Shown: positions 1 through 64,000 of the stretch, piece after piece
Position numbering within the stretch: the first letter of the stretch is position 1
How the letters are laid out: every line of letters starts with the position of its first letter
Assembly (NCBI GenBank): GCA_022821875.1
Contig: JAJECV010000111.1
Span: forward strand, 5,072 to 69,071
Direction: 5' to 3'
Source: Rhodothermales bacterium
GTDB taxonomy: Bacteria > Bacteroidota > Rhodothermia > Rhodothermales > Bin80
DNA length: 64,000 nt
Notes under the pieces: generated by a model
Told to the model about the DNA's origin: nothing
Databases searched by the model: none
What the model saw: only the letters and a program-made list of their open reading frames with translations
Program-made: the position numbers and the translations under genes

Positions 1-1625
1 CCCTCTCCATAGAAGATTCCGGCATCGGGATGACCCGTGATGACCTCATTAGCCGGTTAGGGACCATCGCAAGCAGCGGGACGCTGGCATTCATTGAGGA
101 GCAGAAAGCGTCCGGGAAACCGGTGGATGCAGATATGATTGGTCAGTTCGGCGTTGGCTTTTATTCTGCATTCATGGTCGCGGATGAGATTGTGCTGGAA
201 ACTCTGCACGCCGGTGAGGATGCGAATCCGCTGATCTGGAAGAGTGATGGAACCGGTACGTATGCCATCAGTGATGGCACCCGGAACGAGCGGGGAACCA
301 GGATTACCCTGCACCTGAAGGAAGAGGCAAAAGAGTTTGCCGAGGAAACCCGTATCCGATCTATCATTCGCAAGTATTCCAATTTTGTGGACTTCCCGAT
401 CCATCTTGGTTCAGATCAGGTGAATACGCTCAAGGCACTTTGGAAGAAACGCAAGGACGAGATCACCGAAGAGGAACGCAATGAATTTTACAAGTTCATT
501 ACGGGCGACTATACGGATCCATTTGGACATCTGCACCTGCAGATTGAAGGAGTCCTCTGCTTTGAGGCCCTCCTGTTTGTGCCCGCACAGGCTCCCGTGA
601 ATCTTTTTCGGGAAGAGCGCCGGAGCGACCTCCACCTGTATTGCTCCGGAGTGTTTGTGCGGGATGATGCCGAAGAGCTTCTCCCGGAGTATCTGAGTTT
701 TGTCCGGGGGGTGGTCGATACGGATGATCTGCCCTTGAATGTGTCCAGAGAAGTTACCCAGAAAAGTCCCGTTGCCCAGCGGATCCGGTCCACGCTGACG
801 GGTAAGCTTCTTGGTCTCCTGGAGGAATGGGCGACGGAAGATGCGGAGCGCTTCGAGAAATTCTTTCACAATTTTGGTGCGGTGCTCAAGACGGGACTCT
901 GGAGTGATTTCTCCAAAAGGGATGAGCTTCTGAAACTTATGCGCTACCCCTCGACCCACAGCGAAAACCTGACCTCACTGCAAGACTATGTAAACCGGAT
1001 GACAGGGGGGCAGGAAACCATCTACTATTTACTGGCAGACTCTCTTGAGTCGGCCCGCAAGAGCCCTCATCTGGAGGGGTTTGTACGGAAAGGGATTGAG
1101 GTCCTGCTCCTGCCGGATCCGATTGATGCACTCACGCTCCCAAATGTGCAGAAGTTTGAGGAAAAGACATTTACCAGCGTAACCGGAGCAGATCTTGATT
1201 TAGGGGACGATCAGGACTCTGAATCTCTGCCCGGTGATGATCAGGACTCCCTTCTCTCGCTCTTCCGTATTCAGTTGGGGGACCGGATCCAGGATGTGAC
1301 GGTTTCCAGACGCTTAGTTGATTCGGCTGCGACATTGGTGGCACCGAAAGATGGGGTTGATCCGCAGTTGGAGCGGATGATGAAATCCATGAATCCCGAC
1401 TATGAGGGGATGAAGAAAGTACTGGAAGTCAATGTAGATCACCCGCTCATGAAAAATATTCTGGCACTCAAGTCCTCCGATGAAAATCAGGATACTCTGA
1501 TTGAGGAAGCAATCGAACAGGTCTACGAGGGAGCCCTCCTTCTGGATGGCAATCTGACCGAGCCCTCTGCATTTGTCGCACGTATGATCCGCATCCTCGT
1601 AGATGCGACCCGCACCCCTCAGTGA
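1..1625 (+). CDS. htpG: Molecular chaperone HtpG (Hsp90), 5' end outside window
   Basis: Frame open from window start (..IEDSGIGMT); Hsp90 motifs LGTIASSG, IGQFGVGFYSAF, GVVDTDDLPLNVSRE, LEVNVDHP. Confidence 0.97.
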   Translation, partial: LSIEDSGIGMTRDDLISRLGTIASSGTLAFIEEQKASGKPVDADMIGQFGVGFYSAFMVADEIVLETLHAGEDANPLIWKSDGTGTYAISDGTRNERGTRITLHLKEEAKEFAEETRIRSIIRKYSNFVDFPIHLGSDQVNTLKALWKKRKDEITEEERNEFYKFITGDYTDPFGHLHLQIEGVLCFEALLFVPAQAPVNLFREERRSDLHLYCSGVFVRDDAEELLPEYLSFVRGVVDTDDLPLNVSREVTQKSPVAQRIRSTLTGKLLGLLEEWATEDAERFEKFFHNFGAVLKTGLWSDFSKRDELLKLMRYPSTHSENLTSLQDYVNRMTGGQETIYYLLADSLESARKSPHLEGFVRKGIEVLLLPDPIDALTLPNVQKFEEKTFTSVTGADLDLGDDQDSESLPGDDQDSLLSLFRIQLGDRIQDVTVSRRLVDSAATLVAPKDGVDPQLERMMKSMNPDYEGMKKVLEVNVDHPLMKNILALKSSDENQDTLIEEAIEQVYEGALLLDGNLTEPSAFVARMIRILVDATRTPQ

Positions 1626-2512
1626 CCTCTATTTTGAAAACCAACGCTCTTCTGGGAGGTATTGAAGCAGGGGGAACGAAATTCGTCTGTGCAATTGGCG
1701 ATCCGCCAGATGACATTCACGCCGTAGAGCGATTTCCTACCACTACGCCGGAAGAAACAATTCGCCGGTCGGTGGACTTTTTCCGTGCACAGCCCCGGCT
1801 GCCGGATTCCGTTGGCATCGCCACCTTTGGCCCCGCCGATGTGCGGCCGGGCTCTGAGACCTATGGCTTTATTACCGGCACTCCAAAAGCGGGCTGGTCA
1901 AATACCGACCTGGCTGGACGGATCAGGCAGGAATTGCAGTGTTCTATTGCCTTTGATACGGATGTCAATGGTGCCGCTGTCGGCGAGCATCGGTGGGGGG
2001 CAGGGCAGGGAAAACAGAATCTTCTCTATCTTACGATCGGGACAGGTTTCGGGGGTGGAGCACTGGTGAATGGGCAGCCGATTCATGGACTGGTACACCC
2101 GGAAATGGGCCATCTTTCCTTGCCGCGTGCGGAAGGAGATGACTTCGAGGGGATCTGCCCCTTTCACGGCACCTGTCTGGAGGGTATGGCGACCGGCCCG
2201 GCGATTCAGGCACGTTTCGGTGTTCCTGCCGAGTCTCTTCCGTCCGACCATATCGCATGGTCGTTTGTGGTGCATTACCTCTCATATGCTGTAACCAACC
2301 TGATCCTGACGCTGTCACCGGAGCGGGTCATCATGGGGGGCGGTGTGATGCAGCAGGAGCATTTATTTCCTGCTGTTCGTTCACGCGTTCAGTCCCATCT
2401 GAACGGGTATGTCCAGGCAAGAGAGTTGACCCGTGAGATTGATCAGTATATTGTTCCGCCCGGACTTGGAAGCAGGGCCGGTGTGCTGGGGGCGATGGCA
2501 CTTACCCTGTAG
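1622..2512 (+). CDS. ROK-family sugar kinase (fructokinase-like)
   Basis: GIEAGGTKFVC, DTDVNGAA, TIGTGFGGG, HPEMGH, CPFHGTCLEG; overlaps htpG stop. Confidence 0.92.
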   Translation: MTSILKTNALLGGIEAGGTKFVCAIGDPPDDIHAVERFPTTTPEETIRRSVDFFRAQPRLPDSVGIATFGPADVRPGSETYGFITGTPKAGWSNTDLAGRIRQELQCSIAFDTDVNGAAVGEHRWGAGQGKQNLLYLTIGTGFGGGALVNGQPIHGLVHPEMGHLSLPRAEGDDFEGICPFHGTCLEGMATGPAIQARFGVPAESLPSDHIAWSFVVHYLSYAVTNLILTLSPERVIMGGGVMQQEHLFPAVRSRVQSHLNGYVQARELTREIDQYIVPPGLGSRAGVLGAMALTL

Positions 2513-2987
2513 GAGACCGTCTGCGTTCCGGAGTGTATGAGAGGAAGCCTGCACGAAGGCTGGTTCATGTATTGATATGTCTAGATATGGTGGGGATCGG
2601 TATTTGAAAGCAGCATTGGAGAGATGAATGGGCTGCTAACGATGAAGGGTCCAGAGTTTATGCTCGTATGGATCAGAGAACTCCGGAATATGTTTCTCAT
2701 GGAGCCTTTTGAGCATTCCGTACAGGCGTAACTGTCTGGAATTGTTTGCGGGTCTTTTCAGATATCCTTCACAGTTCGGCCCTTTCAGATCCGCGAAGCA
2801 GCCCTGTAATTTTTTGAAAACCCCCTGCACGGGATTCCCAAATCCGATCATGCTCAGCCCTCTGAATATCATCCCAATGTTGCATACAAATCATTCAGAC
2901 CGTATATTGTACGGCAATACTTAATTGATTTAGCACATTAGCGGCTGTGCCTGTGTTTATTAGATGCGCCCAAAATTAGTGTGAGCA

Positions 2988-5900
2988 ATGAGACTAGACT
3001 TTATCGGTAAACTGGAAGATAAAATACTTTCGGTCGAAGGGCCTGTTTTTAGCTTGTCTTTCTTCGACGACCTCCCGTGTACCCCCCCCATTTTTTGCCG
3101 GAGATACCGATGGCGTGATGTTGCAGATGGATGGATTCTCGCCTTCGCAGCGGCTATTTTCCTGCTTGCAGGAGTGGCAGTCCCCTTCGCTACGATCCAG
3201 GCGGCAGAATTGATATCGTTTCCGTTACATGCAGATAAAACAGGAGAAACGGAACAGCACGGCGACACAGTCTCCGGCAAATATGATCAAGAAGTCCAGG
3301 GGATACGCATACACACCCCAGTGGATTTTAGAAGATCAGATCATCGGCGTGTGGACGCGGCATACGCAGGCAAAAATAGGCCGCTTCCAGTTGCACAGGT
3401 GGCAGCGAATCAGGGAGGAGAGAATGAGCATGTCAGAACTGCTGGCGGGGCTGCGGCTTCACTGGACGATAGCATTTTAGAACCGCATAGGGAGCCACTG
3501 ATCCACCTATTGCCAGAACAATCCTCCGAGGCGGCATCTCACTACCGGGGAAGTGCGCCCCAGGTCGGGGCCGTGCCGACAGTGACGATTAGCGGATTAC
3601 CGGAGAAGATCAACACCACTAATAAGACACACATGTTAACCTTCATGTTTTCGGAGGCTGTAACGGGGTTTGAGAAGTCAGATATAGAGGTGGTTGGGGG
3701 TGTCAAAGGCGGGTTCAACCGTTACTTAAATCAACGCCGCTTTGATTTGACTATCTTTATTTTTGATACAGATGATGTGACGGTCACTGTAAAGGCGAAT
3801 TCGGCGACAGGTAGCGACAACCAAACCGGCCCGGCAACGGCCGTATCTGCCACAGCAGTCTGGGATGCGACGGCTCCAACCGTTGAGATTACCGGTGTTC
3901 CAAGCAAAATCAGTTCCACCGCCAATTTTACGGCCGCCTTCAATTTCTCGGAGACGGTGACCGAGTTTGTAAAGGCGGATGTGATGGTGAGCGGCGGGAC
4001 CAAAGGTGGTTTTTCCGGGAGCGGGAGTCGCTATAGTCTGGTGGTTACCCCAGCCGGTCAATCTGATGTAACCGTCACCGTAAAAGCAAACTCAGCGACG
4101 GATGGTCTCAATACGGGCCCGGCATCGGCGGTCTCGGCCACAGCAGTCTGGGAGATCGCCAGACCACCAACGGTAGAGATCACCGGGGTGCCGGCGAACA
4201 TCAATTCAACAGCGGTCATCACCGCAAATTTCATTTTTTCGGAAGCGGTGACCGGGTTTGTAAAGGGAGATGCGACGGTGAGCGGCGGGACCAAAGGCAG
4301 CTTTTCCGGGAGCGGGAGTCGTTATAGTCTGGCGATCACGCCGGCCGGCGGGTCGGATGTAACGGTCACTGTAAAGGCGAACTCGGCTATAGGCAGTGAC
4401 GGCAACATCACCGGCCCGGAATCTGCGGTCAGTGCCACGGCGATCTGGAATACGGCACCGAACTTGGCCATCACCGGGGTACCCGATAAGATCAATTCTA
4501 TGACGGCTTTTACGGCGATGTTTACATTTTCGGAGGATGTGACCGAGTTTGTAAAGGGAGATGTGACGGTGAGCGGCGGTACAAAAGGTGCTTTTTCCGG
4601 GAACGGGAGTCGTTACAGTCTGGTGGTCACACCGACCGGCGGAGTGAATGTGGTGGTAGAAGTGGCGGCGAACGCGGCGACAGACGGTTTTAACACCGGG
4701 CCGGCAACGGCGGTCAGCGCCACCGCGATCTGGGACGCGACGGCACCGACGGTGGCTATCACCGGGGTGCCGGCCAAGATCAATTCCATGACCGCTTTTA
4801 CGGCGACGTTTACCTTTTCGGAGGATGTGACAGGATTTGAAACGGGGGATGTGACGGTGACCGGCGGCATGAAAAGCAGTTTTACTGGAAGTAGAAGCAG
4901 TTACAGTCTGGAAGTCACGCCGGCGGGAGGCTCCAATGTAACGGTAGAAGTGGCGGTGAACGCGGCGACGGATGGTCTGAATACCGGCCCGGCATCGGCG
5001 GTCTTGGCGACGGCGACGTGGGATGCGGTAGCATTGACTGTTAACATCACTGGTGTTCCAGACAGGATCAATTCCACGACCGATTTTACGGCGGTGTTTA
5101 CATTTTCGGAGGATGTGACCGGATTTGAAACGGGGGATGTGACAGTGACCGGTGGGACGAAGGGTGCTTTTTCCGGGAGCGGGAGCCGTTACAGTCTGGT
5201 GGTCACGCCAACGGGCGGGGAAAATGTAACGGTGGAGGTGACAGCGAATTCGATAACGAATGGTTCCAACACCGGACCAGAATCAGCGGTATCGGCCACG
5301 GCGATCTGGAACGATATTGTGACCACGGTGCCGGAGGCACCTGCGAATTTAATCGCAACGGCTTCTGGACAAACCGAGATTACCCTTTCCTGGAATGCTC
5401 CATCTGACAATGGCGGGGCTGCAATTACGGGGTATCAGATTGAGGTGTCGCCGGATGCGGGAGATACCTGGTCGGATCTGGAGGCAAACACCGGAAGTAC
5501 GGCCACGACCTACATGCACACGGGGCTGACTGAGGGGGACACAAGACATTACCGCGTCTCTGCAATTAATTCGGTCGGCACCGGTATGCCTTCGAATGTG
5601 GCCAGCGCAACAACAGAGGCTACCGCTGCACCGGATTCCCCGACAGGATTTACCGCAAAGGCATCCGGTCCAAACGCAATCCTTCTTTCCTGGAGTGCTC
5701 CATCGAATCATGGCGGGGCCGTGATTACCGGGTATCAGATTGAATGGTCCACGGATGCGGGAGACACCTGGTCCGATCTGGTGGCGGACACCCGCAGTAC
5801 GGCAACCACCTACACGCATACGGGGCTTGCAGCGGCAACCAGATACGATTATCGCGTTTCTGCGATCAATTCGGTTGGGGCAGGTACGCCCTCCAATGTA

Positions 5901-7109
5901 GACAATGCAACAACGGATTCTGCCACGGTGCCGGATGTTCCTACGGAACTCACCGTAGCGGCTTCCGGGCCGGCAGAGATCACGCTTTCCTGGACGGCTC
6001 CCTCGAATAATGGTGGAGCAGCAATTACGGGGTATCGTATTCAGGTCTCTTCGGATGCGGGCGGCACCTGGGCAGATCTGGTCAAAGACACCGAAAGCGC
6101 GGCCACCACCTATACGCATACGGGGCTGACCGAGGGCGACAAAAGATCTTACCGCGTCTATGCGATCAATGCCGTTGGTGAAAGTGCGGATCCCTCCAAT
6201 GTGGACCATGTGGTGATCTCCGTGCCGGATGTGCCGACAGAACTCACCGCAACAGCTTCCGGGCAGACGGAGATCAACCTGTCCTGGACGGCACCCTCTA
6301 ATCCCGGCGGAGCCCCTGTCAGCGGGTATCACATTGAGATCTCTTCGGATGCAGGCGAGAGTTGGTCTGATCTCGTCCAGAACACAGAGGGCAGCGAGAC
6401 CACCTATACGCATACGGGGCTTGCCCCCGAAACGACACGTCATTACCGCGCCCGTGCGATCAACCCGGTTGGATCAAGTGCGCCCTCCAATGTCGCCAGT
6501 GCCACGACAGAGGCGGCCTTGCGGGTACCCGGCATGCCGACCAGTGTGGAGGCGGTTGCCGAGGGGCAGGAAGCGGTGAACCTGTCCTGGTCCGCCCCGG
6601 TGGACGATGGGGGGACCCCCGTCACCGGCTATCAGGTTGAGATGTCCGAGGATGCCGGATTCACCTGGGAGAAGCTCGCCGACGTGACGGCCACGGCCTA
6701 TCGCCATACATTCCCTCCCTCCGTCGCCACCCGCTTTTACCGGGTGACGGCAAGGAATGCGGTGGGGCTCGGCATGTCCTCCGGGGCCATTCATGTCCTG
6801 CCGGATCCCACGACCTCCATAGAATCTCTGGGGGAGGAGATTCCGACGGACTTCGTGCTGGAGCAGAATTACCCGAATCCATTCAATCCGACGACGGCCA
6901 TTGAATTTTCGCTGACCCGAACCGGACCGGTGACGCTCACCGTGTATGATTTGCTGGGGCAGAAGGTGCAGACCTTGCTGGATCGTGTGCAGCCTGCCGG
7001 TCGCCACAGTGTGCGGTTCAGCGGGGCAGGGCTGGCCAGTGACACCTATCTTTATATCCTTCAAACTGAAGAAGAGAGAGCCGTCAAAATGATGATGCTG
7101 CTGAAGTAG
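2988..7109 (+). CDS. Large secreted protein: 6 bacterial Ig-like repeats, 5 fibronectin type III repeats, T9SS type A C-terminal sorting domain
   Basis: Repeats PTVxITGVP..FxFSExVTxF (x6), FN3 LSWxAPxxxGGxxITGY..YRVxAxN (x5), C-terminal LEQNYPNPFNPTT..KMMMLLK. Start codon uncertain. Confidence 0.9.
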   Translation: MRLDFIGKLEDKILSVEGPVFSLSFFDDLPCTPPIFCRRYRWRDVADGWILAFAAAIFLLAGVAVPFATIQAAELISFPLHADKTGETEQHGDTVSGKYDQEVQGIRIHTPVDFRRSDHRRVDAAYAGKNRPLPVAQVAANQGGENEHVRTAGGAAASLDDSILEPHREPLIHLLPEQSSEAASHYRGSAPQVGAVPTVTISGLPEKINTTNKTHMLTFMFSEAVTGFEKSDIEVVGGVKGGFNRYLNQRRFDLTIFIFDTDDVTVTVKANSATGSDNQTGPATAVSATAVWDATAPTVEITGVPSKISSTANFTAAFNFSETVTEFVKADVMVSGGTKGGFSGSGSRYSLVVTPAGQSDVTVTVKANSATDGLNTGPASAVSATAVWEIARPPTVEITGVPANINSTAVITANFIFSEAVTGFVKGDATVSGGTKGSFSGSGSRYSLAITPAGGSDVTVTVKANSAIGSDGNITGPESAVSATAIWNTAPNLAITGVPDKINSMTAFTAMFTFSEDVTEFVKGDVTVSGGTKGAFSGNGSRYSLVVTPTGGVNVVVEVAANAATDGFNTGPATAVSATAIWDATAPTVAITGVPAKINSMTAFTATFTFSEDVTGFETGDVTVTGGMKSSFTGSRSSYSLEVTPAGGSNVTVEVAVNAATDGLNTGPASAVLATATWDAVALTVNITGVPDRINSTTDFTAVFTFSEDVTGFETGDVTVTGGTKGAFSGSGSRYSLVVTPTGGENVTVEVTANSITNGSNTGPESAVSATAIWNDIVTTVPEAPANLIATASGQTEITLSWNAPSDNGGAAITGYQIEVSPDAGDTWSDLEANTGSTATTYMHTGLTEGDTRHYRVSAINSVGTGMPSNVASATTEATAAPDSPTGFTAKASGPNAILLSWSAPSNHGGAVITGYQIEWSTDAGDTWSDLVADTRSTATTYTHTGLAAATRYDYRVSAINSVGAGTPSNVDNATTDSATVPDVPTELTVAASGPAEITLSWTAPSNNGGAAITGYRIQVSSDAGGTWADLVKDTESAATTYTHTGLTEGDKRSYRVYAINAVGESADPSNVDHVVISVPDVPTELTATASGQTEINLSWTAPSNPGGAPVSGYHIEISSDAGESWSDLVQNTEGSETTYTHTGLAPETTRHYRARAINPVGSSAPSNVASATTEAALRVPGMPTSVEAVAEGQEAVNLSWSAPVDDGGTPVTGYQVEMSEDAGFTWEKLADVTATAYRHTFPPSVATRFYRVTARNAVGLGMSSGAIHVLPDPTTSIESLGEEIPTDFVLEQNYPNPFNPTTAIEFSLTRTGPVTLTVYDLLGQKVQTLLDRVQPAGRHSVRFSGAGLASDTYLYILQTEEERAVKMMMLLK
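3577..5320 (+). repeat. Six ~290-bp intragenic Ig-like domain repeats
   Basis: Recurrent DNA blocks such as ttttcggaggatgtgac and ttttccgggagcgggagtcg at roughly 290-bp spacing. Confidence 0.85.
5328..6810 (+). repeat. Five ~300-bp intragenic FN3 repeats
   Basis: Recurrent tcctggacggc/tcctggaatgc, ggggtatcagattga and acgcatacggggct blocks. Confidence 0.85.
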
Positions 7110-7489
7110 TCATTTCGCAGGTGTATTTCTGGAACGGAAGTATGAACGAAAAAGTGCAGGAGGTGGATATTTTGTCTGTGTTCCCATTTCGCTCACTGGA
7201 GTAGGTTTGCGTGTGTATTCAGATGAAATTACCCGGGTATTCGCTTGCGTTTTAAGTTACACATGAAGGATAGGCTCAGAAAGAACAATGATGCTTGAGG
7301 TTGATCAGTAGATCGTCCCACCCGGACTTGGAAATAGGGCCGGTGTACTGGAATCGAAGAGATTCTTCCGGCAGTGTTCCATCTGTATTCTGGAGGTTAT
7401 GTGAAGAAGTATATGACGAGGGATATGGCACCGATTCATCAATTGTTTCGCTACCGAGCACCAAGGGTACATCCGATAAGGATGACAGA

Positions 7490-9256
7490 TCATAGATCCC
7501 TCTCTCGTTTGAGGCGAAGGGTTGGAGTTGATCCACGGGGACCGGACCATTCAGGGATGCGATGGTCATTGTACAGGCGTGTCCTCTGCAGGTCTAAAGC
7601 CAAAAATACGTCATCTAGTGAGGGGATAGACTCCTTTAATGCGGGCAACCGGGCCTTTGCCTCCAGAAGAAACCGTTCCCTCGTTGCTGCTTCTTTGCGG
7701 TAGGCATTCTCCCACCAAGTCATAATCCGGTCCTGTGCTTCCCGGATGGTAATATTGTTGGGCAAATAGTCTCTCTTGCTGCGGTTGACCGTTTTGCTGG
7801 AAGGCATCAAATTCCAAAGATCGTCGCATGGCCATACTGCCCAGGGCAGACAGTGGTCAATATCCATGTTTCCGGCCTGCAACTTCTTACCCGTCCATAC
7901 GCAATGGATTGACTGAGTGTCCAGCAGTGCCAGCGCACGCTTACGGACTTCCAATTGATTGCGGTCAGGTTCATAGGGACGCATCAGTCGCCTTAGTTTC
8001 AGTTCGTCTACCTGTCTGTTCTGTCGCTCCGCATATCGGCGTATCAGCCGGATCCATTCCTCAACCAGAGCGGGTTCAATCCACACATTATACCGCAGGA
8101 GTGCCTGCCAGAGGTGAATGGGGACGGTCATTTCTCCGAACTGCGAAAAATACTCCTCGTTCAGTGTGATGGAACGGCGGACTTTGAGACGCTTCTTGGT
8201 TACCCTGAAAATCGGCCGCCCATCCGGATAATTGAGATGTTTCACTGGCATTTTTGCAATTGTTGCCGCGGCATCTCGAATGGATTTTGTCAAATCCATC
8301 CCGCGGTCAGAATGCAGTGATGCGCCGGTTCGGAGTTGGGTAACATCCTGTGGGTTTGGGATAAACTTTTCGAGATCATCTTTGACAAATCCGATGCGCT
8401 GACCACCGGATTCATTGTCCGGTCTCTGGGGCATGTCTTCGTTCAGTAAAGGGAGATAGAGCTGGATCCAGGAAAGCGCTACCGCTCCCAGCGGGATTGC
8501 CACCTGATCCGGGCCGGATTCACGCGCCAAACCAGGCGAAATGCTGGCCACTCTGCACAGAGATCGAAGCAGTGCAAGCTTGTAGGTCGAAGATTTATCA
8601 TCAAGCAGTACGATCCGCCGAACAAGCGGCAATGCGCCCGTACCGTCATCCGGCAGACGGACGATGATATGGTGCCATTTTACACCCGGCCGTCCAAGTA
8701 AGTCCTCCACTTCCTGAGTAAATTCAACATAGGCACCGTGTCCCTGTGCAAGCGCTTCAATTTCAGAAACAGAAGTCGGGTGCATCCCTCGATGGGACTC
8801 GCACGGTGTGCGCAGTGTGAATGCGATGATCCCCCGAGGTTTCAGGAGGGTGATCAGTTTCCGAAAGCTTCGTTCACGCTGCGTTTCGGGAATGAACATC
8901 CAAACCGCATTCAGCAGGATCAGATCAAATGACATGCCACTCACGACACCTGTCTTTTTAAGGTCGGGCAGCCGGTCTTCCACTAAGGTAAAGGGGGGCT
9001 TAGAATCATGCAGTTTGGCCTTGGCTGCCTGATATAGCTGTGGGTCAGGCTCCACTGCACACACACTGTGTCCCTTCGACGCAAACCAAGCCGCATCCCG
9101 GCCACTGCCGGTACCGATATCCAGAATGCAGGCACGCTCCTTCGGAATATAAGGATCCAGCCAGGCATTGAGTTTTCCGGTATCAACGGAATCGTAACCG
9201 GCCGCACGCTGCCTAATGTCAGACTCCGAAAATAAATCAGCCTCAATGCGGTTCAT
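7490..9256 (-). CDS. Class I SAM-dependent methyltransferase fused to an HNH endonuclease
   Basis: N-term LDIGTGSGRDA SAM motif; central KSSTYKLALL; C-term CVWTG..DIDHCLPW..WNLMPS..VNRSK HNH motif. Confidence 0.88.
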   Translation of the reverse strand: MNRIEADLFSESDIRQRAAGYDSVDTGKLNAWLDPYIPKERACILDIGTGSGRDAAWFASKGHSVCAVEPDPQLYQAAKAKLHDSKPPFTLVEDRLPDLKKTGVVSGMSFDLILLNAVWMFIPETQRERSFRKLITLLKPRGIIAFTLRTPCESHRGMHPTSVSEIEALAQGHGAYVEFTQEVEDLLGRPGVKWHHIIVRLPDDGTGALPLVRRIVLLDDKSSTYKLALLRSLCRVASISPGLARESGPDQVAIPLGAVALSWIQLYLPLLNEDMPQRPDNESGGQRIGFVKDDLEKFIPNPQDVTQLRTGASLHSDRGMDLTKSIRDAAATIAKMPVKHLNYPDGRPIFRVTKKRLKVRRSITLNEEYFSQFGEMTVPIHLWQALLRYNVWIEPALVEEWIRLIRRYAERQNRQVDELKLRRLMRPYEPDRNQLEVRKRALALLDTQSIHCVWTGKKLQAGNMDIDHCLPWAVWPCDDLWNLMPSSKTVNRSKRDYLPNNITIREAQDRIMTWWENAYRKEAATRERFLLEAKARLPALKESIPSLDDVFLALDLQRTRLYNDHRIPEWSGPRGSTPTLRLKRERDL

Positions 9257-9318
9257 GCAGAATCTTTATTTTCGGGCTATTTTTTCAGACACGAAGCAGG
9301 TAATACTGAAAATCAGGT

Positions 9319-9966
9319 TCATTGCCGGGCTTTTGCAATACTGGCATGCAGGGTGCGGGCATGTTCGGTAAGTATGGAGAGTTGACCACTTTGAACCGCT
9401 TCCGTGTCAAATAAAGCATTGCCTAATCCCACGGCAGCAGCACCTGCACGGATCCATTCCCCTGCATTTTCAGGAGTCACTCCCCCTGTGGGCACCAGCT
9501 TTAAATGTGGCAGCGGGGCTAAAATTGCCCGGATATAGCCGAGCCCCAGCTGTCCTGCAGGAAAAACCTTCACCATATCTGCGCCATATTCGTGAGCGAT
9601 TTGTATTTCGGTAGGAGTCAGTGCACCTGGCAGAACGGGTAATCCATGCGCATGTCCGGCATGGATCACATCTTTTCTGGTGATCGGGCACACAATAAAG
9701 TCTGCTCCCGCAGCAGCGGCAGCATGTGCCTGCTTTTCGGTAATTACGGATCCTGCTCCAATCAGGATTTCAGCATCGCAGGATTTCCGGAGTGTCTCTA
9801 TAGAGGTCAGTGCATCTGGCGTTGTGAGCGTAATTTCAAGGACTGTGACACCTCCATGTATGAGGGCATCCACCGCTGGCTTGAGCGGTAATGCTTCTTG
9901 AAGACGCAAAACCGCGATTGCACCGGAGGTGATCAGTTTTTTTGTCAGCAGGCTACGATTTTCCAT
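9319..9966 (-). CDS. eda: KDPG/KHG aldolase
   Basis: IAVLR, LEITL, GAGSV, PGALTPTE, VKVFPA, VPTGGV motifs. Confidence 0.93.
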   Translation of the reverse strand: MENRSLLTKKLITSGAIAVLRLQEALPLKPAVDALIHGGVTVLEITLTTPDALTSIETLRKSCDAEILIGAGSVITEKQAHAAAAAGADFIVCPITRKDVIHAGHAHGLPVLPGALTPTEIQIAHEYGADMVKVFPAGQLGLGYIRAILAPLPHLKLVPTGGVTPENAGEWIRAGAAAVGLGNALFDTEAVQSGQLSILTEHARTLHASIAKARQ

Positions 9967-10197
9967 CTTTTATCGCAAAATTATGAAGCCTTTTCTGCTT
10001 CGTCTCGTATACGGCTCAGGCAGATCTGCCCGTAGATTTTCATTGAATATACGGGTACAGATCTGATCATTGCGAACGGCCTCCAGATTTACTCATTCTG
10101 AGTGTCTGGACGTTCTTATCAAATTCCCCAAAATACGGTTATCATGGATTATCTAGCTTCAATCGCAGGACCCGGTGCAGAGACACACCGAGAAACA

Positions 10198-11655
10198 ATG
10201 AACAGCTCATTGAATCCCGGATTTTTGGCAGAACTTGCACAGCAGGCCAGTGCACTTGATCCCACTCAGGAGGAGCTGGAAGAGCTCTTCACGAAAACAG
10301 GGAATTACGCCCGGCAGCACCTTGCAACGGTACGTGAAACTCCTGCCTATGTAAAATCGAAGGAGCGGAGTGTGGGATTATTGTCCTCCCCCATCGGTGA
10401 GGAAGGGATTTCATTGGATGAGGCGCTGCAACTTCTGTATGATTTTGTCGACCATGAGGGCCTTAACTCGGGATCTCCCCGATACCTTGGCTATATTCCG
10501 TCCGGGGGGCTGGTACACTCTGCGTTTGGGGATTTTCTTGCAGCAGTTGGTGGGCGATATGCTGGCGTGTTCCATTCTTCTCCCGGTGCTGTTCGCATGG
10601 AAAATATGCTGATTCGCTGGATGGCTCAGATTGTGGGCTATCCCAGAGGTGCCGGCGGCTATCTCGCATCGGGTGGAAGCATCGCCAATTTATCGGCGGT
10701 CATTACTGCACGGGAAGCATCAGGGCTCCGCGGTGCCGATTATGATCGTGCGGTGATTTATATGACCGCACACACCCACCACTGTGTGGACAAAGCCCTC
10801 CGAATTGCAGGAATGGGAAGTTCAATACGCCGCAGGGTTGCAGAAGACGGTCATTGCCGCATGTCACCTGACGCACTTGAGAAAACCATTGTGGCCGATA
10901 AGGCATCCGGGCTGAACCCGTGGCTGATTGTTGGTTCCGCAGGGACCACCAACACGGGAACCGTGGATCCTCTAAGTGAGATTGCCTCTATTGCCCGTTC
11001 GCATCATTTATGGTTTCATGTTGATGGTGCGTACGGTGCTTTTTTTGCACTCTGCCCAGAGGGGCAGGAGGTTCTTTCCGGGATCAATCAATCCAATTCT
11101 TTGGTGCTGGATCCTCATAAAACGCTATTCCTGCCGTTTGGCACAGGTGCGCTTTTGGTACGTGATCAGGAATTTCTTGGGCCTGCCCATGGTGGTCGAG
11201 GGGAGTACATGCTGGACATGGATTCGGATGCTCATGAACTATCTCCGGCGTATCTGTCTCCCGAATTATCCAAGCATTTTCGCGGGCTTCGTATGTGGCT
11301 GCCACTCAAACTATTGGGGGTTGCACCGTTCCGTGCGGCTTTGTCAGAGAAGATACATCTGGCCAGATATGCATATGAGCGTCTGAGGGAATTTGAGGGA
11401 TTTCAGGTTGGTTCGTACCCTGATTTATCTATTGTAACGTTCCGATACGTTCCTGAGAAAGGAGACGCGAACGAATTCAATCTTGCTTTGGTGAATCGTT
11501 TACATCAGGATGGCCGGGCTTTCTTAACCTCCACGCGAATTCGGGGAACCATTGTCTTGCGCTTAGCGATTGTGTCATTCCGGACGCATCTGGAGGACAT
11601 CAACGAAACGCTTGAGATCCTGTGTGATCATGTGAATGCTCTGAAAGAGAAGTGA
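10198..11655 (+). CDS. Group II PLP-dependent (aromatic/glutamate-type) amino acid decarboxylase
   Basis: SGGSIANL, AGTTNTGTVD, WFHVDGAYG, DPHK PLP lysine. Start could also be 10144. Confidence 0.9.
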   Translation: MNSSLNPGFLAELAQQASALDPTQEELEELFTKTGNYARQHLATVRETPAYVKSKERSVGLLSSPIGEEGISLDEALQLLYDFVDHEGLNSGSPRYLGYIPSGGLVHSAFGDFLAAVGGRYAGVFHSSPGAVRMENMLIRWMAQIVGYPRGAGGYLASGGSIANLSAVITAREASGLRGADYDRAVIYMTAHTHHCVDKALRIAGMGSSIRRRVAEDGHCRMSPDALEKTIVADKASGLNPWLIVGSAGTTNTGTVDPLSEIASIARSHHLWFHVDGAYGAFFALCPEGQEVLSGINQSNSLVLDPHKTLFLPFGTGALLVRDQEFLGPAHGGRGEYMLDMDSDAHELSPAYLSPELSKHFRGLRMWLPLKLLGVAPFRAALSEKIHLARYAYERLREFEGFQVGSYPDLSIVTFRYVPEKGDANEFNLALVNRLHQDGRAFLTSTRIRGTIVLRLAIVSFRTHLEDINETLEILCDHVNALKEK

Positions 11656-11846
11656 CCACACCGAGGCTTTAATATCTTGGTAAAACTCGGTTGAGCAGGT
11701 ACAGTGAGTATCGGTGCAGGGGTTTTCAGGAACTCTTGCGGGTAACTGTAAAGTGCCACCGGTCGGATTTCGCTGGACAAAATAAAAGAGTTCCAGTCTG
11801 CATCATAGATCTTCTGACGCAAAGAGGATCTTTTTGTCGTCTGTTC

Positions 11847-12113
11847 TTATTGCTCAGCGAAGAAGGTGGCATAGACCAAGATGAGTAAGATTGATCCACC
11901 GAATAGCCCGATCATCCATATCAATATACTGTACTTGCTGTTTTGGGCATCCAGCTTTGCATTTGTAGATTCGGTGAATGTATCCAACTTTGCATTTGTG
12001 GATTCGGTGAATGAAGAGATCCCCGCGCTAAGAATTTCGAGCCTCGCCAGCACGGCTTCCTTGAACCCTTCCATTTGGGCTCCGAATTGGGAAATGTTGT
12101 TAACTCCTAACAT
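11847..12113 (-). CDS. Short coiled-coil protein with C-terminal TM helix, array copy D (N-truncated)
   Basis: 88 aa; near-identical to neighbouring copies; 11-aa ESTNAKLD repeats, hydrophobic C-terminus. Confidence 0.65.
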   Translation of the reverse strand: MLGVNNISQFGAQMEGFKEAVLARLEILSAGISSFTESTNAKLDTFTESTNAKLDAQNSKYSILIWMIGLFGGSILLILVYATFFAEQ

Positions 12114-12190
12114 GGTGTAGTGGGGCAGTTGGTCAGATTTCTGAAACCATCAATATTTTCTAATTGATCGAGACCGCGCCACTGTTACTA

Positions 12191-12457
12191 TTATTGTTCA
12201 GCGAAGAAGGTGGCATAGACCAAGATGAGCAAGATTGATCCACCGAATAGCCCGATCATCCATATTAATATATTGTACTTGCTGTTTTGGGCATCCAACT
12301 TTGCATTTGTAGATTCGGTGAACGCATCCATCTTAGCATTTGTGGATTCAGTGAACGAAGCGATCCCCGCACTAAGAATTTCGAGCCTCGCCAGCACGGC
12401 TTCCTTGAACCCTTCCATTTGGGCTCCGAATTGGGAAATGTTGTTAATTCCCGACAT
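12191..12457 (-). CDS. Short coiled-coil protein with C-terminal TM helix, array copy C (N-truncated)
   Basis: 88 aa paralog exactly 344 bp from copy D. Confidence 0.65.
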   Translation of the reverse strand: MSGINNISQFGAQMEGFKEAVLARLEILSAGIASFTESTNAKMDAFTESTNAKLDAQNSKYNILIWMIGLFGGSILLILVYATFFAEQ

Positions 12458-12534
12458 GGTGTAATGGGGCAGTTGGTCAGATTTCTGAAACCATCAATAT
12501 TTTCTAATTGATTGAGACCGCGCCACTGTTACTA

Positions 12535-12801
12535 TTATTGTTCAGCAAAGAAGGTGGCATAGACCAAGATGAGCAAGATTGATCCACCGAATAGCCCAAT
12601 CATCCATATTAATATATTGTACTTGCTGTTTTGGGCATCCATCTTTGTATCTATAGATTCGGAGAACGCATCCAACTTTGCATTTGTGGATTCAGTGAAC
12701 GAAGCGATCCCCGCATTAAGAATTTCGAGCCTCGCCAGCACGGCTTCCTTGAACCCTTCCATTTGGGCTCCGAATTGAGAAATGTTGTTAATTCCTGACA
12801 T
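12535..12801 (-). CDS. Short coiled-coil protein with C-terminal TM helix, array copy B (N-truncated)
   Basis: 88 aa from ATG at 12801; exactly 344 bp from copy C. Confidence 0.65.
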   Translation of the reverse strand: MSGINNISQFGAQMEGFKEAVLARLEILNAGIASFTESTNAKLDAFSESIDTKMDAQNSKYNILIWMIGLFGGSILLILVYATFFAEQ

Positions 12802-12881
12802 GGTGTAATGGGGCAGTTGGTCAGATTTTTCAAAACATAAACATCGCCTAATCAATCAAGGCCACACCACCGTTACTATTA

Positions 12882-13292
12882 TTATTCAGCAAAGAAGGTG
12901 GCATAGGTCAGGATAAGTGAGATTAATCCACCGAATAGACCAATCATCCATAGTAATATATTGTACTTGCTGTTTTGGGCATCCAACTTTGCATTTGTGG
13001 ATTCGTTAAGCGCGTCCATCTTTGTATTTGTAGACTCGGTGAGCGCATCTATCTTTATATTTGTAGATTCGGTGAGCGCATCTATCTTTATATTTGTAGA
13101 TTCGAGCCTCGCTAATACGGCTTCCTTGAAGCCTTCCATTTGGGCTCCGAACTGAGAAATGTTGTTAATTCCTGACATGGTGTAAATATCGTTGGTTGCT
13201 TCATGAACTTCGTCTATAGACACTTCTTCTCCCTCCGTTAATTTCCGAAAAAAAGAGAAGAGACGTACCGTTTCCGGTCGTTGTTCCGACAT
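12882..13292 (-). CDS. Coiled-coil protein with 11-aa repeats and C-terminal TM helix (DUF1640/CCDC90/Bdr-like architecture), full-length copy A
   Basis: 136 aa; 38 extra N-terminal residues; four ESTNxKxDA hendecad repeats; TM LLWMIGLFGGLISLILTYATFF. Confidence 0.75.
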   Translation of the reverse strand: MSEQRPETVRLFSFFRKLTEGEEVSIDEVHEATNDIYTMSGINNISQFGAQMEGFKEAVLARLESTNIKIDALTESTNIKIDALTESTNTKMDALNESTNAKLDAQNSKYNILLWMIGLFGGLISLILTYATFFAE

Positions 13293-14089
13293 GTTCTTCA
13301 GATAGTAAGGTTTGTTGAAAACTGGATTTTAGCCGTTTCCGGCAGAGCCATTGGCGAACTTTCGCTTTAGTTCTCACCTTACGACATAAAAATCCGGGGG
13401 TTCCAGAAAGATCCTTTTTTCGCAATATCAGAGGAATATAAGCACTACGAAGGGAAAATTGCCACACCGTTTGCACCTATCCGTCCAAAGTGCACTTCGC
13501 TCAATTCGGATGATCTCCGAGAGGGCATCCGCCTTTCCTGTGAATCCGCCAAGACCTAGTTCCGGAATCGTCCATATATGAACCTGGAGCAGTTGCAGCC
13601 GAAATCCATCTAATTCAACAGGTTCATCCGTCTCTTTCGCATCCAGTCTTGACAAAGAGCAATCAGCATTTCATTTGACCTCAAAACCCCGTTACGTCTC
13701 TGCAAAACCAATGGAGGATTCGCTTAGAGGAGCGCGTAATCGCCGCTTTCCAGGGCATCCCCACAGATCCGAAAACATCAATGCTGACACCAGCCCTCAC
13801 ACCTGATGGCGAGGAGTCAACCGATCATTTGAACCGCGGATCGTACGTTTCCGTCACGATTACAGTCAAAGGGGAACCCGCTTTCGTGCCAAAAATATCA
13901 GCGGATGGATCAATCGTAATGTTGGTCAGTTTGAAAGTCAAAGATCCGTAAATATGCACCCTGCTCATCCGCATGTTGCCTGCGGGGGATCTGTGGTTTC
14001 GGCTGAGTAGAAGCGGACCAGCTTCGTCATTGACGATTCTGACAGATGTCTTTACCTTTAAAGCTTACTTGAGGGTCGGAGACAGTGAA

Positions 14090-14455
14090 ATGTTGAACAT
14101 GAAGTTTTCCCGCCGGAAGGCATCCGTTTTATTGGCAGGTGTACTTATCGTAGGAGGCTTGTTTTCGCCTCTGACGCATCTGGTGTACATGGCTGCAAGC
14201 GATATGTATGCCCCGATGCATGGGGCAAGCCATAAAACGGCCCACGGAGAAGGTTATCAAGATGCGCATGAGGGGCATGATGCATGTCCATATCTGGCAC
14301 TCTTTGCTGTGCCCCTGATTGGGGATCTTGCACAACCCGTTACTTCTCCAACGTATGACCCGGTTGCCGAGACGCTTGTTCAACATACTGCGACTCAGTG
14401 GCAGCCCGCCCCCTCCAAATCCCATCTGGCCCGAGGCCCTCCGCACAATTCGTGA
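14090..14455 (+). CDS. DUF2946-like leader protein with His-rich segment and C-terminal RGPP motif
   Basis: N-terminal hydrophobic segment, MHGASHKTAHGEGYQDAHEGHDAC, ends LARGPPHNS; first gene of a metal-uptake operon. Confidence 0.75.
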   Translation: MLNMKFSRRKASVLLAGVLIVGGLFSPLTHLVYMAASDMYAPMHGASHKTAHGEGYQDAHEGHDACPYLALFAVPLIGDLAQPVTSPTYDPVAETLVQHTATQWQPAPSKSHLARGPPHNS

Positions 14456-14595
14456 CCTGCGAATTGGATCTTCAGATTTGTGCAGAAGGTCTACGCACAT
14501 TCTGTATTAGTTGTCTTCGTCCACCGGTACGTGATTTCGAGCATCCGCTTGTTTGAAAGTACCCTTGCAGGTCATTGTACCCAGCTTTGCTTGAG

Positions 14596-14613
14596 CGCAC
14601 CGAATTCGGTGCG
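14596..14613. promoter_or_regulatory. Perfect 18-bp palindrome CGCACCGAATTCGGTGCG upstream of the mbnP-like gene
   Basis: Directly visible; ~40 bp upstream of ATG 14653. Function unproven. Confidence 0.5.
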
Positions 14614-14652
14614 AAGTACGAATTGTGCACACTTTAACAATTGACCGAACGA

Positions 14653-15510
14653 ATGAACTACCGGAATAACATCTTTATCGCAGTAAACCTGATGGTATTG
14701 TTTCTGGTCGGGTGTGATGCGGCGACCTCGGATACCGGGAGCACCACTCTGACCCTGAACCTGAATGCCCAGGTCAACGGGAAGCCGCTCTCGACAGATC
14801 CTGGCACCACCTTTGACGTGAACGGAACCCTGATCTCCTTTGAATCCGTACGAATGTACATCTCGGAAATCACCCTGATCAACAGCAACGGGGATCCTGT
14901 ATCCATTTTGGGTGACGGTTTGACGGTCCCCGCAAAAAACGAAGATGATGAAGACATCTCCCATACCGTCCAGGATCACATTGTTCTTGTAAAGCAGGAC
15001 GCGGGGATAGATTCATACGATCTTGGCACCTGGCCGGCAGGGAAATATGAGAAAATCCACTTTAAGATTGGCATCGCTGGCACGAATAACCGCATTGATC
15101 CGTCTCAGGTGCCCGCAGGTCATCCGTTAGCCAAACAGACAGACTACAATAATCACTGGAACTGGAATGCCGGGTACCTCTACCTCCGAATAGATGGAAA
15201 AGTAGATACCGACGGTGACGCTGTCCCGGACGATGAATGGGCCGTACATCTAGGTACAGAGCGGTTCCTCAGGCAAGTCATGGTTACCCACGACCTGATC
15301 CTTGAGGCGGATCAGCCTGGAATCCTTGACCTCAGTATTGATTACGGGGAGTTTTTGCGCAATGTAGATCTGTCTGATCCAGATCAGCGGATTTGTCATA
15401 CCATGAATAATCTTCCTGTCGCAAATGCCGTGGCGAATCAAATTTCCTCTGCGTTTTCGATCAGTACCGATAGAAAGAGGACGGGGGGCAGCACATCTGC
15501 TGATGGTTAA
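14653..15510 (+). CDS. MbnP-family lipoprotein
   Basis: Lipobox FLVGC; HPL..NNHWNWNAGYLYLRIDG (WxW motif); followed by a di-heme peroxidase. Confidence 0.82.
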   Translation: MNYRNNIFIAVNLMVLFLVGCDAATSDTGSTTLTLNLNAQVNGKPLSTDPGTTFDVNGTLISFESVRMYISEITLINSNGDPVSILGDGLTVPAKNEDDEDISHTVQDHIVLVKQDAGIDSYDLGTWPAGKYEKIHFKIGIAGTNNRIDPSQVPAGHPLAKQTDYNNHWNWNAGYLYLRIDGKVDTDGDAVPDDEWAVHLGTERFLRQVMVTHDLILEADQPGILDLSIDYGEFLRNVDLSDPDQRICHTMNNLPVANAVANQISSAFSISTDRKRTGGSTSADG

Positions 15511-15554
15511 GCCCTGTGATCTGGCAGTGGGAATACAAGATCGGCTAGAACCCC

Positions 15555-16565
15555 ATGGAGATGTCTGCCCATAACTGTAGACTCGTTTTTGTTGTGCTGG
15601 CTGTATCGGGCTGTGCACCACCGGATTCAACTTCGGAAGAGCAGTTGCGTCCGGTGGTGCCGGGCGGGTTTGATTCTGTTCCCGTTCCGGTTCACAACCC
15701 CCTCACCAGAAACAAAGTCCTTTTGGGGCAGCAGTTGTTTTTTGATCCGATCCTTTCGCTTGACAGTACGGTTTCCTGTGCAACCTGTCATCGCCCGGAC
15801 GCTTTCTTTGCAGATGGAAAGGCGGTGAGCCGCGGAGTTGGAGGGCGGCCCGGAACACGAAATACCCCGTCTCTGCTTAATATCGCCTACCATCAGTTGT
15901 TCTTCTGGGATGGAGGCAGTATTACTCTGGAACATCAGGTATTCGGTCCGCTCCAGAATCCAGCCGAAATGGCACTAGACCTTGCATCTGTGCTGCAGCG
16001 ACTCGAATCTATTCCGACGTATCGGGAAGCATTTGAGGAACTATTTGATGAGGCTCCGAGCCTGCGGGGATTAACTCAGGCGCTCGGGGCCTATCAGCGA
16101 ACTCTGCTCAGTGGTGGTGCACGCTATGACCGCTATAAAGCAGGCGATCAGACAGCACTTTCCCCCGCCGAAACACGAGGCTATAAACTGTTTAAAGGAA
16201 AAGCCGGGTGTTTGCACTGCCATCATGGATTCCTCCTTACCAGTCTCAGGTTCGAGAATAACGGAATTGCGATCAGCAAAGAAGATTCCGGGCGCGCCCG
16301 TGTGACCGGCCTGAAAGAAGATTATGGAAAATTTAAAGTACCCTCCCTGCGCAATGTTGCGCAAACGGCCCCCTACATGCATAACGGGGGGATGGCAACC
16401 TTATCGGAGGTGATTGATCATTACGATCAGGGGGGAAGGGAGGTACGCGGAAAGAGTCCATTGATTCAACCGCTGGGCCTGAAGGAAGAGGAACAGGCAG
16501 ATCTGGAAGCATTTCTGCATGCGCTCACTGACACCACCGTTTTAGCAGGAATTGAAGGGCCATGA
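15555..16565 (+). CDS. Di-heme cytochrome c peroxidase/MauG family (MbnH-like)
   Basis: LGQQLFFDPILS, CATCH, RNTPSL, FWDG, CLHCH, FKVPSLRN, PYMHNG. Confidence 0.92.
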   Translation: MEMSAHNCRLVFVVLAVSGCAPPDSTSEEQLRPVVPGGFDSVPVPVHNPLTRNKVLLGQQLFFDPILSLDSTVSCATCHRPDAFFADGKAVSRGVGGRPGTRNTPSLLNIAYHQLFFWDGGSITLEHQVFGPLQNPAEMALDLASVLQRLESIPTYREAFEELFDEAPSLRGLTQALGAYQRTLLSGGARYDRYKAGDQTALSPAETRGYKLFKGKAGCLHCHHGFLLTSLRFENNGIAISKEDSGRARVTGLKEDYGKFKVPSLRNVAQTAPYMHNGGMATLSEVIDHYDQGGREVRGKSPLIQPLGLKEEEQADLEAFLHALTDTTVLAGIEGP

Positions 16566-17350
16566 TCAGAATTCTCCTGGTTATTGTTTGCTTTCTGACA
16601 GGGTGTGCACCGAGCATCACAGACACCGATTTTTTTCGGGAGCATCCCACTGATTCCGAGGACACATCGGTAGAGTTGGCCGTAATCAAGGATGGGCGAC
16701 TTTCCATTAATTTGATGGCCCCCGACTCCCTTCGTTTGGGGGCGAGTATTCTCTGGGTGGAAGCCGCTGTAGATGGAGTGCCCGCTTCGGACGGCGACTT
16801 TAGGGTTCTCTCAAAATGGGCGGCCGGAGCGCAAACGGTTTCCTCCCCCCTGGGAGCCGTGAAGCTTGTTCGCACCGATAGACCGGGCCGCTTTGAAGGG
16901 GCTCCGCTGTTCATTGCCCCGCATGGCGAAGAAGGGTACTGGCAACTGCAAATCACCTATGCCGCCAGTGGAGAATCAGGAGAGGCGGTGCTCCCTGTTG
17001 AGATACAGTCATCTATATGGGTGCAGTACACGGATGGATATTACGTATCGTGGGTACGGCCCGTTCATCCGGTGACGGGACTTGATGTGATTGAATTTGC
17101 CCTTCATCGCCTGGTTGATGAGCAGTTTCTTCCTCTGGAGGATGCCGGGATTGATCTGTTCCCGTGGATGGATATGGGGGCCGGGCAAGGTCACAGTACC
17201 CCGTATGAAGCCCCCGTGCATGTACACCACGGACGGTACCGGGGATCGGTGAATTTTATTATGTCCGGCGGATGGGAAATGACCGTGTTTATTCAGCGTG
17301 CAGGTGCGGTGCAGGATACCGTATACTTCAAGGGTTTTACGGTATCCTGA
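16562..17350 (+). CDS. Lipoprotein with FixH/YtkA-like domain
   Basis: Lipobox FLTGC; PWMDMGAGQGHS and YRGSVNFIMSGGW typical of YtkA-like domains. Confidence 0.7.
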   Translation: MIRILLVIVCFLTGCAPSITDTDFFREHPTDSEDTSVELAVIKDGRLSINLMAPDSLRLGASILWVEAAVDGVPASDGDFRVLSKWAAGAQTVSSPLGAVKLVRTDRPGRFEGAPLFIAPHGEEGYWQLQITYAASGESGEAVLPVEIQSSIWVQYTDGYYVSWVRPVHPVTGLDVIEFALHRLVDEQFLPLEDAGIDLFPWMDMGAGQGHSTPYEAPVHVHHGRYRGSVNFIMSGGWEMTVFIQRAGAVQDTVYFKGFTVS

Positions 17351-19599
17351 TGCGTCTAGTCAGAAATTTCTGGATCTGGTGTCTGTTGCCTGTGTGCATT
17401 GGACCCGCGCAGGCGCAGTATATCGTTCATGGGCATGTGGTGGACGCGTTGACCGGCACGGCGATTGGGTCTGCGTCCGTCATGGTTTTAGATCGTGGAA
17501 CCGGTACGACGACCAATGGGAGTGGTCATTTTGAATTGGCTCTGCCGGAGGGTGAGTATGAACTTCGCATCTCTTTTGTTGGATATACGCCCGCCGAATT
17601 CACAGTTTCTGCCGGATCGGCCTCTCAGGATCATTTAAGAATTTCTCTTATGCCTGCGGTCATTGCGGTGGATGAAGTTGTGGTGCAGAGCAGTGCTCCG
17701 CGAATTAATGATCCTGCAACTGCCTCGCATCATCTGAAAGCAACCGAGGATCTGTTGGATCGCGTACCCGGTACAGATTTTGTTCAGCGTGCCAATTTTG
17801 CATGGGAACCAGTCATCCGGGGGCTCAGCGGAGGGCAGGTTGGACTTGTGATTGACGGGATCAAGGTGGTTGGGGCATGTGTGGATAAGATGGACCCGTC
17901 CTCGTCTTATGTCGAAGTGGAAAACTTGAAAAAACTGGAACTCACCAAAGGGGGTTTTGATTTGACCCAGGCCTCCCAGATCGGCGGCACGATCAATCTG
18001 ATTACCCGGAAACCCCGCTTTGATCGTCCCCTTTATGCCGATGCAGACCTAAACTACAGTTCTGCCGCAAAACTGCGTCAGGGGCGTTTATCCGGTGGGG
18101 GCTCTCACAAAAATACCAGTGTTCGGGGCAGCTTTTCCTACAAAGAGGCGGGAGATTTTAGTCCAGGAGGCCAGAATCCCGTTCCGGGTTCCGGTTTCAA
18201 AAAGAACAATTACAAATTAGATCTATCTCAGCGGGTTGGTCGGCAGCATGAATTCACCGCATCCTTCCTGGGAGACAATGCATGGGAGGTGGGCTATCCT
18301 GTTCTGTTAATGGATGCCGCGCTGGCAAAAGCCAAAATCTATAGTTTAACCTACGTCTGGACTCCCGGGCTGCATTGGATCTCAAGGTGGGAGACCAAGT
18401 TCTACACCAACCGGGTAGATCACTGGATGAGTGATTTTGACCGGAATGTCCGGGAGCGCCCGGTCATGCGTGCCATGCACATGCCAATGTTTGGAAAGAC
18501 GAGAACGACCGGTGGATTGAGTACACTGGAACTGGCACATGGAGTACACCGGTTTAAGGTTACACTGGATGCCTATCAGACCAAAAGCTTTGGAGATATG
18601 TGGATGTTCAGCGTATTTGAGGATATCCCGGACATGTATCTGCTGAATCTGGGAGATGTCCGGGTGCGCCATGGAGCAGTTGCACTGGATCTCACTTCAC
18701 GACTGCGACCGGGTTTGACTGCACGCATAGGGGTACGTCTGGATCATTCCCCTCGTGATGTGTCACGTGATGAAGCGGTGGCTGTACTGCAGGGGCGCTG
18801 GAATATCAGTACACTTGCACGGTCGTATACCCTTGCAGGGGCAAGTTTCAGCCTCACCAGATCCACCGGATCCGAAAATCTGCTGCGACTTTCATTGGCC
18901 AATGTCGGCCGCCTCCCTACCCACGTAGAAAATTATGGATACTATGTCTACAATTATGTTGACGGGTATTTCTATACCGGCAACCCTGCACTGAAACCGG
19001 AGAGAAGTACGCAGGCTGAATTGGGATTTGAGCGGTGGACCTCCCGTTTGGCGCTCCGGGCCAGCGTCTTCGGGAATTACATCCAGCACTACATCGCTGG
19101 CGAAAATGATGGAGGCCTGTCAGGCAATACGACACTGAGGTTCAGAACCTATCAGAATGCATCGGCCGTGCTGCTTCTGGGTGGAGAACTGAGTGCGGTC
19201 GCAGATTTCAGGAAATGGTTTGAGTGGACGGCCTCCGCCTCCTATACACATGGGCAGAACCTTGAACTGGACGAGCCCATGTATCTAATCCCTCCACTTA
19301 GCGGCGGGTCTAGTCTTCGTGTTATGCGTGACCGGTGGTCCAGTGAACTGGAGATCCGTATGGCGATGCCCCAGAACCGGGTGGCTCAAAAACTGGCAGA
19401 CGAAGATGTAACCGACGGTTACTTTATTGTGAATGTTCGAGGAAGGATGCAACCCGGTTCCGGTGCGGTGTCTAGACACATGGAGATCAGTGCAGGAGTC
19501 AACAATATATTTGATGTGTACTATCACAAACACCTTAGTTATGGAAATCTCCCCAGTCTGGGCCGTGATCTCTACCTGACCGTTACGTATTCCCTGTAG
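17350..19599 (+). CDS. TonB-dependent receptor, copper-receptor (OprC-like) plug motif
   Basis: CarboxypepD_reg-like N-domain, PVIRG, GACVDKMDP, LKPERS, GVNNIFD, terminal TVTYSL; ATG overlaps upstream TGA. Confidence 0.9.
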   Translation: MRLVRNFWIWCLLPVCIGPAQAQYIVHGHVVDALTGTAIGSASVMVLDRGTGTTTNGSGHFELALPEGEYELRISFVGYTPAEFTVSAGSASQDHLRISLMPAVIAVDEVVVQSSAPRINDPATASHHLKATEDLLDRVPGTDFVQRANFAWEPVIRGLSGGQVGLVIDGIKVVGACVDKMDPSSSYVEVENLKKLELTKGGFDLTQASQIGGTINLITRKPRFDRPLYADADLNYSSAAKLRQGRLSGGGSHKNTSVRGSFSYKEAGDFSPGGQNPVPGSGFKKNNYKLDLSQRVGRQHEFTASFLGDNAWEVGYPVLLMDAALAKAKIYSLTYVWTPGLHWISRWETKFYTNRVDHWMSDFDRNVRERPVMRAMHMPMFGKTRTTGGLSTLELAHGVHRFKVTLDAYQTKSFGDMWMFSVFEDIPDMYLLNLGDVRVRHGAVALDLTSRLRPGLTARIGVRLDHSPRDVSRDEAVAVLQGRWNISTLARSYTLAGASFSLTRSTGSENLLRLSLANVGRLPTHVENYGYYVYNYVDGYFYTGNPALKPERSTQAELGFERWTSRLALRASVFGNYIQHYIAGENDGGLSGNTTLRFRTYQNASAVLLLGGELSAVADFRKWFEWTASASYTHGQNLELDEPMYLIPPLSGGSSLRVMRDRWSSELEIRMAMPQNRVAQKLADEDVTDGYFIVNVRGRMQPGSGAVSRHMEISAGVNNIFDVYYHKHLSYGNLPSLGRDLYLTVTYSL

Positions 19600-19671
19600 C
19601 GTCATCCGGCTGCCAGTTGCCGATGACATGGTTTTGCACAGGTTTGTTCAGGCGGAGATGGCGAGACTTTG

Positions 19672-20562
19672 CTATGGTTGCTCTCGCAGTGCAGCGTGTA
19701 CGGTGCGTGTGATGGCTGCCCCGAGTGCAGCGGATTCGGAATCGTCATCCAAGCCCTCAATCAGGATCACCACGACATATGGCGGAGCGTTTGGCGGATA
19801 GATGATTGCCGCATCGTGATGGATCCGTGTAATTTGTCCAGTCTTGTGGGCCACCCGCACATCGGACGGGAGTCCGGCAGGAATCATTTCATTGAATGCC
19901 TGCTCCAGCAGTACTGCAACCATACTGCTGTCCGCGGCAGGTCCAACGGCCTGCCCCTGGCGGACAGCTTCCAGGAGGGTTGCCAAAGCAGGGGCGGTCG
20001 TTGTGTTGCTGAGGTTACGTTCAAACGCCTTGAGATCCTCCACTCCCCGAAGCACTTTCATCTGGGGTGCACCCAGAGAATCAACCGTCTGCTGAACTGA
20101 TTCTGCCCCCAGAAAATCAATCAGAAGGTTCGTCGCCAGATTGGACGATACAGTGATCATCTGGTAGATCAACTCGGAGATCGTCATGCGCTCTCCCAGC
20201 CGCTTATAGATCGCATCATCCGAATCATCCTCAATGCTGTAGCGTGTTCCATCTACAATGGAGCGAAAAGAGTTTTTTACCTCAAGAGTTGAATCCATGG
20301 AGAGATCAGTATCCCGAACGCGGCGCCATGCTTCAATCTGCACAGGCACCTTCATGGTGCTGGCGGCGTGAAAAGAGCGGTCAGGGAGGAGGTCCAGCGT
20401 GGTCTGTGTGCTTGCATCCCGAATGGACACGGCAACGGTGGCAGCGGGGTATTCGCTGATTACTGCTTCTATTTGCTCTTCCAGCGTAATGGATTCGTTG
20501 CATGAGATTGCAGCGCAGCCAATCAGGGTCAGCATGATCAGTCTGGAAAGAAAGCGAGTCAC
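19672..20562 (-). CDS. Class A beta-lactamase-related serine hydrolase (probable lipoprotein)
   Basis: AASTMK (SxxK), SSN, HKTG motifs. Confidence 0.9.
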   Translation of the reverse strand: MTRFLSRLIMLTLIGCAAISCNESITLEEQIEAVISEYPAATVAVSIRDASTQTTLDLLPDRSFHAASTMKVPVQIEAWRRVRDTDLSMDSTLEVKNSFRSIVDGTRYSIEDDSDDAIYKRLGERMTISELIYQMITVSSNLATNLLIDFLGAESVQQTVDSLGAPQMKVLRGVEDLKAFERNLSNTTTAPALATLLEAVRQGQAVGPAADSSMVAVLLEQAFNEMIPAGLPSDVRVAHKTGQITRIHHDAAIIYPPNAPPYVVVILIEGLDDDSESAALGAAITRTVHAALREQP

Positions 20563-20566
20563 GATA

Positions 20567-21415
20567 CTAGATTCTGCAGGTACGGATATCAGTAATTACA
20601 ATTCCCGTTGCACCAAGCCGTTCCAGATCGTCCATGATCTGGTTGGCATCTTCACGCTTAGCTAGTGCTTTTACGGCAATCCAACCCGTTTTGCTTAGGG
20701 GCGCAATCGTTGGTGATTCAATGCCGGGAGTGATTTTACAGACATGTTCAAGGGCGGACCGGGGACATCCGTACTCAATCATCACATAGGTTCGGGCCAG
20801 AAGGATTCCCTGAATGCGTCGCACAAACAGGTCTGCGGCAGATCCAGTTTTAACAATTCCCGGCCGGCCGGTCAATACCGCCTCGGTGTGTAGAATCGGC
20901 TCACCAATGATCGCTAGCCCCGCGTCCTCCAGCGTACGCCCGGTCTGGACGAGATCTGCAATAAGATCTGCAACCCCTAATTGAATGGAGACCTCAACGG
21001 CTCCGTCGAGGGGGACGATCTCGGCCTGGATGTTTTTTTTGGCCAGATCCGCCGAGACCAGGTGACTGAATGAGGTTGCAATGCGGAGCCCGTTAAACTG
21101 ATTCAGAGTAAGATTACGGTCTCGCAGGCCTGCGTAGCAGAGCCGTGCCGCACCGAAGTTGAGCGGGAGAATTTCTTCCAGACCCGCCTGCTGCTCAATC
21201 AGAAAATCCCGGCCGATAATCCCTAGATCAAGGACACCGTTACTCACATAGGTCGCAATATCACGCGGGCGCAGGAAATAAAACAGGACTTGATTCTCGG
21301 TATCCCGGACACGTAACTCACGGCCGGAACGCTGACACTTATAGCCGGCAGACCGAATCAGTTCGACCGCATCCGCGGCTAATGCTCCCTTATTGGGGAG
21401 TGCAATCTGCAACAT
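20567..21415 (-). CDS. hisG: ATP phosphoribosyltransferase (long form)
   Basis: IALPNKG, RPRDI, GAVE, DLVQTGRTL, PGIESPTI C-terminal domain. Confidence 0.96.
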   Translation of the reverse strand: MLQIALPNKGALAADAVELIRSAGYKCQRSGRELRVRDTENQVLFYFLRPRDIATYVSNGVLDLGIIGRDFLIEQQAGLEEILPLNFGAARLCYAGLRDRNLTLNQFNGLRIATSFSHLVSADLAKKNIQAEIVPLDGAVEVSIQLGVADLIADLVQTGRTLEDAGLAIIGEPILHTEAVLTGRPGIVKTGSAADLFVRRIQGILLARTYVMIEYGCPRSALEHVCKITPGIESPTIAPLSKTGWIAVKALAKREDANQIMDDLERLGATGIVITDIRTCRI

Positions 21416-21427
21416 TGGACAGGGAAC

Positions 21428-21691
21428 TTAGAGGTGACGATAAATATCTTCCAGGGACAGGTCACGGGCGATCATCATGACCTGAATATGATAGATCAGT
21501 TGCGAGATTTCTTCTGCGGTGCGTTCCGGGGTTTCGTGGTTGGCGGCCATCCAGACTTCGCCGGCTTCTTCCAGAATTTTTTTTCCAATCTCATGGGAGC
21601 CTGCCTGTACTGCCCGCACGGTGCCGGAATCCGGATCCTGCCGGTCCACCTTATCCTTTAACTCCTGAAAAAGATCTTCAAATCGTTTCAT
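21428..21691 (-). CDS. hisE: Phosphoribosyl-ATP pyrophosphatase
   Basis: [24 protein letters not shown]. Confidence 0.95.
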
Positions 21692-21805
21692 ATTTCGGTG
21701 CTGATTGGGTCGAATTATTTAAGGATTCGCGGCCTGCCAAACGTTTATGTGTGTCTGTACGGGGTTAACCGAACGCACAGGAGCATGCAATTCCCAGGAA
21801 ATATA

Positions 21806-21838
21806 TAAATAAAAGGCCAGATCATAAGATACTGGCCT
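21806..21838 (-). terminator. Probable intrinsic terminator downstream of small ORF 21891-22112
   Basis: Minus strand AGGCCAG-tatcttatgat-CTGGCCT followed by TTTATTT. Confidence 0.65.
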
Positions 21839-21890
21839 CGCGGGAATCCAACACGGATCCTCCGAACGATCCTTAAATCGTCAACAGACG

Positions 21891-22112
21891 CTAGGCTTTT
21901 ACCGCTTCAGCAAGTAAGCGGTTAAGTTGCAGGCTTGTGCGGTCTCCACTGCCGACGAGGACATCGTCAAAGAACGCAATCAGGGCCGAGCGCTCTGACG
22001 GATTAGATTCAAATGATTCCAGCGTTGAGAGAAAACGCTTCCATACAGATTCTTCAATCTGGCCGGCCAGATACCGTGCGAACAGCCTTCCAAGTGGGTT
22101 GGTATGTTTCAT
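21891..22112 (-). CDS. Small hypothetical protein (73 aa)
   Basis: Helical-looking ORF with A-rich upstream region and downstream terminator. Confidence 0.6.
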   Translation of the reverse strand: MKHTNPLGRLFARYLAGQIEESVWKRFLSTLESFESNPSERSALIAFFDDVLVGSGDRTSLQLNRLLAEAVKA

Positions 22113-22495
22113 TGTTTCGTCTTTTTTGTTTTGCAGCGCGTCTAAATTGAGCGGGGCTCAAGTGCTTCAAACTCTGCTTCGTAACGTTACGGCAAAAACC
22201 GGGCCAAAGTTACACTTCCGTGCTGCTTACGCCTCAATTACACGCATAGAGGCCCGTACACGCAATTCAATGGAAGAAAAATTGCTGTTGCAGGCTTGAT
22301 GTGCAGAACAACCTGCATATAAAGTCCAAAAGTATTTAATTCAAAATTTTGGGATTGCGCCAGTCAGAATCTACAGTTGAGAATCTATAAGCCTGATATT
22401 GTAGTGGGATTTCGCTGCGAGTTGGAATTGAGCAGTGAATGTGTGCAGATAATAGGGGGACAGTGTTGGCGGGGGTAGGAAATTCTTGAGTCGCT

Positions 22496-22985
22496 TTATT
22501 TCCATATTCGGATGGTACTATCTGCTGCTGCAAAAGCAATTCGTTTTCCATTTGGTGAGAAAGCCACAGACCAGACCCCATCCGTATGTACAGTGAAGCG
22601 GTGAAGTTCTTGACCAGTATCCGCGTCCCATAGCAGAATGATTCCGTCTTCTGATCCAGAGGCCAGCTGAGAACCATCTGGCGAGAAAGCCACAGATAAA
22701 ACTGGATCTGTATGTCCAGTGAGGATGTACGTTTCTACGCCAGTAACTACATCCCACAGCCGAATGGTTTCGTCAAATGATCCAGAGGCCAACTGAGAAC
22801 CATCTGGCGAGAAATCCACAGAATAGACCCAACCTGTATGTCCAGTGAGGCGGCGCGTTTCTACGCCGGTATCCACATTCCACAGCCGAACGGTTTTGTC
22901 GTATGATCCAGAGGCCAGCCGAGAACCATCTGGGGAGAAAGCCACAGAACTAACCCCGCCTGTATGTCCAGTGAGGCGGTGCTCT
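22496..22985 (-). repeat. 126-bp WD40 DNA repeats
   Basis: tgtatgtccagtgagg at 22709, 22835, 22961 (126-bp period) plus a diverged fourth copy. Confidence 0.9.
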
Positions 22986-24115
22986 TCTTGCGTTATGAGA
23001 GATGGTTGTTTTTGCCAGAAATAGCCGATTACCGCCAATAAAATGAATGCTCCGGATATTAAAGCAATTGAAATTTTGAGACCCTGTCTGTTGGATTTCT
23101 TCGCAGAATCGACCTTGAAGGCTTCATTCTGAATCGGTACACCTGAGGGCTCAGGCGAAAGGCTTTCTTTATTGCCCAATAAACTGGGTTGATCGGTCTT
23201 TTCTTCGGCAACAGAAACCGACGGCTTCAACTCACCTGTAAGTTCTGCACAACTTTGGGTTCGCTTACTCTCATTAATGACGAGACAGTGATCTATCGCT
23301 TGAAGTACTTTGACGGAAAACCGCCCCTGACCAACATCTGCCGCCGTGGGCAGGGGATCGGATTGCCCCTGCATGATCGCATAGGCTCGCTTCTGAACGG
23401 TTGTTGGATTTAGCGGCGAAAACGGAGGGTTCCCGCCAGCGACCACTCTCCACATTACTGCGCCCAATCCATATATGTCGGTCCAGGGGCCGATCTTCCC
23501 GTCACCGACCTGCTCCATCGCAGCATAGCCATCCGTGTAGGGAGCCAGTGATTTGGTGTGCCTGCTGATCTCCTGCTTCGCTGCCCCAAAATCAATCAGG
23601 ATGGGCGTACTGTCATCCCGGCGGACTAAAATATTGGAAGGCTTAATATCCCGATGACATACTCCTGCGTCATGCACGGTTTGCAGTCCAGACAATAGAG
23701 GCAGAATTAAATCCAGCAGTTCCTGCTCCGTTAAGGGTTCTCCGCGGGATTCACGCCGTTCCAGGAGTGTGGAGAGTGGCAAGCCCTGCACATAATCCAT
23801 GATCGTGTAGGCTGTGCCATTGGCGCGAAATAAATCCCGGCAGGTCACGATATTTGGGCAGTCCCGGAATTTCTCCAACTGCTTTGCCTCTTTGAGGAAA
23901 CGCTCCAGGCCTTCCTCAAATGGTACATGAAATTCCCCTCTGGTCGGCTGAACCGTTCCGCCCTGGCGGACACATAATTCGGAGGGGAAGTACTCCTTGA
24001 TCGCAACCTCAATCCCCAATTCCCGGTGTTCTCCTTTGTATACAACCCCAAACCCTCCCTGACCGATCACGGAGTGGATTTCGTACCGACTGAGAATGTC
24101 TCCCTGCTGTAGCAT
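22496..24115 (-). CDS. Hanks-type Ser/Thr kinase, single TM helix, 4 WD40 repeats
   Basis: IGQGGFGVVY, VAIKE, HRDIKPSN, DFG; TM IALISGAFILLAVIGYFW; GHT..V.SVAFSPDGS.LASGS.D repeats. Confidence 0.93.
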   Translation of the reverse strand: MLQQGDILSRYEIHSVIGQGGFGVVYKGEHRELGIEVAIKEYFPSELCVRQGGTVQPTRGEFHVPFEEGLERFLKEAKQLEKFRDCPNIVTCRDLFRANGTAYTIMDYVQGLPLSTLLERRESRGEPLTEQELLDLILPLLSGLQTVHDAGVCHRDIKPSNILVRRDDSTPILIDFGAAKQEISRHTKSLAPYTDGYAAMEQVGDGKIGPWTDIYGLGAVMWRVVAGGNPPFSPLNPTTVQKRAYAIMQGQSDPLPTAADVGQGRFSVKVLQAIDHCLVINESKRTQSCAELTGELKPSVSVAEEKTDQPSLLGNKESLSPEPSGVPIQNEAFKVDSAKKSNRQGLKISIALISGAFILLAVIGYFWQKQPSLITQEEHRLTGHTGGVSSVAFSPDGSRLASGSYDKTVRLWNVDTGVETRRLTGHTGWVYSVDFSPDGSQLASGSFDETIRLWDVVTGVETYILTGHTDPVLSVAFSPDGSQLASGSEDGIILLWDADTGQELHRFTVHTDGVWSVAFSPNGKRIAFAAADSTIRIWK

Positions 24116-24857
24116 ACTTGCACGGTGCTAAGAACGACAAATATACTGTAACTGGGTGATTCCTCGCAGATTTGATTGGTATCGGCAGGTTTTTGATGGG
24201 GTGCCTATATGGGATTCCCGGATGGATACGCAAGAGATCCCGAAAGCCTGACTGAAACACTGAACTCTTTGAGGAAGGTCGGATCAAAGGGCCGGTATCC
24301 GCAAATTAACGGGAATTTTTTGCCTTCTGGAGGAAACGGGTAAATGGGAAGGTGCAGCCAAAGGAGGTTTGCGAAACAGCCACCGAGGCTTATATCACGC
24401 CAGAATCAAACATGATCGTCCAAATTGACGTACAGAGTGCGCACATGGGGGTGTTCGTAGTTCCATAGAACGAGGTAACCGGCGCACACGCTGGATGATC
24501 GTCCAATTGGTGAAATACTCATCTTCATGATAGCATAAGGCACTTTTCTGTCTCAGTAACCAGACATTCCTGTAACCAAGTACTGCAATGCGATGCGGGT
24601 TGGTTGCCGGACACAGCGTAATAGCCCGATCCATTCCTTTTTCCCGGTATCCAAACGGTTCTTCCAGGCAGTTGCTATATTTGGGTTGTAAATCAAGATC
24701 GCCACCTTGTGCTAATTTGGTCCACGCAATCACAGTTCTACTGTGACCGACTCTCACTGGATGTGTTTTTGGTCGGTTGGACCATCCCCGTTACCATTCC
24801 GGCAGGCACTTATCCTGATCTAATCCGTAGGAAAAAGCAACAGAACCCACATCGCCG

Positions 24858-26102
24858 ATGATACATGTGAATCCCCAAATCCTGATTTGGGCACGTGAAA
24901 CCGCGGGATTGACACTACAGGAAGCGGCAACTAAGATCAGTGTGGCGGAGAAGAGCCTAAAGAAAATTGAGAAGGGGGAGAAAGCCCCGTCACATCCAAT
25001 GCTTCTCAAAATGGCCGACAAATACAGGCGCCCATTATTGACGTTCTATTTGGAGGATATTCCGGTTGAATCAGACTACGGTGCTGATTTCCGTGGACTG
25101 TCTGAACAAATTAAGCCCAAAGATAAGGCCCTGATTGCGGCGCTGCTGCGATACGCAAAGGCCAGTCAGGGAATGATCAGGGATGTTTTGGAATCGGAGG
25201 AAGAGTGTACCTCACTTCCGTTTGCGGGTTGGTTGAGACGAAAATGGGATCTGCCGAAAGAACCAGAAATCATGGGGGCGCAACTTCAGAACATGACACA
25301 GGGGCAGCACGAGCGTCTGGTTCAGGATGCATTAGACGGGCTGGGCATGGTGCTGGGAGATCGGTGTACCAGAGACAGGTACTACGAACAACCTGATTCA
25401 CTATCTGCGTTCAGACTGCTTCGCTCCTCGTGTGAGGAGTCCGGTATATTCGTTGTTCTAAAGGGGAATACCGGGGGCGGTCACAATAAGTTATCCTCCA
25501 ATTTATTTAGAGCGTTTGTGATCGCAGATGACATTGCTCCCTTTATGGTGATCAATAAAGAAGATTACAGATCTGCGATGTCATTTTCCGTACTACACGA
25601 AATTGTCCATCTGCTGCTTGATCAAACAGGCATCAGTGATAGTGATCTCCAATCGATAAATCCAATCGAAAAATTCTGTAATCGTGTGGCGGGACAATGG
25701 CTGCTTCCCGAAGCATTGATCAGGGAAGAACAGATCGACCGGAGAGGAGATCTCTCTGAGCTCAAGGAGGTCATATCCCGAGTGGCAAAAAAACGAAATC
25801 TCAGTCACACGATGGTGGCAACAAGGCTGCATCAGGAACGGGTGATTACGCGTGCGGTATTTCGACAGCTGGATCAGTTTTACGCAAAAGAGTGGGAGAG
25901 ATCTCAGAATCGGAAGAAAGAAATACAGAAGGATAAAAAATCCGGAGGCCCCAATTTTTATCGTGTTCGGCGTAGTGAGTTAGGCAATGGACTGCTTCAG
26001 TTCGTCAAGCGGATGATACAACTGGAAAATCTTACGGTCTCCAAGGCGGCAATCATCTTGGCCGCTAAACCCGGTCAGGTTTCTAGACTGCTGAAATCTT
26101 GA
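24858..26102 (+). CDS. XRE HTH fused to ImmA/IrrE-family metallopeptidase
   Basis: VNPQILIWARETAGLT HTH; FSVLHEIVH (HExxH); EKFCNRVAGQWLLP. Confidence 0.9.
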   Translation: MIHVNPQILIWARETAGLTLQEAATKISVAEKSLKKIEKGEKAPSHPMLLKMADKYRRPLLTFYLEDIPVESDYGADFRGLSEQIKPKDKALIAALLRYAKASQGMIRDVLESEEECTSLPFAGWLRRKWDLPKEPEIMGAQLQNMTQGQHERLVQDALDGLGMVLGDRCTRDRYYEQPDSLSAFRLLRSSCEESGIFVVLKGNTGGGHNKLSSNLFRAFVIADDIAPFMVINKEDYRSAMSFSVLHEIVHLLLDQTGISDSDLQSINPIEKFCNRVAGQWLLPEALIREEQIDRRGDLSELKEVISRVAKKRNLSHTMVATRLHQERVITRAVFRQLDQFYAKEWERSQNRKKEIQKDKKSGGPNFYRVRRSELGNGLLQFVKRMIQLENLTVSKAAIILAAKPGQVSRLLKS

Positions 26103-26115
26103 ATGGAATGAATTG

Positions 26116-26673
26116 ATGGTTCAGTCGCTGTATCTTCTTGATTCCAGTTCTGTGATCAGTGTTCACGACAGTTACTATGGATATGATCGTGTGCCGGAAT
26201 TTTGGGAATGGCTGTATTTTCAGTCCAGAAAGGGGGTTTGTAAAATACCTCCTTCCGTATATCCCGAAATTCGGCCGGAAAACAAGGAATTCAAAAAATG
26301 GATCAAAAGGAACAAGAAGAACCTGGTTCTTAGAAAAAAGGAAAGACTGGAACTCGTTCGGAAGGTGATGTCCGAGGCGTACGGGGAAAACCTCACCGAA
26401 ATGGATATAAAGAAGATTGGTGCTGATCCGTTTCTTATTGCATCAGCACTTGAAGATCCAGAATGCCGTATTGTGGTTACCCATGAGATTTCTCAACCCT
26501 CAAAAGAGGGAGCGAATCGCAAGATCCCTGATATCTGTGATCAGTTGGATGTCAAGTGGATGAGCACGATTGATTTTATTAAGAAACTTAACTTCAAGAC
26601 AAAGTGGAAAAGCGAGACACCGAAGGCTGAGCGGGATCGTTACTTGGAGCCGCAGGATCCTTCGCTTTTCTGA
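26116..26673 (+). CDS. DUF4411-family PIN-domain protein
   Basis: YLLDSS, FWEWL, ADPFLIA, VVTHE, KIPDIC; usual partner of XRE-ImmA. Confidence 0.88.
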   Translation: MVQSLYLLDSSSVISVHDSYYGYDRVPEFWEWLYFQSRKGVCKIPPSVYPEIRPENKEFKKWIKRNKKNLVLRKKERLELVRKVMSEAYGENLTEMDIKKIGADPFLIASALEDPECRIVVTHEISQPSKEGANRKIPDICDQLDVKWMSTIDFIKKLNFKTKWKSETPKAERDRYLEPQDPSLF

Positions 26674-26747
26674 TCTCTCAGCATGGCATGAAATCTCACG
26701 GGTATACCGTTCTGTCTGAAAAAAGAAAACAGGATACCCATTCGTAC

Positions 26748-28190
26748 TCAGTCTAAAACAATCTCCCTGCGAAGGCGGGCAACCGGCATCCCCAACTGCA
26801 TCCGGTACTTGGAAACCGTCCGGCGTGCAATGTGGTAGCCCTGCTCCTTCAAACTCGCCGTGAGTTCCTGATCCGTCAGGGGGCGGGTCTTGTCCTCCTG
26901 CTCAATCATCCCCGCAATGATGGACTTGACCTCTTTGTTGGAGACGCTGATGCCAGCGTCTGTGGCAACTCCCTCCGAGAAAAAATACTTGAGTTCATAC
27001 ACCCCAAAATCACACTGAACATACTTACCGCTCACCACCCGGCTGATCGTGGAAATGTCCATGTTGATCCGCGTTGCAATATCCTTGAGGATCAGCGGAC
27101 GCAAATGCCCCTCCCCGTACGTGAAGAAGGCCTCCTGGAAGGAGACAATCTCCCGCATGACCGAGAGCATGGTCCTGCGGCGCTGCTGTACGGCATCAAT
27201 AAACCATTTGGCCGACTCCAGTTTGGAACGAAGGAATTGTTTGGTCTGAGCATCCGACGATTTTGCAGGATTTGACTTCTTCTCCGCAACCATCTGCTCC
27301 ATCATCTGCCGGTAAGGCTTGGAAACCGAGAGGGTTGGAAAATTCCCCGAATTGAGCTGAATCACAAAGGTCTGGTCTGCTTTGCGAATCAGAAAATCAG
27401 GGATCACATAGTTTTCCTGAGGCGTGATTGCCCCCTCACCCGGCTTCGGATTGCAGGACTGGATCAGGTCTATCGAAGATTTGAGGCTGGCATCGTCAAT
27501 GTTCAGGCGTTCTTTGATTCGTCCATATTGTCTTCGGGAAAAAGCCGGGAACAGTTTGGTGATCATCTGGATCGCCACCGTACGCCCAGGGGTATCCTCG
27601 GACATCAGTTCCAGTTGGATCAGCAGACATTCCTGCACATTGCGTGCTGCAATGCCAGGCGGGTCAAGCCGCTGAATATAACGCAATACATTCAGAACAT
27701 CCTCTTCCGAGAGTTCCTCCCGATAATTGAAGGTGATGTCATCCACGATAGAGGCAAGTTCCCGCCTCAGATAGCCGTCCTCGTCAATGGATCCGATGAT
27801 TTGTTCGGCAATCAGAGTGTCCCGCCGGCTGAGTCTCAAAAATCCTTTCTGGCTGCGCAGGTAATCCGTCATGGATTCTGCCGCCGTGATCGGCATCTCC
27901 CGGTCTTCCTGATGATCGTCTACGCGTGCCTTGTAGCCATACAGGTCATCTACATCCGGGAGCAGGTCTTCCAGATCAAATTCTTCATCGTTGCTGTTTT
28001 CCAGCGGCTCTTCTTCCGATCCCGATATGGGTTCATCCAGGGGCCCATCCTCCAGAAGAGGATTCATCTCAAGTTCCTGCTGAATGCGCTGCTCTAAAGC
28101 AAGGGTTGGTAACTGCAATAACTTGATATACTGGATCTGCTGAGGAGACAGCTTCTGCTGCAGCCTTAATTCCTGACTCAGATTCAGCAT
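26748..28190 (-). CDS. rpoN: RNA polymerase sigma-54 factor
   Basis: QQKLSPQQIQ region I, DISTISR HTH, RpoN box ARRTVSKYR. Confidence 0.97.
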   Translation of the reverse strand: MLNLSQELRLQQKLSPQQIQYIKLLQLPTLALEQRIQQELEMNPLLEDGPLDEPISGSEEEPLENSNDEEFDLEDLLPDVDDLYGYKARVDDHQEDREMPITAAESMTDYLRSQKGFLRLSRRDTLIAEQIIGSIDEDGYLRRELASIVDDITFNYREELSEEDVLNVLRYIQRLDPPGIAARNVQECLLIQLELMSEDTPGRTVAIQMITKLFPAFSRRQYGRIKERLNIDDASLKSSIDLIQSCNPKPGEGAITPQENYVIPDFLIRKADQTFVIQLNSGNFPTLSVSKPYRQMMEQMVAEKKSNPAKSSDAQTKQFLRSKLESAKWFIDAVQQRRRTMLSVMREIVSFQEAFFTYGEGHLRPLILKDIATRINMDISTISRVVSGKYVQCDFGVYELKYFFSEGVATDAGISVSNKEVKSIIAGMIEQEDKTRPLTDQELTASLKEQGYHIARRTVSKYRMQLGMPVARLRREIVLD

Positions 28191-28319
28191 GGTTTGAAGA
28201 TCTATCCTTATGTTTAGTCGCAATCTGCACTTGAAACGTAGCAGGTGGCTAAGGGGTTTGCAGTGTACAGAGGATATTCTGATAATTTATGCAATACACA
28301 ATTTGCCGTCGATATACCG

Positions 28320-29876
28320 ATGACTGAGCGTACAGGAACGGTTGCACCTAAAATGCGTGATGAGGACTTTGAGAAGCGACTGCGTCCGCAGAAACTGAAA
28401 GATTTTATCGGGCAGGATAAAATCAAAGGGAACCTGAGTATCTTCATGCGGGCGGCGCTAGAGCGCGGAGAGGCACTGGATCATGTTCTCTTGTCCGGCC
28501 CGCCGGGGCTGGGCAAGTGTGTGACCGCAGACACATCCATCGAGACCCCCGGGGGCAGAGTGCCGATGGGATGCCTGATTCCAGAGGACCTGCAACCCGG
28601 TGAAACCAGAACCCATGCGGTGACTGTGATCGGGGCAGGGGGCGCTGAGCGTACCTCGCATGTGTACGCGAGCGGGCGCGGGCCGACGATCCGCCTCTCT
28701 ACGAATTGCGGACAATCCATTGAAGGCACGCCAGGACATCCGCTACTGGCAGAAAAGCAGGGTACACTGGCCTGGCGTCCCCTCGCTGCCATACAGGTCG
28801 GGGATGGAGTTTTAGTGTGCCCGGAACGTCAATCTGCGGATTCAGCGGGCCTCGGTCTCACCGGCAGAGATCTGACTGCCCTGGAAGGTTTTCATGCTCA
28901 AAAACCCAAAGCGACAGGGGAATTTGAGTGGGCGGTGGTCACAGGCAGGGTACACTCCGAGGCAGAAACCTTTGATTTTGTTGTCCCAGGTTCGCACTCA
29001 TTTATCGGAAACGGATTCTGCAATCATAACACCACCCTAGGGCACATTATTGCGGAAGAAATGGGGGCTACCATCACCACCACATCCGGCCCCGTCATGG
29101 ATAAGCCGGCAGATCTGGCAGGGATCCTGACCAAACTCCAGGAAGGCGATGTTCTGTTCATTGATGAAATGCACCGGCTCTCCCCGCTAGTCGAAGAGTA
29201 TCTCTATTCGGCGATGGAAGATTACTATATCGATATTGTGATTGACAGCGGACCAAATGCACGAAGCGTAAAGATTCCACTCCCCAGGTTTACGATGGTC
29301 GGGGCAACCACCCGAAAAGGGTTGTTGACCGCCCCCCTGCGCAGCCGGTTCGGGATTGATTTTCGATATGACTACTACAGCGCCGAACTGCTTCAAGCCA
29401 TTCTGATCCGTTCTGCGAACATTCTTGACGTTTCCATTGAACGAGAGGGGGCATGGGAAATCGCCCGCCGCAGTCGGGGGACCCCGCGCATCGCAAATCG
29501 CCTCCTGCGTCGTGCAAGGGACTTTGCACAGGTGGAGGGAGATGGTTGTATAAGTCTCAAAACCGCAGACCGGGCACTGACGGCTCTGGATGTGGACACC
29601 GAAGGACTAGACGATATGGATACGCGTATTCTTCTGAGCCTGATTGATAAATTTGACGGGGGACCTGCCGGACTCTCCACTTTGGCGGTCTCGGTGGGCG
29701 AAGAAGCAGGAACGATTGAAGAAGTGTACGAACCCTACCTGATTCAGGAAGGGTACATGCAGCGCACCTCCCGGGGACGGATCGCAACGAAACGGGCCTA
29801 TACGCACTTCAAGCGAAAAATTCCCGGTGCAATGCCGACGCTCTTTGATGAGCAAAACGAGAAACCCTCCCAATGA
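28320..29876 (+). CDS. ruvB: Holliday junction helicase RuvB, intein-containing
   Basis: LRP..DFIGQ, GPPGLGK/[insert]/[39 protein letters not shown]. Confidence 0.96.
28518..29030 (+). other. Mini-intein (171 aa) in the RuvB Walker A motif
   Basis: Begins Cys (CVTADT), block B GTPGHPLL, block [23 protein letters not shown] then +1 Thr; no LAGLIDADG. Confidence 0.92.
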
Positions 29877-30073
29877 ATTCACTCGCCATTCCCCCCTTTC
29901 TGCGGATTCGTGCCTGTGCCGCGTGGCAGTGCCGGAAACATGCCACCGTCGTAGACAGGCTTATGCCAGCTGCCGGTCCGGGCATCGCCGCAGAGACAAG
30001 CGTATCAGGATGTGCACCATACAACTGGGTGCACGCAAATTCATATACCCCGAATTCCCGGTCCTAACGGTTC

Positions 30074-33037
30074 ATGCAAAATACCGATCTGGCGCTGACA
30101 GATTTTTTGCGCGCACTCAAAAGAGAGAGTCAGGGAGAGGTCAGGACGGACGAATACAGTCGTGTCCTCTACAGTACGGATGCCAGTATTTACAGCGTGA
30201 TGCCGCATGGTGTCTTTTTCCCAGCCTCAAGAGATGATGTGCACGCAGTGGTGACGCTTGCGGCGAAGTTTGGTGTCCCGATTCTTCCTCGGACCGGGGG
30301 CAGCAGCCTGGCCGGGCAGGCGGTCGCTGAGGCAGTCGTGATAGATTTTACGCGCCACTTGAACCGGATCCTGGAGGTGAACGAGGCCGAAGGATGGGTG
30401 CGGGCCGAACCAGGGCTTGTACTGGACGAACTGAATCACAGGATTGCACACACCGGCCTGCAGTTCGGACCGGATCCGGCCAGCAGCAACCGTGCTGCTT
30501 TGGGGGGGATTGTCAGTAATAATTCCACCGGAAGCCACTCGATCTGTTATGGCATGACCGCCGACCACGTTTTGGGGATGAAGGTCGTACTCAGTGATGG
30601 CTCGCAGGCAGTCTTTGGCCCGTTAGAGGAAGATGAACTCCAAAAAAGGGCGGAAAGAAGCGGGGCGGAAGGGGAACTCTATCGGGGAATCATGGAGTTG
30701 ACCCGGTCGCCGGAACACCGCAAAACGATTACGGAGGGAACGCCCCGCCACTGGCGGCGCTGCGGGGGATACAATCTTGACCGGTTGGTTGGAAGTGGAC
30801 CGTCCTTCAGGATGCCTCAGGACGAGCGGTTTAATCTGGCCAAGCTGGTATGCGGTGCGGAGGGCACTCTGGCCGTAATTCAGGATGTAACACTGAACCT
30901 AGTCCCCATTCCGGAGGCTCGGGGTCTGGCGATCGTCCATTGCAGGTCCACCGCGGAGGCGCTCCGGCAAATTCCCGCCATCCTGGAGGCAAACCCCAGC
31001 GCAATTGAACTGCTGGATAATCTGGGATTACGCTTGTGCAAGGATGTCCCCGAATATGCACGGCTCCTTCCAACCTTCATTGAGGGGGATCCCGACTGTA
31101 TTCTGATTACGGAGTTCTATGGGAGTGGAGAGAGTGAACTCCGGTCCAAAATTGAATACCTGTGCACGGTGCTTGCCAGAGATGGATATCGGGATTGTGT
31201 CCTGCCGGTGCTGGAACCTGGACGGCAGCAGAATGTGTGGGCCGTTCGGAAAGCAGGCCTGGGGCTGTTGATGAGTATCAAAGGGGATCATAAGCCCATC
31301 CCGTTTATTGAGGATGCAGCAGTTCCCACCGAGCATCTGGCGGCGTATGTGGGGAAGATCGGCGAGTTCTGTGAAGCACGCAATACCCGGGTCGCCTACT
31401 ATGCACATGCGAGTGCAGGCTGTGTCCATATCCGTCCACTGCTGAATACAAAAGATGCATCGGAAATTGCCAAGATCCCCGAAATCCTCCACTTTGCAGT
31501 TGAGTTATTACAGGGGTATGGAGGTGCGCTTTCCAGTGAACACGGAGACGGGCGGGCACGGAGCTGGATGAATGAGCGATTCTTTGGACCAGACCTGTAT
31601 CAATTGTACCAGAGGGTTAAGTCGCTGTGGGACCCCGAGGGAATCCTGAATCCGGGCGTGGTGGTGGATGCATGTGCCGGGACAGAAAATTTGCGTTACG
31701 GGTCCGACTACGAGGTGGTTCCTCTGGAACTGAATCTTGATTTCAGCGCGGAACACGGGTTTGATCGTGCGGTGGAGATGTGCAACGGGGCGGGCATCTG
31801 CCGGAAGCAGATCTCCGGTGTGATGTGTCCGAGTTTCATGGCAACGCAGGAGGAGGAGCATACCACCCGGGGCCGCGCCAATGCTCTGCGGGCGGCCCTA
31901 TCCGGCGTATTGCCCCGGGAAGAACTGACCAGTAAGCGGATGTATGAGGTGATGGATCTGTGTGTTGAATGCAAGGCATGCAAGTCCGAGTGCCCGTCAT
32001 CGGTGGACATGGCGAAGATTAAATTTGAGTTTCTGGCACAGTATCATAAGCGGCATGGCATTCCGCTGCGCACACGCATGTTTGCGGATATTGCCAAAGT
32101 CAGCCGCCTGGCCAGCGGGTTCCTTGCGCCTGTGTTCAACGGGGTACTAGGGAGTTCTCCCGTACGTTTTGTCCTGGATCGTGCATTGGGGATCTCCATG
32201 CAGCGCAAGATGCCAACCTTTGCGCGGCAGCCCTTCACGGCATGGTTCAAGAAGCATGCATCTGACGGGCGGCCGAGGCCGCAGGTGGTATTGTTTCATG
32301 ACACCTTCAATACCTTTAACGATCCGCATGTCGCGATTGCCGCCGTTGAGGTGCTGGAAGCTGCCGGCTTTGAGGTGCTTCTGCCGGGGCACCGCTGCTG
32401 CGGGCGGCCATTGATTTCGAAGGGGATGGTCCGGAAGGCGCGTGCGGCTGCAAAGGATACGGTTGCCCGGCTGCTTCCGTACGCAGAGCGGGGGCTGCCC
32501 ATTATTGGTCTGGAACCAAGTTGTCTGCTGTCGATGCGTGACGAGTATCTCTACCTGCTGCCAGAGAGTGAGGACGCACAGTTGGTTGCCCGGCAAGCGG
32601 TACTGTTTGAAGAATTTATTGCCCGCCTTGCGGAGGAAGGGCAGTTACCGATGACCTTTACAAGCGCAGCCAAAGAGGTGTTGCTCCATGGGCACTGCCA
32701 TCAGCGTGCGCTTGTGGGAACGGAGCCGACACGGAAGATTCTGGCGTTACCTGAAAATTACCATGTACGTGAGGTGGACTCCAGTTGCTGTGGCATGGCA
32801 GGTGCATTTGGCTACGAGAAAGAACACTACGCAATCTCCAGAAAGATGGCGGAGCGCCGCCTTGTTCCCGAGATGCGCAGTGCCGGCAGAGATGCGTTGA
32901 TTGTTGCGCCCGGGACCAGCTGCCGCCACCAGTTGCAGCACTACGACATTGAGCGTGTGCTGCATCCGGCGGAGGTGCTTCGGGATGCCATGATCCCGCC
33001 AGTGGATAAGTCCACTGAAAATTCCTATTCGTCCTGA
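30074..33037 (+). CDS. FAD-binding/4Fe-4S oxidoreductase (GlcD/GlcF-like fusion)
   Basis: GGSSLAGQ, GAEGTL, SEHGDG, CNGAGIC, CVECKACKSECP, CCG motifs. Confidence 0.9.
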   Translation: MQNTDLALTDFLRALKRESQGEVRTDEYSRVLYSTDASIYSVMPHGVFFPASRDDVHAVVTLAAKFGVPILPRTGGSSLAGQAVAEAVVIDFTRHLNRILEVNEAEGWVRAEPGLVLDELNHRIAHTGLQFGPDPASSNRAALGGIVSNNSTGSHSICYGMTADHVLGMKVVLSDGSQAVFGPLEEDELQKRAERSGAEGELYRGIMELTRSPEHRKTITEGTPRHWRRCGGYNLDRLVGSGPSFRMPQDERFNLAKLVCGAEGTLAVIQDVTLNLVPIPEARGLAIVHCRSTAEALRQIPAILEANPSAIELLDNLGLRLCKDVPEYARLLPTFIEGDPDCILITEFYGSGESELRSKIEYLCTVLARDGYRDCVLPVLEPGRQQNVWAVRKAGLGLLMSIKGDHKPIPFIEDAAVPTEHLAAYVGKIGEFCEARNTRVAYYAHASAGCVHIRPLLNTKDASEIAKIPEILHFAVELLQGYGGALSSEHGDGRARSWMNERFFGPDLYQLYQRVKSLWDPEGILNPGVVVDACAGTENLRYGSDYEVVPLELNLDFSAEHGFDRAVEMCNGAGICRKQISGVMCPSFMATQEEEHTTRGRANALRAALSGVLPREELTSKRMYEVMDLCVECKACKSECPSSVDMAKIKFEFLAQYHKRHGIPLRTRMFADIAKVSRLASGFLAPVFNGVLGSSPVRFVLDRALGISMQRKMPTFARQPFTAWFKKHASDGRPRPQVVLFHDTFNTFNDPHVAIAAVEVLEAAGFEVLLPGHRCCGRPLISKGMVRKARAAAKDTVARLLPYAERGLPIIGLEPSCLLSMRDEYLYLLPESEDAQLVARQAVLFEEFIARLAEEGQLPMTFTSAAKEVLLHGHCHQRALVGTEPTRKILALPENYHVREVDSSCCGMAGAFGYEKEHYAISRKMAERRLVPEMRSAGRDALIVAPGTSCRHQLQHYDIERVLHPAEVLRDAMIPPVDKSTENSYSS

Positions 33038-34482
33038 CTGCCGAGTTTTTCTGCCCGATAGCCACCGGCCCGGAGATCCCGTATCAGGAGAAGCCCAAAT
33101 ACTGCGATCAGGATAAACCCATAGGGAGCGAGTGTGCGGAACGAGCGTCGCCCGCCTGCATTGTCTGCGGGGTTCAATTCTGCCTGCGCCCGCTCTACGA
33201 CCTCCAGTTCAACCCCGGACCCGCCGATGGCCCGAAGCGCCTGCATGGTGCTTCCACGGGGCAGATTCCCCTCCGGATCACGCTGGTTCAGCACCTCCTG
33301 TACGGTCGCATTGACCGCCATAATATCTTCGGCCTGACTGCCGGCAGTTTCGGCCACTCCCGGGAACTGGAGATTCACATCTTCAAATATTTCGACAACC
33401 ACCGCATTGTCCAGGGTGTCGTGGCCGCGATCATCGGCGACCCCTCCTAACCAGGGGGTGACAAAGAAGGAAGCCAGCATGCCAACGGCCCCCATCACGC
33501 CAAGCCCCAGGGCTCCGCTCTTGGGATTTCGTTCCGACACATAGCCCAGCATGGTGGGCCAGAAATAAGCAATCCCGGTGGCCCAGATCGCCGCTGTCAG
33601 AAATGCCATCAAGGTGGACTCTGCCATACTGAACAGATAGAGCCCCAGTGTGGCGAGGACTGCACCCCCAAACAGGATCCCGGTTGGTGTAAGAACCCGG
33701 ACGACCGGCCCTGCAAGGAGGCGGAGCGTCCCCATGATCCCAAATACGAAGCCAAAGACGAGGAGTCCATTGATCCCGCCTGCCTGGAGTACCGGGGGAA
33801 CCCAGCTTGACGGCGGCAGCTCCATTGAGGCCGTAAGCAGCATCATCGGTAACATGATGAGCATGATGGGAGCAAAGAGGGCCTTGAATGACTCCCCTAC
33901 CGAGACTCCTGCCTGAACCCCTTCCGTCTGCGGGAAAGGGGCAGTAAACATCATCAGACCATATCCCAATGCAGGAACCAGGATCAGCAGCGGCTGTGCA
34001 CGCCAGCCACCTCCAAGATTTGCAAAGACCAGGGTCAGAAGGATGGCCGCGATCAGATTCCCGTAGGGGAACCACATGTGAAAGTGGTTCAGCTTGGAGG
34101 TTTTATTATCCGGGTAGAGCGCGGCGACCAACGGGTTACATCCGGCTTCAACGAGACCTGCACCAAGTCCGGCACACAGCGAACCCGCGACAGCAGGTAC
34201 ATAGCCCTGTGCCGTCATGATCAGAACAGCTCCTGCTACATGCGTTACAAATGCACCCCGCACGATCCATCGCATTCCGATGATATCGCAGAGCGGAGAA
34301 AAAATGGCCTGACTGATGGTAAACCCGATAAAGAATACCCCGGTGAATACCCCGAGTTGTGCGTTGGTGAGAACAAATTCTGATTTGACCGAGAAGGCGA
34401 TGCCGGAGATGACGGTGAAGGCAAATGCTGTCGTCAGCAGGGCAAGACAGCTGCCATAAAAGAGACGATTACGACTAATCAT
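33025..34482 (-). CDS. MFS transporter
   Basis: Multiple TM helices, DIIGMR loop, GLVEAGCNPLVAALYP. Confidence 0.88.
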   Translation of the reverse strand: MISRNRLFYGSCLALLTTAFAFTVISGIAFSVKSEFVLTNAQLGVFTGVFFIGFTISQAIFSPLCDIIGMRWIVRGAFVTHVAGAVLIMTAQGYVPAVAGSLCAGLGAGLVEAGCNPLVAALYPDNKTSKLNHFHMWFPYGNLIAAILLTLVFANLGGGWRAQPLLILVPALGYGLMMFTAPFPQTEGVQAGVSVGESFKALFAPIMLIMLPMMLLTASMELPPSSWVPPVLQAGGINGLLVFGFVFGIMGTLRLLAGPVVRVLTPTGILFGGAVLATLGLYLFSMAESTLMAFLTAAIWATGIAYFWPTMLGYVSERNPKSGALGLGVMGAVGMLASFFVTPWLGGVADDRGHDTLDNAVVVEIFEDVNLQFPGVAETAGSQAEDIMAVNATVQEVLNQRDPEGNLPRGSTMQALRAIGGSGVELEVVERAQAELNPADNAGGRRSFRTLAPYGFILIAVFGLLLIRDLRAGGYRAEKLGSQDE

Positions 34483-35390
34483 GTGACTGGAGTCAATTAA
34501 GAGTTGGATTCCGATGAAGATGAAATTGTGAAGATTTGGTTAATATACACAAATCCCGGTTACATATGAGATTGTTGTTGAGGCTTTGGGGTTGGTCGTG
34601 CAGGGTGTGATGGAGTATTTGGTAGATCTTTTCAGGCAAAGTGCACTGAGTGCTTTCCCATATCTACCTCATCCCGGTCCATGCCCCCGTTTCTGCATAC
34701 CCGTGTGATTGTGCGGCGTGTGCGTTCATCAAACTCTGGAGCGGTTGGCACCGGATATCGGCGGCCCGGATGTCCTGTGCCGCCGATATCCGTATTTTCA
34801 GGAATCCGCTCCACGGCGCATCTTTTCCCAGTTGGTCACGATCTGTACATATTTTTTGCGCGGTCCCTGCTCATCGTCGCTTCCCGTCCGGTTTTTACAA
34901 CTTGTGCAGTGTATTCTGTAATTGCTCCCAAAGCTGACGAATCTGATTATTCAGCGTCCCCTATACGGTTTGTGCTTCTGCGGCAGACAGGGATGTGCAT
35001 CGGCTGCTGCTGTGCCTGCTCGGTGATCCGGTCTTCGTGGTTCTGATCGTTCCCACCACTTGTATGGAACCTTCGCATACGTCCCCATGCCCTTCGCGCA
35101 TGTATCTTCGGGACGAATATTTTTTGACTTCGTCTTTACTTGATATGATCAACCGGGTGGGGGTAAATGGTCAAAGGGATTTGATTCCGTGTCTAGCGAC
35201 AGCATGTGAGCATGTCCCTAGACACCGAGGGGCAATACTGTGGTGAAAGCATGTAGCCGCGTATTGGGAGAATCTCAGAGAGATGTTGGCACTGATATTG
35301 CGTGGATGGGGGCTGCTGGTAAGGGAGACGCGGTTCCCCTTACAGAGGGGATACATGCAGTTGTTCGTAAACATGCCCGAAGTCCGGGGA

Positions 35391-36200
35391 CTAACGCAGT
35401 GCAGATTCCAGTTCTGTTGCCGCGTCAGTCCGGGCATCACGGTACTTTACGATCACCGGCACATACGTGGCAATCCCGTGCTCATAGGCAAAAGAGCCGG
35501 ACCGGGCACGGCTCCCGGGAACGACCACTGCACCGGCAGGCACCTCGCCCGGCTTGAGGATTCGATTATGGACCAGATCACAGATTCGTGTAGCCCCCGT
35601 CAGGATCACGCCGGGGGCCAGCACCGCACCTTCACGGACAATGCAGCCTTCATAGATCCCGCAGCCTCCGCCAAGAAAACAGTCATCCTCAATAATCACC
35701 GGCAAAGCACCGGGAGGCTCCAATACGCCGCCGATCTGGACCGCAGCAGATACATGCACCCGTTTCCCGACCTGTGCACAACTGCCCACCAGAGCATGAG
35801 AATCCACCATGGTTCCTTCATCCACATACGCACCTGTATTGATGTACATCGGGGGCATGCAGATGACACCCGGGCTCACATAACAGCCCGTCCGGATGGA
35901 GGAGCCTCCAGGCACCAGCCGGACCTGATCCTGGATACGGAGCGGTTTGAGGGGGAAGGTGCCCTTGTCAAAGAAAGGGGCGGGCCGTGCGGCAATCCTC
36001 TCCAGTCTCCCGGTCCGAAATCCATAAAGCAGGCCCTCCTTTACCCAGGCATGCGCCTGCCAGCGTCCCTCCTCATTGCGGGAAGCCGCCCGCACAACCC
36101 CCTGATTGAGCGCGTCAATCAGATGTTCAAAGCCCGCTTCCTGCAGAGCGGGGGCATCAGATGAAAGCTGCTGCCGGATGGTGGAGGGTGAAAGAGACAT
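35391..36200 (-). CDS. dapD: Tetrahydrodipicolinate N-succinyltransferase
   Basis: WVKEG, FFDK, hexapeptide repeats, VGSCAQVG, IGGVLEP; ATG overlaps upstream TAA. Confidence 0.93.
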   Translation of the reverse strand: MSLSPSTIRQQLSSDAPALQEAGFEHLIDALNQGVVRAASRNEEGRWQAHAWVKEGLLYGFRTGRLERIAARPAPFFDKGTFPLKPLRIQDQVRLVPGGSSIRTGCYVSPGVICMPPMYINTGAYVDEGTMVDSHALVGSCAQVGKRVHVSAAVQIGGVLEPPGALPVIIEDDCFLGGGCGIYEGCIVREGAVLAPGVILTGATRICDLVHNRILKPGEVPAGAVVVPGSRARSGSFAYEHGIATYVPVIVKYRDARTDAATELESALR

Positions 36201-36961
36201 TAAACGGTCTGGGTATGCGCCGCACACGCCGCACCAATAATACCGGCTTCATTCTGAAACTGTGCCGGCAGAAGCCGTGCATTTGTTTTGAGCAGGTGGA
36301 AGTAGTGCCTGGTGCGCTTCGGGCGGCTGACCCCGCCACCGAGAATGATCAGACTGGGGTCAAGGAGGAATTCAATGTAGGTCAGGTATTTCTGGAGGCG
36401 CTTGGCCCATTTTTTCCAGGACAGATCATCCCGCTTGCGTATGCTGTTGGCGGCCAATGCTTCCGCGGTAGTACCGCCCATCCGTAAATGGCCAAGTTCA
36501 AGATTGGGGACCAGGACATGTCCGACAAACAGGCTGGAGCCGATGCCCGTGCCGAGCGTCAGGACAAGGGTCTTTCCAGATGCTCCCCTGCCCGCACCAT
36601 AATGAACCTCAGCATAGCCGGCAGCATCTGCATCGTTGAGCGCCGTGACCTCTAGTTCCAGTGCAGAGGAAAACAGTGCTTCCACATCGGTGCCGATCCA
36701 GGATGGATCAATATTGGCGGCCGTACATGCAATCCCGTCACGTATGCGTACCGGCATCGTGATCCCAACCTTTTTCTTCCACAAAAAGTGCTTCGCGACC
36801 GCATGCACAACCTCCGCAACCTCCTCCGGGCATGCGCCGCCGGGCGTATCAAGACGGAAACGCTCCGAGGTCAGCTGCCCGGATTCAATATCAACCAGAG
36901 CACCCTTGATCCCGGTTCCCCCTATGTCTATTCCTAGAATCTCCAAGACAGGATGTGTCAA
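36200..36961 (-). CDS. ppgK: Polyphosphate glucokinase (ROK family)
   Basis: GIDIGGTGIKGA, NDADAAG, TLGTGIGS, PNLELGH, NEAGIIGAA. Confidence 0.85.
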   Translation of the reverse strand: MTHPVLEILGIDIGGTGIKGALVDIESGQLTSERFRLDTPGGACPEEVAEVVHAVAKHFLWKKKVGITMPVRIRDGIACTAANIDPSWIGTDVEALFSSALELEVTALNDADAAGYAEVHYGAGRGASGKTLVLTLGTGIGSSLFVGHVLVPNLELGHLRMGGTTAEALAANSIRKRDDLSWKKWAKRLQKYLTYIEFLLDPSLIILGGGVSRPKRTRHYFHLLKTNARLLPAQFQNEAGIIGAACAAHTQTV

Positions 36962-37045
36962 CTAGATCCCAAAGATAGTACAAATTCGGCACCATATACA
37001 ACCCGATGTGCGTATACTAGGCGAGAAACCAAAAACTTTCCTGCA

Positions 37046-37153
37046 ATGGTCAGAATTATTTTCACCGTACTCCTGGTCGGATTACTCGCCCTGGGGGCAT
37101 GCCAGTGCTCCGATAAACCCGAACAATCTCCAGTAGAAACATCTCGCATGTAG
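37046..37153 (+). CDS. Very small putative lipoprotein (35 aa)
   Basis: Signal peptide with lipobox LALGAC; ends 5 bp before dnaG. Confidence 0.5.
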   Translation: MVRIIFTVLLVGLLALGACQCSDKPEQSPVETSRM

Positions 37154-37158
37154 ATCGA

Positions 37159-39102
37159 ATGCGGATCCCCAGTCAAATTGTAGATCAGGTGCGTGACAGC
37201 TCAGATATTCTGAGCGTGGTTGAGGATTATGTGCGGATGAAAAAAGCCGGCAACAATTATGTGGGGCGCTGCCCGTTCCATGACGAAAAGACTCCCTCCT
37301 TTAATGTGAGCCCGTCCAAGGGGTTTTTCAAATGCTTTGGATGTGGGAAAGGAGGCAATGTGATCACATTCGTTATGGAGATTGAGCGGCTTGAGTTCGT
37401 GGATGCGGTGCGTTGGCTGGCAGGCCGCGCCGGAATTGAAATCCCGGAGCATCGGGTGGATAAGGAGGCGTTCCAAAAGACCGAGGTCATCTATCATGCA
37501 CTTCGGTTTGCCGCGGAGTATTTCAGCCTGCAGCTTCGGGAGACCCTCTCCGGTACCCAGGCGCGTGCATACCTGCACGGGCGCGGATTGACGGAGACAA
37601 CCATTGAGCGGTTTCAACTGGGATATGCCCCCGATTCATGGGATGGGCTTCTGAAAGCGGCAGAACGCGGACAGATCAGCCCGGAAGCCCTGTTCAGGGC
37701 CGGACTGGTGATCAAGAGGGACAACGGGGGATATTATGATCGATTCCGGGGGAGAGTGATCTTTCCTGTCTGGTCCCATATCGGGAAGATTATCGGCTTT
37801 GGAGGCCGGGCACTGCAAGAAGGCCCGAAAGTACCGAAATATCTCAACTCGCCGGAAACCGAAGTGTATCATAAGAAATTTGTACTCTACGGCCTCTATC
37901 AGGCGAAGCGGGATGCACGTCAGCAGGACAGGATTCTACTGGTGGAAGGATACACGGATGTGTTGGCGCTGTATCAGGCAGGGGTCGCGTCGGTGGCATG
38001 CTGCGGGACTGCACTCACATCGCAGCAGGTAAAACTGCTGGGACGCTTTGTCAAAGAGATCCAGTTACTCTATGACGCAGATACGGCGGGCGCAACGGCG
38101 ACGGAGCGGGCGATTGACTGCGTCCTCCAAAGTGGATTGAATCCAAGCGTTTTGCGGCTGCCGGAAGGGGAGGATCCCGATTCATTTGTCCGCGAACAGG
38201 GGGCAGACAAGTTCAAAGCCTATCTTCAGAGTGAGACCAAAGACTGGCTGGATGCGCTGTACGCAGCTGCCCGGCAGAAAAATCTGCTCCATACCCCCCA
38301 GGGGAGGCGGCAGGAAATGACCAGAGTCGCCAAGCGGATTATGTGGCTGTTGCGGGATCAGCTTCTTTTTAAGTTTTATGTTGCGAAAACGAGTGAATTA
38401 TTCGGTATTCTGGAAGGCGATGTGGTGCAGGAGGTTGCGGTACTGGTTCAGGGACAGAAACCATCGGAGGAAGCCGCCTCAGGACAAGGTGATGAGGGGT
38501 CCGTTCTGGATACAATCCCCGAAGCGGAGAAAACACTCCTGCAGTTGATGCTCGTAGAAGGGATCCCGATGATTAAGTATATCCTGGATCGGATGAGTCT
38601 GGAAGAGTTTCAGGAAGGTGCCTCCCGGGAACTGGTGGAGGCGCTGATTGATTTTTACTTTGAGTCCGGTGATCAACTCTCAGGGGCAATTAACCCCGAG
38701 CAACTTCAACTGGATATGTTAGGCTGGCAGTTAGTCGCCGGTCTCATGCTGAACAGGCATGAAATTTCCAGCAACTGGGAAGAGAAAAAGATTGATGTGC
38801 CTAGACTGAATCAGGATGCAGAGCGCATTGCAAAGGATTCGATGCGAAAAATCAAGCAAAAATTGATCAAGGAAGAACTGAAAGAATTGATTTTTCGGAT
38901 CACAAACGCGGAAGCGGGCAGCGAGGCCCAGATGGAACTGCAGGAGGAGTACAGAGAGAGGCTTCAACACAAACGTGCGATTGAGAGGGGGGAAATATTT
39001 GAAGAGCGGGGATCTGAAGCGCCCAAAGATCAGGAAGACCGTAAAGCCGCCCCAATGAATATCCCGGCAGGTTCGGGATCAAGTATGAATCTGTTTGAAT
39101 GA
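37159..39102 (+). CDS. dnaG: DNA primase
   Basis: CPFHDEKTPSF..CFGC zinc finger, FGGR, KYLNSPET, VEGYTDV, YDADTAG, DPD. Confidence 0.97.
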   Translation: MRIPSQIVDQVRDSSDILSVVEDYVRMKKAGNNYVGRCPFHDEKTPSFNVSPSKGFFKCFGCGKGGNVITFVMEIERLEFVDAVRWLAGRAGIEIPEHRVDKEAFQKTEVIYHALRFAAEYFSLQLRETLSGTQARAYLHGRGLTETTIERFQLGYAPDSWDGLLKAAERGQISPEALFRAGLVIKRDNGGYYDRFRGRVIFPVWSHIGKIIGFGGRALQEGPKVPKYLNSPETEVYHKKFVLYGLYQAKRDARQQDRILLVEGYTDVLALYQAGVASVACCGTALTSQQVKLLGRFVKEIQLLYDADTAGATATERAIDCVLQSGLNPSVLRLPEGEDPDSFVREQGADKFKAYLQSETKDWLDALYAAARQKNLLHTPQGRRQEMTRVAKRIMWLLRDQLLFKFYVAKTSELFGILEGDVVQEVAVLVQGQKPSEEAASGQGDEGSVLDTIPEAEKTLLQLMLVEGIPMIKYILDRMSLEEFQEGASRELVEALIDFYFESGDQLSGAINPEQLQLDMLGWQLVAGLMLNRHEISSNWEEKKIDVPRLNQDAERIAKDSMRKIKQKLIKEELKELIFRITNAEAGSEAQMELQEEYRERLQHKRAIERGEIFEERGSEAPKDQEDRKAAPMNIPAGSGSSMNLFE

Positions 39103-39167
39103 CCGAAGGGCGGTCCGGGCCGGAATAGAGATTCTCAGGGGGGCGGCGCGTCTGGGACGCGGCGAGG

Positions 39168-39584
39168 TTAATAGTAGCGTTCCAGACGCTCAGGTGCGTC
39201 GGCATCGTACTCTTTCGGAATCCAGTAGGTGTCCGCATCCGGGTCAAGTTTGCGCCGGAGCGGATCCTTCCCGAACAGCCGCATCAGGAGACCGATCGGA
39301 ATGAACAGGAACACAAAGATCCCCGTCAATAGAACCCGCGTCATGACAAAGCCAAGCACGATGGCCAGAGCCATCCACGGTTTGTAGAGCGGTCTTAATT
39401 GTTTTGGAGCAGCCAGCCCACTGGCAAGGAACAGTGCGCCAAGCCCCGCAAGAATGATTTCGCCGGGAAGGTCGCGCCAGTGGAGCAGGCCGGCCACAAC
39501 CAGAAATGCAATCCCGAGTGTGATCCCGAAGGAGCGCAGCTGCCGGGGCCCCGTGTCCAGTAATTGCAGTTCCTCACGCAGCAT
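39168..39584 (-). CDS. SxtJ-family membrane protein
   Basis: LRSFG, PWMALA..LG, PIGLLMRLFGKDPL, TYW..ERYY pattern. Confidence 0.8.
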   Translation of the reverse strand: MLREELQLLDTGPRQLRSFGITLGIAFLVVAGLLHWRDLPGEIILAGLGALFLASGLAAPKQLRPLYKPWMALAIVLGFVMTRVLLTGIFVFLFIPIGLLMRLFGKDPLRRKLDPDADTYWIPKEYDADAPERLERYY

Positions 39585-39592
39585 GCCTCAGT

Positions 39593-40276
39593 TTAGGGTT
39601 TGTTCAGGCGCAGGGCCTGCTGTACAAGGTTACGAAACAGACCGCAGGCCCCCATTCGCTCCGGATGAAATTGCACGCCAATATGAACCCCGTCGGTGCG
39701 CTCAATGGCTTCAATGGTCCCGTCGGTGCTCCGCGCACTCACAATATAGCCGGTGCCCGGGTCGCACACGGCCTGAAAATGCCGGGAATTCACCATATGC
39801 GTGTCTAAATCCCAGATCCGTGCCAGGTGGGTGTTCGGGAGAATTTCCAGCGCATGGTCCGGTGCTCCCCGCTGTTCACTGTGCACCAAGGTGCCGGTGA
39901 CCTGCGTTTCCACATCTGCATAGAGCGTGCCGCCGGCCCGGACCGAGAGTAATTGCATGCCATAGCAAATCCCCAGGATCGGCAGGTTTCGCGCAATGGC
40001 CACATCCAGAAGCAGATTGTCTGACTTCCATCGCTTCGGGTTGACGGGGGATAACGGTGCGGGGAGGGCGCCGATCATGTTGGCGGTGATGCCGGGGCCG
40101 CCGGGGATGACGAATCCCTGAAGCGGATCACAAACCCGCCTGGCCTCCGTCATGGAGTCCACCAGTGGAAGAAGCATGGGTTGCCCCTGTGCGGCTCTGA
40201 CCGCGGTGACATAGGTGTGGTCCAGGCGCTGCTGCTGATTCTCAAATGAGGTGGTTATGCCAATGAAAGGGGTCAT
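39593..40276 (-). CDS. Peptidase C26 / gamma-glutamyl hydrolase family (class I GATase)
   Basis: IPGG, LGICYGMQ, VNSRHFQ, GVQFHPE. Confidence 0.9.
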   Translation of the reverse strand: MTPFIGITTSFENQQQRLDHTYVTAVRAAQGQPMLLPLVDSMTEARRVCDPLQGFVIPGGPGITANMIGALPAPLSPVNPKRWKSDNLLLDVAIARNLPILGICYGMQLLSVRAGGTLYADVETQVTGTLVHSEQRGAPDHALEILPNTHLARIWDLDTHMVNSRHFQAVCDPGTGYIVSARSTDGTIEAIERTDGVHIGVQFHPERMGACGLFRNLVQQALRLNKP

Positions 40277-40614
40277 GGGCGGCGAAGATTACGCAGGGTG
40301 ATGCGTCCAGATGCGGAGGCATGGCGGCTTCCCCGTCTGCGCAGGGCGACAATCATATGTCCATCGGACTTGAATGTGCCGCTCACATGCAGGGTCAACT
40401 GTCCACTGTCGATCAACTCGGTGAGTGCGGATTTGATCGTTCGCCGGCCGGGAGCAGAGGTTGATTTCCCATGGATCAGTCGCACCGAATCCCGGCCGCG
40501 GCGCACCGATTCAAGGATCAGCTGCCGCGAAAGCTGCAGCGCTTCGTTGACGGTGCAGCCGTGCAGGTCCAGTTCCGGGCGGATGCCGTCATCCATGAGG
40601 CGGGGACTTATCAT
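40273..40614 (-). CDS. Smr-domain protein
   Basis: LDLHG..EA..LIHGK. Confidence 0.85.
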   Translation of the reverse strand: MISPRLMDDGIRPELDLHGCTVNEALQLSRQLILESVRRGRDSVRLIHGKSTSAPGRRTIKSALTELIDSGQLTLHVSGTFKSDGHMIVALRRRGSRHASASGRITLRNLRRP

Positions 40615-41027
40615 GGCGAGGGTCGAAAGTAATCCTCAATCCAGTGGTGGATCTGCTGCCGCACACGTCGGAAGGCAGCAAGCCTGTCGGCATCCGAACC
40701 ACGGGCTGCACGGGGGTCTTCGAAGCGGCGGTGAAGGTTCCTTCGGGCGGGAACGAAGGGACAGGCCTCCCGCGCAGAGTCACAGACCGTCACCACGGTA
40801 TCCAGATCCATAGACAGGAATTCGCCGACATCTTTGGAGGTATGATTCCGGATGTCAATCCCGATTTCCGCCATGGCACGGACTGCCAGCGGGCTCACAC
40901 CGCCGGGTTCTGTCCCCGCACTGTAGACTTCATAGTGCTCCCCGTAAAGCTGGCGCAGCAGCCCTTCGGCCATCTGCGAGCGGGAGGAGTTATGCGTGCA
41001 GACAAACAGCACCGTCGGTTTACTCAT
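40611..41027 (-). CDS. arsC: Arsenate reductase, LMW-PTP fold
   Basis: FVCTHNSSRSQMAE, SAG, TVC..AREACP, FEDP. Confidence 0.88.
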   Translation of the reverse strand: MSKPTVLFVCTHNSSRSQMAEGLLRQLYGEHYEVYSAGTEPGGVSPLAVRAMAEIGIDIRNHTSKDVGEFLSMDLDTVVTVCDSAREACPFVPARRNLHRRFEDPRAARGSDADRLAAFRRVRQQIHHWIEDYFRPSP

Positions 41028-44000
41028 TCCGTTTTTTCTCTTTCCATTCAAGATGCACCCGCTGGGTTCCAAAGGTCGTCCCCAGAGATGCGATCACTTC
41101 CGAATTTGACGCGATGGCCGTGTTCTCACTGACAAGTTTCAACTCCCGGCCGTTTTCCTTCACCTTAAAGAAAAGTTTCTTTTCTCCAGGGTTCTTTTTG
41201 CATGTCAGAATGAAGTGCCTGAGATCCTCGTCCTTCAGTTGCTCAAAGTCCGGGGTGATGACAATGTTGTCCAGAAGGTCTCCCCGGATTGCACTCAGCG
41301 GGATGATGCGGCGAACAAGGACTTTGGTTACTCCGCCACTCTCTTCCAGCTCACCGGAGGCCATCACGAGGGCGCTCTCCTGAAGATAGTCTTTAAACTC
41401 CTCGTGTACGGAAGGGAAGCAGACGAGCTCTGCCTGTCCCGTACGATCTTCAATCATGGCCGAGGACATTAAATCCCCTTTACGAGTCTTTCTGGGCTTG
41501 ACCAGCGTAATGACCCCGCAGACAGAGCGGTAGGGTCGCTCCTCACTCTTTGCCACCAGTTCGGCGATCCCTGCCAGATTGGAATCGGCGGAGGCACGCT
41601 GCTCCAGTTCCCAGCCGTCCAGCGGATGCCCCGAAATATAAAAGCCGGCCAGCTCCCGCTCCATCGCAAGTATTTCTGTGTGGGACCATTCGTCACACAC
41701 AGGTAACTTGGGCTCGGCAATTTCGATACTTGCATCATCGTCTGTAAACAGGAAGCCCTGCCCCATCGCTTCATCCCGCTTGGCCCGTTCTGCATAATGA
41801 ATGGCGAGGTCCAGGGCTTCAACGATCTGTGCCCGATGGGTGCCAAATTCATCCAGCGCCCCCACACGGGCCAGAGAGTCCAGGGACTTCTTGTTGAGGA
41901 TACGCGGATCCAGGCGTTTTACGAACTCAAAGAGGGTGGCTGCCGGTCCCTCTTTGTCCCGGTTGGCGACGATATGGTCCACGGCGGTCTTAGCAACGCC
42001 CTTGACCGAGGATAGTCCAAAGTGAATCTTTCCCTCATGGTCAACGGAGAAGTGTTCCCTGCTGTTCTTGACCGAGGGAGGCCTCAACTGCAGCCCTATA
42101 CGTCGCGCATCGTCCAGAGTTGCGATGAATTTTTTTGAATCTCCGGACACATTGGTCATGACTGCGGCCATGAATTCGGCCTTATAATGCCTTTTCAGGT
42201 AGGCCGTATGGTAGGCAATCAGGGAGTAGGCAACGCTGTGACTGTTGTGTACGATGAACTCATTTGCAATGTAGTTATGATCTTCCGCCACGGTGAGATC
42301 GTAGGTGTGTGCATAGCCCGCCGGGAGGATGGCCGCAATGGTGTCCCAGAGGATCTGTACACCGGCATCCACGACACCGGTATGTGCTTCCCCGTGACCT
42401 GCCAAAAGCGGGGAAGATTCGGGCGCAATCGTTGCGATCTGATCGCCTGCATACAGATTTTCCAGACGCTGCCAGTCTCGGCGTACGCGGAACCGGTGGG
42501 CTGCGGTGGTACGGATCTGCCGTCCATTTTGCGTGACCAGTTCAAAGACCGGCTTGAATCCGTTATAGTAGACCCCCTCCACATCCCGCGGAACCAGATC
42601 GCCATCCTGTGTGAGCGCATAGACCTGAACCCCTTCCCATCCTTCTTCATGGAGTTGACGGACGGGTACCTGTACCCCTGTACGCGCATTGGTGATGAGA
42701 GTGGATTCATCAATGCACTTATTAAATCCGTATCCGGCAAACTTATCCATCATGTCAAAGACTTCGTTGGCAGTTTTTTCGGGGACCCCGCGTTCGACGG
42801 CCCCCTTGACGAACCGTTTGCGCTGGGCTTTCATTTCGGACTTCTTCTTCTTTCCCATGGCGCGGCGCAGGATATCGGCGGCACCGAGCGAATAGCCTCC
42901 CATCACCTGGGCCATTTGCATGACCTGCTCCTGAAATACGGGGATCCCGTAGGTCGCTTTCAGGACCGGCTCCAGGATCTCATGCGGGTATTCAACGGCT
43001 TCCTGACCGTGTTTGCGCTTGATATAGTTTGGAATCAGGTCCATGGGGCCCGGCCGGTAGAGTGCATTCATGGCGATTAAATCATCCAGGGAGGTGGGCT
43101 TCAACTGGACAAGCCATTTCCGCATGCCATCCGATTCAAACTGGAAAATGGCGTTGGTCTCTCCCCGCTGGAAGAGTTCAAAGGTTGGCATATCATCCAG
43201 GGGCAGCGTGTCTATGTCGGGTGCGCTCCCCCCGCGTTCCTGAATAATTTTGCAGGTATCATTAATGATGGTCAGGGTGGAAAGACCAAGAAAGTCCATC
43301 TTCAGCAGGCCAAAATTCTCTACCCAGTCCCCCGAATACTGGGTGGTCAGAACCTGCTCGTCTTTGTTTTTTGTGGTGGCGACCGGAACATAATCACTGA
43401 CAATACCGGGCGCAATGATGACCCCCGCCGCATGAACGCCCGTGTGCCGGGCACACCCTTCCAGAACCTGTGAGGCTTTGATCAGGGTTTTGATTTCTTT
43501 CTGGTCAGATTTGACCAGTTCCCTGATCTCGTCCACGGTCTTTAATGCCTCGTCCAGACTGGTTCCAAAGGGGATAGATTTTGCCAGTCGGTCCACTTCC
43601 TTAAGCGGAATCCTTAGGACCCGCGCCACATCCCGGATGACGGTGCGTGCCCCCATGGTGCCGAAGGTGATAATCTGGCTCACGTTTTGTCGACCATATT
43701 TTTTGACCACATAATCAATCACCCTGGCCCGCCCGTGGTCATCAAAATCAATATCAATATCGGGCATGGAAATGCGCTCCGGATTCAGGAAGCGCTCAAA
43801 GAGCAGGTCATACTTGAGGGGGTCAACGTTTGTAATTCCGAGGCAGTAGGCCACCGCGCTGCCGGCGGCCGAGCCTCGCCCGGGGCCGACAGATACCCCC
43901 ATTTCACGAGCGGCGGTGGTAAAATCCTGCACGACCAGAAAGTAGCCGGCGTAGCCCATTTCGCGGATGATCCCCAGTTCGGTGAGCAGGCGGGCCTGCA

Positions 44001-44955
44001 CCTCGTCCGAGAATTCGGGGTACCGCTTTCGGCCCCGCTCAAATACCATATGCTTCAGGTATTCGTCGGCATTATCTTCAAATTCACCGGGGATCTGGAA
44101 ATGCGGCATCAGCAGCTTCCCCATCGGCAGATCAAACTGGCATTTTTCGGCAATTTCCAGGCTGTTCTCCATCCAGAGGGCCGCCTCGGGCCTGTTACCC
44201 AGGGTGACATGCATCTCGTCTGCGGACTTCAGATAGAACTCCTTTTTATCGAAACGAAGACGCTGCGGATCCTCGAGATCCTTTCCGGTCTGAAGGCAGA
44301 GGAGGATGTCCTGGGCAAACGCGTCCTCCTTCATCACATAGTGGACATCGTTGGTGGCAAGCACCTTTAGATTAAATTCAGATGCCCATTTCAGGAGCGT
44401 TTCATTGACCAGCGCCTGCTCCTCAATCCCGTGATCCTGAATCTCCACATAGTAATCCTCGGTGCCGAACAGATCGATATACTTTTTCAGCCATCTGCGT
44501 GCTTCCTCCAGATTGCCGTTGATGATCGCCTGGGGGACTTGTCCCTGAAGGCAGCAGGTGGAGGCAACGAGGCCTTCGTGATATTTTGTAAGAAGGTCAA
44601 AATCAATGCGGGGTTTGAAATAAAATCCATCCAGGAAGGACAGGGAGGACAGCTTGATCAGGTTGCGGTAGCCCACCTCATTTTTGGCCCAGAGGATCTG
44701 ATGGTACCGTACCCGGTCTTTCCGCTCCTGCATCGGGCTTGCGCAGAGATAGAATTCGCAGCCGATGACCGGCCGGATGCCGCTGCGTTTCGCAATGGAG
44801 TGAAATTCCGGCACCCCGTACAGGTTGCCGTGATCCGAAATGCCCAGGGCATCCATACCGAGCCTTTTTGCCTGCCCGACGAGGGAGTCAATTCGCGCAG
44901 CGCCATCGAGCAGGGAGTAGGAGGTATGGCAGTGTAAGTGACAGAATTCAGACAT
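41020..44955 (-). CDS. dnaE: DNA polymerase III alpha subunit, intein-containing
   Basis: HLHCHTSYSLLDG PHP domain, GPGRGSAAGS, PDIDIDF, GYGFNK/[insert]/SHSVAY. Confidence 0.97.
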   Translation of the reverse strand: MSEFCHLHCHTSYSLLDGAARIDSLVGQAKRLGMDALGISDHGNLYGVPEFHSIAKRSGIRPVIGCEFYLCASPMQERKDRVRYHQILWAKNEVGYRNLIKLSSLSFLDGFYFKPRIDFDLLTKYHEGLVASTCCLQGQVPQAIINGNLEEARRWLKKYIDLFGTEDYYVEIQDHGIEEQALVNETLLKWASEFNLKVLATNDVHYVMKEDAFAQDILLCLQTGKDLEDPQRLRFDKKEFYLKSADEMHVTLGNRPEAALWMENSLEIAEKCQFDLPMGKLLMPHFQIPGEFEDNADEYLKHMVFERGRKRYPEFSDEVQARLLTELGIIREMGYAGYFLVVQDFTTAAREMGVSVGPGRGSAAGSAVAYCLGITNVDPLKYDLLFERFLNPERISMPDIDIDFDDHGRARVIDYVVKKYGRQNVSQIITFGTMGARTVIRDVARVLRIPLKEVDRLAKSIPFGTSLDEALKTVDEIRELVKSDQKEIKTLIKASQVLEGCARHTGVHAAGVIIAPGIVSDYVPVATTKNKDEQVLTTQYSGDWVENFGLLKMDFLGLSTLTIINDTCKIIQERGGSAPDIDTLPLDDMPTFELFQRGETNAIFQFESDGMRKWLVQLKPTSLDDLIAMNALYRPGPMDLIPNYIKRKHGQEAVEYPHEILEPVLKATYGIPVFQEQVMQMAQVMGGYSLGAADILRRAMGKKKKSEMKAQRKRFVKGAVERGVPEKTANEVFDMMDKFAGYGFNKCIDESTLITNARTGVQVPVRQLHEEGWEGVQVYALTQDGDLVPRDVEGVYYNGFKPVFELVTQNGRQIRTTAAHRFRVRRDWQRLENLYAGDQIATIAPESSPLLAGHGEAHTGVVDAGVQILWDTIAAILPAGYAHTYDLTVAEDHNYIANEFIVHNSHSVAYSLIAYHTAYLKRHYKAEFMAAVMTNVSGDSKKFIATLDDARRIGLQLRPPSVKNSREHFSVDHEGKIHFGLSSVKGVAKTAVDHIVANRDKEGPAATLFEFVKRLDPRILNKKSLDSLARVGALDEFGTHRAQIVEALDLAIHYAERAKRDEAMGQGFLFTDDDASIEIAEPKLPVCDEWSHTEILAMERELAGFYISGHPLDGWELEQRASADSNLAGIAELVAKSEERPYRSVCGVITLVKPRKTRKGDLMSSAMIEDRTGQAELVCFPSVHEEFKDYLQESALVMASGELEESGGVTKVLVRRIIPLSAIRGDLLDNIVITPDFEQLKDEDLRHFILTCKKNPGEKKLFFKVKENGRELKLVSENTAIASNSEVIASLGTTFGTQRVHLEWKEKKRNE
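42244..42717 (-). other. Mini-intein (158 aa) in DnaE between FNK and SH
   Basis: Starts CIDEST, block B TTAAHRF, ends TYDLTVAEDHNYIANEFIVHN then +1 Ser; no endonuclease domain. Confidence 0.93.
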
Positions 44956-45226
44956 GCAGCAGGTGTGGCAATCTCAATGAACAGGGTGTGCAGGCAAAGA
45001 TACGCAGTTGTGGAATTACACCGCCCTTACAGGCGCAGGATTCGAGGGTATCGCAGGGCGCATGCAGTGAATGTTTCCGTATCGGAACGTTGTCCGGGCC
45101 TCCGGGAACTGCCCTTCCTCTGAACCGGTAATTTCAGACTGGAACATTGAAAATCCAGGATGATGAATAAGGAGGCAGATGTCCCGACTGTTCACATCCT
45201 GGATGCAATCGGGATATCTGCCTGTA

Positions 45227-47419
45227 TTATGGCTGTGCAAGATCAAAGCGGTCAAGATTCATGACCTTTGTCCATGCTGCCGCAAATGTTTGGACAAAGA
45301 GTTCGTCGGCATCCTCACAGGCAAATGTCTCCGCAATGGCACGCAGCTGTGAGTTGGAGCCAAAGATCAGGTCAACGGCCGAGCCGGTCCATTTCAGCGT
45401 TCCGGTCTGGTAATCATGTCCTTCAAAGACACCGCAACGGGAGGCGGAGCGGGTCCATGCGGTATCCATATCCAGCAGATTCACAAAAAAGTCACGGGTG
45501 AGCAGGCCCGGCCGATCTGTGAATACGCCCAGATCCGACGCATCAAAATTCGCATGAAGCACGCGCAATCCACCGACCAGTACGGTCATCTCCACCGGAG
45601 TCAGGGTCAGCATGGCGGCGCGGTCCACCAGCAGTTCTTCGGCGGACCGGGACTGTCCCGGCTTGATGTAGTTGCGGAATCCGTCTGCAACCGGCTCCAG
45701 CACGGCGAACGAGTCCTGATCCGTGGCATCCTGTGTGGCATCGGTGCGGCCTGCCGAGAAAGGGATCTCAAGGCTGTGTCCGGCCCGCTTTGCCGCTTCC
45801 TCGACGGCGGCGCAGCCTCCCAGCACAATCACATCTGCGAGGGAAACCTCTTTATGGTGCTCTGCCGAGAATTCCGACCGGACCTGCTGCAGGGTATCCA
45901 GCACTTTCCTGAGCCGGGCGGGATGGTTGACCTCCCAGTTGCGCTGCGGTGCCAGGCGAAGACGGCCCCCGTTCGCTCCGCCGCGCCTGTCGGTCCCCCG
46001 AAAGGTGGATGCTGCCGCCCAGGCGGTCCGGACCAGTTCCGAAACCGTCAGTCCTGATGCAAGGATGCGTCCCTTCAGCAGGTCAGTCTCCCGGGCATCT
46101 ATCAGTTCGTGACCAGCTTCCGGCACGGGATCCTGCCACAGCAGCGGCTCGTCTGGAACCTCCGGTCCAAGGTAGCGGCTGATGGGCCCCATGTCCCGGT
46201 GGGTCAACTTGAACCATGCGCGTGCGAAGGCATCCGCGAATTCCTCCGGGTTTTCATGGAATCGTTTCGAGATGGGCGCATAAACCGGATCCACACGAAG
46301 GGCCAGATCGGTGGTCAGCATCATGGGGGCATGGCTTCTGGACGGATCATGCGCATCGGGTACGGTTCCGTTTGCGGAGGCATCCACCGGTGTCCACTGC
46401 ATGGCGCCGCCGGGGCCCTGGACGGGCTCCCATTCGTATCCGAACAGGTTGTCAAAGAAGTTACTGTCCCATTTTGCGGGGGCGGTCGTCCACGCCCCTT
46501 CCAGTCCGCTGGTAATCGTGTCTCCCCCGGCACCGGATCCGAACCGGTTTTTCCAGCCCAGTCCCTGTTCCTCCATAGAAGCGCCTTCCGGTTCAGGGCC
46601 CACATACTTGCCGGCCGGTGCCGCGCCGTGTGCTTTCCCGAATGTATGCCCGCCGGCAATGAGGGCGACGGTTTCTTCGTCGTTCATGGCCATACGTGCG
46701 AACGTCTCCCGAATATCTACGGCGGCGGCCGCGGGATCCGGTTTGCCGTTGGGGCCTTCGGGGTTCACATAAATGAGCCCCATCTGAACGGCCCCCAGCG
46801 GATGCTCCAGATCACGGACACCGGAGTAGCGTTCATCGCCGAGCCAGGTGGTTTCGGATCCCCAGTAGATATCTTCTTCGGGTTCCCATACATCTTCACG
46901 TCCGCCGGCGAATCCGAAAGTTTTCAGGCCCATTGATTCCAGTGCGCAGTTGCCGGTCAGGATCATGAGGTCGGCCCACGAGAGCCGCCGCCCATACTTT
47001 TGTTTGATCGGCCAGAGCAGCCGGCGTGCCTTGTCCAGGTTTGCATTATCCGGCCAGCTGTTGAGCGGGGCAAAGCGGAGCGTGCCGCTGGATGCCCCCC
47101 CGCGTCCATCTCCAATGCGGTAGGTGCCCGCGCTGTGCCAGGCCATGCGGATGAACAGGGGGCCATAGTGGCCGTAGTCGGCCGGCCACCAGTCCTGCGA
47201 CCGGGTCATTGCGGCATAGATATCCTCCTTCAGTTCCTTCAGATTCAGCTTGCCGAATTCCCGGGCATAATTGAAGTCTTCGCCAAACGGGTTCAGTTGG
47301 GGCGGATTCTGGGTAAGGATTTTCAGGTTCAACTGGTTTGGCCACCAGTCCAGATTGGAATAACTTTTTGGTGTCGTGCGGGGTTTGCCTGCCACCGGGC
47401 AGCAGCCTTCGTTGCTCAT
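45227..47419 (-). CDS. katG: Catalase-peroxidase
   Basis: [40 protein letters not shown]. Confidence 0.98.
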
Positions 47420-47750
47420 CGAAAATGTATTGGTTGATAAGATTTGGATGAATCAGGGACAAGGGAAACCCGCAAGTATACGACGGGTTTCTGAATCCCT
47501 GAGAACGGTATGAAAGCACAGTCTGTGCCGACAGGGTAAGATACGAAGTCTGCGGAACATAACCGGTTCAAGTCTGACTTCAACTGCACGATCTGCGCCG
47601 AAGGCGATCCCTGGATTTAGGCAGGCACGAGTTATATCCGCCGGGGAATGGATCACACCAATCCGTGATTTCTTCCGTTTTCCCCTTCGAGCCGGGTATG
47701 GAAACCCTTCGATGTCGTATCTTCGGGTACTGAACAAAAATTTTCTGGCT

Positions 47751-50228
47751 ATGAAATTCCTGCGCGGCTTCCTGATTCCTCTGATTACGCTCACCTTGAT
47801 GGCAGGCTGTTCATCCATGCGCAAGTCTGCCCCTGCCGTGGCAGACAAGCCTGCGGAATCAGAAAGTAAAAAGGAGGATGATTCCAAAAAATACAGCGAT
47901 ATAATCACCGAGGATGCGGTGACGGACGAAGGACTGTTCAAGGTGCATCAGATTGAAGAAAAGCTGTACTTCGAGATTCCCGACTCCCTTCTGGACACGG
48001 AAATGCTTCTGGTGACACGTCAGGCGGCAACCATGAACAACATGGGGTACGGAGGCATGAAGACGAGTACTCAGGTACTCCGCTGGCAGAAACAGGCCAA
48101 AAAGATTATGCTGCGGATTGTGTCCTATGAGAATGTCGCGGACGAGGAGGAGCCGATTTATAATGCGGTTCGCAACTCAAACTTTGAGCCGATTCTGCGC
48201 TCATTTGATATTGAGACGCTGAACGAGGACTCCACCGCGAATGTGATTGAGGTCACGGACCTGTTCACATCGGATGTCCCATCGCTCGGATTGCCCTCAT
48301 TCCGGCGGGAGCAGTACCGGGTGCGCCGCCTGGATTCGGATCGGACCTATATTGTTTCGGCGAAGAGTTATCCGCTGAATGTTGAGGTCAGGCATGTGCT
48401 GAGTTATGATGCGGCGGAGCCGCCCTCCAATTCGGCGGCGGGAACGGTTTCGGTTGAGATGAACCAGTCCATGATCCTGTTGCCGCAGGATCCGATGCAG
48501 CCCAGGCTCTGCGACCAGCGCGTAGGTTTTTTCAGCGTGACCATGACCGATTACGGCCGGGATGCACAGAAGGCGGAGGAGCGGTGCTATATCACACGGT
48601 GGCGGCTTGAGCCCAAAGATCCCGAAGCGTATGCACGGGGCGAGTTGAGCGAGCCCGTCAAGCCGATTGTCTACTACATTGATCCGGCCACGCCAATGAA
48701 ATGGCGGCCCTACCTGAAGCAGGGGGTGGAAGACTGGAATCAGGCCTTTGAAGTCGCGGGGTTCAAGAATGCCATTATGGCCAAAGACCCGCCGACGGAG
48801 GAAGAAGACCCGGAGTTCAGCCCCGAGGATGTGCGCTACTCCGTAATCCGCTATTTCTCTTCGGACATACAGAATGCGTTCGGTCCGCATGTTCATGATC
48901 CGCGTACCGGCGAAATTCTGGAGAGTGACATAGGCTGGTATCACAATGTGATGAACCTGCTTCGGAACTGGTTCTTTGTCCAGACTGCTGCGGTCAATCC
49001 TGATGCCCGTTCGGTGAAGTTCAGGGATGAGGTGATGGGACGGCTGATCCGGTTTGTATCGGCCCATGAGGTCGGACACACGATTGGGTTGCCCCATAAC
49101 TGGGGATCCAGTGCAGCCTACCCGGTGGATTCGCTGCGCTCACCTGTATTCACGGACACCCATGGAACGGCTCCCTCCATCATGGATTATGCCCGGTTCA
49201 ACTATGTGGCGCAGCCGGGGGATGGGGTCACAAATCTGATGCCGGATGTGGGGATTTACGATAAGTGGTCTGTGCAGTGGGGATATACGGTGATCCCGGA
49301 TGCAGCATCCGCGGATGAGGAGCGCGAAACCCTCAATGAGTGGGTGGTTGAGCGTGCCGGAGATCCCCTTTATTTCTACGGCCGTCAGGGGCCGCGTGTG
49401 GATCCGAGGTCGCAGAATGAGGACTTGGGTGATGATGCGGTCAAAGCGAGTGATTACGGAATTGCCAACCTGAAGGTGATCCTGGAGGATCTGATTGACT
49501 GGACGGCGGAGGATGCCAAGGATTACGGGGATCTGAATGAACTCTACGGTCAGATTGCCGTCCAGTGGAACCGCTACATTGGTCATGTGGCGGCGAATGT
49601 AGGGGGGCATCATGAGAATTTTAAAACCTATGATCAGGATGGGGTCGTCTATACGCCGGTGCCGGTTGAGGTCCAGCGCGGTGCAATGGACTGGCTTACC
49701 AGAGAGGCATTTGCAACCCCCAACTGGATCCTGAATAATGATATCCTTCGCCGGATTGAGGGGGTTGGCGCCATGGATCGTGTCCGCCGTTATCAGGTTG
49801 GTGCGGTGAATACGCTTCTGAATCCGATCCGTATTGGACGGCTGATGGAGACGGAAGCTCTGGCGAATGGGGCGGAGGTCTATACCTTTTCGGAACTTAT
49901 GAGTGATCTGCGGGACGGAATCTGGACGGAACTGCCGAGGGCTTCGGCGATCGGCCCGTTCCGGCGCAACCTGCAGCGGGGACATCTGGAGCGTCTTGAG
50001 TATCTGATGACCGAGGAGGCCGCGCCGGTGCCGTCGTTCTTTGCCGGTTTCGGGATGGCTCCCGTTGATGTGAGTCAGTCGGATATCCGTGCGTATGTGC
50101 GCGGGGAGCTCAAGTCCCTGAAGACCGCGGTTGACCGGGCCGCCAGACGGACCGGCGACCGGATGACCCGGCTTCACCTGGAAGATGTCAGTGTCCGTAT
50201 TGAAGACATTCTTGACGGCGAAGACTAG
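47751..50228 (+). CDS. Zinc-dependent metalloprotease lipoprotein (DUF5117/DUF4953-type)
   Basis: Lipobox LMAGC; HEVGHTIGLPHN metzincin motif; SIMDY Met-turn. Confidence 0.9.
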   Translation: MKFLRGFLIPLITLTLMAGCSSMRKSAPAVADKPAESESKKEDDSKKYSDIITEDAVTDEGLFKVHQIEEKLYFEIPDSLLDTEMLLVTRQAATMNNMGYGGMKTSTQVLRWQKQAKKIMLRIVSYENVADEEEPIYNAVRNSNFEPILRSFDIETLNEDSTANVIEVTDLFTSDVPSLGLPSFRREQYRVRRLDSDRTYIVSAKSYPLNVEVRHVLSYDAAEPPSNSAAGTVSVEMNQSMILLPQDPMQPRLCDQRVGFFSVTMTDYGRDAQKAEERCYITRWRLEPKDPEAYARGELSEPVKPIVYYIDPATPMKWRPYLKQGVEDWNQAFEVAGFKNAIMAKDPPTEEEDPEFSPEDVRYSVIRYFSSDIQNAFGPHVHDPRTGEILESDIGWYHNVMNLLRNWFFVQTAAVNPDARSVKFRDEVMGRLIRFVSAHEVGHTIGLPHNWGSSAAYPVDSLRSPVFTDTHGTAPSIMDYARFNYVAQPGDGVTNLMPDVGIYDKWSVQWGYTVIPDAASADEERETLNEWVVERAGDPLYFYGRQGPRVDPRSQNEDLGDDAVKASDYGIANLKVILEDLIDWTAEDAKDYGDLNELYGQIAVQWNRYIGHVAANVGGHHENFKTYDQDGVVYTPVPVEVQRGAMDWLTREAFATPNWILNNDILRRIEGVGAMDRVRRYQVGAVNTLLNPIRIGRLMETEALANGAEVYTFSELMSDLRDGIWTELPRASAIGPFRRNLQRGHLERLEYLMTEEAAPVPSFFAGFGMAPVDVSQSDIRAYVRGELKSLKTAVDRAARRTGDRMTRLHLEDVSVRIEDILDGED

Positions 50229-51003
50229 GGTTTTCAGTTTGTAGCGGGATTACGCATGTTGCGGTGTGCGTATTCCTGATGATGTGGGGAAAATCACTTC
50301 ACTGCATGTGGACGGTCCGGGTTGTGCCTGTCCGGTATCGGATCCGGCAGGGCCCCCATTGGCACGGATGTGCCTCGCAGGCGAGGATCGAACCCTCAAC
50401 ATTCTTCGGGGGTTGGAGTTTTTGGTGTTCTGGATTCCAGGTCATAACAGTTGCCTGCAGAGGGTGTGCCTGTGGACGGTTTGAGTTGATTCGTTCCATC
50501 AGGAATCCTGCGCCGGGTGCAGTTTACGGGGCATTAACGGTCTCTCCATCCGGTCAGCACACCGCAAATTGCCTGCATCACGGTGTCTAGACACACGGTA
50601 AGCTATTGCTATTGAGATTCGGATTTACGGACTCCCGGGTGGATGATCTGGATTGCTGTGAGATAGTTTGAGTTTTGCCGCTATTCTGTTTCCTGCATCT
50701 GCACGAACGATACTCCATGGGTACGCAGCTGCTATCCGTCTTTATTCCCTTCGGTTGTGCCAGCGTATCGGGCGGTCCAGTTAATTGGCGCGGAACATCA
50801 TGGACGGCCGGCTCTGTGTTGGTGAAAATAGAATTCAGAGAGGGAAGCACAGCCAAGTCAGCCGGGGAGAGTCCGTCTGAATGGTGTCCATCAGGAAAAG
50901 AGGATGTGCCTTATATTACAGATCAACCTGCCATCTGTTTCAACAAAAGGATACTCCCCGTGTGTGGAAGCAGAGGTGATCAGCAATTCTGAAAATAGAA
51001 GAT

Positions 51004-52332
51004 ATGACCGGTACAATGGACTCAAAAGATCCGAACCTCGAAAAGATAAAGTTTACGATTGGCACCTGGAATATGGACCATTGGAAGCGGACGAGAGAAC
51101 AGCGGGAAAAGGGATGGGAATATATGCGAACGGAATCCAAAGCGGATGTGATGCTTCTTCAGGAGAGTGTTGCTGCACCGGGTTTGAACCGAAGCCAGTT
51201 TGTCTATCGTGAGATTTCGGGGCATTGCCCGTGGGGGTCCAGTGTGGTTGCGTTTAACGAGGACATGAATGTTCAGGAGATTGATGCGGTGCGCACGCGT
51301 TACGGGGCTAAGCGGTTTAGCATGTTGGGGACATTTCCAGGTGCGGTGATCGTTACACAGGTTGAAGTTCCGGGAATTGGCCCGATCACCTGTGTGAGTG
51401 TTTATGGTCTTATTAATGTCTATGCGCAAACAACGATACTCCGAGTCATCGCCGATTTGATTCCTCTGTTTGATTCCCGGTTTGGCAGCCGGGTAGTGTT
51501 AGGAGGTGATCTCAATATCAGCAGTGCCTGTAACAGGGACAGACTGCACGAGCCGGAACAGATTCGTTACAGGGCCATTCTCAATGCGATAGAGTCTCTG
51601 GGGTTAATAAATCTTGCAAAAACTGCTGAAGACCGGCCAAAGTCAGTACTGAATTGCCCCTGTACCGAAAATGAGTGTTATGAAATTCCAACTTACCGCG
51701 GCGGACAACTTGACTGGCTTTATGCGACACCTGAGCTTGCCCGCAGATGTACGCGCCTGCGCGTTGACCACGATGTGGTCTATAAATTAGAGTTAAGTGA
51801 CCATGCGCCACTGATTGCAGAGTTTGAAATCCCTCCAACCGTGCCGGATCGGATTTGGGATCCGGAAGCATTCGTTGAAGAGATGAAGTTCACTGCGGGC
51901 CCGGAAGCTGCCCGGATTGCCGAGGATCTGATCAACTGGGCAGATCGTAAGCATGGCAAACTCCAATCCCCCGCGCACCGGGTGTCTTATGATCGCTTAC
52001 CGACAGGGATGGCGAGCGGCAAATTGAAGATCTGGTTCCAGTTGGATATCGTTCCCCGGGAAATCATTCAATGGACCTTCAGTATTCTCGCGGATGGCGA
52101 GATCGAAATCAATTTTCAATGGATGATTGCGCCATATGACGATTTAGATGTTAAGGAAAAACTGTGGAATGCGCTCAATCAGATTGAGGGGGTATCCCTT
52201 CAAAAGAATCTCACAGGCCGTCCGAGATTTCGAATCGGAGCGCTTGCGGAACCGGATCGGCTGGAACAGTTCACGAAGGTGTTTTCGGACATGATTGATA
52301 CCACTCTGCGTCGCAGAAATGTGGTCAAATAG
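51004..52332 (+). CDS. Endonuclease/exonuclease/phosphatase (EEP) protein with extra C-terminal domain
   Basis: TWN, LLQE, GGDLN, QLDWL, LSDHAP catalytic motifs; ~160-aa C-terminal extension. Confidence 0.85.
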   Translation: MTGTMDSKDPNLEKIKFTIGTWNMDHWKRTREQREKGWEYMRTESKADVMLLQESVAAPGLNRSQFVYREISGHCPWGSSVVAFNEDMNVQEIDAVRTRYGAKRFSMLGTFPGAVIVTQVEVPGIGPITCVSVYGLINVYAQTTILRVIADLIPLFDSRFGSRVVLGGDLNISSACNRDRLHEPEQIRYRAILNAIESLGLINLAKTAEDRPKSVLNCPCTENECYEIPTYRGGQLDWLYATPELARRCTRLRVDHDVVYKLELSDHAPLIAEFEIPPTVPDRIWDPEAFVEEMKFTAGPEAARIAEDLINWADRKHGKLQSPAHRVSYDRLPTGMASGKLKIWFQLDIVPREIIQWTFSILADGEIEINFQWMIAPYDDLDVKEKLWNALNQIEGVSLQKNLTGRPRFRIGALAEPDRLEQFTKVFSDMIDTTLRRRNVVK

Positions 52333-52580
52333 CTGCATTGGTACGATTGCTCTGATACAGGTAACAGGAATAGAACGAACTTGCAGGAAGAGAGCGTCCG
52401 TTACTTTCGCCTACAGATCTACGGATTTTGGATCACGGACTGATGGTTGTGGGTCTGGGGATCGTGAAATTTTTTCCATCAAGCGTATTGTCATGTGACA
52501 GACGCTACTCGCAGCTTCGGTGGCCAAATTCAACATGTTGCATTTTTTTCGAGTGGAGTGGAACCATTTGATGACTTATT

Positions 52581-52599
52581 CGTATAGTTCAACTATACG
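52581..52599. promoter_or_regulatory. Perfect inverted repeat CGTATAGTT-C-AACTATACG (operator-like)
   Basis: 9-bp arms with 1-nt spacer, directly visible; function unproven. Confidence 0.45.
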
Positions 52600-53183
52600 G
52601 TATAAACATTTTCCTTGTCGGGCTTTGCCACGGAGGAATCAAAACTGCATATGGATCATTTCAAACTACTTGCGGAGAATCAAGGCGGCTGGACGCTCTG
52701 TGTTGCCGTGCACGAACCTTGCGCTATCCATCAGAACTCTTGCTGTTACAAAGTTCCAGTGGGCGGGAGTAATGAACTCTTCCAGGAGTTCATACCCAAA
52801 TCTGCTATCCCTGATTACACCGAACCGGGTTGTATCAGGTGCGATAGAGAAGGGCTCAGTGTGGAATCTGGCATCTTCTTGGGCAATTCCAAAGAATACC
52901 AATGGAGGTTCTGTGGAAGAAATAATAAACATCTTCTCAGTGAGGTAGAAAAAAACAGAATTCAATGGTATCCAGGGGCCCAAATACACCTATTTTTTCA
53001 TAATAATATATGTAGCTTCGTGAAGTACCTCATGCCCGGTTTCTGGAAACGATCAATGGGGATAGCGTTATGGTTGGCTCGTAATTGGAACCAAATATAT
53101 TGTGGAATGAGCATCAATTTAAGTGATGGGTCGCTTAAGTTGATAAGGTTTCCCATTAATCAAGGAAGAATAAATCTCTAATC

Positions 53184-53660
53184 ATGATCCCAAAACCAAT
53201 TATAATTTCGGAATTATCACCGCCGGTACTCCCTCCTGGCATCCACATGGCTGACTTAACTACTGTGAAAAGACATTTAGCCTCCAGCAAATGGCGGCAG
53301 AAATTGTTCAATGGATTGGTGGAGGCTTGTAGGGTCCTGAGTAGAGCAGGGTGCCAGCGTCTGTATCTGGATGGAAGTTTCGTTACACCGAAGCCGATTC
53401 CTAATGACTATGATGTCTGCTGGGATCTAAACGGAGTGAACCTCCGGCTTGTGGATCTTGTATTCTTTGACTTCAGCAACGGTCGGGCCGCGCAAAAGGC
53501 CAAGTTCGGCGGAGAGTTTTTTCCGAGTACACATATAGCAGCTGATGCGGATGTAACATTCCTTGAGTTTTTCCAAATTGATACCGGTTCTGGAAAACAA
53601 AAAGGAATCATTGGGGTAGATCTTGCTAACGATCCAGTGCTTAATCCTTTGCGACCATGA
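53184..53660 (+). CDS. Small Pol-beta-superfamily nucleotidyltransferase-like protein (DUF6932-like)
   Basis: LPPGIH, LYLDGSFVTPKPIPNDYD (GS..DxD), KGII. Confidence 0.8.
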   Translation: MIPKPIIISELSPPVLPPGIHMADLTTVKRHLASSKWRQKLFNGLVEACRVLSRAGCQRLYLDGSFVTPKPIPNDYDVCWDLNGVNLRLVDLVFFDFSNGRAAQKAKFGGEFFPSTHIAADADVTFLEFFQIDTGSGKQKGIIGVDLANDPVLNPLRP

Positions 53661-54925
53661 TGATCCTTACTGATAAACAATACGGCGGCACTGCTGATAT
53701 GCTTGCCAAATTCAGGACGACATTGTCTGGAGTGAAAGAGAATAATAACGGAGAGGAATGGCAGCGAGATCTAATAATTGATGCTCTGCAAGCCCAAATC
53801 TCCGAACTTGAAGAAGACATGAAAAACTATCAGTCGCTAAAATCAGGGAAGATTACTGTGAGGAAGCCACAATCACTTGAAACTCTTCCCCTAACACTTA
53901 TTCAAGCTCGGATTGCAAGTGGAATGAGCCAGGCTGAGTTGGCTAAAGTGTTGGGAACAGAAGAAACTAAGTTAAGATGTTATGAAGCGTATGATTACAT
54001 CGGAACTAACCTAGCTACTTTGATTAAGGTTGCTCGCATCCTGAACATTGACGTTACTGATTTACTTGAGAATGAATCATCTCAGGGCAGTTTTCATCTT
54101 GCGTGGAAAAACATTGATGCAGTTCCCTGGGAAAAATTTCCGGCTCGGGAAATGATCAGCCGTAATTGGTTTGATGATCCAGATGATGGAAATTTGACAG
54201 AGGCGACCAAGGCATATTTCCTGCAAGTAGCGGAGACTCATTTTGAATTAGCTCTCCACCGAAAGAGCGTGCATGGTGTGCACCCTTCGGACGAATATGC
54301 TTTAATGGCATGGCAGGTACGGATACTTGAACGAGCGAGTGCATGGATAGAAAAATGGAAACTGCCGGAATTTGTCCTGGATAACAGTTGGCTTCCCGAA
54401 CTCATTGCACTTACCAGGCGACCAGATGGCCCATTTGAGGCACGCAAATTATTGGCTCGTAAGGGCATTGCTCTTGTAGTAGAAAAACATCTGCCTGGGA
54501 CATATCTCGACGGCGCAGTAATGTTTGCTCCGACCGATCATCCCGTAATTGGGTTAACGTTGCGCTTTGATCGAGTAGATAATTTTTGGTTTGTACTCTT
54601 CCACGAATTAGGTCATTTATTTCTACATCTTTTTGGAGGCATGCGCTATGACTTCTTTGATGAATCTCTTGATGAAATCACCATGTCTGAGGACAATATT
54701 GAACAAGAGGCAGACGAATTTGCATTAAATACATTAATTCCTGAAGATCAGTGGAAGCAGTGCCTTTCTCGCTTCTCATTGTCTGAAAAGGCAGTTCAAC
54801 TTGACGCAGAAAGACTCAGGGTTGACGAAAGTATATTAGCCGGTCGAATTCGTAAAGAGCAAAGCAATTACACGATTCTGAATGGGCTTATTCGATCTGG
54901 TGTTCGGGAACAATTTCTGGTGTAA
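53657..54925 (+). CDS. XRE HTH plus ImmA/IrrE metallopeptidase (HigA-like fusion)
   Basis: LIQARIASGMSQAELA HTH; TYLDGA, LTLRFDRVDNFWFVLFHELGH; EQEADEFA. Confidence 0.88.
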   Translation: MMILTDKQYGGTADMLAKFRTTLSGVKENNNGEEWQRDLIIDALQAQISELEEDMKNYQSLKSGKITVRKPQSLETLPLTLIQARIASGMSQAELAKVLGTEETKLRCYEAYDYIGTNLATLIKVARILNIDVTDLLENESSQGSFHLAWKNIDAVPWEKFPAREMISRNWFDDPDDGNLTEATKAYFLQVAETHFELALHRKSVHGVHPSDEYALMAWQVRILERASAWIEKWKLPEFVLDNSWLPELIALTRRPDGPFEARKLLARKGIALVVEKHLPGTYLDGAVMFAPTDHPVIGLTLRFDRVDNFWFVLFHELGHLFLHLFGGMRYDFFDESLDEITMSEDNIEQEADEFALNTLIPEDQWKQCLSRFSLSEKAVQLDAERLRVDESILAGRIRKEQSNYTILNGLIRSGVREQFLV

Positions 54926-54928
54926 AAA

Positions 54929-56020
54929 ATGATTTTAGGTGAAGACATGTACGTACCGGTGTTGAGTTGGAGGCAGGGTGAATATATGGCACTTTACCAC
55001 CTCACATCATCAGTCCAGAAAAAGACTGTACCTCTAATCTTTATTCCACCGATTGAGTTTGATTTTGAGACGAGGAGGAGCAAGAAGACGGTGGATGAGC
55101 ATGTTCGCCCGTTTATTGATCGTTATACGAAACGATGGGGTAAGCACCCAGCCTGGATAGGGCTGCATAGCACAATTGCAAAGGATAGAATGGATAACGG
55201 GATTCATGTTCTTGACTACATTCTTGATGGGCTAAGATCCAATCACGCACATGCTATGCCAGTATTAACACCGGAAAGTGACACAGATACTATTGCGGCC
55301 GCAGCCAGAGCAATTGGTCGAGACAGATATGGTGCTGCACTGCGTATACGGCTTGAGAACTTAATGGCCGAAGATTTTGAAATAGAAGCAGTGAAGTTGG
55401 TAGAGACGCTCTCAAGACCACTTGAGGAGATTGATCTAATCATTGACCTCAGAGCACCGAATTTCGAGCCCTATCAGGACTTTGCCAATGCGTTAATTGC
55501 GCGAATGAAAAGTTTCCGAACTCTTTCGGAGTATCGGAATCTGATATTAGTCTCCTCGGCTATTCCTGACAGTTTTGGGAATATCGAAAAGGGGAATAGT
55601 GAAATTCCACGTCATGATTGGCTGTTCTACAAGGTCGTGATTGACTCTTTATCTTATGAGATGCGTCGCCTGGTCTATGGAGACTACACAATTGTTCACC
55701 CTGAATTTAAGGTTTTGGACATGCGAATGATTCAGCCACCAGGTAAAATCGTATACACTACGCCTAAAACCTGGGCCATCTGCAAAGGTGGTTCGTTTCG
55801 CGGTCATCCTGAACAAATGGTTGATCATTGTAAGACCGTAGTGGAGAATCCCCAATTCCAGTTCCGGGGGGCCGAATTCTCTTATGGTGACCAATATATT
55901 GACCAATATAGTTCGGGAAAAATAAATCCAACTAACCTAACCCGCTGGAAGACCGTTACGATTAATCATCATATTTCAACGGTGGTAGATCAACTCTCCA
56001 ATGCTCTCGATTCACCATAG
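54929..56020 (+). CDS. Beta-family protein (T4 beta / sce7725-like)
   Basis: YVPVL.WRQGE, DLIIDL, YGDYT, FSYGD.YI, WK..TINHH pattern. Confidence 0.85.
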   Translation: MILGEDMYVPVLSWRQGEYMALYHLTSSVQKKTVPLIFIPPIEFDFETRRSKKTVDEHVRPFIDRYTKRWGKHPAWIGLHSTIAKDRMDNGIHVLDYILDGLRSNHAHAMPVLTPESDTDTIAAAARAIGRDRYGAALRIRLENLMAEDFEIEAVKLVETLSRPLEEIDLIIDLRAPNFEPYQDFANALIARMKSFRTLSEYRNLILVSSAIPDSFGNIEKGNSEIPRHDWLFYKVVIDSLSYEMRRLVYGDYTIVHPEFKVLDMRMIQPPGKIVYTTPKTWAICKGGSFRGHPEQMVDHCKTVVENPQFQFRGAEFSYGDQYIDQYSSGKINPTNLTRWKTVTINHHISTVVDQLSNALDSP

Positions 56021-56573
56021 CAATTTTAATCAGTCTGGTTAATTCATCTTCAGACACTTTTTCAACTAGTAGCTTGTATAGTTTGGTGCGGGACGCGCGA
56101 AGATTCGCTGGGCGAGTGTCATAATTTAAAAGAATATCTATAACTTCGCTGCGCCACAGGAGGTGTGCAAGAATGAATGGATCAACAGAAGGATTCCTCT
56201 CAGCTCTTCGCACATCTCTCAGAACAATCTGACCTCTTAAATCAACCTGGACCTCCTTCAGACCACACCATGCGGGGATCATTTCGAGGGTGGACTTCAA
56301 GTGCTTAGTTGCCACAACCAATGTTAGTCTATGTAATGCTTGGGTATAAATCTTCATTTGGCCTTTTAATCGATCAAGGCGGTCTCGCTCGCTTTTGATT
56401 TCGTACCCATGAAATTCATCACCTATCACGGTTACATCCACGCGTCTCTTTGCATGAGCCAGTCCAAGTTCGTGAATCACTAACTCGCCGGTATTATTGG
56501 TGTGTATTCCTGAGCATCCCCCAAATAAGATGTTACGGATATCAGGATCAAGAATGTTTGAAGTTTGAATCAC
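55962..56573 (-). CDS. sce7726-family (PD-(D/E)xK-like) protein
   Basis: DIR, HELG, RVDV, HGYEIKSERDRLDRL..Q..Y, PAWCG, LLWRSE. Confidence 0.85.
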   Translation of the reverse strand: MIQTSNILDPDIRNILFGGCSGIHTNNTGELVIHELGLAHAKRRVDVTVIGDEFHGYEIKSERDRLDRLKGQMKIYTQALHRLTLVVATKHLKSTLEMIPAWCGLKEVQVDLRGQIVLRDVRRAERNPSVDPFILAHLLWRSEVIDILLNYDTRPANLRASRTKLYKLLVEKVSEDELTRLIKIAMVNREHWRVDLPPLKYDD

Positions 56574-57084
56574 TTGATTGAGCGCAGGTTAAACCTGGAA
56601 GTAAGAACTTCTACTTGCAGGGGTTAGTGTGTTGAATTTGAATGCTCAGGGAAACCTGGATAGTAAAAGAGCGAAGCCGCATTCCAATCTCAATCAACTA
56701 TTCTTGCAGTTGAGTTTCATTGCCTGGTCCAATTCCAATATCCATACCAAGGAAGTCATTCCTCTTCTATTTGATGAACAGAGATATACCCATATCGTCT
56801 GTACTAGCAGGGTTTCAAGGGGGATGCACGAAATGATCTTCCCAACGAGGTCATCTAGATCTCAGTGGACTAAATATTTCTCTTGCGAGGATATGTCTAT
56901 CCACCGGGATGATATTTTGGCCCGTAGGCATATCAGCGAATAGTGACATCCGCTGTAAGGGATAAAGATTCCATTATACAGAAGCAATTGCATTCGCGTC
57001 TTTGGCTGGACTCTACCGTGAGAGTCTCGTCCAGCACAAGTTACTCATCCAATCCATAATATACCAAAATTAAGTTAAGTTGCC

Positions 57085-57780
57085 TCATTCTGCTACGATT
57101 ACGATGGCTTTTTCTTTGGGCCCATAAAATGGATCACTCACCGCCAGCGCATCTTCTCTGTTCAATTGAATATCTGGAGCAGACGAGGGTTTGCATGAGT
57201 AGCGACCTTTATGGTCAATTTCTACTTGGACCTGCTGCATGTGATTTCCTTGGTTGATGATAAGAACTCTTTTCCCTAAGTAATCAGAGTCGTAGCAGGC
57301 GTAGGCGCTGCCAGTTTCCTGAATGCTGCCTGGTATACCGATTTCAATGATTTCCCCGACTCTGTGAAATGGCACTTCACGTTCAGAAGCCAACTGTCTC
57401 AGTTCCTTTACTCCACTCTTTTCTGCGCATTCTTTCTCCGATCTCAATCTTGCATCCAAATCGTGGGTGGGAAAAGGCTTGCATACCTGACTGGTGAGGG
57501 CCTGGGCAAGTTCAGGATCATCAACCCGGTAGATATTTTTATTTGCAAGCCATTGCATCAGCCCCCCGCGGGTATAGTCATCCGAGTATAATGAATCCAA
57601 AAATTTTGCAGGGTTGATTTCCCCATTTTCGGCCTCAATTACCATATCACCAAGTGGAGTGAGAATCGTCATTTTCTGCGAATTGCTATCACGATTAATA
57701 AACAAGAACACGCTGACAAGTAGTGCTATACCCAATAGCCACCAGGGGACATGATCTTTTTTCTTTCTTGCTTCCGTCAT
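57085..57780 (-). CDS. Membrane-anchored hypothetical protein, possible C-terminal double-psi beta-barrel-like domain
   Basis: Basic N-terminus plus TM WWLLGIALLVSVFLFI; 4 Cys; GKRVLIIN..VQVEI..C..DIQLNREDA resembles RlpA/DPBB; starts 11 bp after the E2-E1 gene. Confidence 0.7.
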   Translation of the reverse strand: MTEARKKKDHVPWWLLGIALLVSVFLFINRDSNSQKMTILTPLGDMVIEAENGEINPAKFLDSLYSDDYTRGGLMQWLANKNIYRVDDPELAQALTSQVCKPFPTHDLDARLRSEKECAEKSGVKELRQLASEREVPFHRVGEIIEIGIPGSIQETGSAYACYDSDYLGKRVLIINQGNHMQQVQVEIDHKGRYSCKPSSAPDIQLNREDALAVSDPFYGPKEKAIVIVAE

Positions 57781-57791
57781 TTTACAGATAT

Positions 57792-59615
57792 CTAATGTGG
57801 CTCAATCATGTTGTTGGCATTGCGGGTGCTGCGATGAAGAATCTGAGGAATTCCCAGCTCCTCAGATTGCTCCAGAACGACAAAATCAGTGGCGGTATCT
57901 GGGTTCTGGACAAACTGGACAACCAGTTTGGTAGCTAGGCTTGACCATAAACCTAAGTCATCGTTTCGAGCCTCAAACACAGGATGGAAGCATCCAACGC
58001 CCTCCCATTGGATACCGTCATCCCTGAGTCGATCACGTTCCTCTTTGAGATAGGGGGCTAAACTGTCATTAAAATTGTCTACGGGAAACCTCATTCTATG
58101 TTCATAGAAAGCATAGAATCTGCGAGCTTTCCTACCGATTGAGATGGAAACGAAGTGCTTGGGTTGTTCCCAGTCTAATGAGTTAAGATGAGCGGTTACA
58201 TCATCAGATCCGGTAGCATCAATGATTAGATCTGCTTTTAGGATCTCCTCAGGGGGCTCGGTTTCCGGGCAGAATTTCTCTGCAATCGATCGCACACATG
58301 CGTGTGGGTTTGCAGCGTTCAGACGATCCTTAAGTCTCTCGGCTTTTTGTCCTTCCAAATCATACATAGTTAGTGTGTGTCGGACGAGATTTCCGGCCAC
58401 GAAATGATCCATATCAACCAGAGTTACTTCGGTTATCCCACCACGAACAAGGTGCTCAGCCAGCGGCGCTCCAAGGGCTCCGACTCCAATGACAATGGTC
58501 TTCATGTTTCTCAATAGTTCAGGTAATTGACCCCGCGTAGCAAGTGCAGTTGGATGCCAGTTCTCGGTTTTCAACCAAGGGAGTTGTTTGTTATCACCGA
58601 GGTTTCTTCCACGATAGGCATCCCACAGACTACTTTTATTGCTTCGAAAACCATCATAATGATTTTCAAAAGCAGGCAACAAGAGTGCTTGCCAGTGGAG
58701 GAGATGAGGATATTCACCAATTACCTTGGGAATTAAAGCACCAAGGAGCAAGATGGTTGGCTGACCATCGGGGTTTAGGCGAATTGCTTTTTTGATCAAG
58801 TCATTGAGTTCCCGTCTTGGGCAGGATTTGCGCAAGTCCCCCCAGGTCCGAGGTTGTTGCCACGGATCAACCACCGGCAGTTCATTCAATTGAATCCACA
58901 GACCTTTTGCAGGCTCAGATGGATAAGTAGACAGGTGTGTCCCCCAATTCAGTTCTCGGAGAATATTTTTATCTGAATCACGATAAGCTTGAACAACTCC
59001 AAAATTCCCGGAAATCACACTTAGATCAACAATGCCATATTTGGGTGCATTGAAAGAAGATATTTTATGATTTAGTTTTTCCGACACAATGACAGTATGA
59101 AGAACCTTCTTTATCGGCTTAGGTTGATGAAAGGGGAGCTCAAAGTGCTCCCCTTCACGCATGAGATCGTCATTCGCGGCACACTCTAACCACTTGACCG
59201 CACGTTCAAATGTCCATTTGAGCCGAGTACGCCAATCTCGTGGTTCTGTAGATGCACCCACCCGATCCAATACTCTTAGATGACTGTCAAGGCATAGGAA
59301 TGAATTTTGCCAGGGCTTGGTGGATGCGGGCATCTGGATGGGATACTGATGCGGGAAAAGCCCGGTAATACTATTCTTCTTGGCAGGAAAGAAATCAATA
59401 TGTCCGTCTGGATAAAGACTGGAAACCCGTACGTACCAATCTGTCGTATCAGGCACCGGACTGTTTTCCGGTACATCTACAGAGATACTACATTGAATCG
59501 TCCATAGTTTATCTTCGGTGCACCATTTCCATTTATCCAAAAGTCTTACCCCCGCAATCCCCAGTACTCTCTGTGTAGCGGCGCAAAGAATGTCGGGGAC
59601 CTCGGGAGAATTCAT
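57792..59615 (-). CDS. Cap2-like E2-E1 (ThiF) fusion ubiquitin-like transferase
   Basis: E2 part YPDG..FPHQ..FLCLD (Cys108); E1 IGVGALGA, DMD..GNLVRH, KAE, IIDATG, EGVGCFHPVF (Cys~542); 607 aa. Confidence 0.9.
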   Translation of the reverse strand: MNSPEVPDILCAATQRVLGIAGVRLLDKWKWCTEDKLWTIQCSISVDVPENSPVPDTTDWYVRVSSLYPDGHIDFFPAKKNSITGLFPHQYPIQMPASTKPWQNSFLCLDSHLRVLDRVGASTEPRDWRTRLKWTFERAVKWLECAANDDLMREGEHFELPFHQPKPIKKVLHTVIVSEKLNHKISSFNAPKYGIVDLSVISGNFGVVQAYRDSDKNILRELNWGTHLSTYPSEPAKGLWIQLNELPVVDPWQQPRTWGDLRKSCPRRELNDLIKKAIRLNPDGQPTILLLGALIPKVIGEYPHLLHWQALLLPAFENHYDGFRSNKSSLWDAYRGRNLGDNKQLPWLKTENWHPTALATRGQLPELLRNMKTIVIGVGALGAPLAEHLVRGGITEVTLVDMDHFVAGNLVRHTLTMYDLEGQKAERLKDRLNAANPHACVRSIAEKFCPETEPPEEILKADLIIDATGSDDVTAHLNSLDWEQPKHFVSISIGRKARRFYAFYEHRMRFPVDNFNDSLAPYLKEERDRLRDDGIQWEGVGCFHPVFEARNDDLGLWSSLATKLVVQFVQNPDTATDFVVLEQSEELGIPQILHRSTRNANNMIEPH

Positions 59616-59639
59616 TACTCGAATCGTTAATATTCGTAA

Positions 59640-60107
59640 TTATGCAAATTTGCCACCACGCGGCTGAACAGATTTCTTATTCTTACCCTCGGAGTTACCA
59701 GAGCCTTGAGTCTCATCTTTCACTTCTGCATTAGGTGCAAATTTCTTGACAAGTTCAATGCCATTCTCGCAAGCAGATTTCGAATTATAGCCCTCGCTGG
59801 AGATGGCAATGATTTTGTTGTTTCCACTTTGCAGTCTCCATCGGTATTCCTTGGCTTGATTCTCGTACACCTCAAATTCTGGTGTACCGCCCTGTCCGTG
59901 GTGGCCGTCGGCCCCCGGTTTCGTGAGGTCATGAATCGGGGCAGTTGGTGCAAGCCGTTGAACACGGTCAATGTTTGCTTCTGCCGTGGCCCTGCGTGTA
60001 AAGGACTCGCCAGGAACAGCGATCTCCTCATGGTTTGCGGCATAAAATGTCCAGCGGTACTGATCCTTTACGTCTTGAAAGATTTTGAAATATGGTTTCA
60101 TGATCAT
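59640..60107 (-). CDS. YegP/UPF0339 tandem DUF1508 protein with extended C-terminal tail ending GGKFA
   Basis: Two repeats F.IFQD..QYRW.F.AAN.E.IA..GE.F and FEVYE..EYRWRL.SGNNKIIA.SSEGY.SK..CENGI; tail GSGNSEGKNKKSVQPRGGKFA. Confidence 0.88.
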   Translation of the reverse strand: MIMKPYFKIFQDVKDQYRWTFYAANHEEIAVPGESFTRRATAEANIDRVQRLAPTAPIHDLTKPGADGHHGQGGTPEFEVYENQAKEYRWRLQSGNNKIIAISSEGYNSKSACENGIELVKKFAPNAEVKDETQGSGNSEGKNKKSVQPRGGKFA

Positions 60108-60312
60108 ATCAGTTTAAGGTTGAAGTGTCTCCTCCTCGTTTGAGGGAACACAGGATGATTGATTAAGATCTCGCAGAAATATTCTCCAAGATCCGTCTGG
60201 ATGTGTACAAGCCAACCACAGGCGAGTCCTTAACTGCAACCCGCTAATCGCGAGCGCCGTACCCTCAAGTTGCTTGCTATTGTTATATTTGACTGATCTA
60301 GCCATTGTAAGC

Positions 60313-60356
60313 GGCGAATTCGCCAATTCCGATTTCGTCATTTTCGAGAATACGAC
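60313..60356. promoter_or_regulatory. Palindromes in the divergent promoter (candidate CapH-type operators)
   Basis: Perfect GGCGAATTCGCC at 60313-60324 and imperfect TCGTCATTTTC/GAGAATACGA just downstream. Confidence 0.45.
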
Positions 60357-60380
60357 TTCGTAACTTAAAGGTTTCAGAAA

Positions 60381-60728
60381 ATGAAAAAAAATCACCCAAC
60401 TGAAATTTTTCCCAGCCGACTCCGCAGCACGCGAGAGAAACGGGCACTGAACCAGGCTGAATTAGCTAAGCGGGCAGGTCTACAGGCTTCCGCCGTTTCT
60501 CATTTTGAGACAGGAACGAGAAAGCCATCTTTTGATAATCTTCGCCGACTTGCTGATGCACTGGATGTAACTACAGATTATTTGATTGGTCGAGTAGGTG
60601 ATAATCAGGTCAGTGTAGGCCATGACCAGTTATATCGTAACATAGGTAACCTGACGGCTGAGGATCGTGATTTTGCGGAAAGCTTCATCAAACTTCTTGC
60701 CCAAAAGTCAAAGAAGCATAGGCAATGA
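60381..60728 (+). CDS. XRE-family HTH repressor (CapH-like)
   Basis: RLRSTRE..LNQAELAKRAG..VSHFETGTRKPS..LADALDVTTDYLIG. Confidence 0.88.
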   Translation: MKKNHPTEIFPSRLRSTREKRALNQAELAKRAGLQASAVSHFETGTRKPSFDNLRRLADALDVTTDYLIGRVGDNQVSVGHDQLYRNIGNLTAEDRDFAESFIKLLAQKSKKHRQ

Positions 60729-61603
60729 ATCGCAATTCTTTTCGCTTCAAAGTGGTGTCGGTTGCAGAAAAGGTTGTCTCAGATCAAGACATCAAGCAGC
60801 TGCCCATAAATCCCATTACAATAGCCCGTAGCCAGGGTATTGAGGTCACGCCTCAACCAGTGCATGCTCAGGGATTTTCCGGAATGCTCATGCGTGTTAA
60901 CAACAAGTTTGGAATTACTTATGCTACACATATTGATAGTGTTGGCTTCAAGAACTTCAGCATTGCACATGAACTGGGACATTACTTCTTGCCTGGGCAC
61001 ATTGATGCGGTATTTGCGGCGGATAGTCCTCACACTTCCAGTGCGGGATTCGTCTCCACCGACAGGTATGAAATGGAAGCAGACTGTTTTGCTGCGCGAT
61101 TGCTGATGCCAAATAGGTTGTTCAAGGAAGCAATGTTGGGTGCGGATGAAGGTCTTAACGGGATAGAGGAACTTTCCCAAATCTGCCAGACATCCCTCAC
61201 GGCAACAGCGATACGTTATACAGAGTGTGTTCAGTATCCAATGGCTGTCATTGTGAGTGTCGGTGATAAGGTCAGTTATTGCTTTATGTCTGAGTCACTG
61301 AAAGAGGTTCGCGGTCTTACTTGGATCAGTAAAAATCAATGTCTACCCAAAAATACGGTCACCTATGATTTCAATCAGAATGATCAGCGAGTCCAAGGTG
61401 CACAACGAGATGCGGATATATCAGATCTGCAAGACTGGTTTGGAGGTGACGTTTCCGTCCAGCTTGAGGAGGAGGTTCAAGGCTTAGGACATTATGGGAA
61501 GACGCTAACCGTATTGACTGCTCCAGACCTTTTTGATAAACTGGAAGAAGTTGATGCAAATGAAGCCCTTCATAAATCATGGGAGCCAAAATTCAGGCTT
61601 TAA
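60725..61603 (+). CDS. ImmA/IrrE-family metallopeptidase (CapP-like)
   Basis: FSIAHELGH, EMEADCFAARLLMP, TSLTATAIRY, C-terminal GAF-like region; overlaps HTH stop (ATGA). Confidence 0.88.
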   Translation: MNRNSFRFKVVSVAEKVVSDQDIKQLPINPITIARSQGIEVTPQPVHAQGFSGMLMRVNNKFGITYATHIDSVGFKNFSIAHELGHYFLPGHIDAVFAADSPHTSSAGFVSTDRYEMEADCFAARLLMPNRLFKEAMLGADEGLNGIEELSQICQTSLTATAIRYTECVQYPMAVIVSVGDKVSYCFMSESLKEVRGLTWISKNQCLPKNTVTYDFNQNDQRVQGAQRDADISDLQDWFGGDVSVQLEEEVQGLGHYGKTLTVLTAPDLFDKLEEVDANEALHKSWEPKFRL

Positions 61604-61618
61604 TTTTCCCGATGTATG

Positions 61619-61639
61619 CAGGAGTAATGCATACTCCTG
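61619..61639 (+). terminator. Stem-loop after capP-like gene
   Basis: CAGGAGTA-atgca-TACTCCTG 8-bp stem; only a weak U-tract. Confidence 0.4.
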
Positions 61640-61684
61640 GATTTCATGTTCCCGTATATTAGTTTCTGTTAAAAGCCATCCCAC

Positions 61685-63853
61685 ATGACTGAATCTGTAT
61701 CAAATAGGCCCATCGCCGACGAAAACCTGATATCTAGCATTGCCACGAAGCACGGAAATATACCAGAGACACTCTTTGTCAGTCTAACCAGTGAGACCGC
61801 CGTCGGTCAGGTGTTGCTATTGGACTATGATTCAGCCACTTTAGCTGTTCACGATTATCATAAGGAGCAGGTAGGTGGTCTAGCACGCGGTATGTTTCTG
61901 ATTTCAGGTCCCTCTCCTTCAAACGAGGGAGCCAGTTTTGTACTTATGCGGGTAGTCGGAGCGAAACGTTTAGCCAATCAGACATCTACTGATGAGGCAC
62001 GACTTACTGCTGCGCAGGAAAGTATCGGTCAGGATATCTGGTCAGATAAACTTGCCAAATGGATCGCTAACGAAATTGCTCTGGGTGGTATTGAGGCTCA
62101 TATACTTGGAACATTAACATGGAGTAGTGGGGGACTTCGGTTTGCGGAGGATACGGCCAATTATTATTCTGCGCGTGGGGCGTATGTCTGGAAACCTACG
62201 GGTCCCTTGCTTGAGAGTATCGTGAATCTGTCGCAACGGGGAAATAGCATTGATCTTTCAGGGCTGAGTAACTATGATAGATCGGATATCAGGGTTCGCG
62301 TTGCAAAGACCCGCTTCGCAGCTGCTGATGACCGAGAAAGAAGTGATGTGCATGTTCCGGTTCGGATTGATCCCACTGATCTGCTCAAGCGGCGGACAGC
62401 TTTTTTCGGAATGTCTCGAAGCGGGAAATCTAATGCGATGAAAATTACAGCCCAAGCTGTCTACATGCTCCGTAAAGAACATCCGGATTTCAGGGTGGGT
62501 CAATTGATTTTTGATCCCAATGGTGAGTATGCCCAAGACAATCCACAGGACGGACGCGGCCTCCATCGGATTCATGAGTTGGTAAATAAACCTCGGGGCG
62601 GAGAGATTGAGACCTATGGAACGTATGCTCCTCCGACCGACACTGAAAGAAAGATCACAAAGATCAATTTTTTTGGGAATCCGATTCCTCTGAACAAACG
62701 AACTGATAGGGACTATGTCGAGAAATCACTGGAGCAACTCCTTGTGGGACGTGATCTCATAAGGGAAAGGATGTCGGCAGAGACGACCCGTTTTACAAGT
62801 AATTTCCGAGATGCTGACCTTTCTATTCCGGCAAATCTCGCCGACCGTAGTGTTGCTACCCGATTTCACCGGGCTATAATGGTCCATCAAGTTGCGCTTG
62901 CTGCAGCGGGATTTGAAGCCCCTCCGTATCCCAATATCAAGGGACTGTTTGGCAAGGATTTTTGTAATGCTCTCCAGTCCAACGAGAATAGTACGTCAGA
63001 TCATGTAGACAAGTACCGCTGGGCGGGCGAAATTCTAAGAAATCCTACACCGTCTTGGGATCAACTTAAGGCTGCATTTGAGGCTGTTCACCGCTTTATT
63101 CATGATAAAACGAGTTATTATCGATCATTTGAGAAGAAATACAGTGATAGATCCAATTCTGGAGATAATTGGGTAGATGCTCGTTTGGAATCTCTTCTGT
63201 TTATCTTTGATACCCCCAATGGGGTCAGAACATTCCAGGATTTGCGTGACCAGCACTCGATAAATACATCTTCTGATTACGCGGATGATATTGTCAACGA
63301 CCTGAAAGCGGGTAAGCTCGTGATTTTTGATCAGTCAATTGGCGACCCTAAATTAAATCAGCAGGCTGCCGAACGTATCATGTGGAGGGTTTTTCGGGAA
63401 CAGCAGAAGATATTCACATCAGGTAAAAATCATCTTCCGTATCAACAGCATGTATTAGTGTACATTGAAGAGGCCCACAATCTTTTACCGCGCACTGGCA
63501 CCAGAGATGTTTTGTCTACGGTGTGGGCACGGGCAGCAAAAGAAGGTGGAAAAATGAATCTCGGAGTAGTCCTGGCCACTCAGGCACCGAGTTCGGTTCT
63601 TCCCGAGATATTGAGCGAGACTGATAATTGGTTCATCGCACACCTGAATTCAGATAACGAAGCAAGGGTGGTAGAGCGTTACTTAGACTTCGCACATTTC
63701 ATTCCTCAAATTCGCAGAGTATCAGAGCCGGGTTTTATCAGACTTCGAACCCTTTCATCAGGGTACACGGTGCCGGTTCAACTGGATCGGTTTAAACTTC
63801 CGGATCTTTTACCCGAACCGGACGCTAATACCAAAAATGAACTCTTTAGTTGA
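61685..63853 (+). CDS. HerA/FtsK-like (DUF87) ATPase
   Basis: HAS-barrel-like N-terminus; Walker A GMSRSGKS; FDPNGEY; Walker B YIEEAH; KEGGK; LATQ. Confidence 0.9.
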   Translation: MTESVSNRPIADENLISSIATKHGNIPETLFVSLTSETAVGQVLLLDYDSATLAVHDYHKEQVGGLARGMFLISGPSPSNEGASFVLMRVVGAKRLANQTSTDEARLTAAQESIGQDIWSDKLAKWIANEIALGGIEAHILGTLTWSSGGLRFAEDTANYYSARGAYVWKPTGPLLESIVNLSQRGNSIDLSGLSNYDRSDIRVRVAKTRFAAADDRERSDVHVPVRIDPTDLLKRRTAFFGMSRSGKSNAMKITAQAVYMLRKEHPDFRVGQLIFDPNGEYAQDNPQDGRGLHRIHELVNKPRGGEIETYGTYAPPTDTERKITKINFFGNPIPLNKRTDRDYVEKSLEQLLVGRDLIRERMSAETTRFTSNFRDADLSIPANLADRSVATRFHRAIMVHQVALAAAGFEAPPYPNIKGLFGKDFCNALQSNENSTSDHVDKYRWAGEILRNPTPSWDQLKAAFEAVHRFIHDKTSYYRSFEKKYSDRSNSGDNWVDARLESLLFIFDTPNGVRTFQDLRDQHSINTSSDYADDIVNDLKAGKLVIFDQSIGDPKLNQQAAERIMWRVFREQQKIFTSGKNHLPYQQHVLVYIEEAHNLLPRTGTRDVLSTVWARAAKEGGKMNLGVVLATQAPSSVLPEILSETDNWFIAHLNSDNEARVVERYLDFAHFIPQIRRVSEPGFIRLRTLSSGYTVPVQLDRFKLPDLLPEPDANTKNELFS

Positions 63854-64000
63854 TGCCCTATCCAAACGAGCGTGCTGGTTTTTTTGCTGTGGGAGATCTG
63901 GAACGTCGCCAGATTATTGAGGCATTCGGAGATCAACTTGAGCAGGGGAGCAATCTTCCGCGTGATCCCTTACCTGCTTTTGAGCCATTTCTACAGGACG
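63853..64000 (+). CDS. 5' part of HerA-coupled gene, possibly NurA-like nuclease (truncated by window)
   Basis: ATG overlaps HerA TGA; frame MPYPNERAGFFAVG.. open to window end; identity inferred from context only. Confidence 0.5.
   Translation, partial: MPYPNERAGFFAVGDLERRQIIEAFGDQLEQGSNLPRDPLPAFEPFLQD

What the first reader, a model, noticed from the sequence alone, without database searches (positions are those of the whole stretch)
57085..61603. Candidate new ubiquitin-like conjugation system: Cap2-type E2-E1 ligase paired with a YegP/DUF1508 protein instead of a CD-NTase
Seen: minus-strand operon YegP-like (155 aa), 24 bp, E2-E1 fusion (607 aa, both putative catalytic Cys and ATP motifs intact), 11 bp, membrane protein; divergent from an HTH plus metallopeptidase pair. 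No CD-NTase, cyclic-nucleotide effector or beta-grasp Ubl is present. Known: in type II CBASS, Cap2 adenylates the C-terminal Gly/Ala of the CD-NTase encoded just upstream and conjugates it to targets. Here that position holds a tandem DUF1508 protein with a CD-NTase-like tail. Inference: the ligase attaches YegP domains to phage or host targets, a signalling-independent use of Cap2 that I do not know to be described.
Basis: partly seen in the sequence, partly recalled or inferred. Interest (0 to 1): 0.93.

Follow-up and report, generated by a model that had tools for sequence, protein, structure and literature searches.

The report
YegP-type protein as Cap2 ligase substrate
A bacterial ubiquitin-ligase-like enzyme that normally tags an immune signalling enzyme is here paired with a small YegP-type protein carrying the same C-terminal recognition tail, which points to a signal-free protein-tagging variant of a known anti-phage system.

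Summary
On the minus strand lie a tandem-DUF1508 protein (155 aa), a full-length Cap2 E2-E1 ligase (607 aa; PADLOC E1-E2 E=1.9e-168) and a 231-aa protein with one N-terminal hydrophobic helix. They are divergent from CapH/CapP regulators. HMM searches found no CD-NTase, Cap3 or MBL gene or remnant in the window or its genome.

The main new evidence is the tail. The DUF1508 family (18 sequences) has a variable, disordered 22-residue tail ending in a near-invariant RFA. The same motif ends the CD-NTases, MBL proteins and one Pycsar cyclase encoded directly upstream of related Cap2 genes (61 of 73 partner ORFs). It also ends E. cloacae CdnD (…TGRFA), whose tail was caught adenylated in the Cap2 E1 site. 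None of 27 other DUF1508 proteins has it.

The arrangement recurs in two Rhodothermales genomes, all five genes are under purifying selection, and the linked Cap2s form one clade among CBASS Cap2s.

This is most likely a DNA-damage-induced Cap2 system that conjugates YegP domains. It is a new variant of a known kind, with 6A-MBL operons as a precedent. Conjugation, targets and the anti-phage role are untested.

The parts
59640..60107 (-). Tandem-DUF1508 (YegP-type) protein, 155 aa, the proposed Cap2 substrate
   Evidence: PF07411 x2, E=2e-33. NCBIfam HVO_2922 family, 3.1e-31. AF2 pLDDT 81.4 with two beta-beta-beta-alpha repeats. Foldseek best hits are E. coli YegP 2K8E and SO3888 2K49, TM(target) 0.85. 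17 homologues at 56-99% identity. dN/dS 0.18-0.30.
59643..59708 (-). Disordered C-terminal tail (residues 134-155, QGSGNSEGKNKKSVQPRGGKFA) ending in the Cap2-substrate motif
   Evidence: pLDDT below 50 for residues 135-155. The linker varies, but F154 is invariant and R/K153 and A/G155 are conserved in at least 90% of 18 sequences. The same x[FY][AG] ending occurs in 61 of 73 partner ORFs upstream of related Cap2 genes and in E. cloacae CdnD...KTGRFA. It is absent from 27 of 27 other DUF1508 proteins.
57792..59615 (-). Cap2-type E2-E1 fusion ligase, 607 aa
   Evidence: PADLOC E1-E2 PDLC00848, E=1.9e-168, residues 2-594. ThiF domain at residues 367-489. PDB 7TO3 Cap2, E=7.9e-75 over residues 7-575. 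dN/dS 0.18 against L001.
59292..59294 (-). Codon of Cys108, the predicted E2 catalytic cysteine
   Evidence: Translates to C. Aligns to position 109 of 7TO3, the C109A site. Invariant in 32 homologues.
57990..57992 (-). Codon of Cys542, the predicted E1 catalytic cysteine
   Evidence: Translates to C. Aligns to the C548A position of 7TO3. Invariant in 32 homologues.
57085..57780 (-). 231-aa protein with a basic N-terminus and one hydrophobic helix; accessory third gene of unknown function
   Evidence: No hit in Pfam, PADLOC, NCBIfam or PHROGs. Only 7 homologues. Present in L002, not found in L001 or its genome. Absent from all 80 CBASS/MBL loci. dN/dS 0.20. AF2 pLDDT 40.8, unusable. Atlas scores of 0.85-0.87 to DPBB-like phage clusters are a lead only.
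60108..60380 (.). Divergent promoter/operator region between the DUF1508 gene and capH
   Evidence: 82% mean column identity across the window, L001 and L002, with conserved palindrome-like blocks near capH. Inverted repeats at 60304-60333 and 60333-60389. The sigma-70 consensus scan was not above chance: 6 sites found, 5.8 expected.
60381..60728 (+). CapH-type HTH repressor, 115 aa
   Evidence: PADLOC capH 2.8e-25. HTH_3 3.7e-15. dN/dS 0.05-0.08. The divergent, upstream position is the one described for capH/capP.
60725..61603 (+). CapP-type Zn metallopeptidase, 292 aa
   Evidence: PADLOC capP 9.5e-62. Peptidase_M78 8.8e-11. HELGH motif at residue 82. dN/dS 0.12-0.21.

Best explanation
This is a five-gene, horizontally acquired defence- or stress-type module. 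A CBASS-type Cap2 ligase has swapped its usual substrate, the CD-NTase, for a small tandem-DUF1508 (YegP-type) protein that carries the same C-terminal recognition tail.

Proposed mechanism:
1. Inferred from family knowledge: CapH represses the divergent operon. Single-stranded DNA produced by DNA damage or phage infection activates CapP, which cleaves CapH and switches the operon on.
2. Inferred from the sequence motif and the solved E. cloacae complex: the disordered tail of the DUF1508 protein enters the Cap2 E1 adenylation site and Ala155 is adenylated. The protein then passes as a thioester from Cys542 (E1) to Cys108 (E2).
3. Inferred: Cap2 ligates the DUF1508 protein through its C-terminus to amino groups of one or more target proteins.
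4. Speculative: the attached YegP domains interfere with a phage or host process directly. No nucleotide second messenger is involved, and no Cap3 is present to reverse the mark. Others have proposed that tandem DUF1508 resembles single-stranded nucleic-acid binders.

The 231-aa membrane-anchored protein is an accessory gene, not a core part.
For: Cap2 identity and catalytic integrity:
- The PADLOC E1-E2 model matches at E=1.9e-168, and 7TO3 at E=7.9e-75 with C108 and C542 on the published C109 and C548.
- Both Cys and the ATP loop are invariant in 32 homologues.

The tail:
- In 18 family members the linker varies, but the extreme C-terminus is R/K-F-A/G: F154 is invariant, and one sequence ends RFG.
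- AF2 predicts residues 135-155 as disordered, the layout described for type II CD-NTases.
- In the 80 loci of related Cap2s, the gene directly upstream is a CD-NTase in 60, an MBL-fold protein in 11 and a Pycsar cyclase in 1. The other 8 have no room upstream.
- Of the 73 partner ORFs, 61 end in x[FY][AG], 8 more carry the motif within the last 10 residues, and 4 lack it.
- E. cloacae CdnD ends ...KTGRFA, and this tail was seen AMP-conjugated in the Cap2 E1 site (passages of bioRxiv 10.1101/2022.03.31.486616). The same 381-aa CD-NTase and 600-aa Cap2 pair is in L132-L135.
- Control: 0 of 27 other DUF1508 proteins from a 201-genome sample of the phylum end this way. Most are about 110 aa and stop right after the second domain.

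Recurrence and selection:
- L001 and L002 keep CapH-CapP divergent from DUF1508-Cap2.
- Four Cap2/DUF1508 homologue pairs share contig lengths.
- dN/dS is 0.05-0.30 for all five genes.
- The DUF1508-linked Cap2s form one clade (SH-aLRT 100) next to CD-NTase-linked Cap2s (SH-aLRT 97).

Independence from a cyclase:
- HMM searches found no CD-NTase in the window's genome or in L001's genome.

Complex model:
- Score 0.62, best of 3 controls 0.00. That mark was reached by 58 of 80 solved complexes and 2 of 110 mismatched pairs. The runs agree in at least 52% of contacts and the partner's pLDDT is at least 80. My own alignments were used, so these counts hold only roughly.

Precedents in the literature:
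- Cap3 is dispensable for CBASS defence.
- CapH/CapP regulate diverse immune operons.
- YegP genes lie behind the DNA-damage regulators CapK/CapS in 57 cases.
- DUF1508x2-Ubl fusions occur in 7 Bub operons.
Against: - There is no experimental evidence for adenylation, thioester formation or conjugation of any DUF1508 protein.
- The confident contacts in the complex model join DUF1508 residues 40-51, 94-100 and 147-151 to the Cap2 E2 domain (residues 5-15, 69, 123-131). They do not place the last four residues in the E1 pocket. The model was 1:1, whereas Cap2 works as a 2:2 dimer.
- The Ledvina preprint states that all Cap2-encoding CBASS also encode Cap3. Its absence here has no studied precedent.
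- No effector or target is identified. The third gene is not constant and gave no usable model.
- In L002 the Cap2 reading frame is broken once, in an A-homopolymer. This is either an assembly error or a decaying copy.
- The family is small: 17 DUF1508 clusters and about 9 Cap2 sequences. In the 401-genome phylum sample it was seen only in the window's genome and one congener.
- The window's own tail has K153 where at least 90% of the family has R.
- The direction of the partner swap rests on a tree rooted with a single long-branch outgroup.
Confidence: 0.7

Rival explanations
1. Same biochemistry, different role. The module is a general DNA-damage or stress response rather than an anti-phage system: YegP-type proteins are ligated to host proteins to protect or remodel them.
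For: - YegP is described as stress-induced.
- CapH/CapP respond to DNA damage in general.
Against: - The module lies in a low-GC island packed with defence-type genes: matches to PD-Lambda-2 B and C, HerA and sce7726.
- It is variable within the genus: 1 of 4 congeners carries it.
- Its Cap2 clade nests among CBASS and 6A-MBL Cap2s, and these are anti-phage systems.
Confidence: 0.2
2. The DUF1508-tail protein is not a modifier but a regulator or sensor of Cap2. It occupies the E1 site, or is ligated only to Cap2 itself, and the true output is something else, for example the 231-aa protein or an unlinked gene.
For: - The complex model's confident interface is with the E2 domain rather than the E1 pocket.
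- Tandem DUF1508 has been proposed as an infection-sensing, sPC4/Whirly-like module at the N-terminus of Menshen NsnA.
- In vitro, E. cloacae CdnD is ligated to Cap2 itself.
Against: - The near-invariant terminal F-A/G, with A and G as the only alternatives, is the signature of a residue that is adenylated, not merely bound.
- No other conserved partner exists in the three loci.
- The third gene is dispensable in L001.
Confidence: 0.08
3. It is a decayed type II CBASS. The CD-NTase and Cap3 were lost and an unrelated YegP gene landed next to an orphan Cap2 by chance.
For: - CD-NTase, Cap3 and a recognisable effector were not found.
- L001 has an IS21-like element right after Cap2.
- L002's Cap2 has a frameshift.
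Against: - The DUF1508 family carries a dedicated tail with the Cap2 motif, absent from 27 of 27 other DUF1508 proteins.
- The pairing recurs at 56-99% (DUF1508) and 52-93% (Cap2) identity.
- All genes are under purifying selection.
- The catalytic residues are invariant.
- There is no CD-NTase remnant in any frame.
Confidence: 0.02

Closest known systems
Type II CBASS Cap2 with its CD-NTase (E. cloacae CdnD-Cap2-Cap3; PDB 7TO3; Ledvina et al. preprint 10.1101/2022.03.31.486616, passages read)
   Same: - Same E2-linker-E1 ligase family over its full length, with both catalytic Cys aligned.
- The substrate gene lies directly upstream.
- The substrate has a disordered C-terminal tail ending ...G-R-F-A.
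- CapH/CapP are encoded divergently upstream, as in hundreds of CBASS.
   Different: - The substrate is a 155-aa non-enzymatic tandem-DUF1508 protein instead of a nucleotide cyclase.
- No Cap3 JAB peptidase was found, whereas 50 of 50 downstream neighbours scanned in related loci are Cap3.
- There is no cyclic-nucleotide effector, so no second-messenger step can be proposed.
[quoted passage not shown]
   Same: - A Cap2-type ligase is paired with a non-CD-NTase partner that carries the same tail. The 11 MBL partners found here end ...SRFA, TRFG and the like.
- It is reported as anti-phage and can be linked to CapH/CapP or CapK/CapS.
   Different: - The partner there is a metallo-beta-lactamase-fold enzyme, and Cap3 is present, either fused or separate.
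- The window's Cap2 scores 120.7 bits against the 320-bit cut-off of the 6A-MBL cap2_3 model.
- No MBL gene was found in the window.
Bub operons whose Ubl is a tandem DUF1508 fused to one beta-grasp domain (Gong et al., PMC11601603, passages read; 7 cases)
   Same: Tandem DUF1508 is the moiety carried by a ubiquitin-like conjugation machine, often under CapH/CapP-type control.
   Different: - There the E1 recognises a C-terminal beta-grasp domain, and the enzymes are separate Bub E1 and E2 proteins plus a peptidase.
- Here there is no beta-grasp. Recognition would be through a short CD-NTase-type tail by a Cap2 fusion enzyme.
Stand-alone yegP genes downstream of the DNA-damage regulators CapK/CapS (PMC13373217, passages read; 57 cases)
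   Same: A YegP-type gene is the first gene behind a DNA-damage-responsive immune regulator pair.
   Different: - The main text of that paper never mentions Cap2 (0 occurrences).
- The regulators are a kinase and repressor rather than CapH/CapP.
- Its supplementary dataset could not be read.

Membership tests
Cap2 (CBASS E2-E1 fusion ligase) | Full-length E2-linker-E1 architecture homologous to characterised Cap2 | tested here: met
   PDLC00848 E=1.9e-168 over residues 2-594 of 607. 7TO3 E=7.9e-75 over residues 7-575.
Cap2 (CBASS E2-E1 fusion ligase) | E2 and E1 catalytic cysteines and the ATP-binding glycine loop | tested here: met
   C108 and C542 align to C109 and C548 of E. cloacae Cap2. 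These Cys and G377/G379/G382 are invariant in 32 sequences.
Type II CBASS | CD-NTase encoded in the operon | tested here: not met
   No hit in the six-frame window scan (best E=2.2). No PF18144 or PDLC00822 match in the genome, which is 95.75% complete.
Type II CBASS | Cap3 JAB isopeptidase | tested here: not met
   A Cap3 profile built from 50 neighbours gave a best E of 0.22 in the window. PDLC00889 has no match in the genome, but its control rang in none of the 14 control genomes.
Type II CBASS | Cyclic-nucleotide-activated effector | tested here: not met
   The only other operon gene, the 231-aa protein, matches no PADLOC, Pfam, NCBIfam or PHROGs family. It has no homologue in the 80 CBASS/MBL loci.
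Type II CBASS | Substrate with a disordered C-terminal tail and a conserved terminal Gly or Ala | tested here: met
   Met by the DUF1508 protein, not by a CD-NTase: tail pLDDT below 50 and a terminal RFA/RFG that is conserved.
6A-MBL system | MBL-fold partner and an E2-E1-JAB protein passing the NF058523 cut-off | tested here: not met
   120.7 bits against a cut-off of 320. The MBL profile's best E in the window is 1.9.
CapH/CapP regulator pair | HTH repressor plus M78/IrrE-type Zn peptidase with HExxH, encoded upstream of and divergent from the regulated operon | tested here: met
   capH 2.8e-25 and capP 9.5e-62. HELGH motif. The divergent layout is conserved in L001 and L002 and matches the description read. 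DNA binding and cleavage were not tested.
DUF1508 / YegP (UPF0339) | Tandem PF07411 repeats forming a YegP-like pseudo-dimer | tested here: met
   Two repeats, E=2e-33. Foldseek 2K8E and 2K49, E about 1e-9, TM(target) 0.85.
Bacterial Ubl (Bil/Bub type) | Beta-grasp domain at the C-terminus | tested here: not met
   The AF2 model has only two DUF1508 repeats and a disordered tail. There is no Ubl family hit.
Ubiquitin-like conjugation (functional class) | ATP-dependent adenylation, thioester transfer and isopeptide formation with the DUF1508 protein | not testable with these tools
   This needs biochemistry. There is only a predicted complex: score 0.62, best control 0.00.

The most novel reading that the evidence does not exclude
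A short, portable C-terminal tail (…T-x-I-x-G-G-R-F-A/G) is enough to make a protein a substrate of Cap2-type ligases, and it has been grafted onto at least four unrelated folds: CD-NTase, MBL, Pycsar cyclase and tandem DUF1508. In the DUF1508 case the substrate has no enzymatic activity. YegP domains would then act as a true non-beta-grasp protein modifier, a ubiquitin-like tag without the ubiquitin fold. On DNA damage or infection it would be ligated irreversibly (no Cap3) to phage or host proteins and block them directly. That would also give the long-orphan YegP/DUF1508 family its first mechanistic role.
Probability: 0.45. Interest if true: 0.85.

Novelty: new variant of a known kind. Interest (0 to 1): 0.7.

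Why it matters
Cap2 is the best-understood bacterial relative of the ATG7/ATG3/ATG10 conjugation machinery, yet its physiological targets are still poorly defined. What conjugation achieves is also entangled with cyclase activation.

A natural Cap2 system whose substrate is a 155-aa non-enzymatic protein separates conjugation from nucleotide signalling. That would make target hunting by mass spectrometry much simpler.

It would also show that Cap2 recognition lies mainly in a transplantable tail. The MBL and Pycsar-cyclase partners found here support that. If so, the tail could be used to predict further substrates from sequence alone.

Finally, it links three separate recent observations about DUF1508/YegP: DUF1508-Ubl fusions in Bub operons, yegP genes behind CapK/CapS, and DUF1508 as a putative sensor in Menshen. 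Together they suggest one testable idea, that YegP domains are immune or stress modules delivered by conjugation.

Tried and rejected
Third gene (231 aa):
- The AF2 model with 8 sequences reached only pLDDT 40.8, so no fold search was made on it.
- Two Atlas look-ups scored 0.85-0.87, below the 0.9 bar. They point weakly to DPBB/RlpA-like phage clusters and are a lead only.
- PHROGs, Pfam, PADLOC and NCBIfam gave no hit.

Expression:
- The look-up of sequencing runs listed no RNA holder. The 4 DNA holders come from one sponge-metagenome study, and 3 of them are possible sources of this DNA.

Promoter:
- The sigma-70 consensus scan was at chance level, 6 sites found against 5.8 expected. No promoter is claimed.

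More DUF1508-Cap2 loci:
- The viral-contig scan with the DUF1508 alignment gave one weak, unrelated hit.
- The viral scan with the Cap2 alignment gave 5 ordinary CBASS loci.
- The plasmid tblastn gave 32 records, all below 37% identity. The two haloarchaeal records I opened show a ~370-aa upstream gene, a longer Cap2 and a SAVED-domain gene, which looks like ordinary CBASS.
- The metagenome scan returned only distant Cap2s at 31-38% identity.
Co-location for four pairs therefore rests on equal contig lengths only.

CD-NTase elsewhere in relatives:
- L002's genome has one about 730 kb away. It sits beside a patatin-like gene, and its C-terminus has no GRFA-type tail, so I judged it unrelated.

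Rejected ideas:
- Decayed CBASS (see the rivals).
- An anti-CBASS decoy carried by a mobile element. The protein is encoded with its own conserved Cap2, and no CD-NTase was found in 2 of the 3 host genomes.

Tree:
- 96 rows, quick IQ-TREE with LG+G4.
- Left out: Cap2 ORFs under 560 aa; L002, L003, L004 and L014 (own-genome copy, or frameshifted or duplicate copies); L006, L007, L009, L010, L011 and L013 (ThiF-only hits); exact duplicates; and P0008 and P0019-P0035.

Literature:
- 'Not described' rests on the searches, and on passages read.
- Supplementary tables could not be read and may list such loci. Examples are the operon tables of PMC11601603 and Dataset EV2 of PMC13373217.

Full report
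**1. The observation**

On the minus strand there is a 155-aa ORF (59640-60107), then 24 bp, a 607-aa ORF (57792-59615), then 11 bp, and a 231-aa ORF (57085-57780). A 115-aa HTH gene (60381-60728) and an overlapping 292-aa peptidase gene (60725-61603) lie divergently on the plus strand.

- The 155-aa protein has two DUF1508 repeats (PF07411, E=2e-33).
- The 607-aa protein matches the PADLOC CBASS E1-E2 model PDLC00848 end to end (E=1.9e-168). It also matches the solved E. cloacae Cap2, 7TO3 (E=7.9e-75).
- Its C108 and C542 fall on the two positions mutated to Ala in that structure. Those are the published catalytic C109 and C548.
- Both cysteines and the GxGxxG loop are invariant in 32 homologues.
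- The divergent pair matches PADLOC capH (2.8e-25) and capP (9.5e-62).
- The 231-aa protein has a basic N-terminus, one hydrophobic helix and no family match.

**2. What is missing**

I built profiles from 24 CD-NTases, 6 MBL proteins and 50 Cap3 proteins of related loci, and used one PycC as a single query. None found anything in any of the six frames of the 64-kb window; the best E was 0.12.

The window's genome is 95.75% complete. It has no SMODS (PF18144), PADLOC cyclase (PDLC00822) or JAB (PDLC00889) match. The JAB control rang in none of the 14 control genomes, so that blank is weak.

The DUF1508 protein has no beta-grasp. AF2 gives two confident repeats and nothing else folded (pLDDT 81.4).

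**3. The tail**

A search of 5.8 billion proteins found 17 relatives of the DUF1508 protein at 56-99% identity, all 150-155 aa long.

- In the alignment, the ~20 residues after the second repeat vary freely. The last three residues are R/K-F-A, with F154 invariant and one sequence ending RFG.
- AF2 predicts residues 135-155 as disordered.
- A variable linker, a fixed extreme C-terminus and Ala/Gly as the only alternatives are what is described for Cap2 substrates. [quoted passage not shown]

I then looked at 80 metagenome loci encoding Cap2 relatives at 31-38% identity.

- The gene directly upstream of Cap2 is a CD-NTase in 60, an MBL-fold protein in 11 and a Pycsar-type cyclase in 1. The remaining 8 contigs end too early to tell.
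- None of the 80 has a DUF1508 gene.
- Of the 73 partner ORFs, 61 end in x[FY][AG], mostly GGRFA, GGRYA or GGRFG. Eight more have the motif within the last ten residues, and four lack it.
- The DUF1508 family consensus ends PRGGRFA.
- Viral-contig loci L132-L135 carry the E. cloacae-type pair with the …AEPQKTGRFA ending.

As a control, I sampled 201 genomes of the phylum, of which 32 have DUF1508 genes. None of the 27 other DUF1508 proteins recovered ends this way. The usual tandem form is about 110 aa and stops right after the second repeat. The tail is therefore a specific acquisition of this family, and it is the Cap2 recognition tail.

**4. Recurrence, selection and history**

- Two Rhodothermales genomes (L001 at 76% and L002 at 72% Cap2 identity) keep the same CapP-CapH // DUF1508-Cap2 layout.
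- Four further Cap2/DUF1508 homologue pairs share contig lengths: 10166, 10324, 2623 and 217859.
- Pairwise dN/dS is 0.05-0.30 for all five genes.
- In a 96-row Cap2 tree, the window, L001 and the seven closest homologues form one clade (SH-aLRT 100) on a long stem. It is grouped with two CD-NTase-linked Cap2s (SH-aLRT 97), inside a radiation where the MBL partner requires at least three changes.
- The tree is rooted on one long-branch outgroup. 'DUF1508 replaced a CD-NTase' is therefore a parsimony inference, not a demonstrated order of events.
- The system is patchy. In 401 genomes of the phylum, only the window's genome and one of four congeners have it.
- It lies in a 44-47% GC block, against 52-58% elsewhere in the window.

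Two blemishes remain. L002's Cap2 frame is broken once in an A-homopolymer. L001 has an IS21-like element directly after Cap2 and lacks the third gene.

**5. The third gene**

The 231-aa protein has 7 homologues. It is present in L002 and on contigs whose lengths match those of two Cap2/DUF1508 homologues, but it was not found in L001's genome or in any of the 80 CBASS/MBL loci. Its fold could not be predicted (pLDDT 40.8), and the Atlas leads to DPBB-like phage clusters are below the trust level. I treat it as an accessory gene.

**6. The complex model**

ESMFold2 with my alignments gave a score of 0.62 against a best control of 0.00. That mark was reached by 58 of 80 solved complexes and 2 of 110 mismatched pairs. 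The runs agree in at least 52% of contacts and the partner's pLDDT is at least 80. Because my own alignments were used, these counts hold only roughly.

- The confident contacts join the first DUF1508 helix (residues 40-51), residues 94-100 and tail residues 147-151 to the Cap2 E2 domain (residues 5-15, 69, 123-131). They do not reach the E1 pocket.
- The solved Cap2-CdnD complex is 2:2. Its main interface is under the E1 domain, and a second, smaller one involves the dimer-related E2 domain.
- A 1:1 model cannot reproduce that geometry. The model therefore supports binding but does not show tail insertion.

**7. Mechanism proposed**

1. CapH represses the divergent operon. Single-stranded DNA from damage or infection activates CapP, which cleaves CapH (family knowledge). 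The intergenic region is 82% conserved across the three loci, with palindrome-like blocks.
2. Cap2 adenylates Ala155 of the DUF1508 protein and passes it from C542 to C108.
3. Cap2 ligates it to target amines.
4. Without a cyclase, an effector or Cap3, the output would be the modification itself.

Steps 2 to 4 are inferred. Step 4 is the least certain.

Relevant background:
- Cap3 is dispensable for CBASS defence.
- Tandem DUF1508 has been likened to sPC4/Whirly single-stranded nucleic-acid binders and proposed as a sensor in Menshen.
- DUF1508x2-Ubl fusions exist in 7 Bub operons.
- yegP genes follow the DNA-damage regulators CapK/CapS in 57 cases.

**8. Comparison and novelty**

The ligase is a member of the Cap2 family, and the regulators are members of the CapH/CapP family. 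The system is not a type II CBASS, because CD-NTase, Cap3 and effector were all tested and not met. It is not 6A-MBL either, because there is no MBL gene and the score is below that family's cut-off.

It works like both of them at the conjugation step. A non-CD-NTase partner for Cap2 has a precedent in 6A-MBL, so this is a new variant of a known kind rather than a new category.

In the searchable library I found no paper pairing DUF1508/YegP with Cap2. Supplementary tables were closed and could hold such loci.

**9. Verdict**

It is over-stated on unprecedentedness and on the membrane protein, and untested on targets. Interest is 0.70, and confidence in the proposed mechanism is 0.70.

Noticed in passing
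L065:1315-2385 (+), with Cap2 at 2385-4202 and Cap3 at 4183-4677: A Pycsar-type cyclase (PADLOC PycC, E=2.1e-32) carries the full CD-NTase-style tail (...GGYTERRQVTQVKGGRFA). It sits directly upstream of Cap2 and Cap3, with a 253-aa ORF containing hydrophobic stretches on the opposite strand. This looks like a Cap2-regulated Pycsar. I did not search the literature for such a system.
   Followed up: partly
L020, L030, L042, L059, L062, L070, L071, L073, L074, L076, L077 (gene upstream of Cap2): Eleven of the 80 related Cap2 loci have a metallo-beta-lactamase-fold partner instead of a CD-NTase. Eight end in the x[FY][AG] motif at the C-terminus and two more carry it within the last ten residues. 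On the Cap2 tree this partner type needs at least three changes, so partner swapping recurs.
   Followed up: partly
L067, L072, L075 (C-termini of the CD-NTases upstream of Cap2): Some partner proteins carry extra residues after the motif (...GGRFGRKCF, ...GGRFAI, ...ARFAIPE). They look like Ubl-type precursors that would need trimming, perhaps by Cap3, before adenylation. Sequencing errors are not excluded.
   Followed up: no
window 52657-52929 (+): A decayed DUF1508-like relic lies in an ~850-bp gap between genes. It is 29% identical to residues 6-98 of the 155-aa protein, including the inter-repeat linker (tblastn E=2e-10). It is not detected by Pfam.
   Followed up: partly
window 53184-56020 (+): Three genes look like a PD-Lambda-2-type defence system next door: DUF6932 (6.2e-31), an HTH plus M78 peptidase (PADLOC PD-Lambda-2_B, 4.5e-73) and a Beta_protein (PF14350 1.5e-76; PD-Lambda-2_C 2.3e-41).
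   Followed up: no
window 61685-63853 (+) and 63850-end; L001 1771-3933 and 461-1774: A HerA-like ATPase (722 aa; PADLOC HerA 1.1e-16) is followed by a gene whose 437-aa homologue in L001 has no family match. The pair lies next to CapP in both the window and L001, but not in L002. It is probably a separate two-gene defence system.
   Followed up: partly
window 55962-56573 (-) and 51004-52332 (+): A sce7726-family protein (NF033832, 2.6e-42; phrog_984) and a 442-aa protein with a weak endonuclease/exonuclease/phosphatase match (24.0 bits, just under the 24.5-bit cut-off) flank the island. GC drops from about 0.56 to about 0.44 near 51-52 kb. No tRNA gene is in the window.
   Followed up: no
L001 7815-8900: An IS21-like element sits immediately after Cap2, where the window and L002 have the 231-aa gene. 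It has direct repeats at its end and a transposase fragment; the IS21 label is my own recall and comes from no call.
   Followed up: partly
Foldseek hit 7b5h_AD: The tandem DUF1508 model also matches part of a baseplate protein of the Anabaena contractile injection system (prob 1.00, TM(query) 0.47). This hints that DUF1508-like modules occur in phage-tail-like machines.
   Followed up: no

What the first reader, a model, noticed from the sequence alone, without database searches (positions are those of the whole stretch)
59640..59705. YegP protein carries a grafted CD-NTase-like C-terminal tail (..SVQPRGGKFA)
Seen: after the second DUF1508 repeat, a Gly/Ser/Lys-rich ~21-aa extension ends G-K-F-A-stop. 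From memory, Enterobacter cloacae CdnD, the structurally studied Cap2 substrate, ends ..PAEPQKTGRFA, and ordinary YegP proteins stop soon after the last repeat. Inference: the P-x2/3-G-[RK]-F-[AG] tail is a portable conjugation tag; ending at the mature residue means no processing protease is needed.
Basis: partly seen in the sequence, partly recalled or inferred. Interest (0 to 1): 0.85.

Follow-up and report, generated by a model that had tools for sequence, protein, structure and literature searches.

The report
YegP with borrowed Cap2 conjugation tail
A small stress-type protein (YegP) carries the same short C-terminal tail that bacterial cGAS-like enzymes use to be attached to other proteins, and it sits next to the attaching enzyme with no cGAS-like gene present, so an immune ubiquitin-like machine seems to have been given a new cargo.

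Summary
Window 59640-60107 (-) encodes a 155-aa tandem-DUF1508 (YegP) protein with a disordered extension of about 21 aa ending G-K-F-A-stop. The next gene, 24 nt downstream, is a full-length Cap2-like E2-E1 fusion with both catalytic cysteines. capH/capP regulators lie divergently upstream. The genome (95.75% complete) gave no CD-NTase and no JAB match.

In 20 of 20 family members (37-99% identity) Phe is at -2, with R/K at -3 and A/G/S at -1, while the linker varies. All 4 intact tailed YegP genes whose flanks I could read sit beside a Cap2-like gene. One is on a Spirosoma plasmid that also has a Cap3-like JAB and no CD-NTase. None of 80 viral-contig DUF1508 genes has the tail or an E1-E2 neighbour. 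Only 4 of 150 DUF1508 cluster representatives end this way.

Of 11 CD-NTases next to related Cap2 genes, 8 end exactly [RK]-F-[AG]. These include the E. cloacae-type tail, which has been solved inside the Cap2 E1 site.

My reading is a CBASS-derived conjugation module whose substrate is YegP instead of a cyclase. Conjugation itself is inferred, not shown. I found no description of it in the held literature. I rate it a new variant of a known kind, of high interest.

The parts
59640..59705 (-). Coding sequence of the C-terminal extension (21 aa plus stop) of the YegP protein, ending G-K-F-A. This is the proposed Cap2 recognition and adenylation tail.
   Evidence: Translation. pLDDT is below 50 for residues 136-155. 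In 20 of 20 relatives the end is F at -2, R/K at -3 and A/G/S at -1.
59640..60107 (-). YegP-RFA gene, 155 aa: two DUF1508 repeats plus the tail. The real start may be the third codon, because relatives begin two or three residues later.
   Evidence: ORF. PF07411 at 2e-33 with two stretches. NCBIfam HVO_2922. Fold match to 2K8E and 2K49. Family alignments.
57792..59615 (-). Cap2-like E2-E1 fusion, 607 aa. It starts 24 nt after the YegP stop. The E2 catalytic Cys is C108 and the E1 catalytic Cys is C542. The ThiF adenylation motifs are G377/G379/G382, D401, R412 and K424.
   Evidence: PADLOC E1-E2 model PDLC00848 at 1.9e-168. E. cloacae Cap2 (7TO3) at 7.9e-75 over residues 7-575, with both mutated cysteine positions of that construct aligned to Cys here. 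These residues are invariant in 33 sequences.
57085..57780 (-). Third gene of the operon, 231 aa, starting 11 nt after the E1-E2 stop. It has an N-terminal hydrophobic helix, belongs to no known family, and its role is unknown. It is present in only some of the related loci.
   Evidence: No Pfam, PADLOC or NCBIfam hit. 74% identical copy in L005. Absent from L006. 7 homologues, three on contigs of the same length as YegP-RFA or E1-E2 relatives. AF2 model unusable at pLDDT 40.8.
60108..60380 (.). Divergent intergenic region between YegP and capH, the presumed promoter and operator. It contains a TACGA-NN-TCGTA palindrome at about 60351-60363.
   Evidence: 83% mean column identity among the window, L005 and L006. 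Function is inferred by analogy with CapH-regulated operons.
60381..60728 (+). capH-like HTH repressor, 115 aa.
   Evidence: PADLOC capH at 2.8e-25; Pfam HTH_3.
60725..61603 (+). capP-like M78/ImmA-type metallopeptidase, 292 aa.
   Evidence: PADLOC capP at 9.5e-62; Pfam Peptidase_M78.

Best explanation
This is a CBASS-derived protein-conjugation module in which a tandem-DUF1508 (YegP) protein has taken the place of the CD-NTase as substrate of a Cap2-type E2-E1 enzyme.

YegP carries a flexible tail of about 20-23 residues ending [RK]-F-A, the same ending as the CD-NTases served by related Cap2 enzymes.

The proposed sequence of events is inferred by analogy with E. cloacae Cap2-CdnD:
1. Stress or DNA damage makes CapP remove the CapH repressor, and the operon is transcribed.
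2. The E1 domain of the Cap2-like protein binds the YegP tail and adenylates the terminal Ala.
3. The tail passes as a thioester to C542 (E1) and then to C108 (E2).
4. It is joined to an amine, most likely a lysine, on a target protein that is still unknown.

What is shown:
- the tail and its conservation;
- the intact catalytic residues;
- the gene linkage;
- the match of the tail to that of CD-NTases;
- no CD-NTase match in this genome.

What is inferred:
- adenylation and transfer of YegP;
- induction through CapH/CapP;
- a defensive role;
- any role for the 231-aa membrane protein.
For: 1. Anatomy. YegP, the E2-E1 fusion and the 231-aa gene are packed with 24-nt and 11-nt spacers, with capH/capP divergent upstream.

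2. The enzyme looks active. It aligns to solved E. cloacae Cap2 over residues 7-575 (7.9e-75). Cys is kept at both catalytic positions (C108, C542), and these with the ThiF motifs are invariant in 33 sequences.

3. There is no other obvious substrate. The genome (95.75% complete) gave no SMODS match and no Prok-JAB match, and this is its only DUF1508 gene.

4. Selection acts on the very end of the tail. In 20 relatives at 37-99% identity the counts are F at -2 in 20 of 20; R 19 and K 1 at -3; A 18, G 1 and S 1 at -1. The linker varies in sequence, but its length is 20-23 aa in 19 of 20.

5. Linkage.
- 4 of 4 intact tailed YegP genes with readable flanks are followed by a Cap2-like gene: window, L005, L006, and the Spirosoma plasmid L106.
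- 4 further YegP/E1-E2 pairs have identical longest-contig lengths: P0003/P0167, P0004/P0168, P0010/P0169 and P0015/P0173. This is indirect.
- Controls: 0 of 80 viral DUF1508 loci have the tail or an E1-E2 relative. Only 4 of 150 representatives end [RK]F[AG].

6. The tail matches that of CD-NTases.
- 11 SMODS genes directly upstream of related Cap2 genes all have x-F-[AGS] at or within 4 residues of the end.
- 8 of the 11 end exactly [RK]F[AG].
- The deeper YegP-RFA members (P0014, P0016, P0033, P0055, P0060) also share a G-F-[TV] about 16 residues from the end with these CD-NTases.

7. The E. cloacae CdnD tail ending GRFA was captured AMP-linked in the Cap2 E1 site (passages of 10.1101/2022.03.31.486616).

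8. The Spirosoma operon has YegP-RFA, Cap2 and a Cap3-like JAB. That is the full type II accessory set, with no SMODS match on the 201,926-bp plasmid.

9. Complex prediction of E2-E1 with YegP gave weak support.
- The score was 0.55 (runs 0.57, 0.43, 0.55) and the best of 3 controls was 0.00.
- The runs agree in at least 51% of contacts, and the partner's pLDDT is at least 79.
- The mark was reached by 58 of 80 solved complexes and 2 of 110 mismatched pairs. At 0.60 or under it was reached by only 7 of those 80, and by both mismatches that passed.
- My own alignments were used, so these counts hold only roughly.
- A like complex (Cap2-CdnD) is solved, so the pass may come from memory.
Against: - There is no biochemical evidence. 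Nothing here shows that YegP is adenylated or conjugated, or what the target is.
- The complex prediction gives only weak support, and no contacts were returned.
- In 2 of the 4 loci the E1-E2 frame is interrupted once: in L005 at a run of eight A, and in L106. These may be long-read assembly errors or real decay.
- For 9-10 of the 20 family members the neighbours could not be read.
- No effector was recognised. The 231-aa gene is missing from L006.
- The window protein has K rather than R at -3. That is seen only in it and in its 99% identical cluster P0001.
- The genome of L005 does hold a SMODS gene elsewhere, about 730 kb away. It follows a patatin gene and ends without the motif.
Confidence: 0.7

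Rival explanations
1. Decaying CBASS remnant. The cyclase and effector were lost, the E2-E1 is on its way out, and YegP merely sits in the vacated slot as a CapH/CapP-controlled stress gene. The tail has no function with the enzyme.
For: No CD-NTase, JAB or recognisable effector was found in the window's genome. The E1-E2 frame is broken once in L005 and once in L106. YegP homologues follow other defence regulators (capK/capS, 57 cases) without any E1-E2 being mentioned (passage of PMC13373217).
Against: The terminal three residues are conserved in 20 of 20 relatives down to 37% identity while the linker drifts. The E2-E1 catalytic residues are invariant in 33 sequences. The nine E2-E1 proteins at 51-93% identity form one well-supported clade (SH-aLRT 100), and YegP and E2-E1 identities to the window fall in parallel. 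The intergenic region is 83% conserved.
Confidence: 0.07
2. Pseudo-substrate or regulator. YegP-RFA docks its tail in the E1 site to hold the enzyme in check or to recruit it, and the enzyme conjugates something else.
For: The tail matches a known E1-site ligand. The complex prediction is weakly positive with controls at 0.00 (score 0.55; see the full caveats under the best explanation). The target of CBASS Cap2 conjugation is itself poorly defined.
Against: No other protein in the operon ends in a small residue after Phe. The 231-aa protein ends V-A-E. In the solved system, the protein bearing this tail is the one that is adenylated. The tail ends exactly at the residue that would be activated.
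Confidence: 0.12
3. Unrelated tail function. The R-F-A end is a convergent signal for something else, such as proteolysis, secretion or membrane targeting, and its adjacency to E2-E1 is coincidental.
For: Short C-terminal motifs can serve many systems. Close YegP relatives P0047 and P0054 carry other, Cys-rich C-terminal extensions.
Against: Co-occurrence with Cap2-like genes is 4 of 4 in readable loci against 0 of 80 controls. The same ending is found on 8 of 11 Cap2-linked CD-NTases from bacteria and archaea. The likeness extends about 16 residues upstream (G-F-[TV]) in the deeper members.
Confidence: 0.05

Closest known systems
Type II CBASS accessory pathway: Cap2 (E2-E1 fusion) conjugating the CD-NTase C-terminus, with Cap3 (JAB) reversing it. 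E. cloacae Cap2-CdnD, PDB 7TO3/7TQD; preprint 10.1101/2022.03.31.486616.
   Same: A full-length Cap2-type enzyme with both catalytic cysteines. The substrate gene is directly upstream. The substrate has a disordered tail of about 20 residues ending G-[RK]-F-A, as CdnD does. The locus is regulated by capH/capP-type genes. The Spirosoma version also has a Cap3-like JAB.
   Different: The substrate is a tandem-DUF1508 protein, not a nucleotidyltransferase. The window's genome gave no SMODS match and no JAB match, and no cyclic-nucleotide effector was recognised. The output therefore cannot be priming of second-messenger synthesis.
Bub and Bil operons, in particular the 7 Bub ubiquitin-like proteins built as tandem DUF1508 plus one beta-grasp domain (10.1101/2024.11.21.623966, passages).
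   Same: A tandem DUF1508 unit is placed at the N-terminal side of the element that an E1 activates. The setting is a ubiquitin-like conjugation operon with capH/capP-, capW- or capK/capS-type control.
   Different: There is no beta-grasp domain here. The E1-recognised element is only a disordered tail. The enzyme is a Cap2-type E2-E1 fusion, not separate Bub or Bil E1 and E2 proteins.
Ordinary YegP / UPF0339 / HVO_2922 proteins (PF07411; PDB 2K8E, 2K49, 6Q2Z).
   Same: The same two-repeat fold (TM-score 0.83-0.84 to 2K8E and 2K49) and the same Pfam family.
   Different: Ordinary members end within a few residues of the last repeat and have no Cap2 neighbour. This family adds the 20-23-aa tail.
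6A-MBL system (NCBIfam NF058523, cap2_3 protein).
   Same: Distant homology of the E1/E2 region (7.1e-35).
   Different: The score of 120.7 bits is far below the 320-bit cut-off. There is no fused JAB and no metallo-beta-lactamase gene.

Membership tests
YegP / DUF1508 (PF07411) | One or more DUF1508 repeats; tandem repeats form a pseudo-dimer fold. | tested here: met
   Two stretches match at 2e-33. The AF2 model matches E. coli YegP 2K8E (E 5.6e-09, TM-score 0.84 normalised to the target).
Cap2 (CBASS E2-E1 fusion) | N-terminal E2-like domain with catalytic Cys, a linker, and a C-terminal ThiF/E1 adenylation domain with catalytic Cys. | tested here: met
   PADLOC E1-E2 model at 1.9e-168 over residues 2-594. 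7TO3 aligns over residues 7-575. C108 and C542 align with the two mutated cysteine positions. These residues and the GxGxxG, D401, R412 and K424 motifs are invariant.
Cap2 (CBASS E2-E1 fusion) | Adenylates and conjugates the C-terminus of the protein encoded beside it. | not testable with these tools
   Only a weak complex prediction is available: score 0.55, best control 0.00. This needs biochemistry.
Type II CBASS | A CD-NTase (SMODS) gene in the operon. | tested here: not met
   No SMODS match in the whole genome, which is 95.75% complete. None in the operon ORFs. None on the Spirosoma plasmid.
Type II CBASS | A Cap3 JAB/JAMM peptidase. | tested here: not met
   No Prok-JAB match in the window's genome. 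The feature is met in the Spirosoma relative.
Type II CBASS | A cyclic-nucleotide-activated effector (SAVED, patatin, TM, endonuclease and the like). | tested here: inconclusive
   The 231-aa protein has a hydrophobic N-terminal helix but matches no family. Its structure model is unusable.
Bub / Bil ubiquitin-like systems | A beta-grasp ubiquitin-like protein, with separate E1 and E2 proteins. | tested here: not met
   YegP is made of DUF1508 repeats plus a disordered tail. E2 and E1 are fused, in the Cap2 manner.
CapH/CapP regulator pair | An HTH repressor gene followed by an M78-type peptidase gene, divergent from the controlled operon. | tested here: met
   PADLOC capH at 2.8e-25 and capP at 9.5e-62. 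The orientation is divergent. The same pair stands in L005, L006 and L106. Cleavage and induction were not tested.
6A-MBL | A cap2_3 fusion scoring above the NCBIfam cut-off, plus an MBL-fold gene. | tested here: not met
   120.7 bits against a cut-off of 320. No MBL gene among the ORFs scanned.

The most novel reading that the evidence does not exclude
The roughly 20-residue CD-NTase tail is a self-contained, transferable address tag for Cap2-type E1 enzymes. Grafted onto YegP, it turns a non-beta-grasp, non-enzymatic protein into a true protein modifier. That modifier would be attached to host or phage targets as the output of an inducible stress or anti-phage pathway that uses no nucleotide signal. 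The graft, or the transfer of the tagged YegP gene, has happened in at least two separate Cap2 lineages: the Rhodothermales type without a JAB and the Spirosoma type with one.
Probability: 0.45. Interest if true: 0.85.

Novelty: new variant of a known kind. Interest (0 to 1): 0.78.

Why it matters
Cap2 is known only as the enzyme that conjugates CD-NTases in type II CBASS. What it conjugates them to, and why, is still poorly understood. A natural system in which the same enzyme type serves a small, inert-looking protein would matter in four ways.

1. It would show that recognition rests on a short portable tail rather than on the cyclase fold.
2. It would give a minimal two-gene system for studying Cap2 specificity and target choice without the confounding cyclase activity.
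3. It would give the widespread but functionless YegP/DUF1508 family a first concrete biochemical role. It would also tie together three separate observations: DUF1508-ubiquitin-like fusions in Bub operons, yegP genes behind capK/capS, and DUF1508 'sensor' domains in Menshen.
4. The tail could be used as a genetically encoded conjugation tag.

Tried and rejected
The 231-aa third gene
- The AlphaFold2 model has mean pLDDT 40.8, so I ran no fold search on it.
- The ESM Atlas gave no hit at 0.9 or above.
- Pfam, PADLOC and NCBIfam found nothing.
- Its role is left open.

Whirly/PC4 likeness of tandem DUF1508
- A passage of PMC12065111 proposes this likeness.
- Foldseek against the PDB returned only DUF1508 structures at E<=0.001, so I could not confirm it.

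More family loci
- The genome-contig scan gave only 2 close loci.
- The metagenome-contig scan gave only the frameshifted L009.
- Viral contigs held no tailed member.
- Sampling the phylum found E2-E1 relatives in 3 of 401 genomes, the window's own included.

Trees
- The careful tree did not finish in time, so a quick IQ-TREE was used instead, followed by a FastTree.
- Both are rooted at the midpoint only and have long branches.
- I draw no donor or order of events from them.

Explanations considered and rejected
- A programmed frameshift in L009. Its neighbouring genes are intact and the two breaks fall in a 460-base gene, so decay is simpler.
- The HerA-like gene as part of the module. It follows capP in the window and in L006, but is missing in L005.
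- Lysines in the tail as a conserved self-conjugation site. 4 of 20 members have no Lys in the tail.

Tools and files that were closed
- The look-up of encoding contigs was stated closed and I did not call it.
Three of them may bear on how often yegP is followed by an E1-E2 and on tail logos, and I could not see them: Dataset EV2 of PMC13373217, Table S1 of 10.1101/2024.11.21.623966, and Supplementary Table 3 and Extended Data Fig. 8 of 10.1101/2022.03.31.486616.
Full report
1. What is in the window

The minus strand between 57085 and 60107 holds three tightly packed genes.

The first gene (59640-60107, 155 aa) is a YegP-type protein.
- Pfam finds two DUF1508 repeats at 2e-33.
- NCBIfam finds HVO_2922 repeats.
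- An AlphaFold2 model built on 20 relatives has mean pLDDT 81.8. The two repeats are folded and residues 136-155 are below pLDDT 50.
- Foldseek matches the model to E. coli YegP 2K8E and to 2K49, with TM-scores of 0.84 and 0.83 normalised to the target.
- The finding's coordinates, 59640-59705 (-), translate to GSGNSEGKNKKSVQPRGGKFA and a stop.

The second gene (57792-59615, 607 aa) starts 24 nt after the YegP stop and is a Cap2-type E2-E1 fusion.
- The PADLOC E1-E2 model PDLC00848 matches at 1.9e-168 over residues 2-594.
- The solved E. cloacae Cap2 (7TO3) aligns over residues 7-575 at 7.9e-75.
- That PDB construct carries C109A and C548A (passages of 10.1101/2022.03.31.486616). Both positions align with cysteines here, C108 and C542.
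- These cysteines and the ThiF motifs (G377, G379, G382, D401, R412, K424) are invariant in an alignment of 33 relatives.

The third gene (57085-57780, 231 aa) starts 11 nt further on. It has a hydrophobic N-terminal helix and matches no family.

Divergently upstream lie a capH-like HTH gene (PADLOC capH, 2.8e-25) and a capP-like M78 peptidase gene (capP, 9.5e-62).

The whole genome (3.68 Mb, 95.75% complete) gave no SMODS/CD-NTase match, no Prok-JAB match and no other DUF1508 gene.

The region from about 52 kb to the end of the window has 44-47% G+C, against 52-58% before it. It is full of defence genes, so it looks like an acquired defence island.

2. The tail is under selection at its very end

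A word-index search found 17 relatives at 56-99% identity, and 17 of 17 end [RK]-F-[AG].

The exhaustive HMMER search found 2678 DUF1508 proteins at E<=0.001. Among the 150 best cluster representatives, 4 end [RK]-F-[AG] (P0002, P0015, P0033, P0060) and 1 ends R-F-S (P0055). The other 145 end in unrelated ways, mostly within a few residues of the last repeat.

In the joint alignment of 20 tailed proteins (37-99% identity to the window) the counts are as follows.

| Position | Residues |
|---|---|
| -1 | A 18, G 1, S 1 |
| -2 | F 20 |
| -3 | R 19, K 1 |
| -4 | G 15 of 20 |
| -7 | P 12 of 20 |

Positions further upstream vary freely. The extension after the last conserved Thr is 20-23 residues long in 19 of 20 and 35 residues in one.

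3. The tail goes with a Cap2-type gene

I could read the flanks of four intact tailed genes. All four are followed directly by a Cap2-like gene, and all four have an HTH plus M78-peptidase pair divergently upstream:
- the window;
- L005, a Rhodothermales MAG;
- L006, a second Rhodothermales MAG;
- L106, a plasmid of the isolate Spirosoma sp. KNUC1025 (NZ_CP087140.1).

In L106 the annotated 'YegP family protein' of 148 aa has two DUF1508 repeats and ends ..SGGGRFA. It is 50% identical to the deep family member P0060.

Four more YegP/E2-E1 pairs come from contigs with identical longest-contig lengths (2623, 217859, 10166 and 10324). This suggests, but does not prove, that each pair lies on one contig.

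E2-E1 relatives fall into a group of 8 at 52-93% identity, followed by a gap down to 37% or less. In a quick tree that group, joined by the L006 protein (nine proteins at 51-93% identity in the tree alignment), forms one clade with SH-aLRT 100 among Cap2 sequences.

Controls:
- 80 DUF1508 loci on viral contigs gave 0 of 80 with a [RK]F[AGS] end and 0 of 80 with an E2-E1 relative within 5 kb.
- Of 8 further DUF1508 loci, 0 of 8 have an E2-E1 relative. None of the 7 whose ORF I could read ends in the motif. L008 could not be read cleanly.
- A Haloarcula plasmid copy is a plain 116-aa protein with no ThiF neighbour.

One exception is informative. L009 carries a 50% identical YegP-like gene next to a Piwi-domain Argonaute and a SIR2_2 gene, and no E2-E1 lies in the 9.8 kb held.
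- The gene is broken by two frameshifts.
- After the second break, the frame that continues ends ..KWHRFA-stop.
- The neighbouring genes of 370-633 aa are intact.
- I therefore read it as a decayed tailed YegP.
- With n = 1, this fits dependence of the tail on the enzyme but does not prove it.

4. The tail is the tail of the CD-NTases that related Cap2 enzymes serve

I read the gene directly upstream of 11 different Cap2 relatives. They came from G211 (a genome of the same phylum), from IMG/VR contigs, and from plasmids of Nostoc, Haloplanus, Halobaculum, Deinococcus, Desulfosarcina, Priestia, Salmonella and Sphingomonas. On plasmids I looked at 9 of the 32 records that matched. All 11 upstream genes are SMODS proteins of 359-389 aa.

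Their endings:

| Ending | Number | Loci |
|---|---|---|
| R-F-A | 7 | L016, L019, L107, L108, L109, L112, L113 |
| R-F-G | 1 | L111 |
| L-F-G | 1 | L110 |
| R-F-S plus three more residues | 1 | L018 |
| Q-F-A plus four more residues | 1 | L114 |

So 8 of 11 end exactly [RK]F[AG].

The likeness goes beyond the last residues. Several CD-NTases carry G-F-[TV] or G-Y-T about 16 residues from the end. So do the deeper YegP-RFA members P0014, P0016, P0033, P0055 and P0060, while P0013 and the Spirosoma protein have Y in that place. The window's own subgroup has lost that part.

The E. cloacae-type tail (..KPAEPQKTGRFA) is the one crystallised in the Cap2 E1 active site as an AMP conjugate. Deleting the last 19 residues or mutating the end abolished conjugation (passages of 10.1101/2022.03.31.486616).

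A type I CBASS cyclase in the genome of L005 follows a patatin gene, lies about 730 kb from the YegP locus, and ends ..GKTFPP without the motif.

5. Two architectures

The Rhodothermales type is capH/capP | YegP-RFA, Cap2-like, and often the 231-aa gene.
- The 231-aa gene is present in the window and in L005.
- It is absent from L006, where insertion-sequence remnants follow.
- I found no JAB in the locus.

The Spirosoma type is HTH/ImmA | haem peroxidase, YegP-RFA, Cap2-like, and a 161-aa JAB.
- The JAB matches Prok-JAB at 7.3e-17. It is not listed in the plasmid's gene table.
- There is no SMODS match on the plasmid.

In a FastTree, the first piece of the Spirosoma enzyme does not join the Rhodothermales-type clade. 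It sits, with weak support (0.82), among CD-NTase-linked Cap2 proteins. So the pairing may have arisen twice or moved between lineages. The tree is too weak to decide.

In L005 and L106 the E2-E1 frame is interrupted once. In L005 the break is at a run of eight A where the window has six A and a G. I cannot tell assembly error from decay.

6. Mechanism

The best-supported reading is that YegP-RFA is the substrate of the adjoining Cap2-like enzyme. The tail would enter the E1 site, the terminal Ala would be adenylated and passed through C542 and C108, and YegP would then be joined to a target.

- The score was 0.55 (runs 0.57, 0.43, 0.55) and the best of three controls was 0.00.
- The runs agree in at least 51% of contacts, and the partner's pLDDT is at least 79.
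- The mark was reached by 58 of 80 solved complexes and 2 of 110 mismatches. At 0.60 or under it was reached by only 7 of those 80, and by both mismatches that passed.
- My own alignments were used, so these counts hold only roughly.
- A like complex is solved, so the pass may reflect memory.
- No contacts were returned.

Induction through CapH/CapP is inferred from gene order and from an intergenic region that is 83% conserved and holds a TACGA-NN-TCGTA palindrome.

What conjugated YegP does is open. Three published observations make DUF1508 a recurring cargo or sensor in inducible defence operons:
- tandem DUF1508 fused to a beta-grasp domain in 7 Bub ubiquitin-like proteins (passages of 10.1101/2024.11.21.623966);
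- yegP genes behind capK/capS in 57 cases (passages of PMC13373217);
- tandem DUF1508 as a proposed sensor in Menshen NsnA (passages of PMC12065111).

7. Comparison with what is known, and novelty

The system is not a CBASS, because it lacks the defining cyclase. It is not a Bub or Bil system, because it has no beta-grasp protein and its E2 and E1 are fused. It is not 6A-MBL, because it scores below the family cut-off. It works like the Cap2 branch of type II CBASS with the substrate swapped.

I found no description of a YegP-Cap2 pairing in the held literature. These are the full-text searches I ran:
- DUF1508 + Cap2
- YegP + CBASS
- DUF1508 + anti-phage
- YegP + ubiquitin
- Cap2-like / Cap2 homolog / E1-E2 fusion
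- DUF1508 / UPF0339 / HVO_2922, which returned 15 papers
- 6A-MBL

Apart from the papers whose passages are cited above, and PMC13276650 and 10.1101/2025.09.30.679545, which I read only for passages on 6A-MBL, I saw the papers in these searches only as listings. Subscription journals and supplements are not covered, so prior mention elsewhere cannot be excluded.

8. Verdict

I rate it a new variant of a known kind, with interest 0.78.

Noticed in passing
L009:3357-3871 and 3912-6913: A YegP-like gene, 50% identical to the window's, is broken by two frameshifts. After the second break the continuing frame ends ..KWHRFA-stop. It lies between an XRE-M78 fusion regulator and a Piwi-domain Argonaute plus a SIR2_2 gene. 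It looks like a decayed tailed YegP in front of a different defence system.
   Followed up: partly
L106:2900-7145 (Spirosoma sp. KNUC1025 plasmid NZ_CP087140.1): The operon runs haem peroxidase, YegP-RFA, Cap2-like gene (in two frames) and a 161-aa JAB. The JAB is missing from the plasmid's distributed gene table. The peroxidase as first gene is unexplained.
   Followed up: partly
L018:3913-4998 and L114:2850-3974: Two Cap2-linked CD-NTases carry extra residues after the F-[A/S] motif (..GRFS+QIC and ..HQFA+ESDS). Some substrates may therefore need C-terminal trimming before activation.
   Followed up: no
window 53184-56020: A three-gene set on the plus strand: DUF6932 protein, XRE-M78 protein (PADLOC PD-Lambda-2_B, 4.5e-73) and Beta protein (PD-Lambda-2_C, 2.3e-41). 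It looks like a PD-Lambda-2-type defence system.
   Followed up: no
window 55962-56573 (-): An sce7726 family protein (NCBIfam 2.6e-42; PADLOC 'cll' 1.3e-24) lies between the PD-Lambda-2-like genes and the YegP operon.
   Followed up: no
window 61685-63853 (+) and 63850-63999 (+, runs off the window): A HerA-like ATPase of 722 aa lies directly after capP on the same strand, followed by another gene. The same arrangement is in L006 but not in L005. It may be a separate HerA-based system, or one co-regulated by CapH/CapP.
   Followed up: partly
window 41020-44955 (-): The DNA polymerase III alpha subunit gene contains an intein (Intein_splicing, 5.9e-14, residues 760-904).
   Followed up: no
window about 52000-64000: G+C drops to 44-47% from 52-58% in the preceding 50 kb, coinciding with the cluster of defence genes. 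No tRNA gene was found anywhere in the window.
   Followed up: partly
P0047 and P0054: Two close tandem-DUF1508 relatives (40-50% identity) carry different, cysteine-rich C-terminal extensions instead of the R-F-A tail. YegP proteins may take several kinds of C-terminal add-on.
   Followed up: no
L005:7298-7320 and L106:about 6255-6330: The Cap2-like gene is interrupted by one frame break in each of these two YegP-linked loci. In L005 the break is at a run of eight A. Assembly error and real decay cannot be told apart here.
   Followed up: partly
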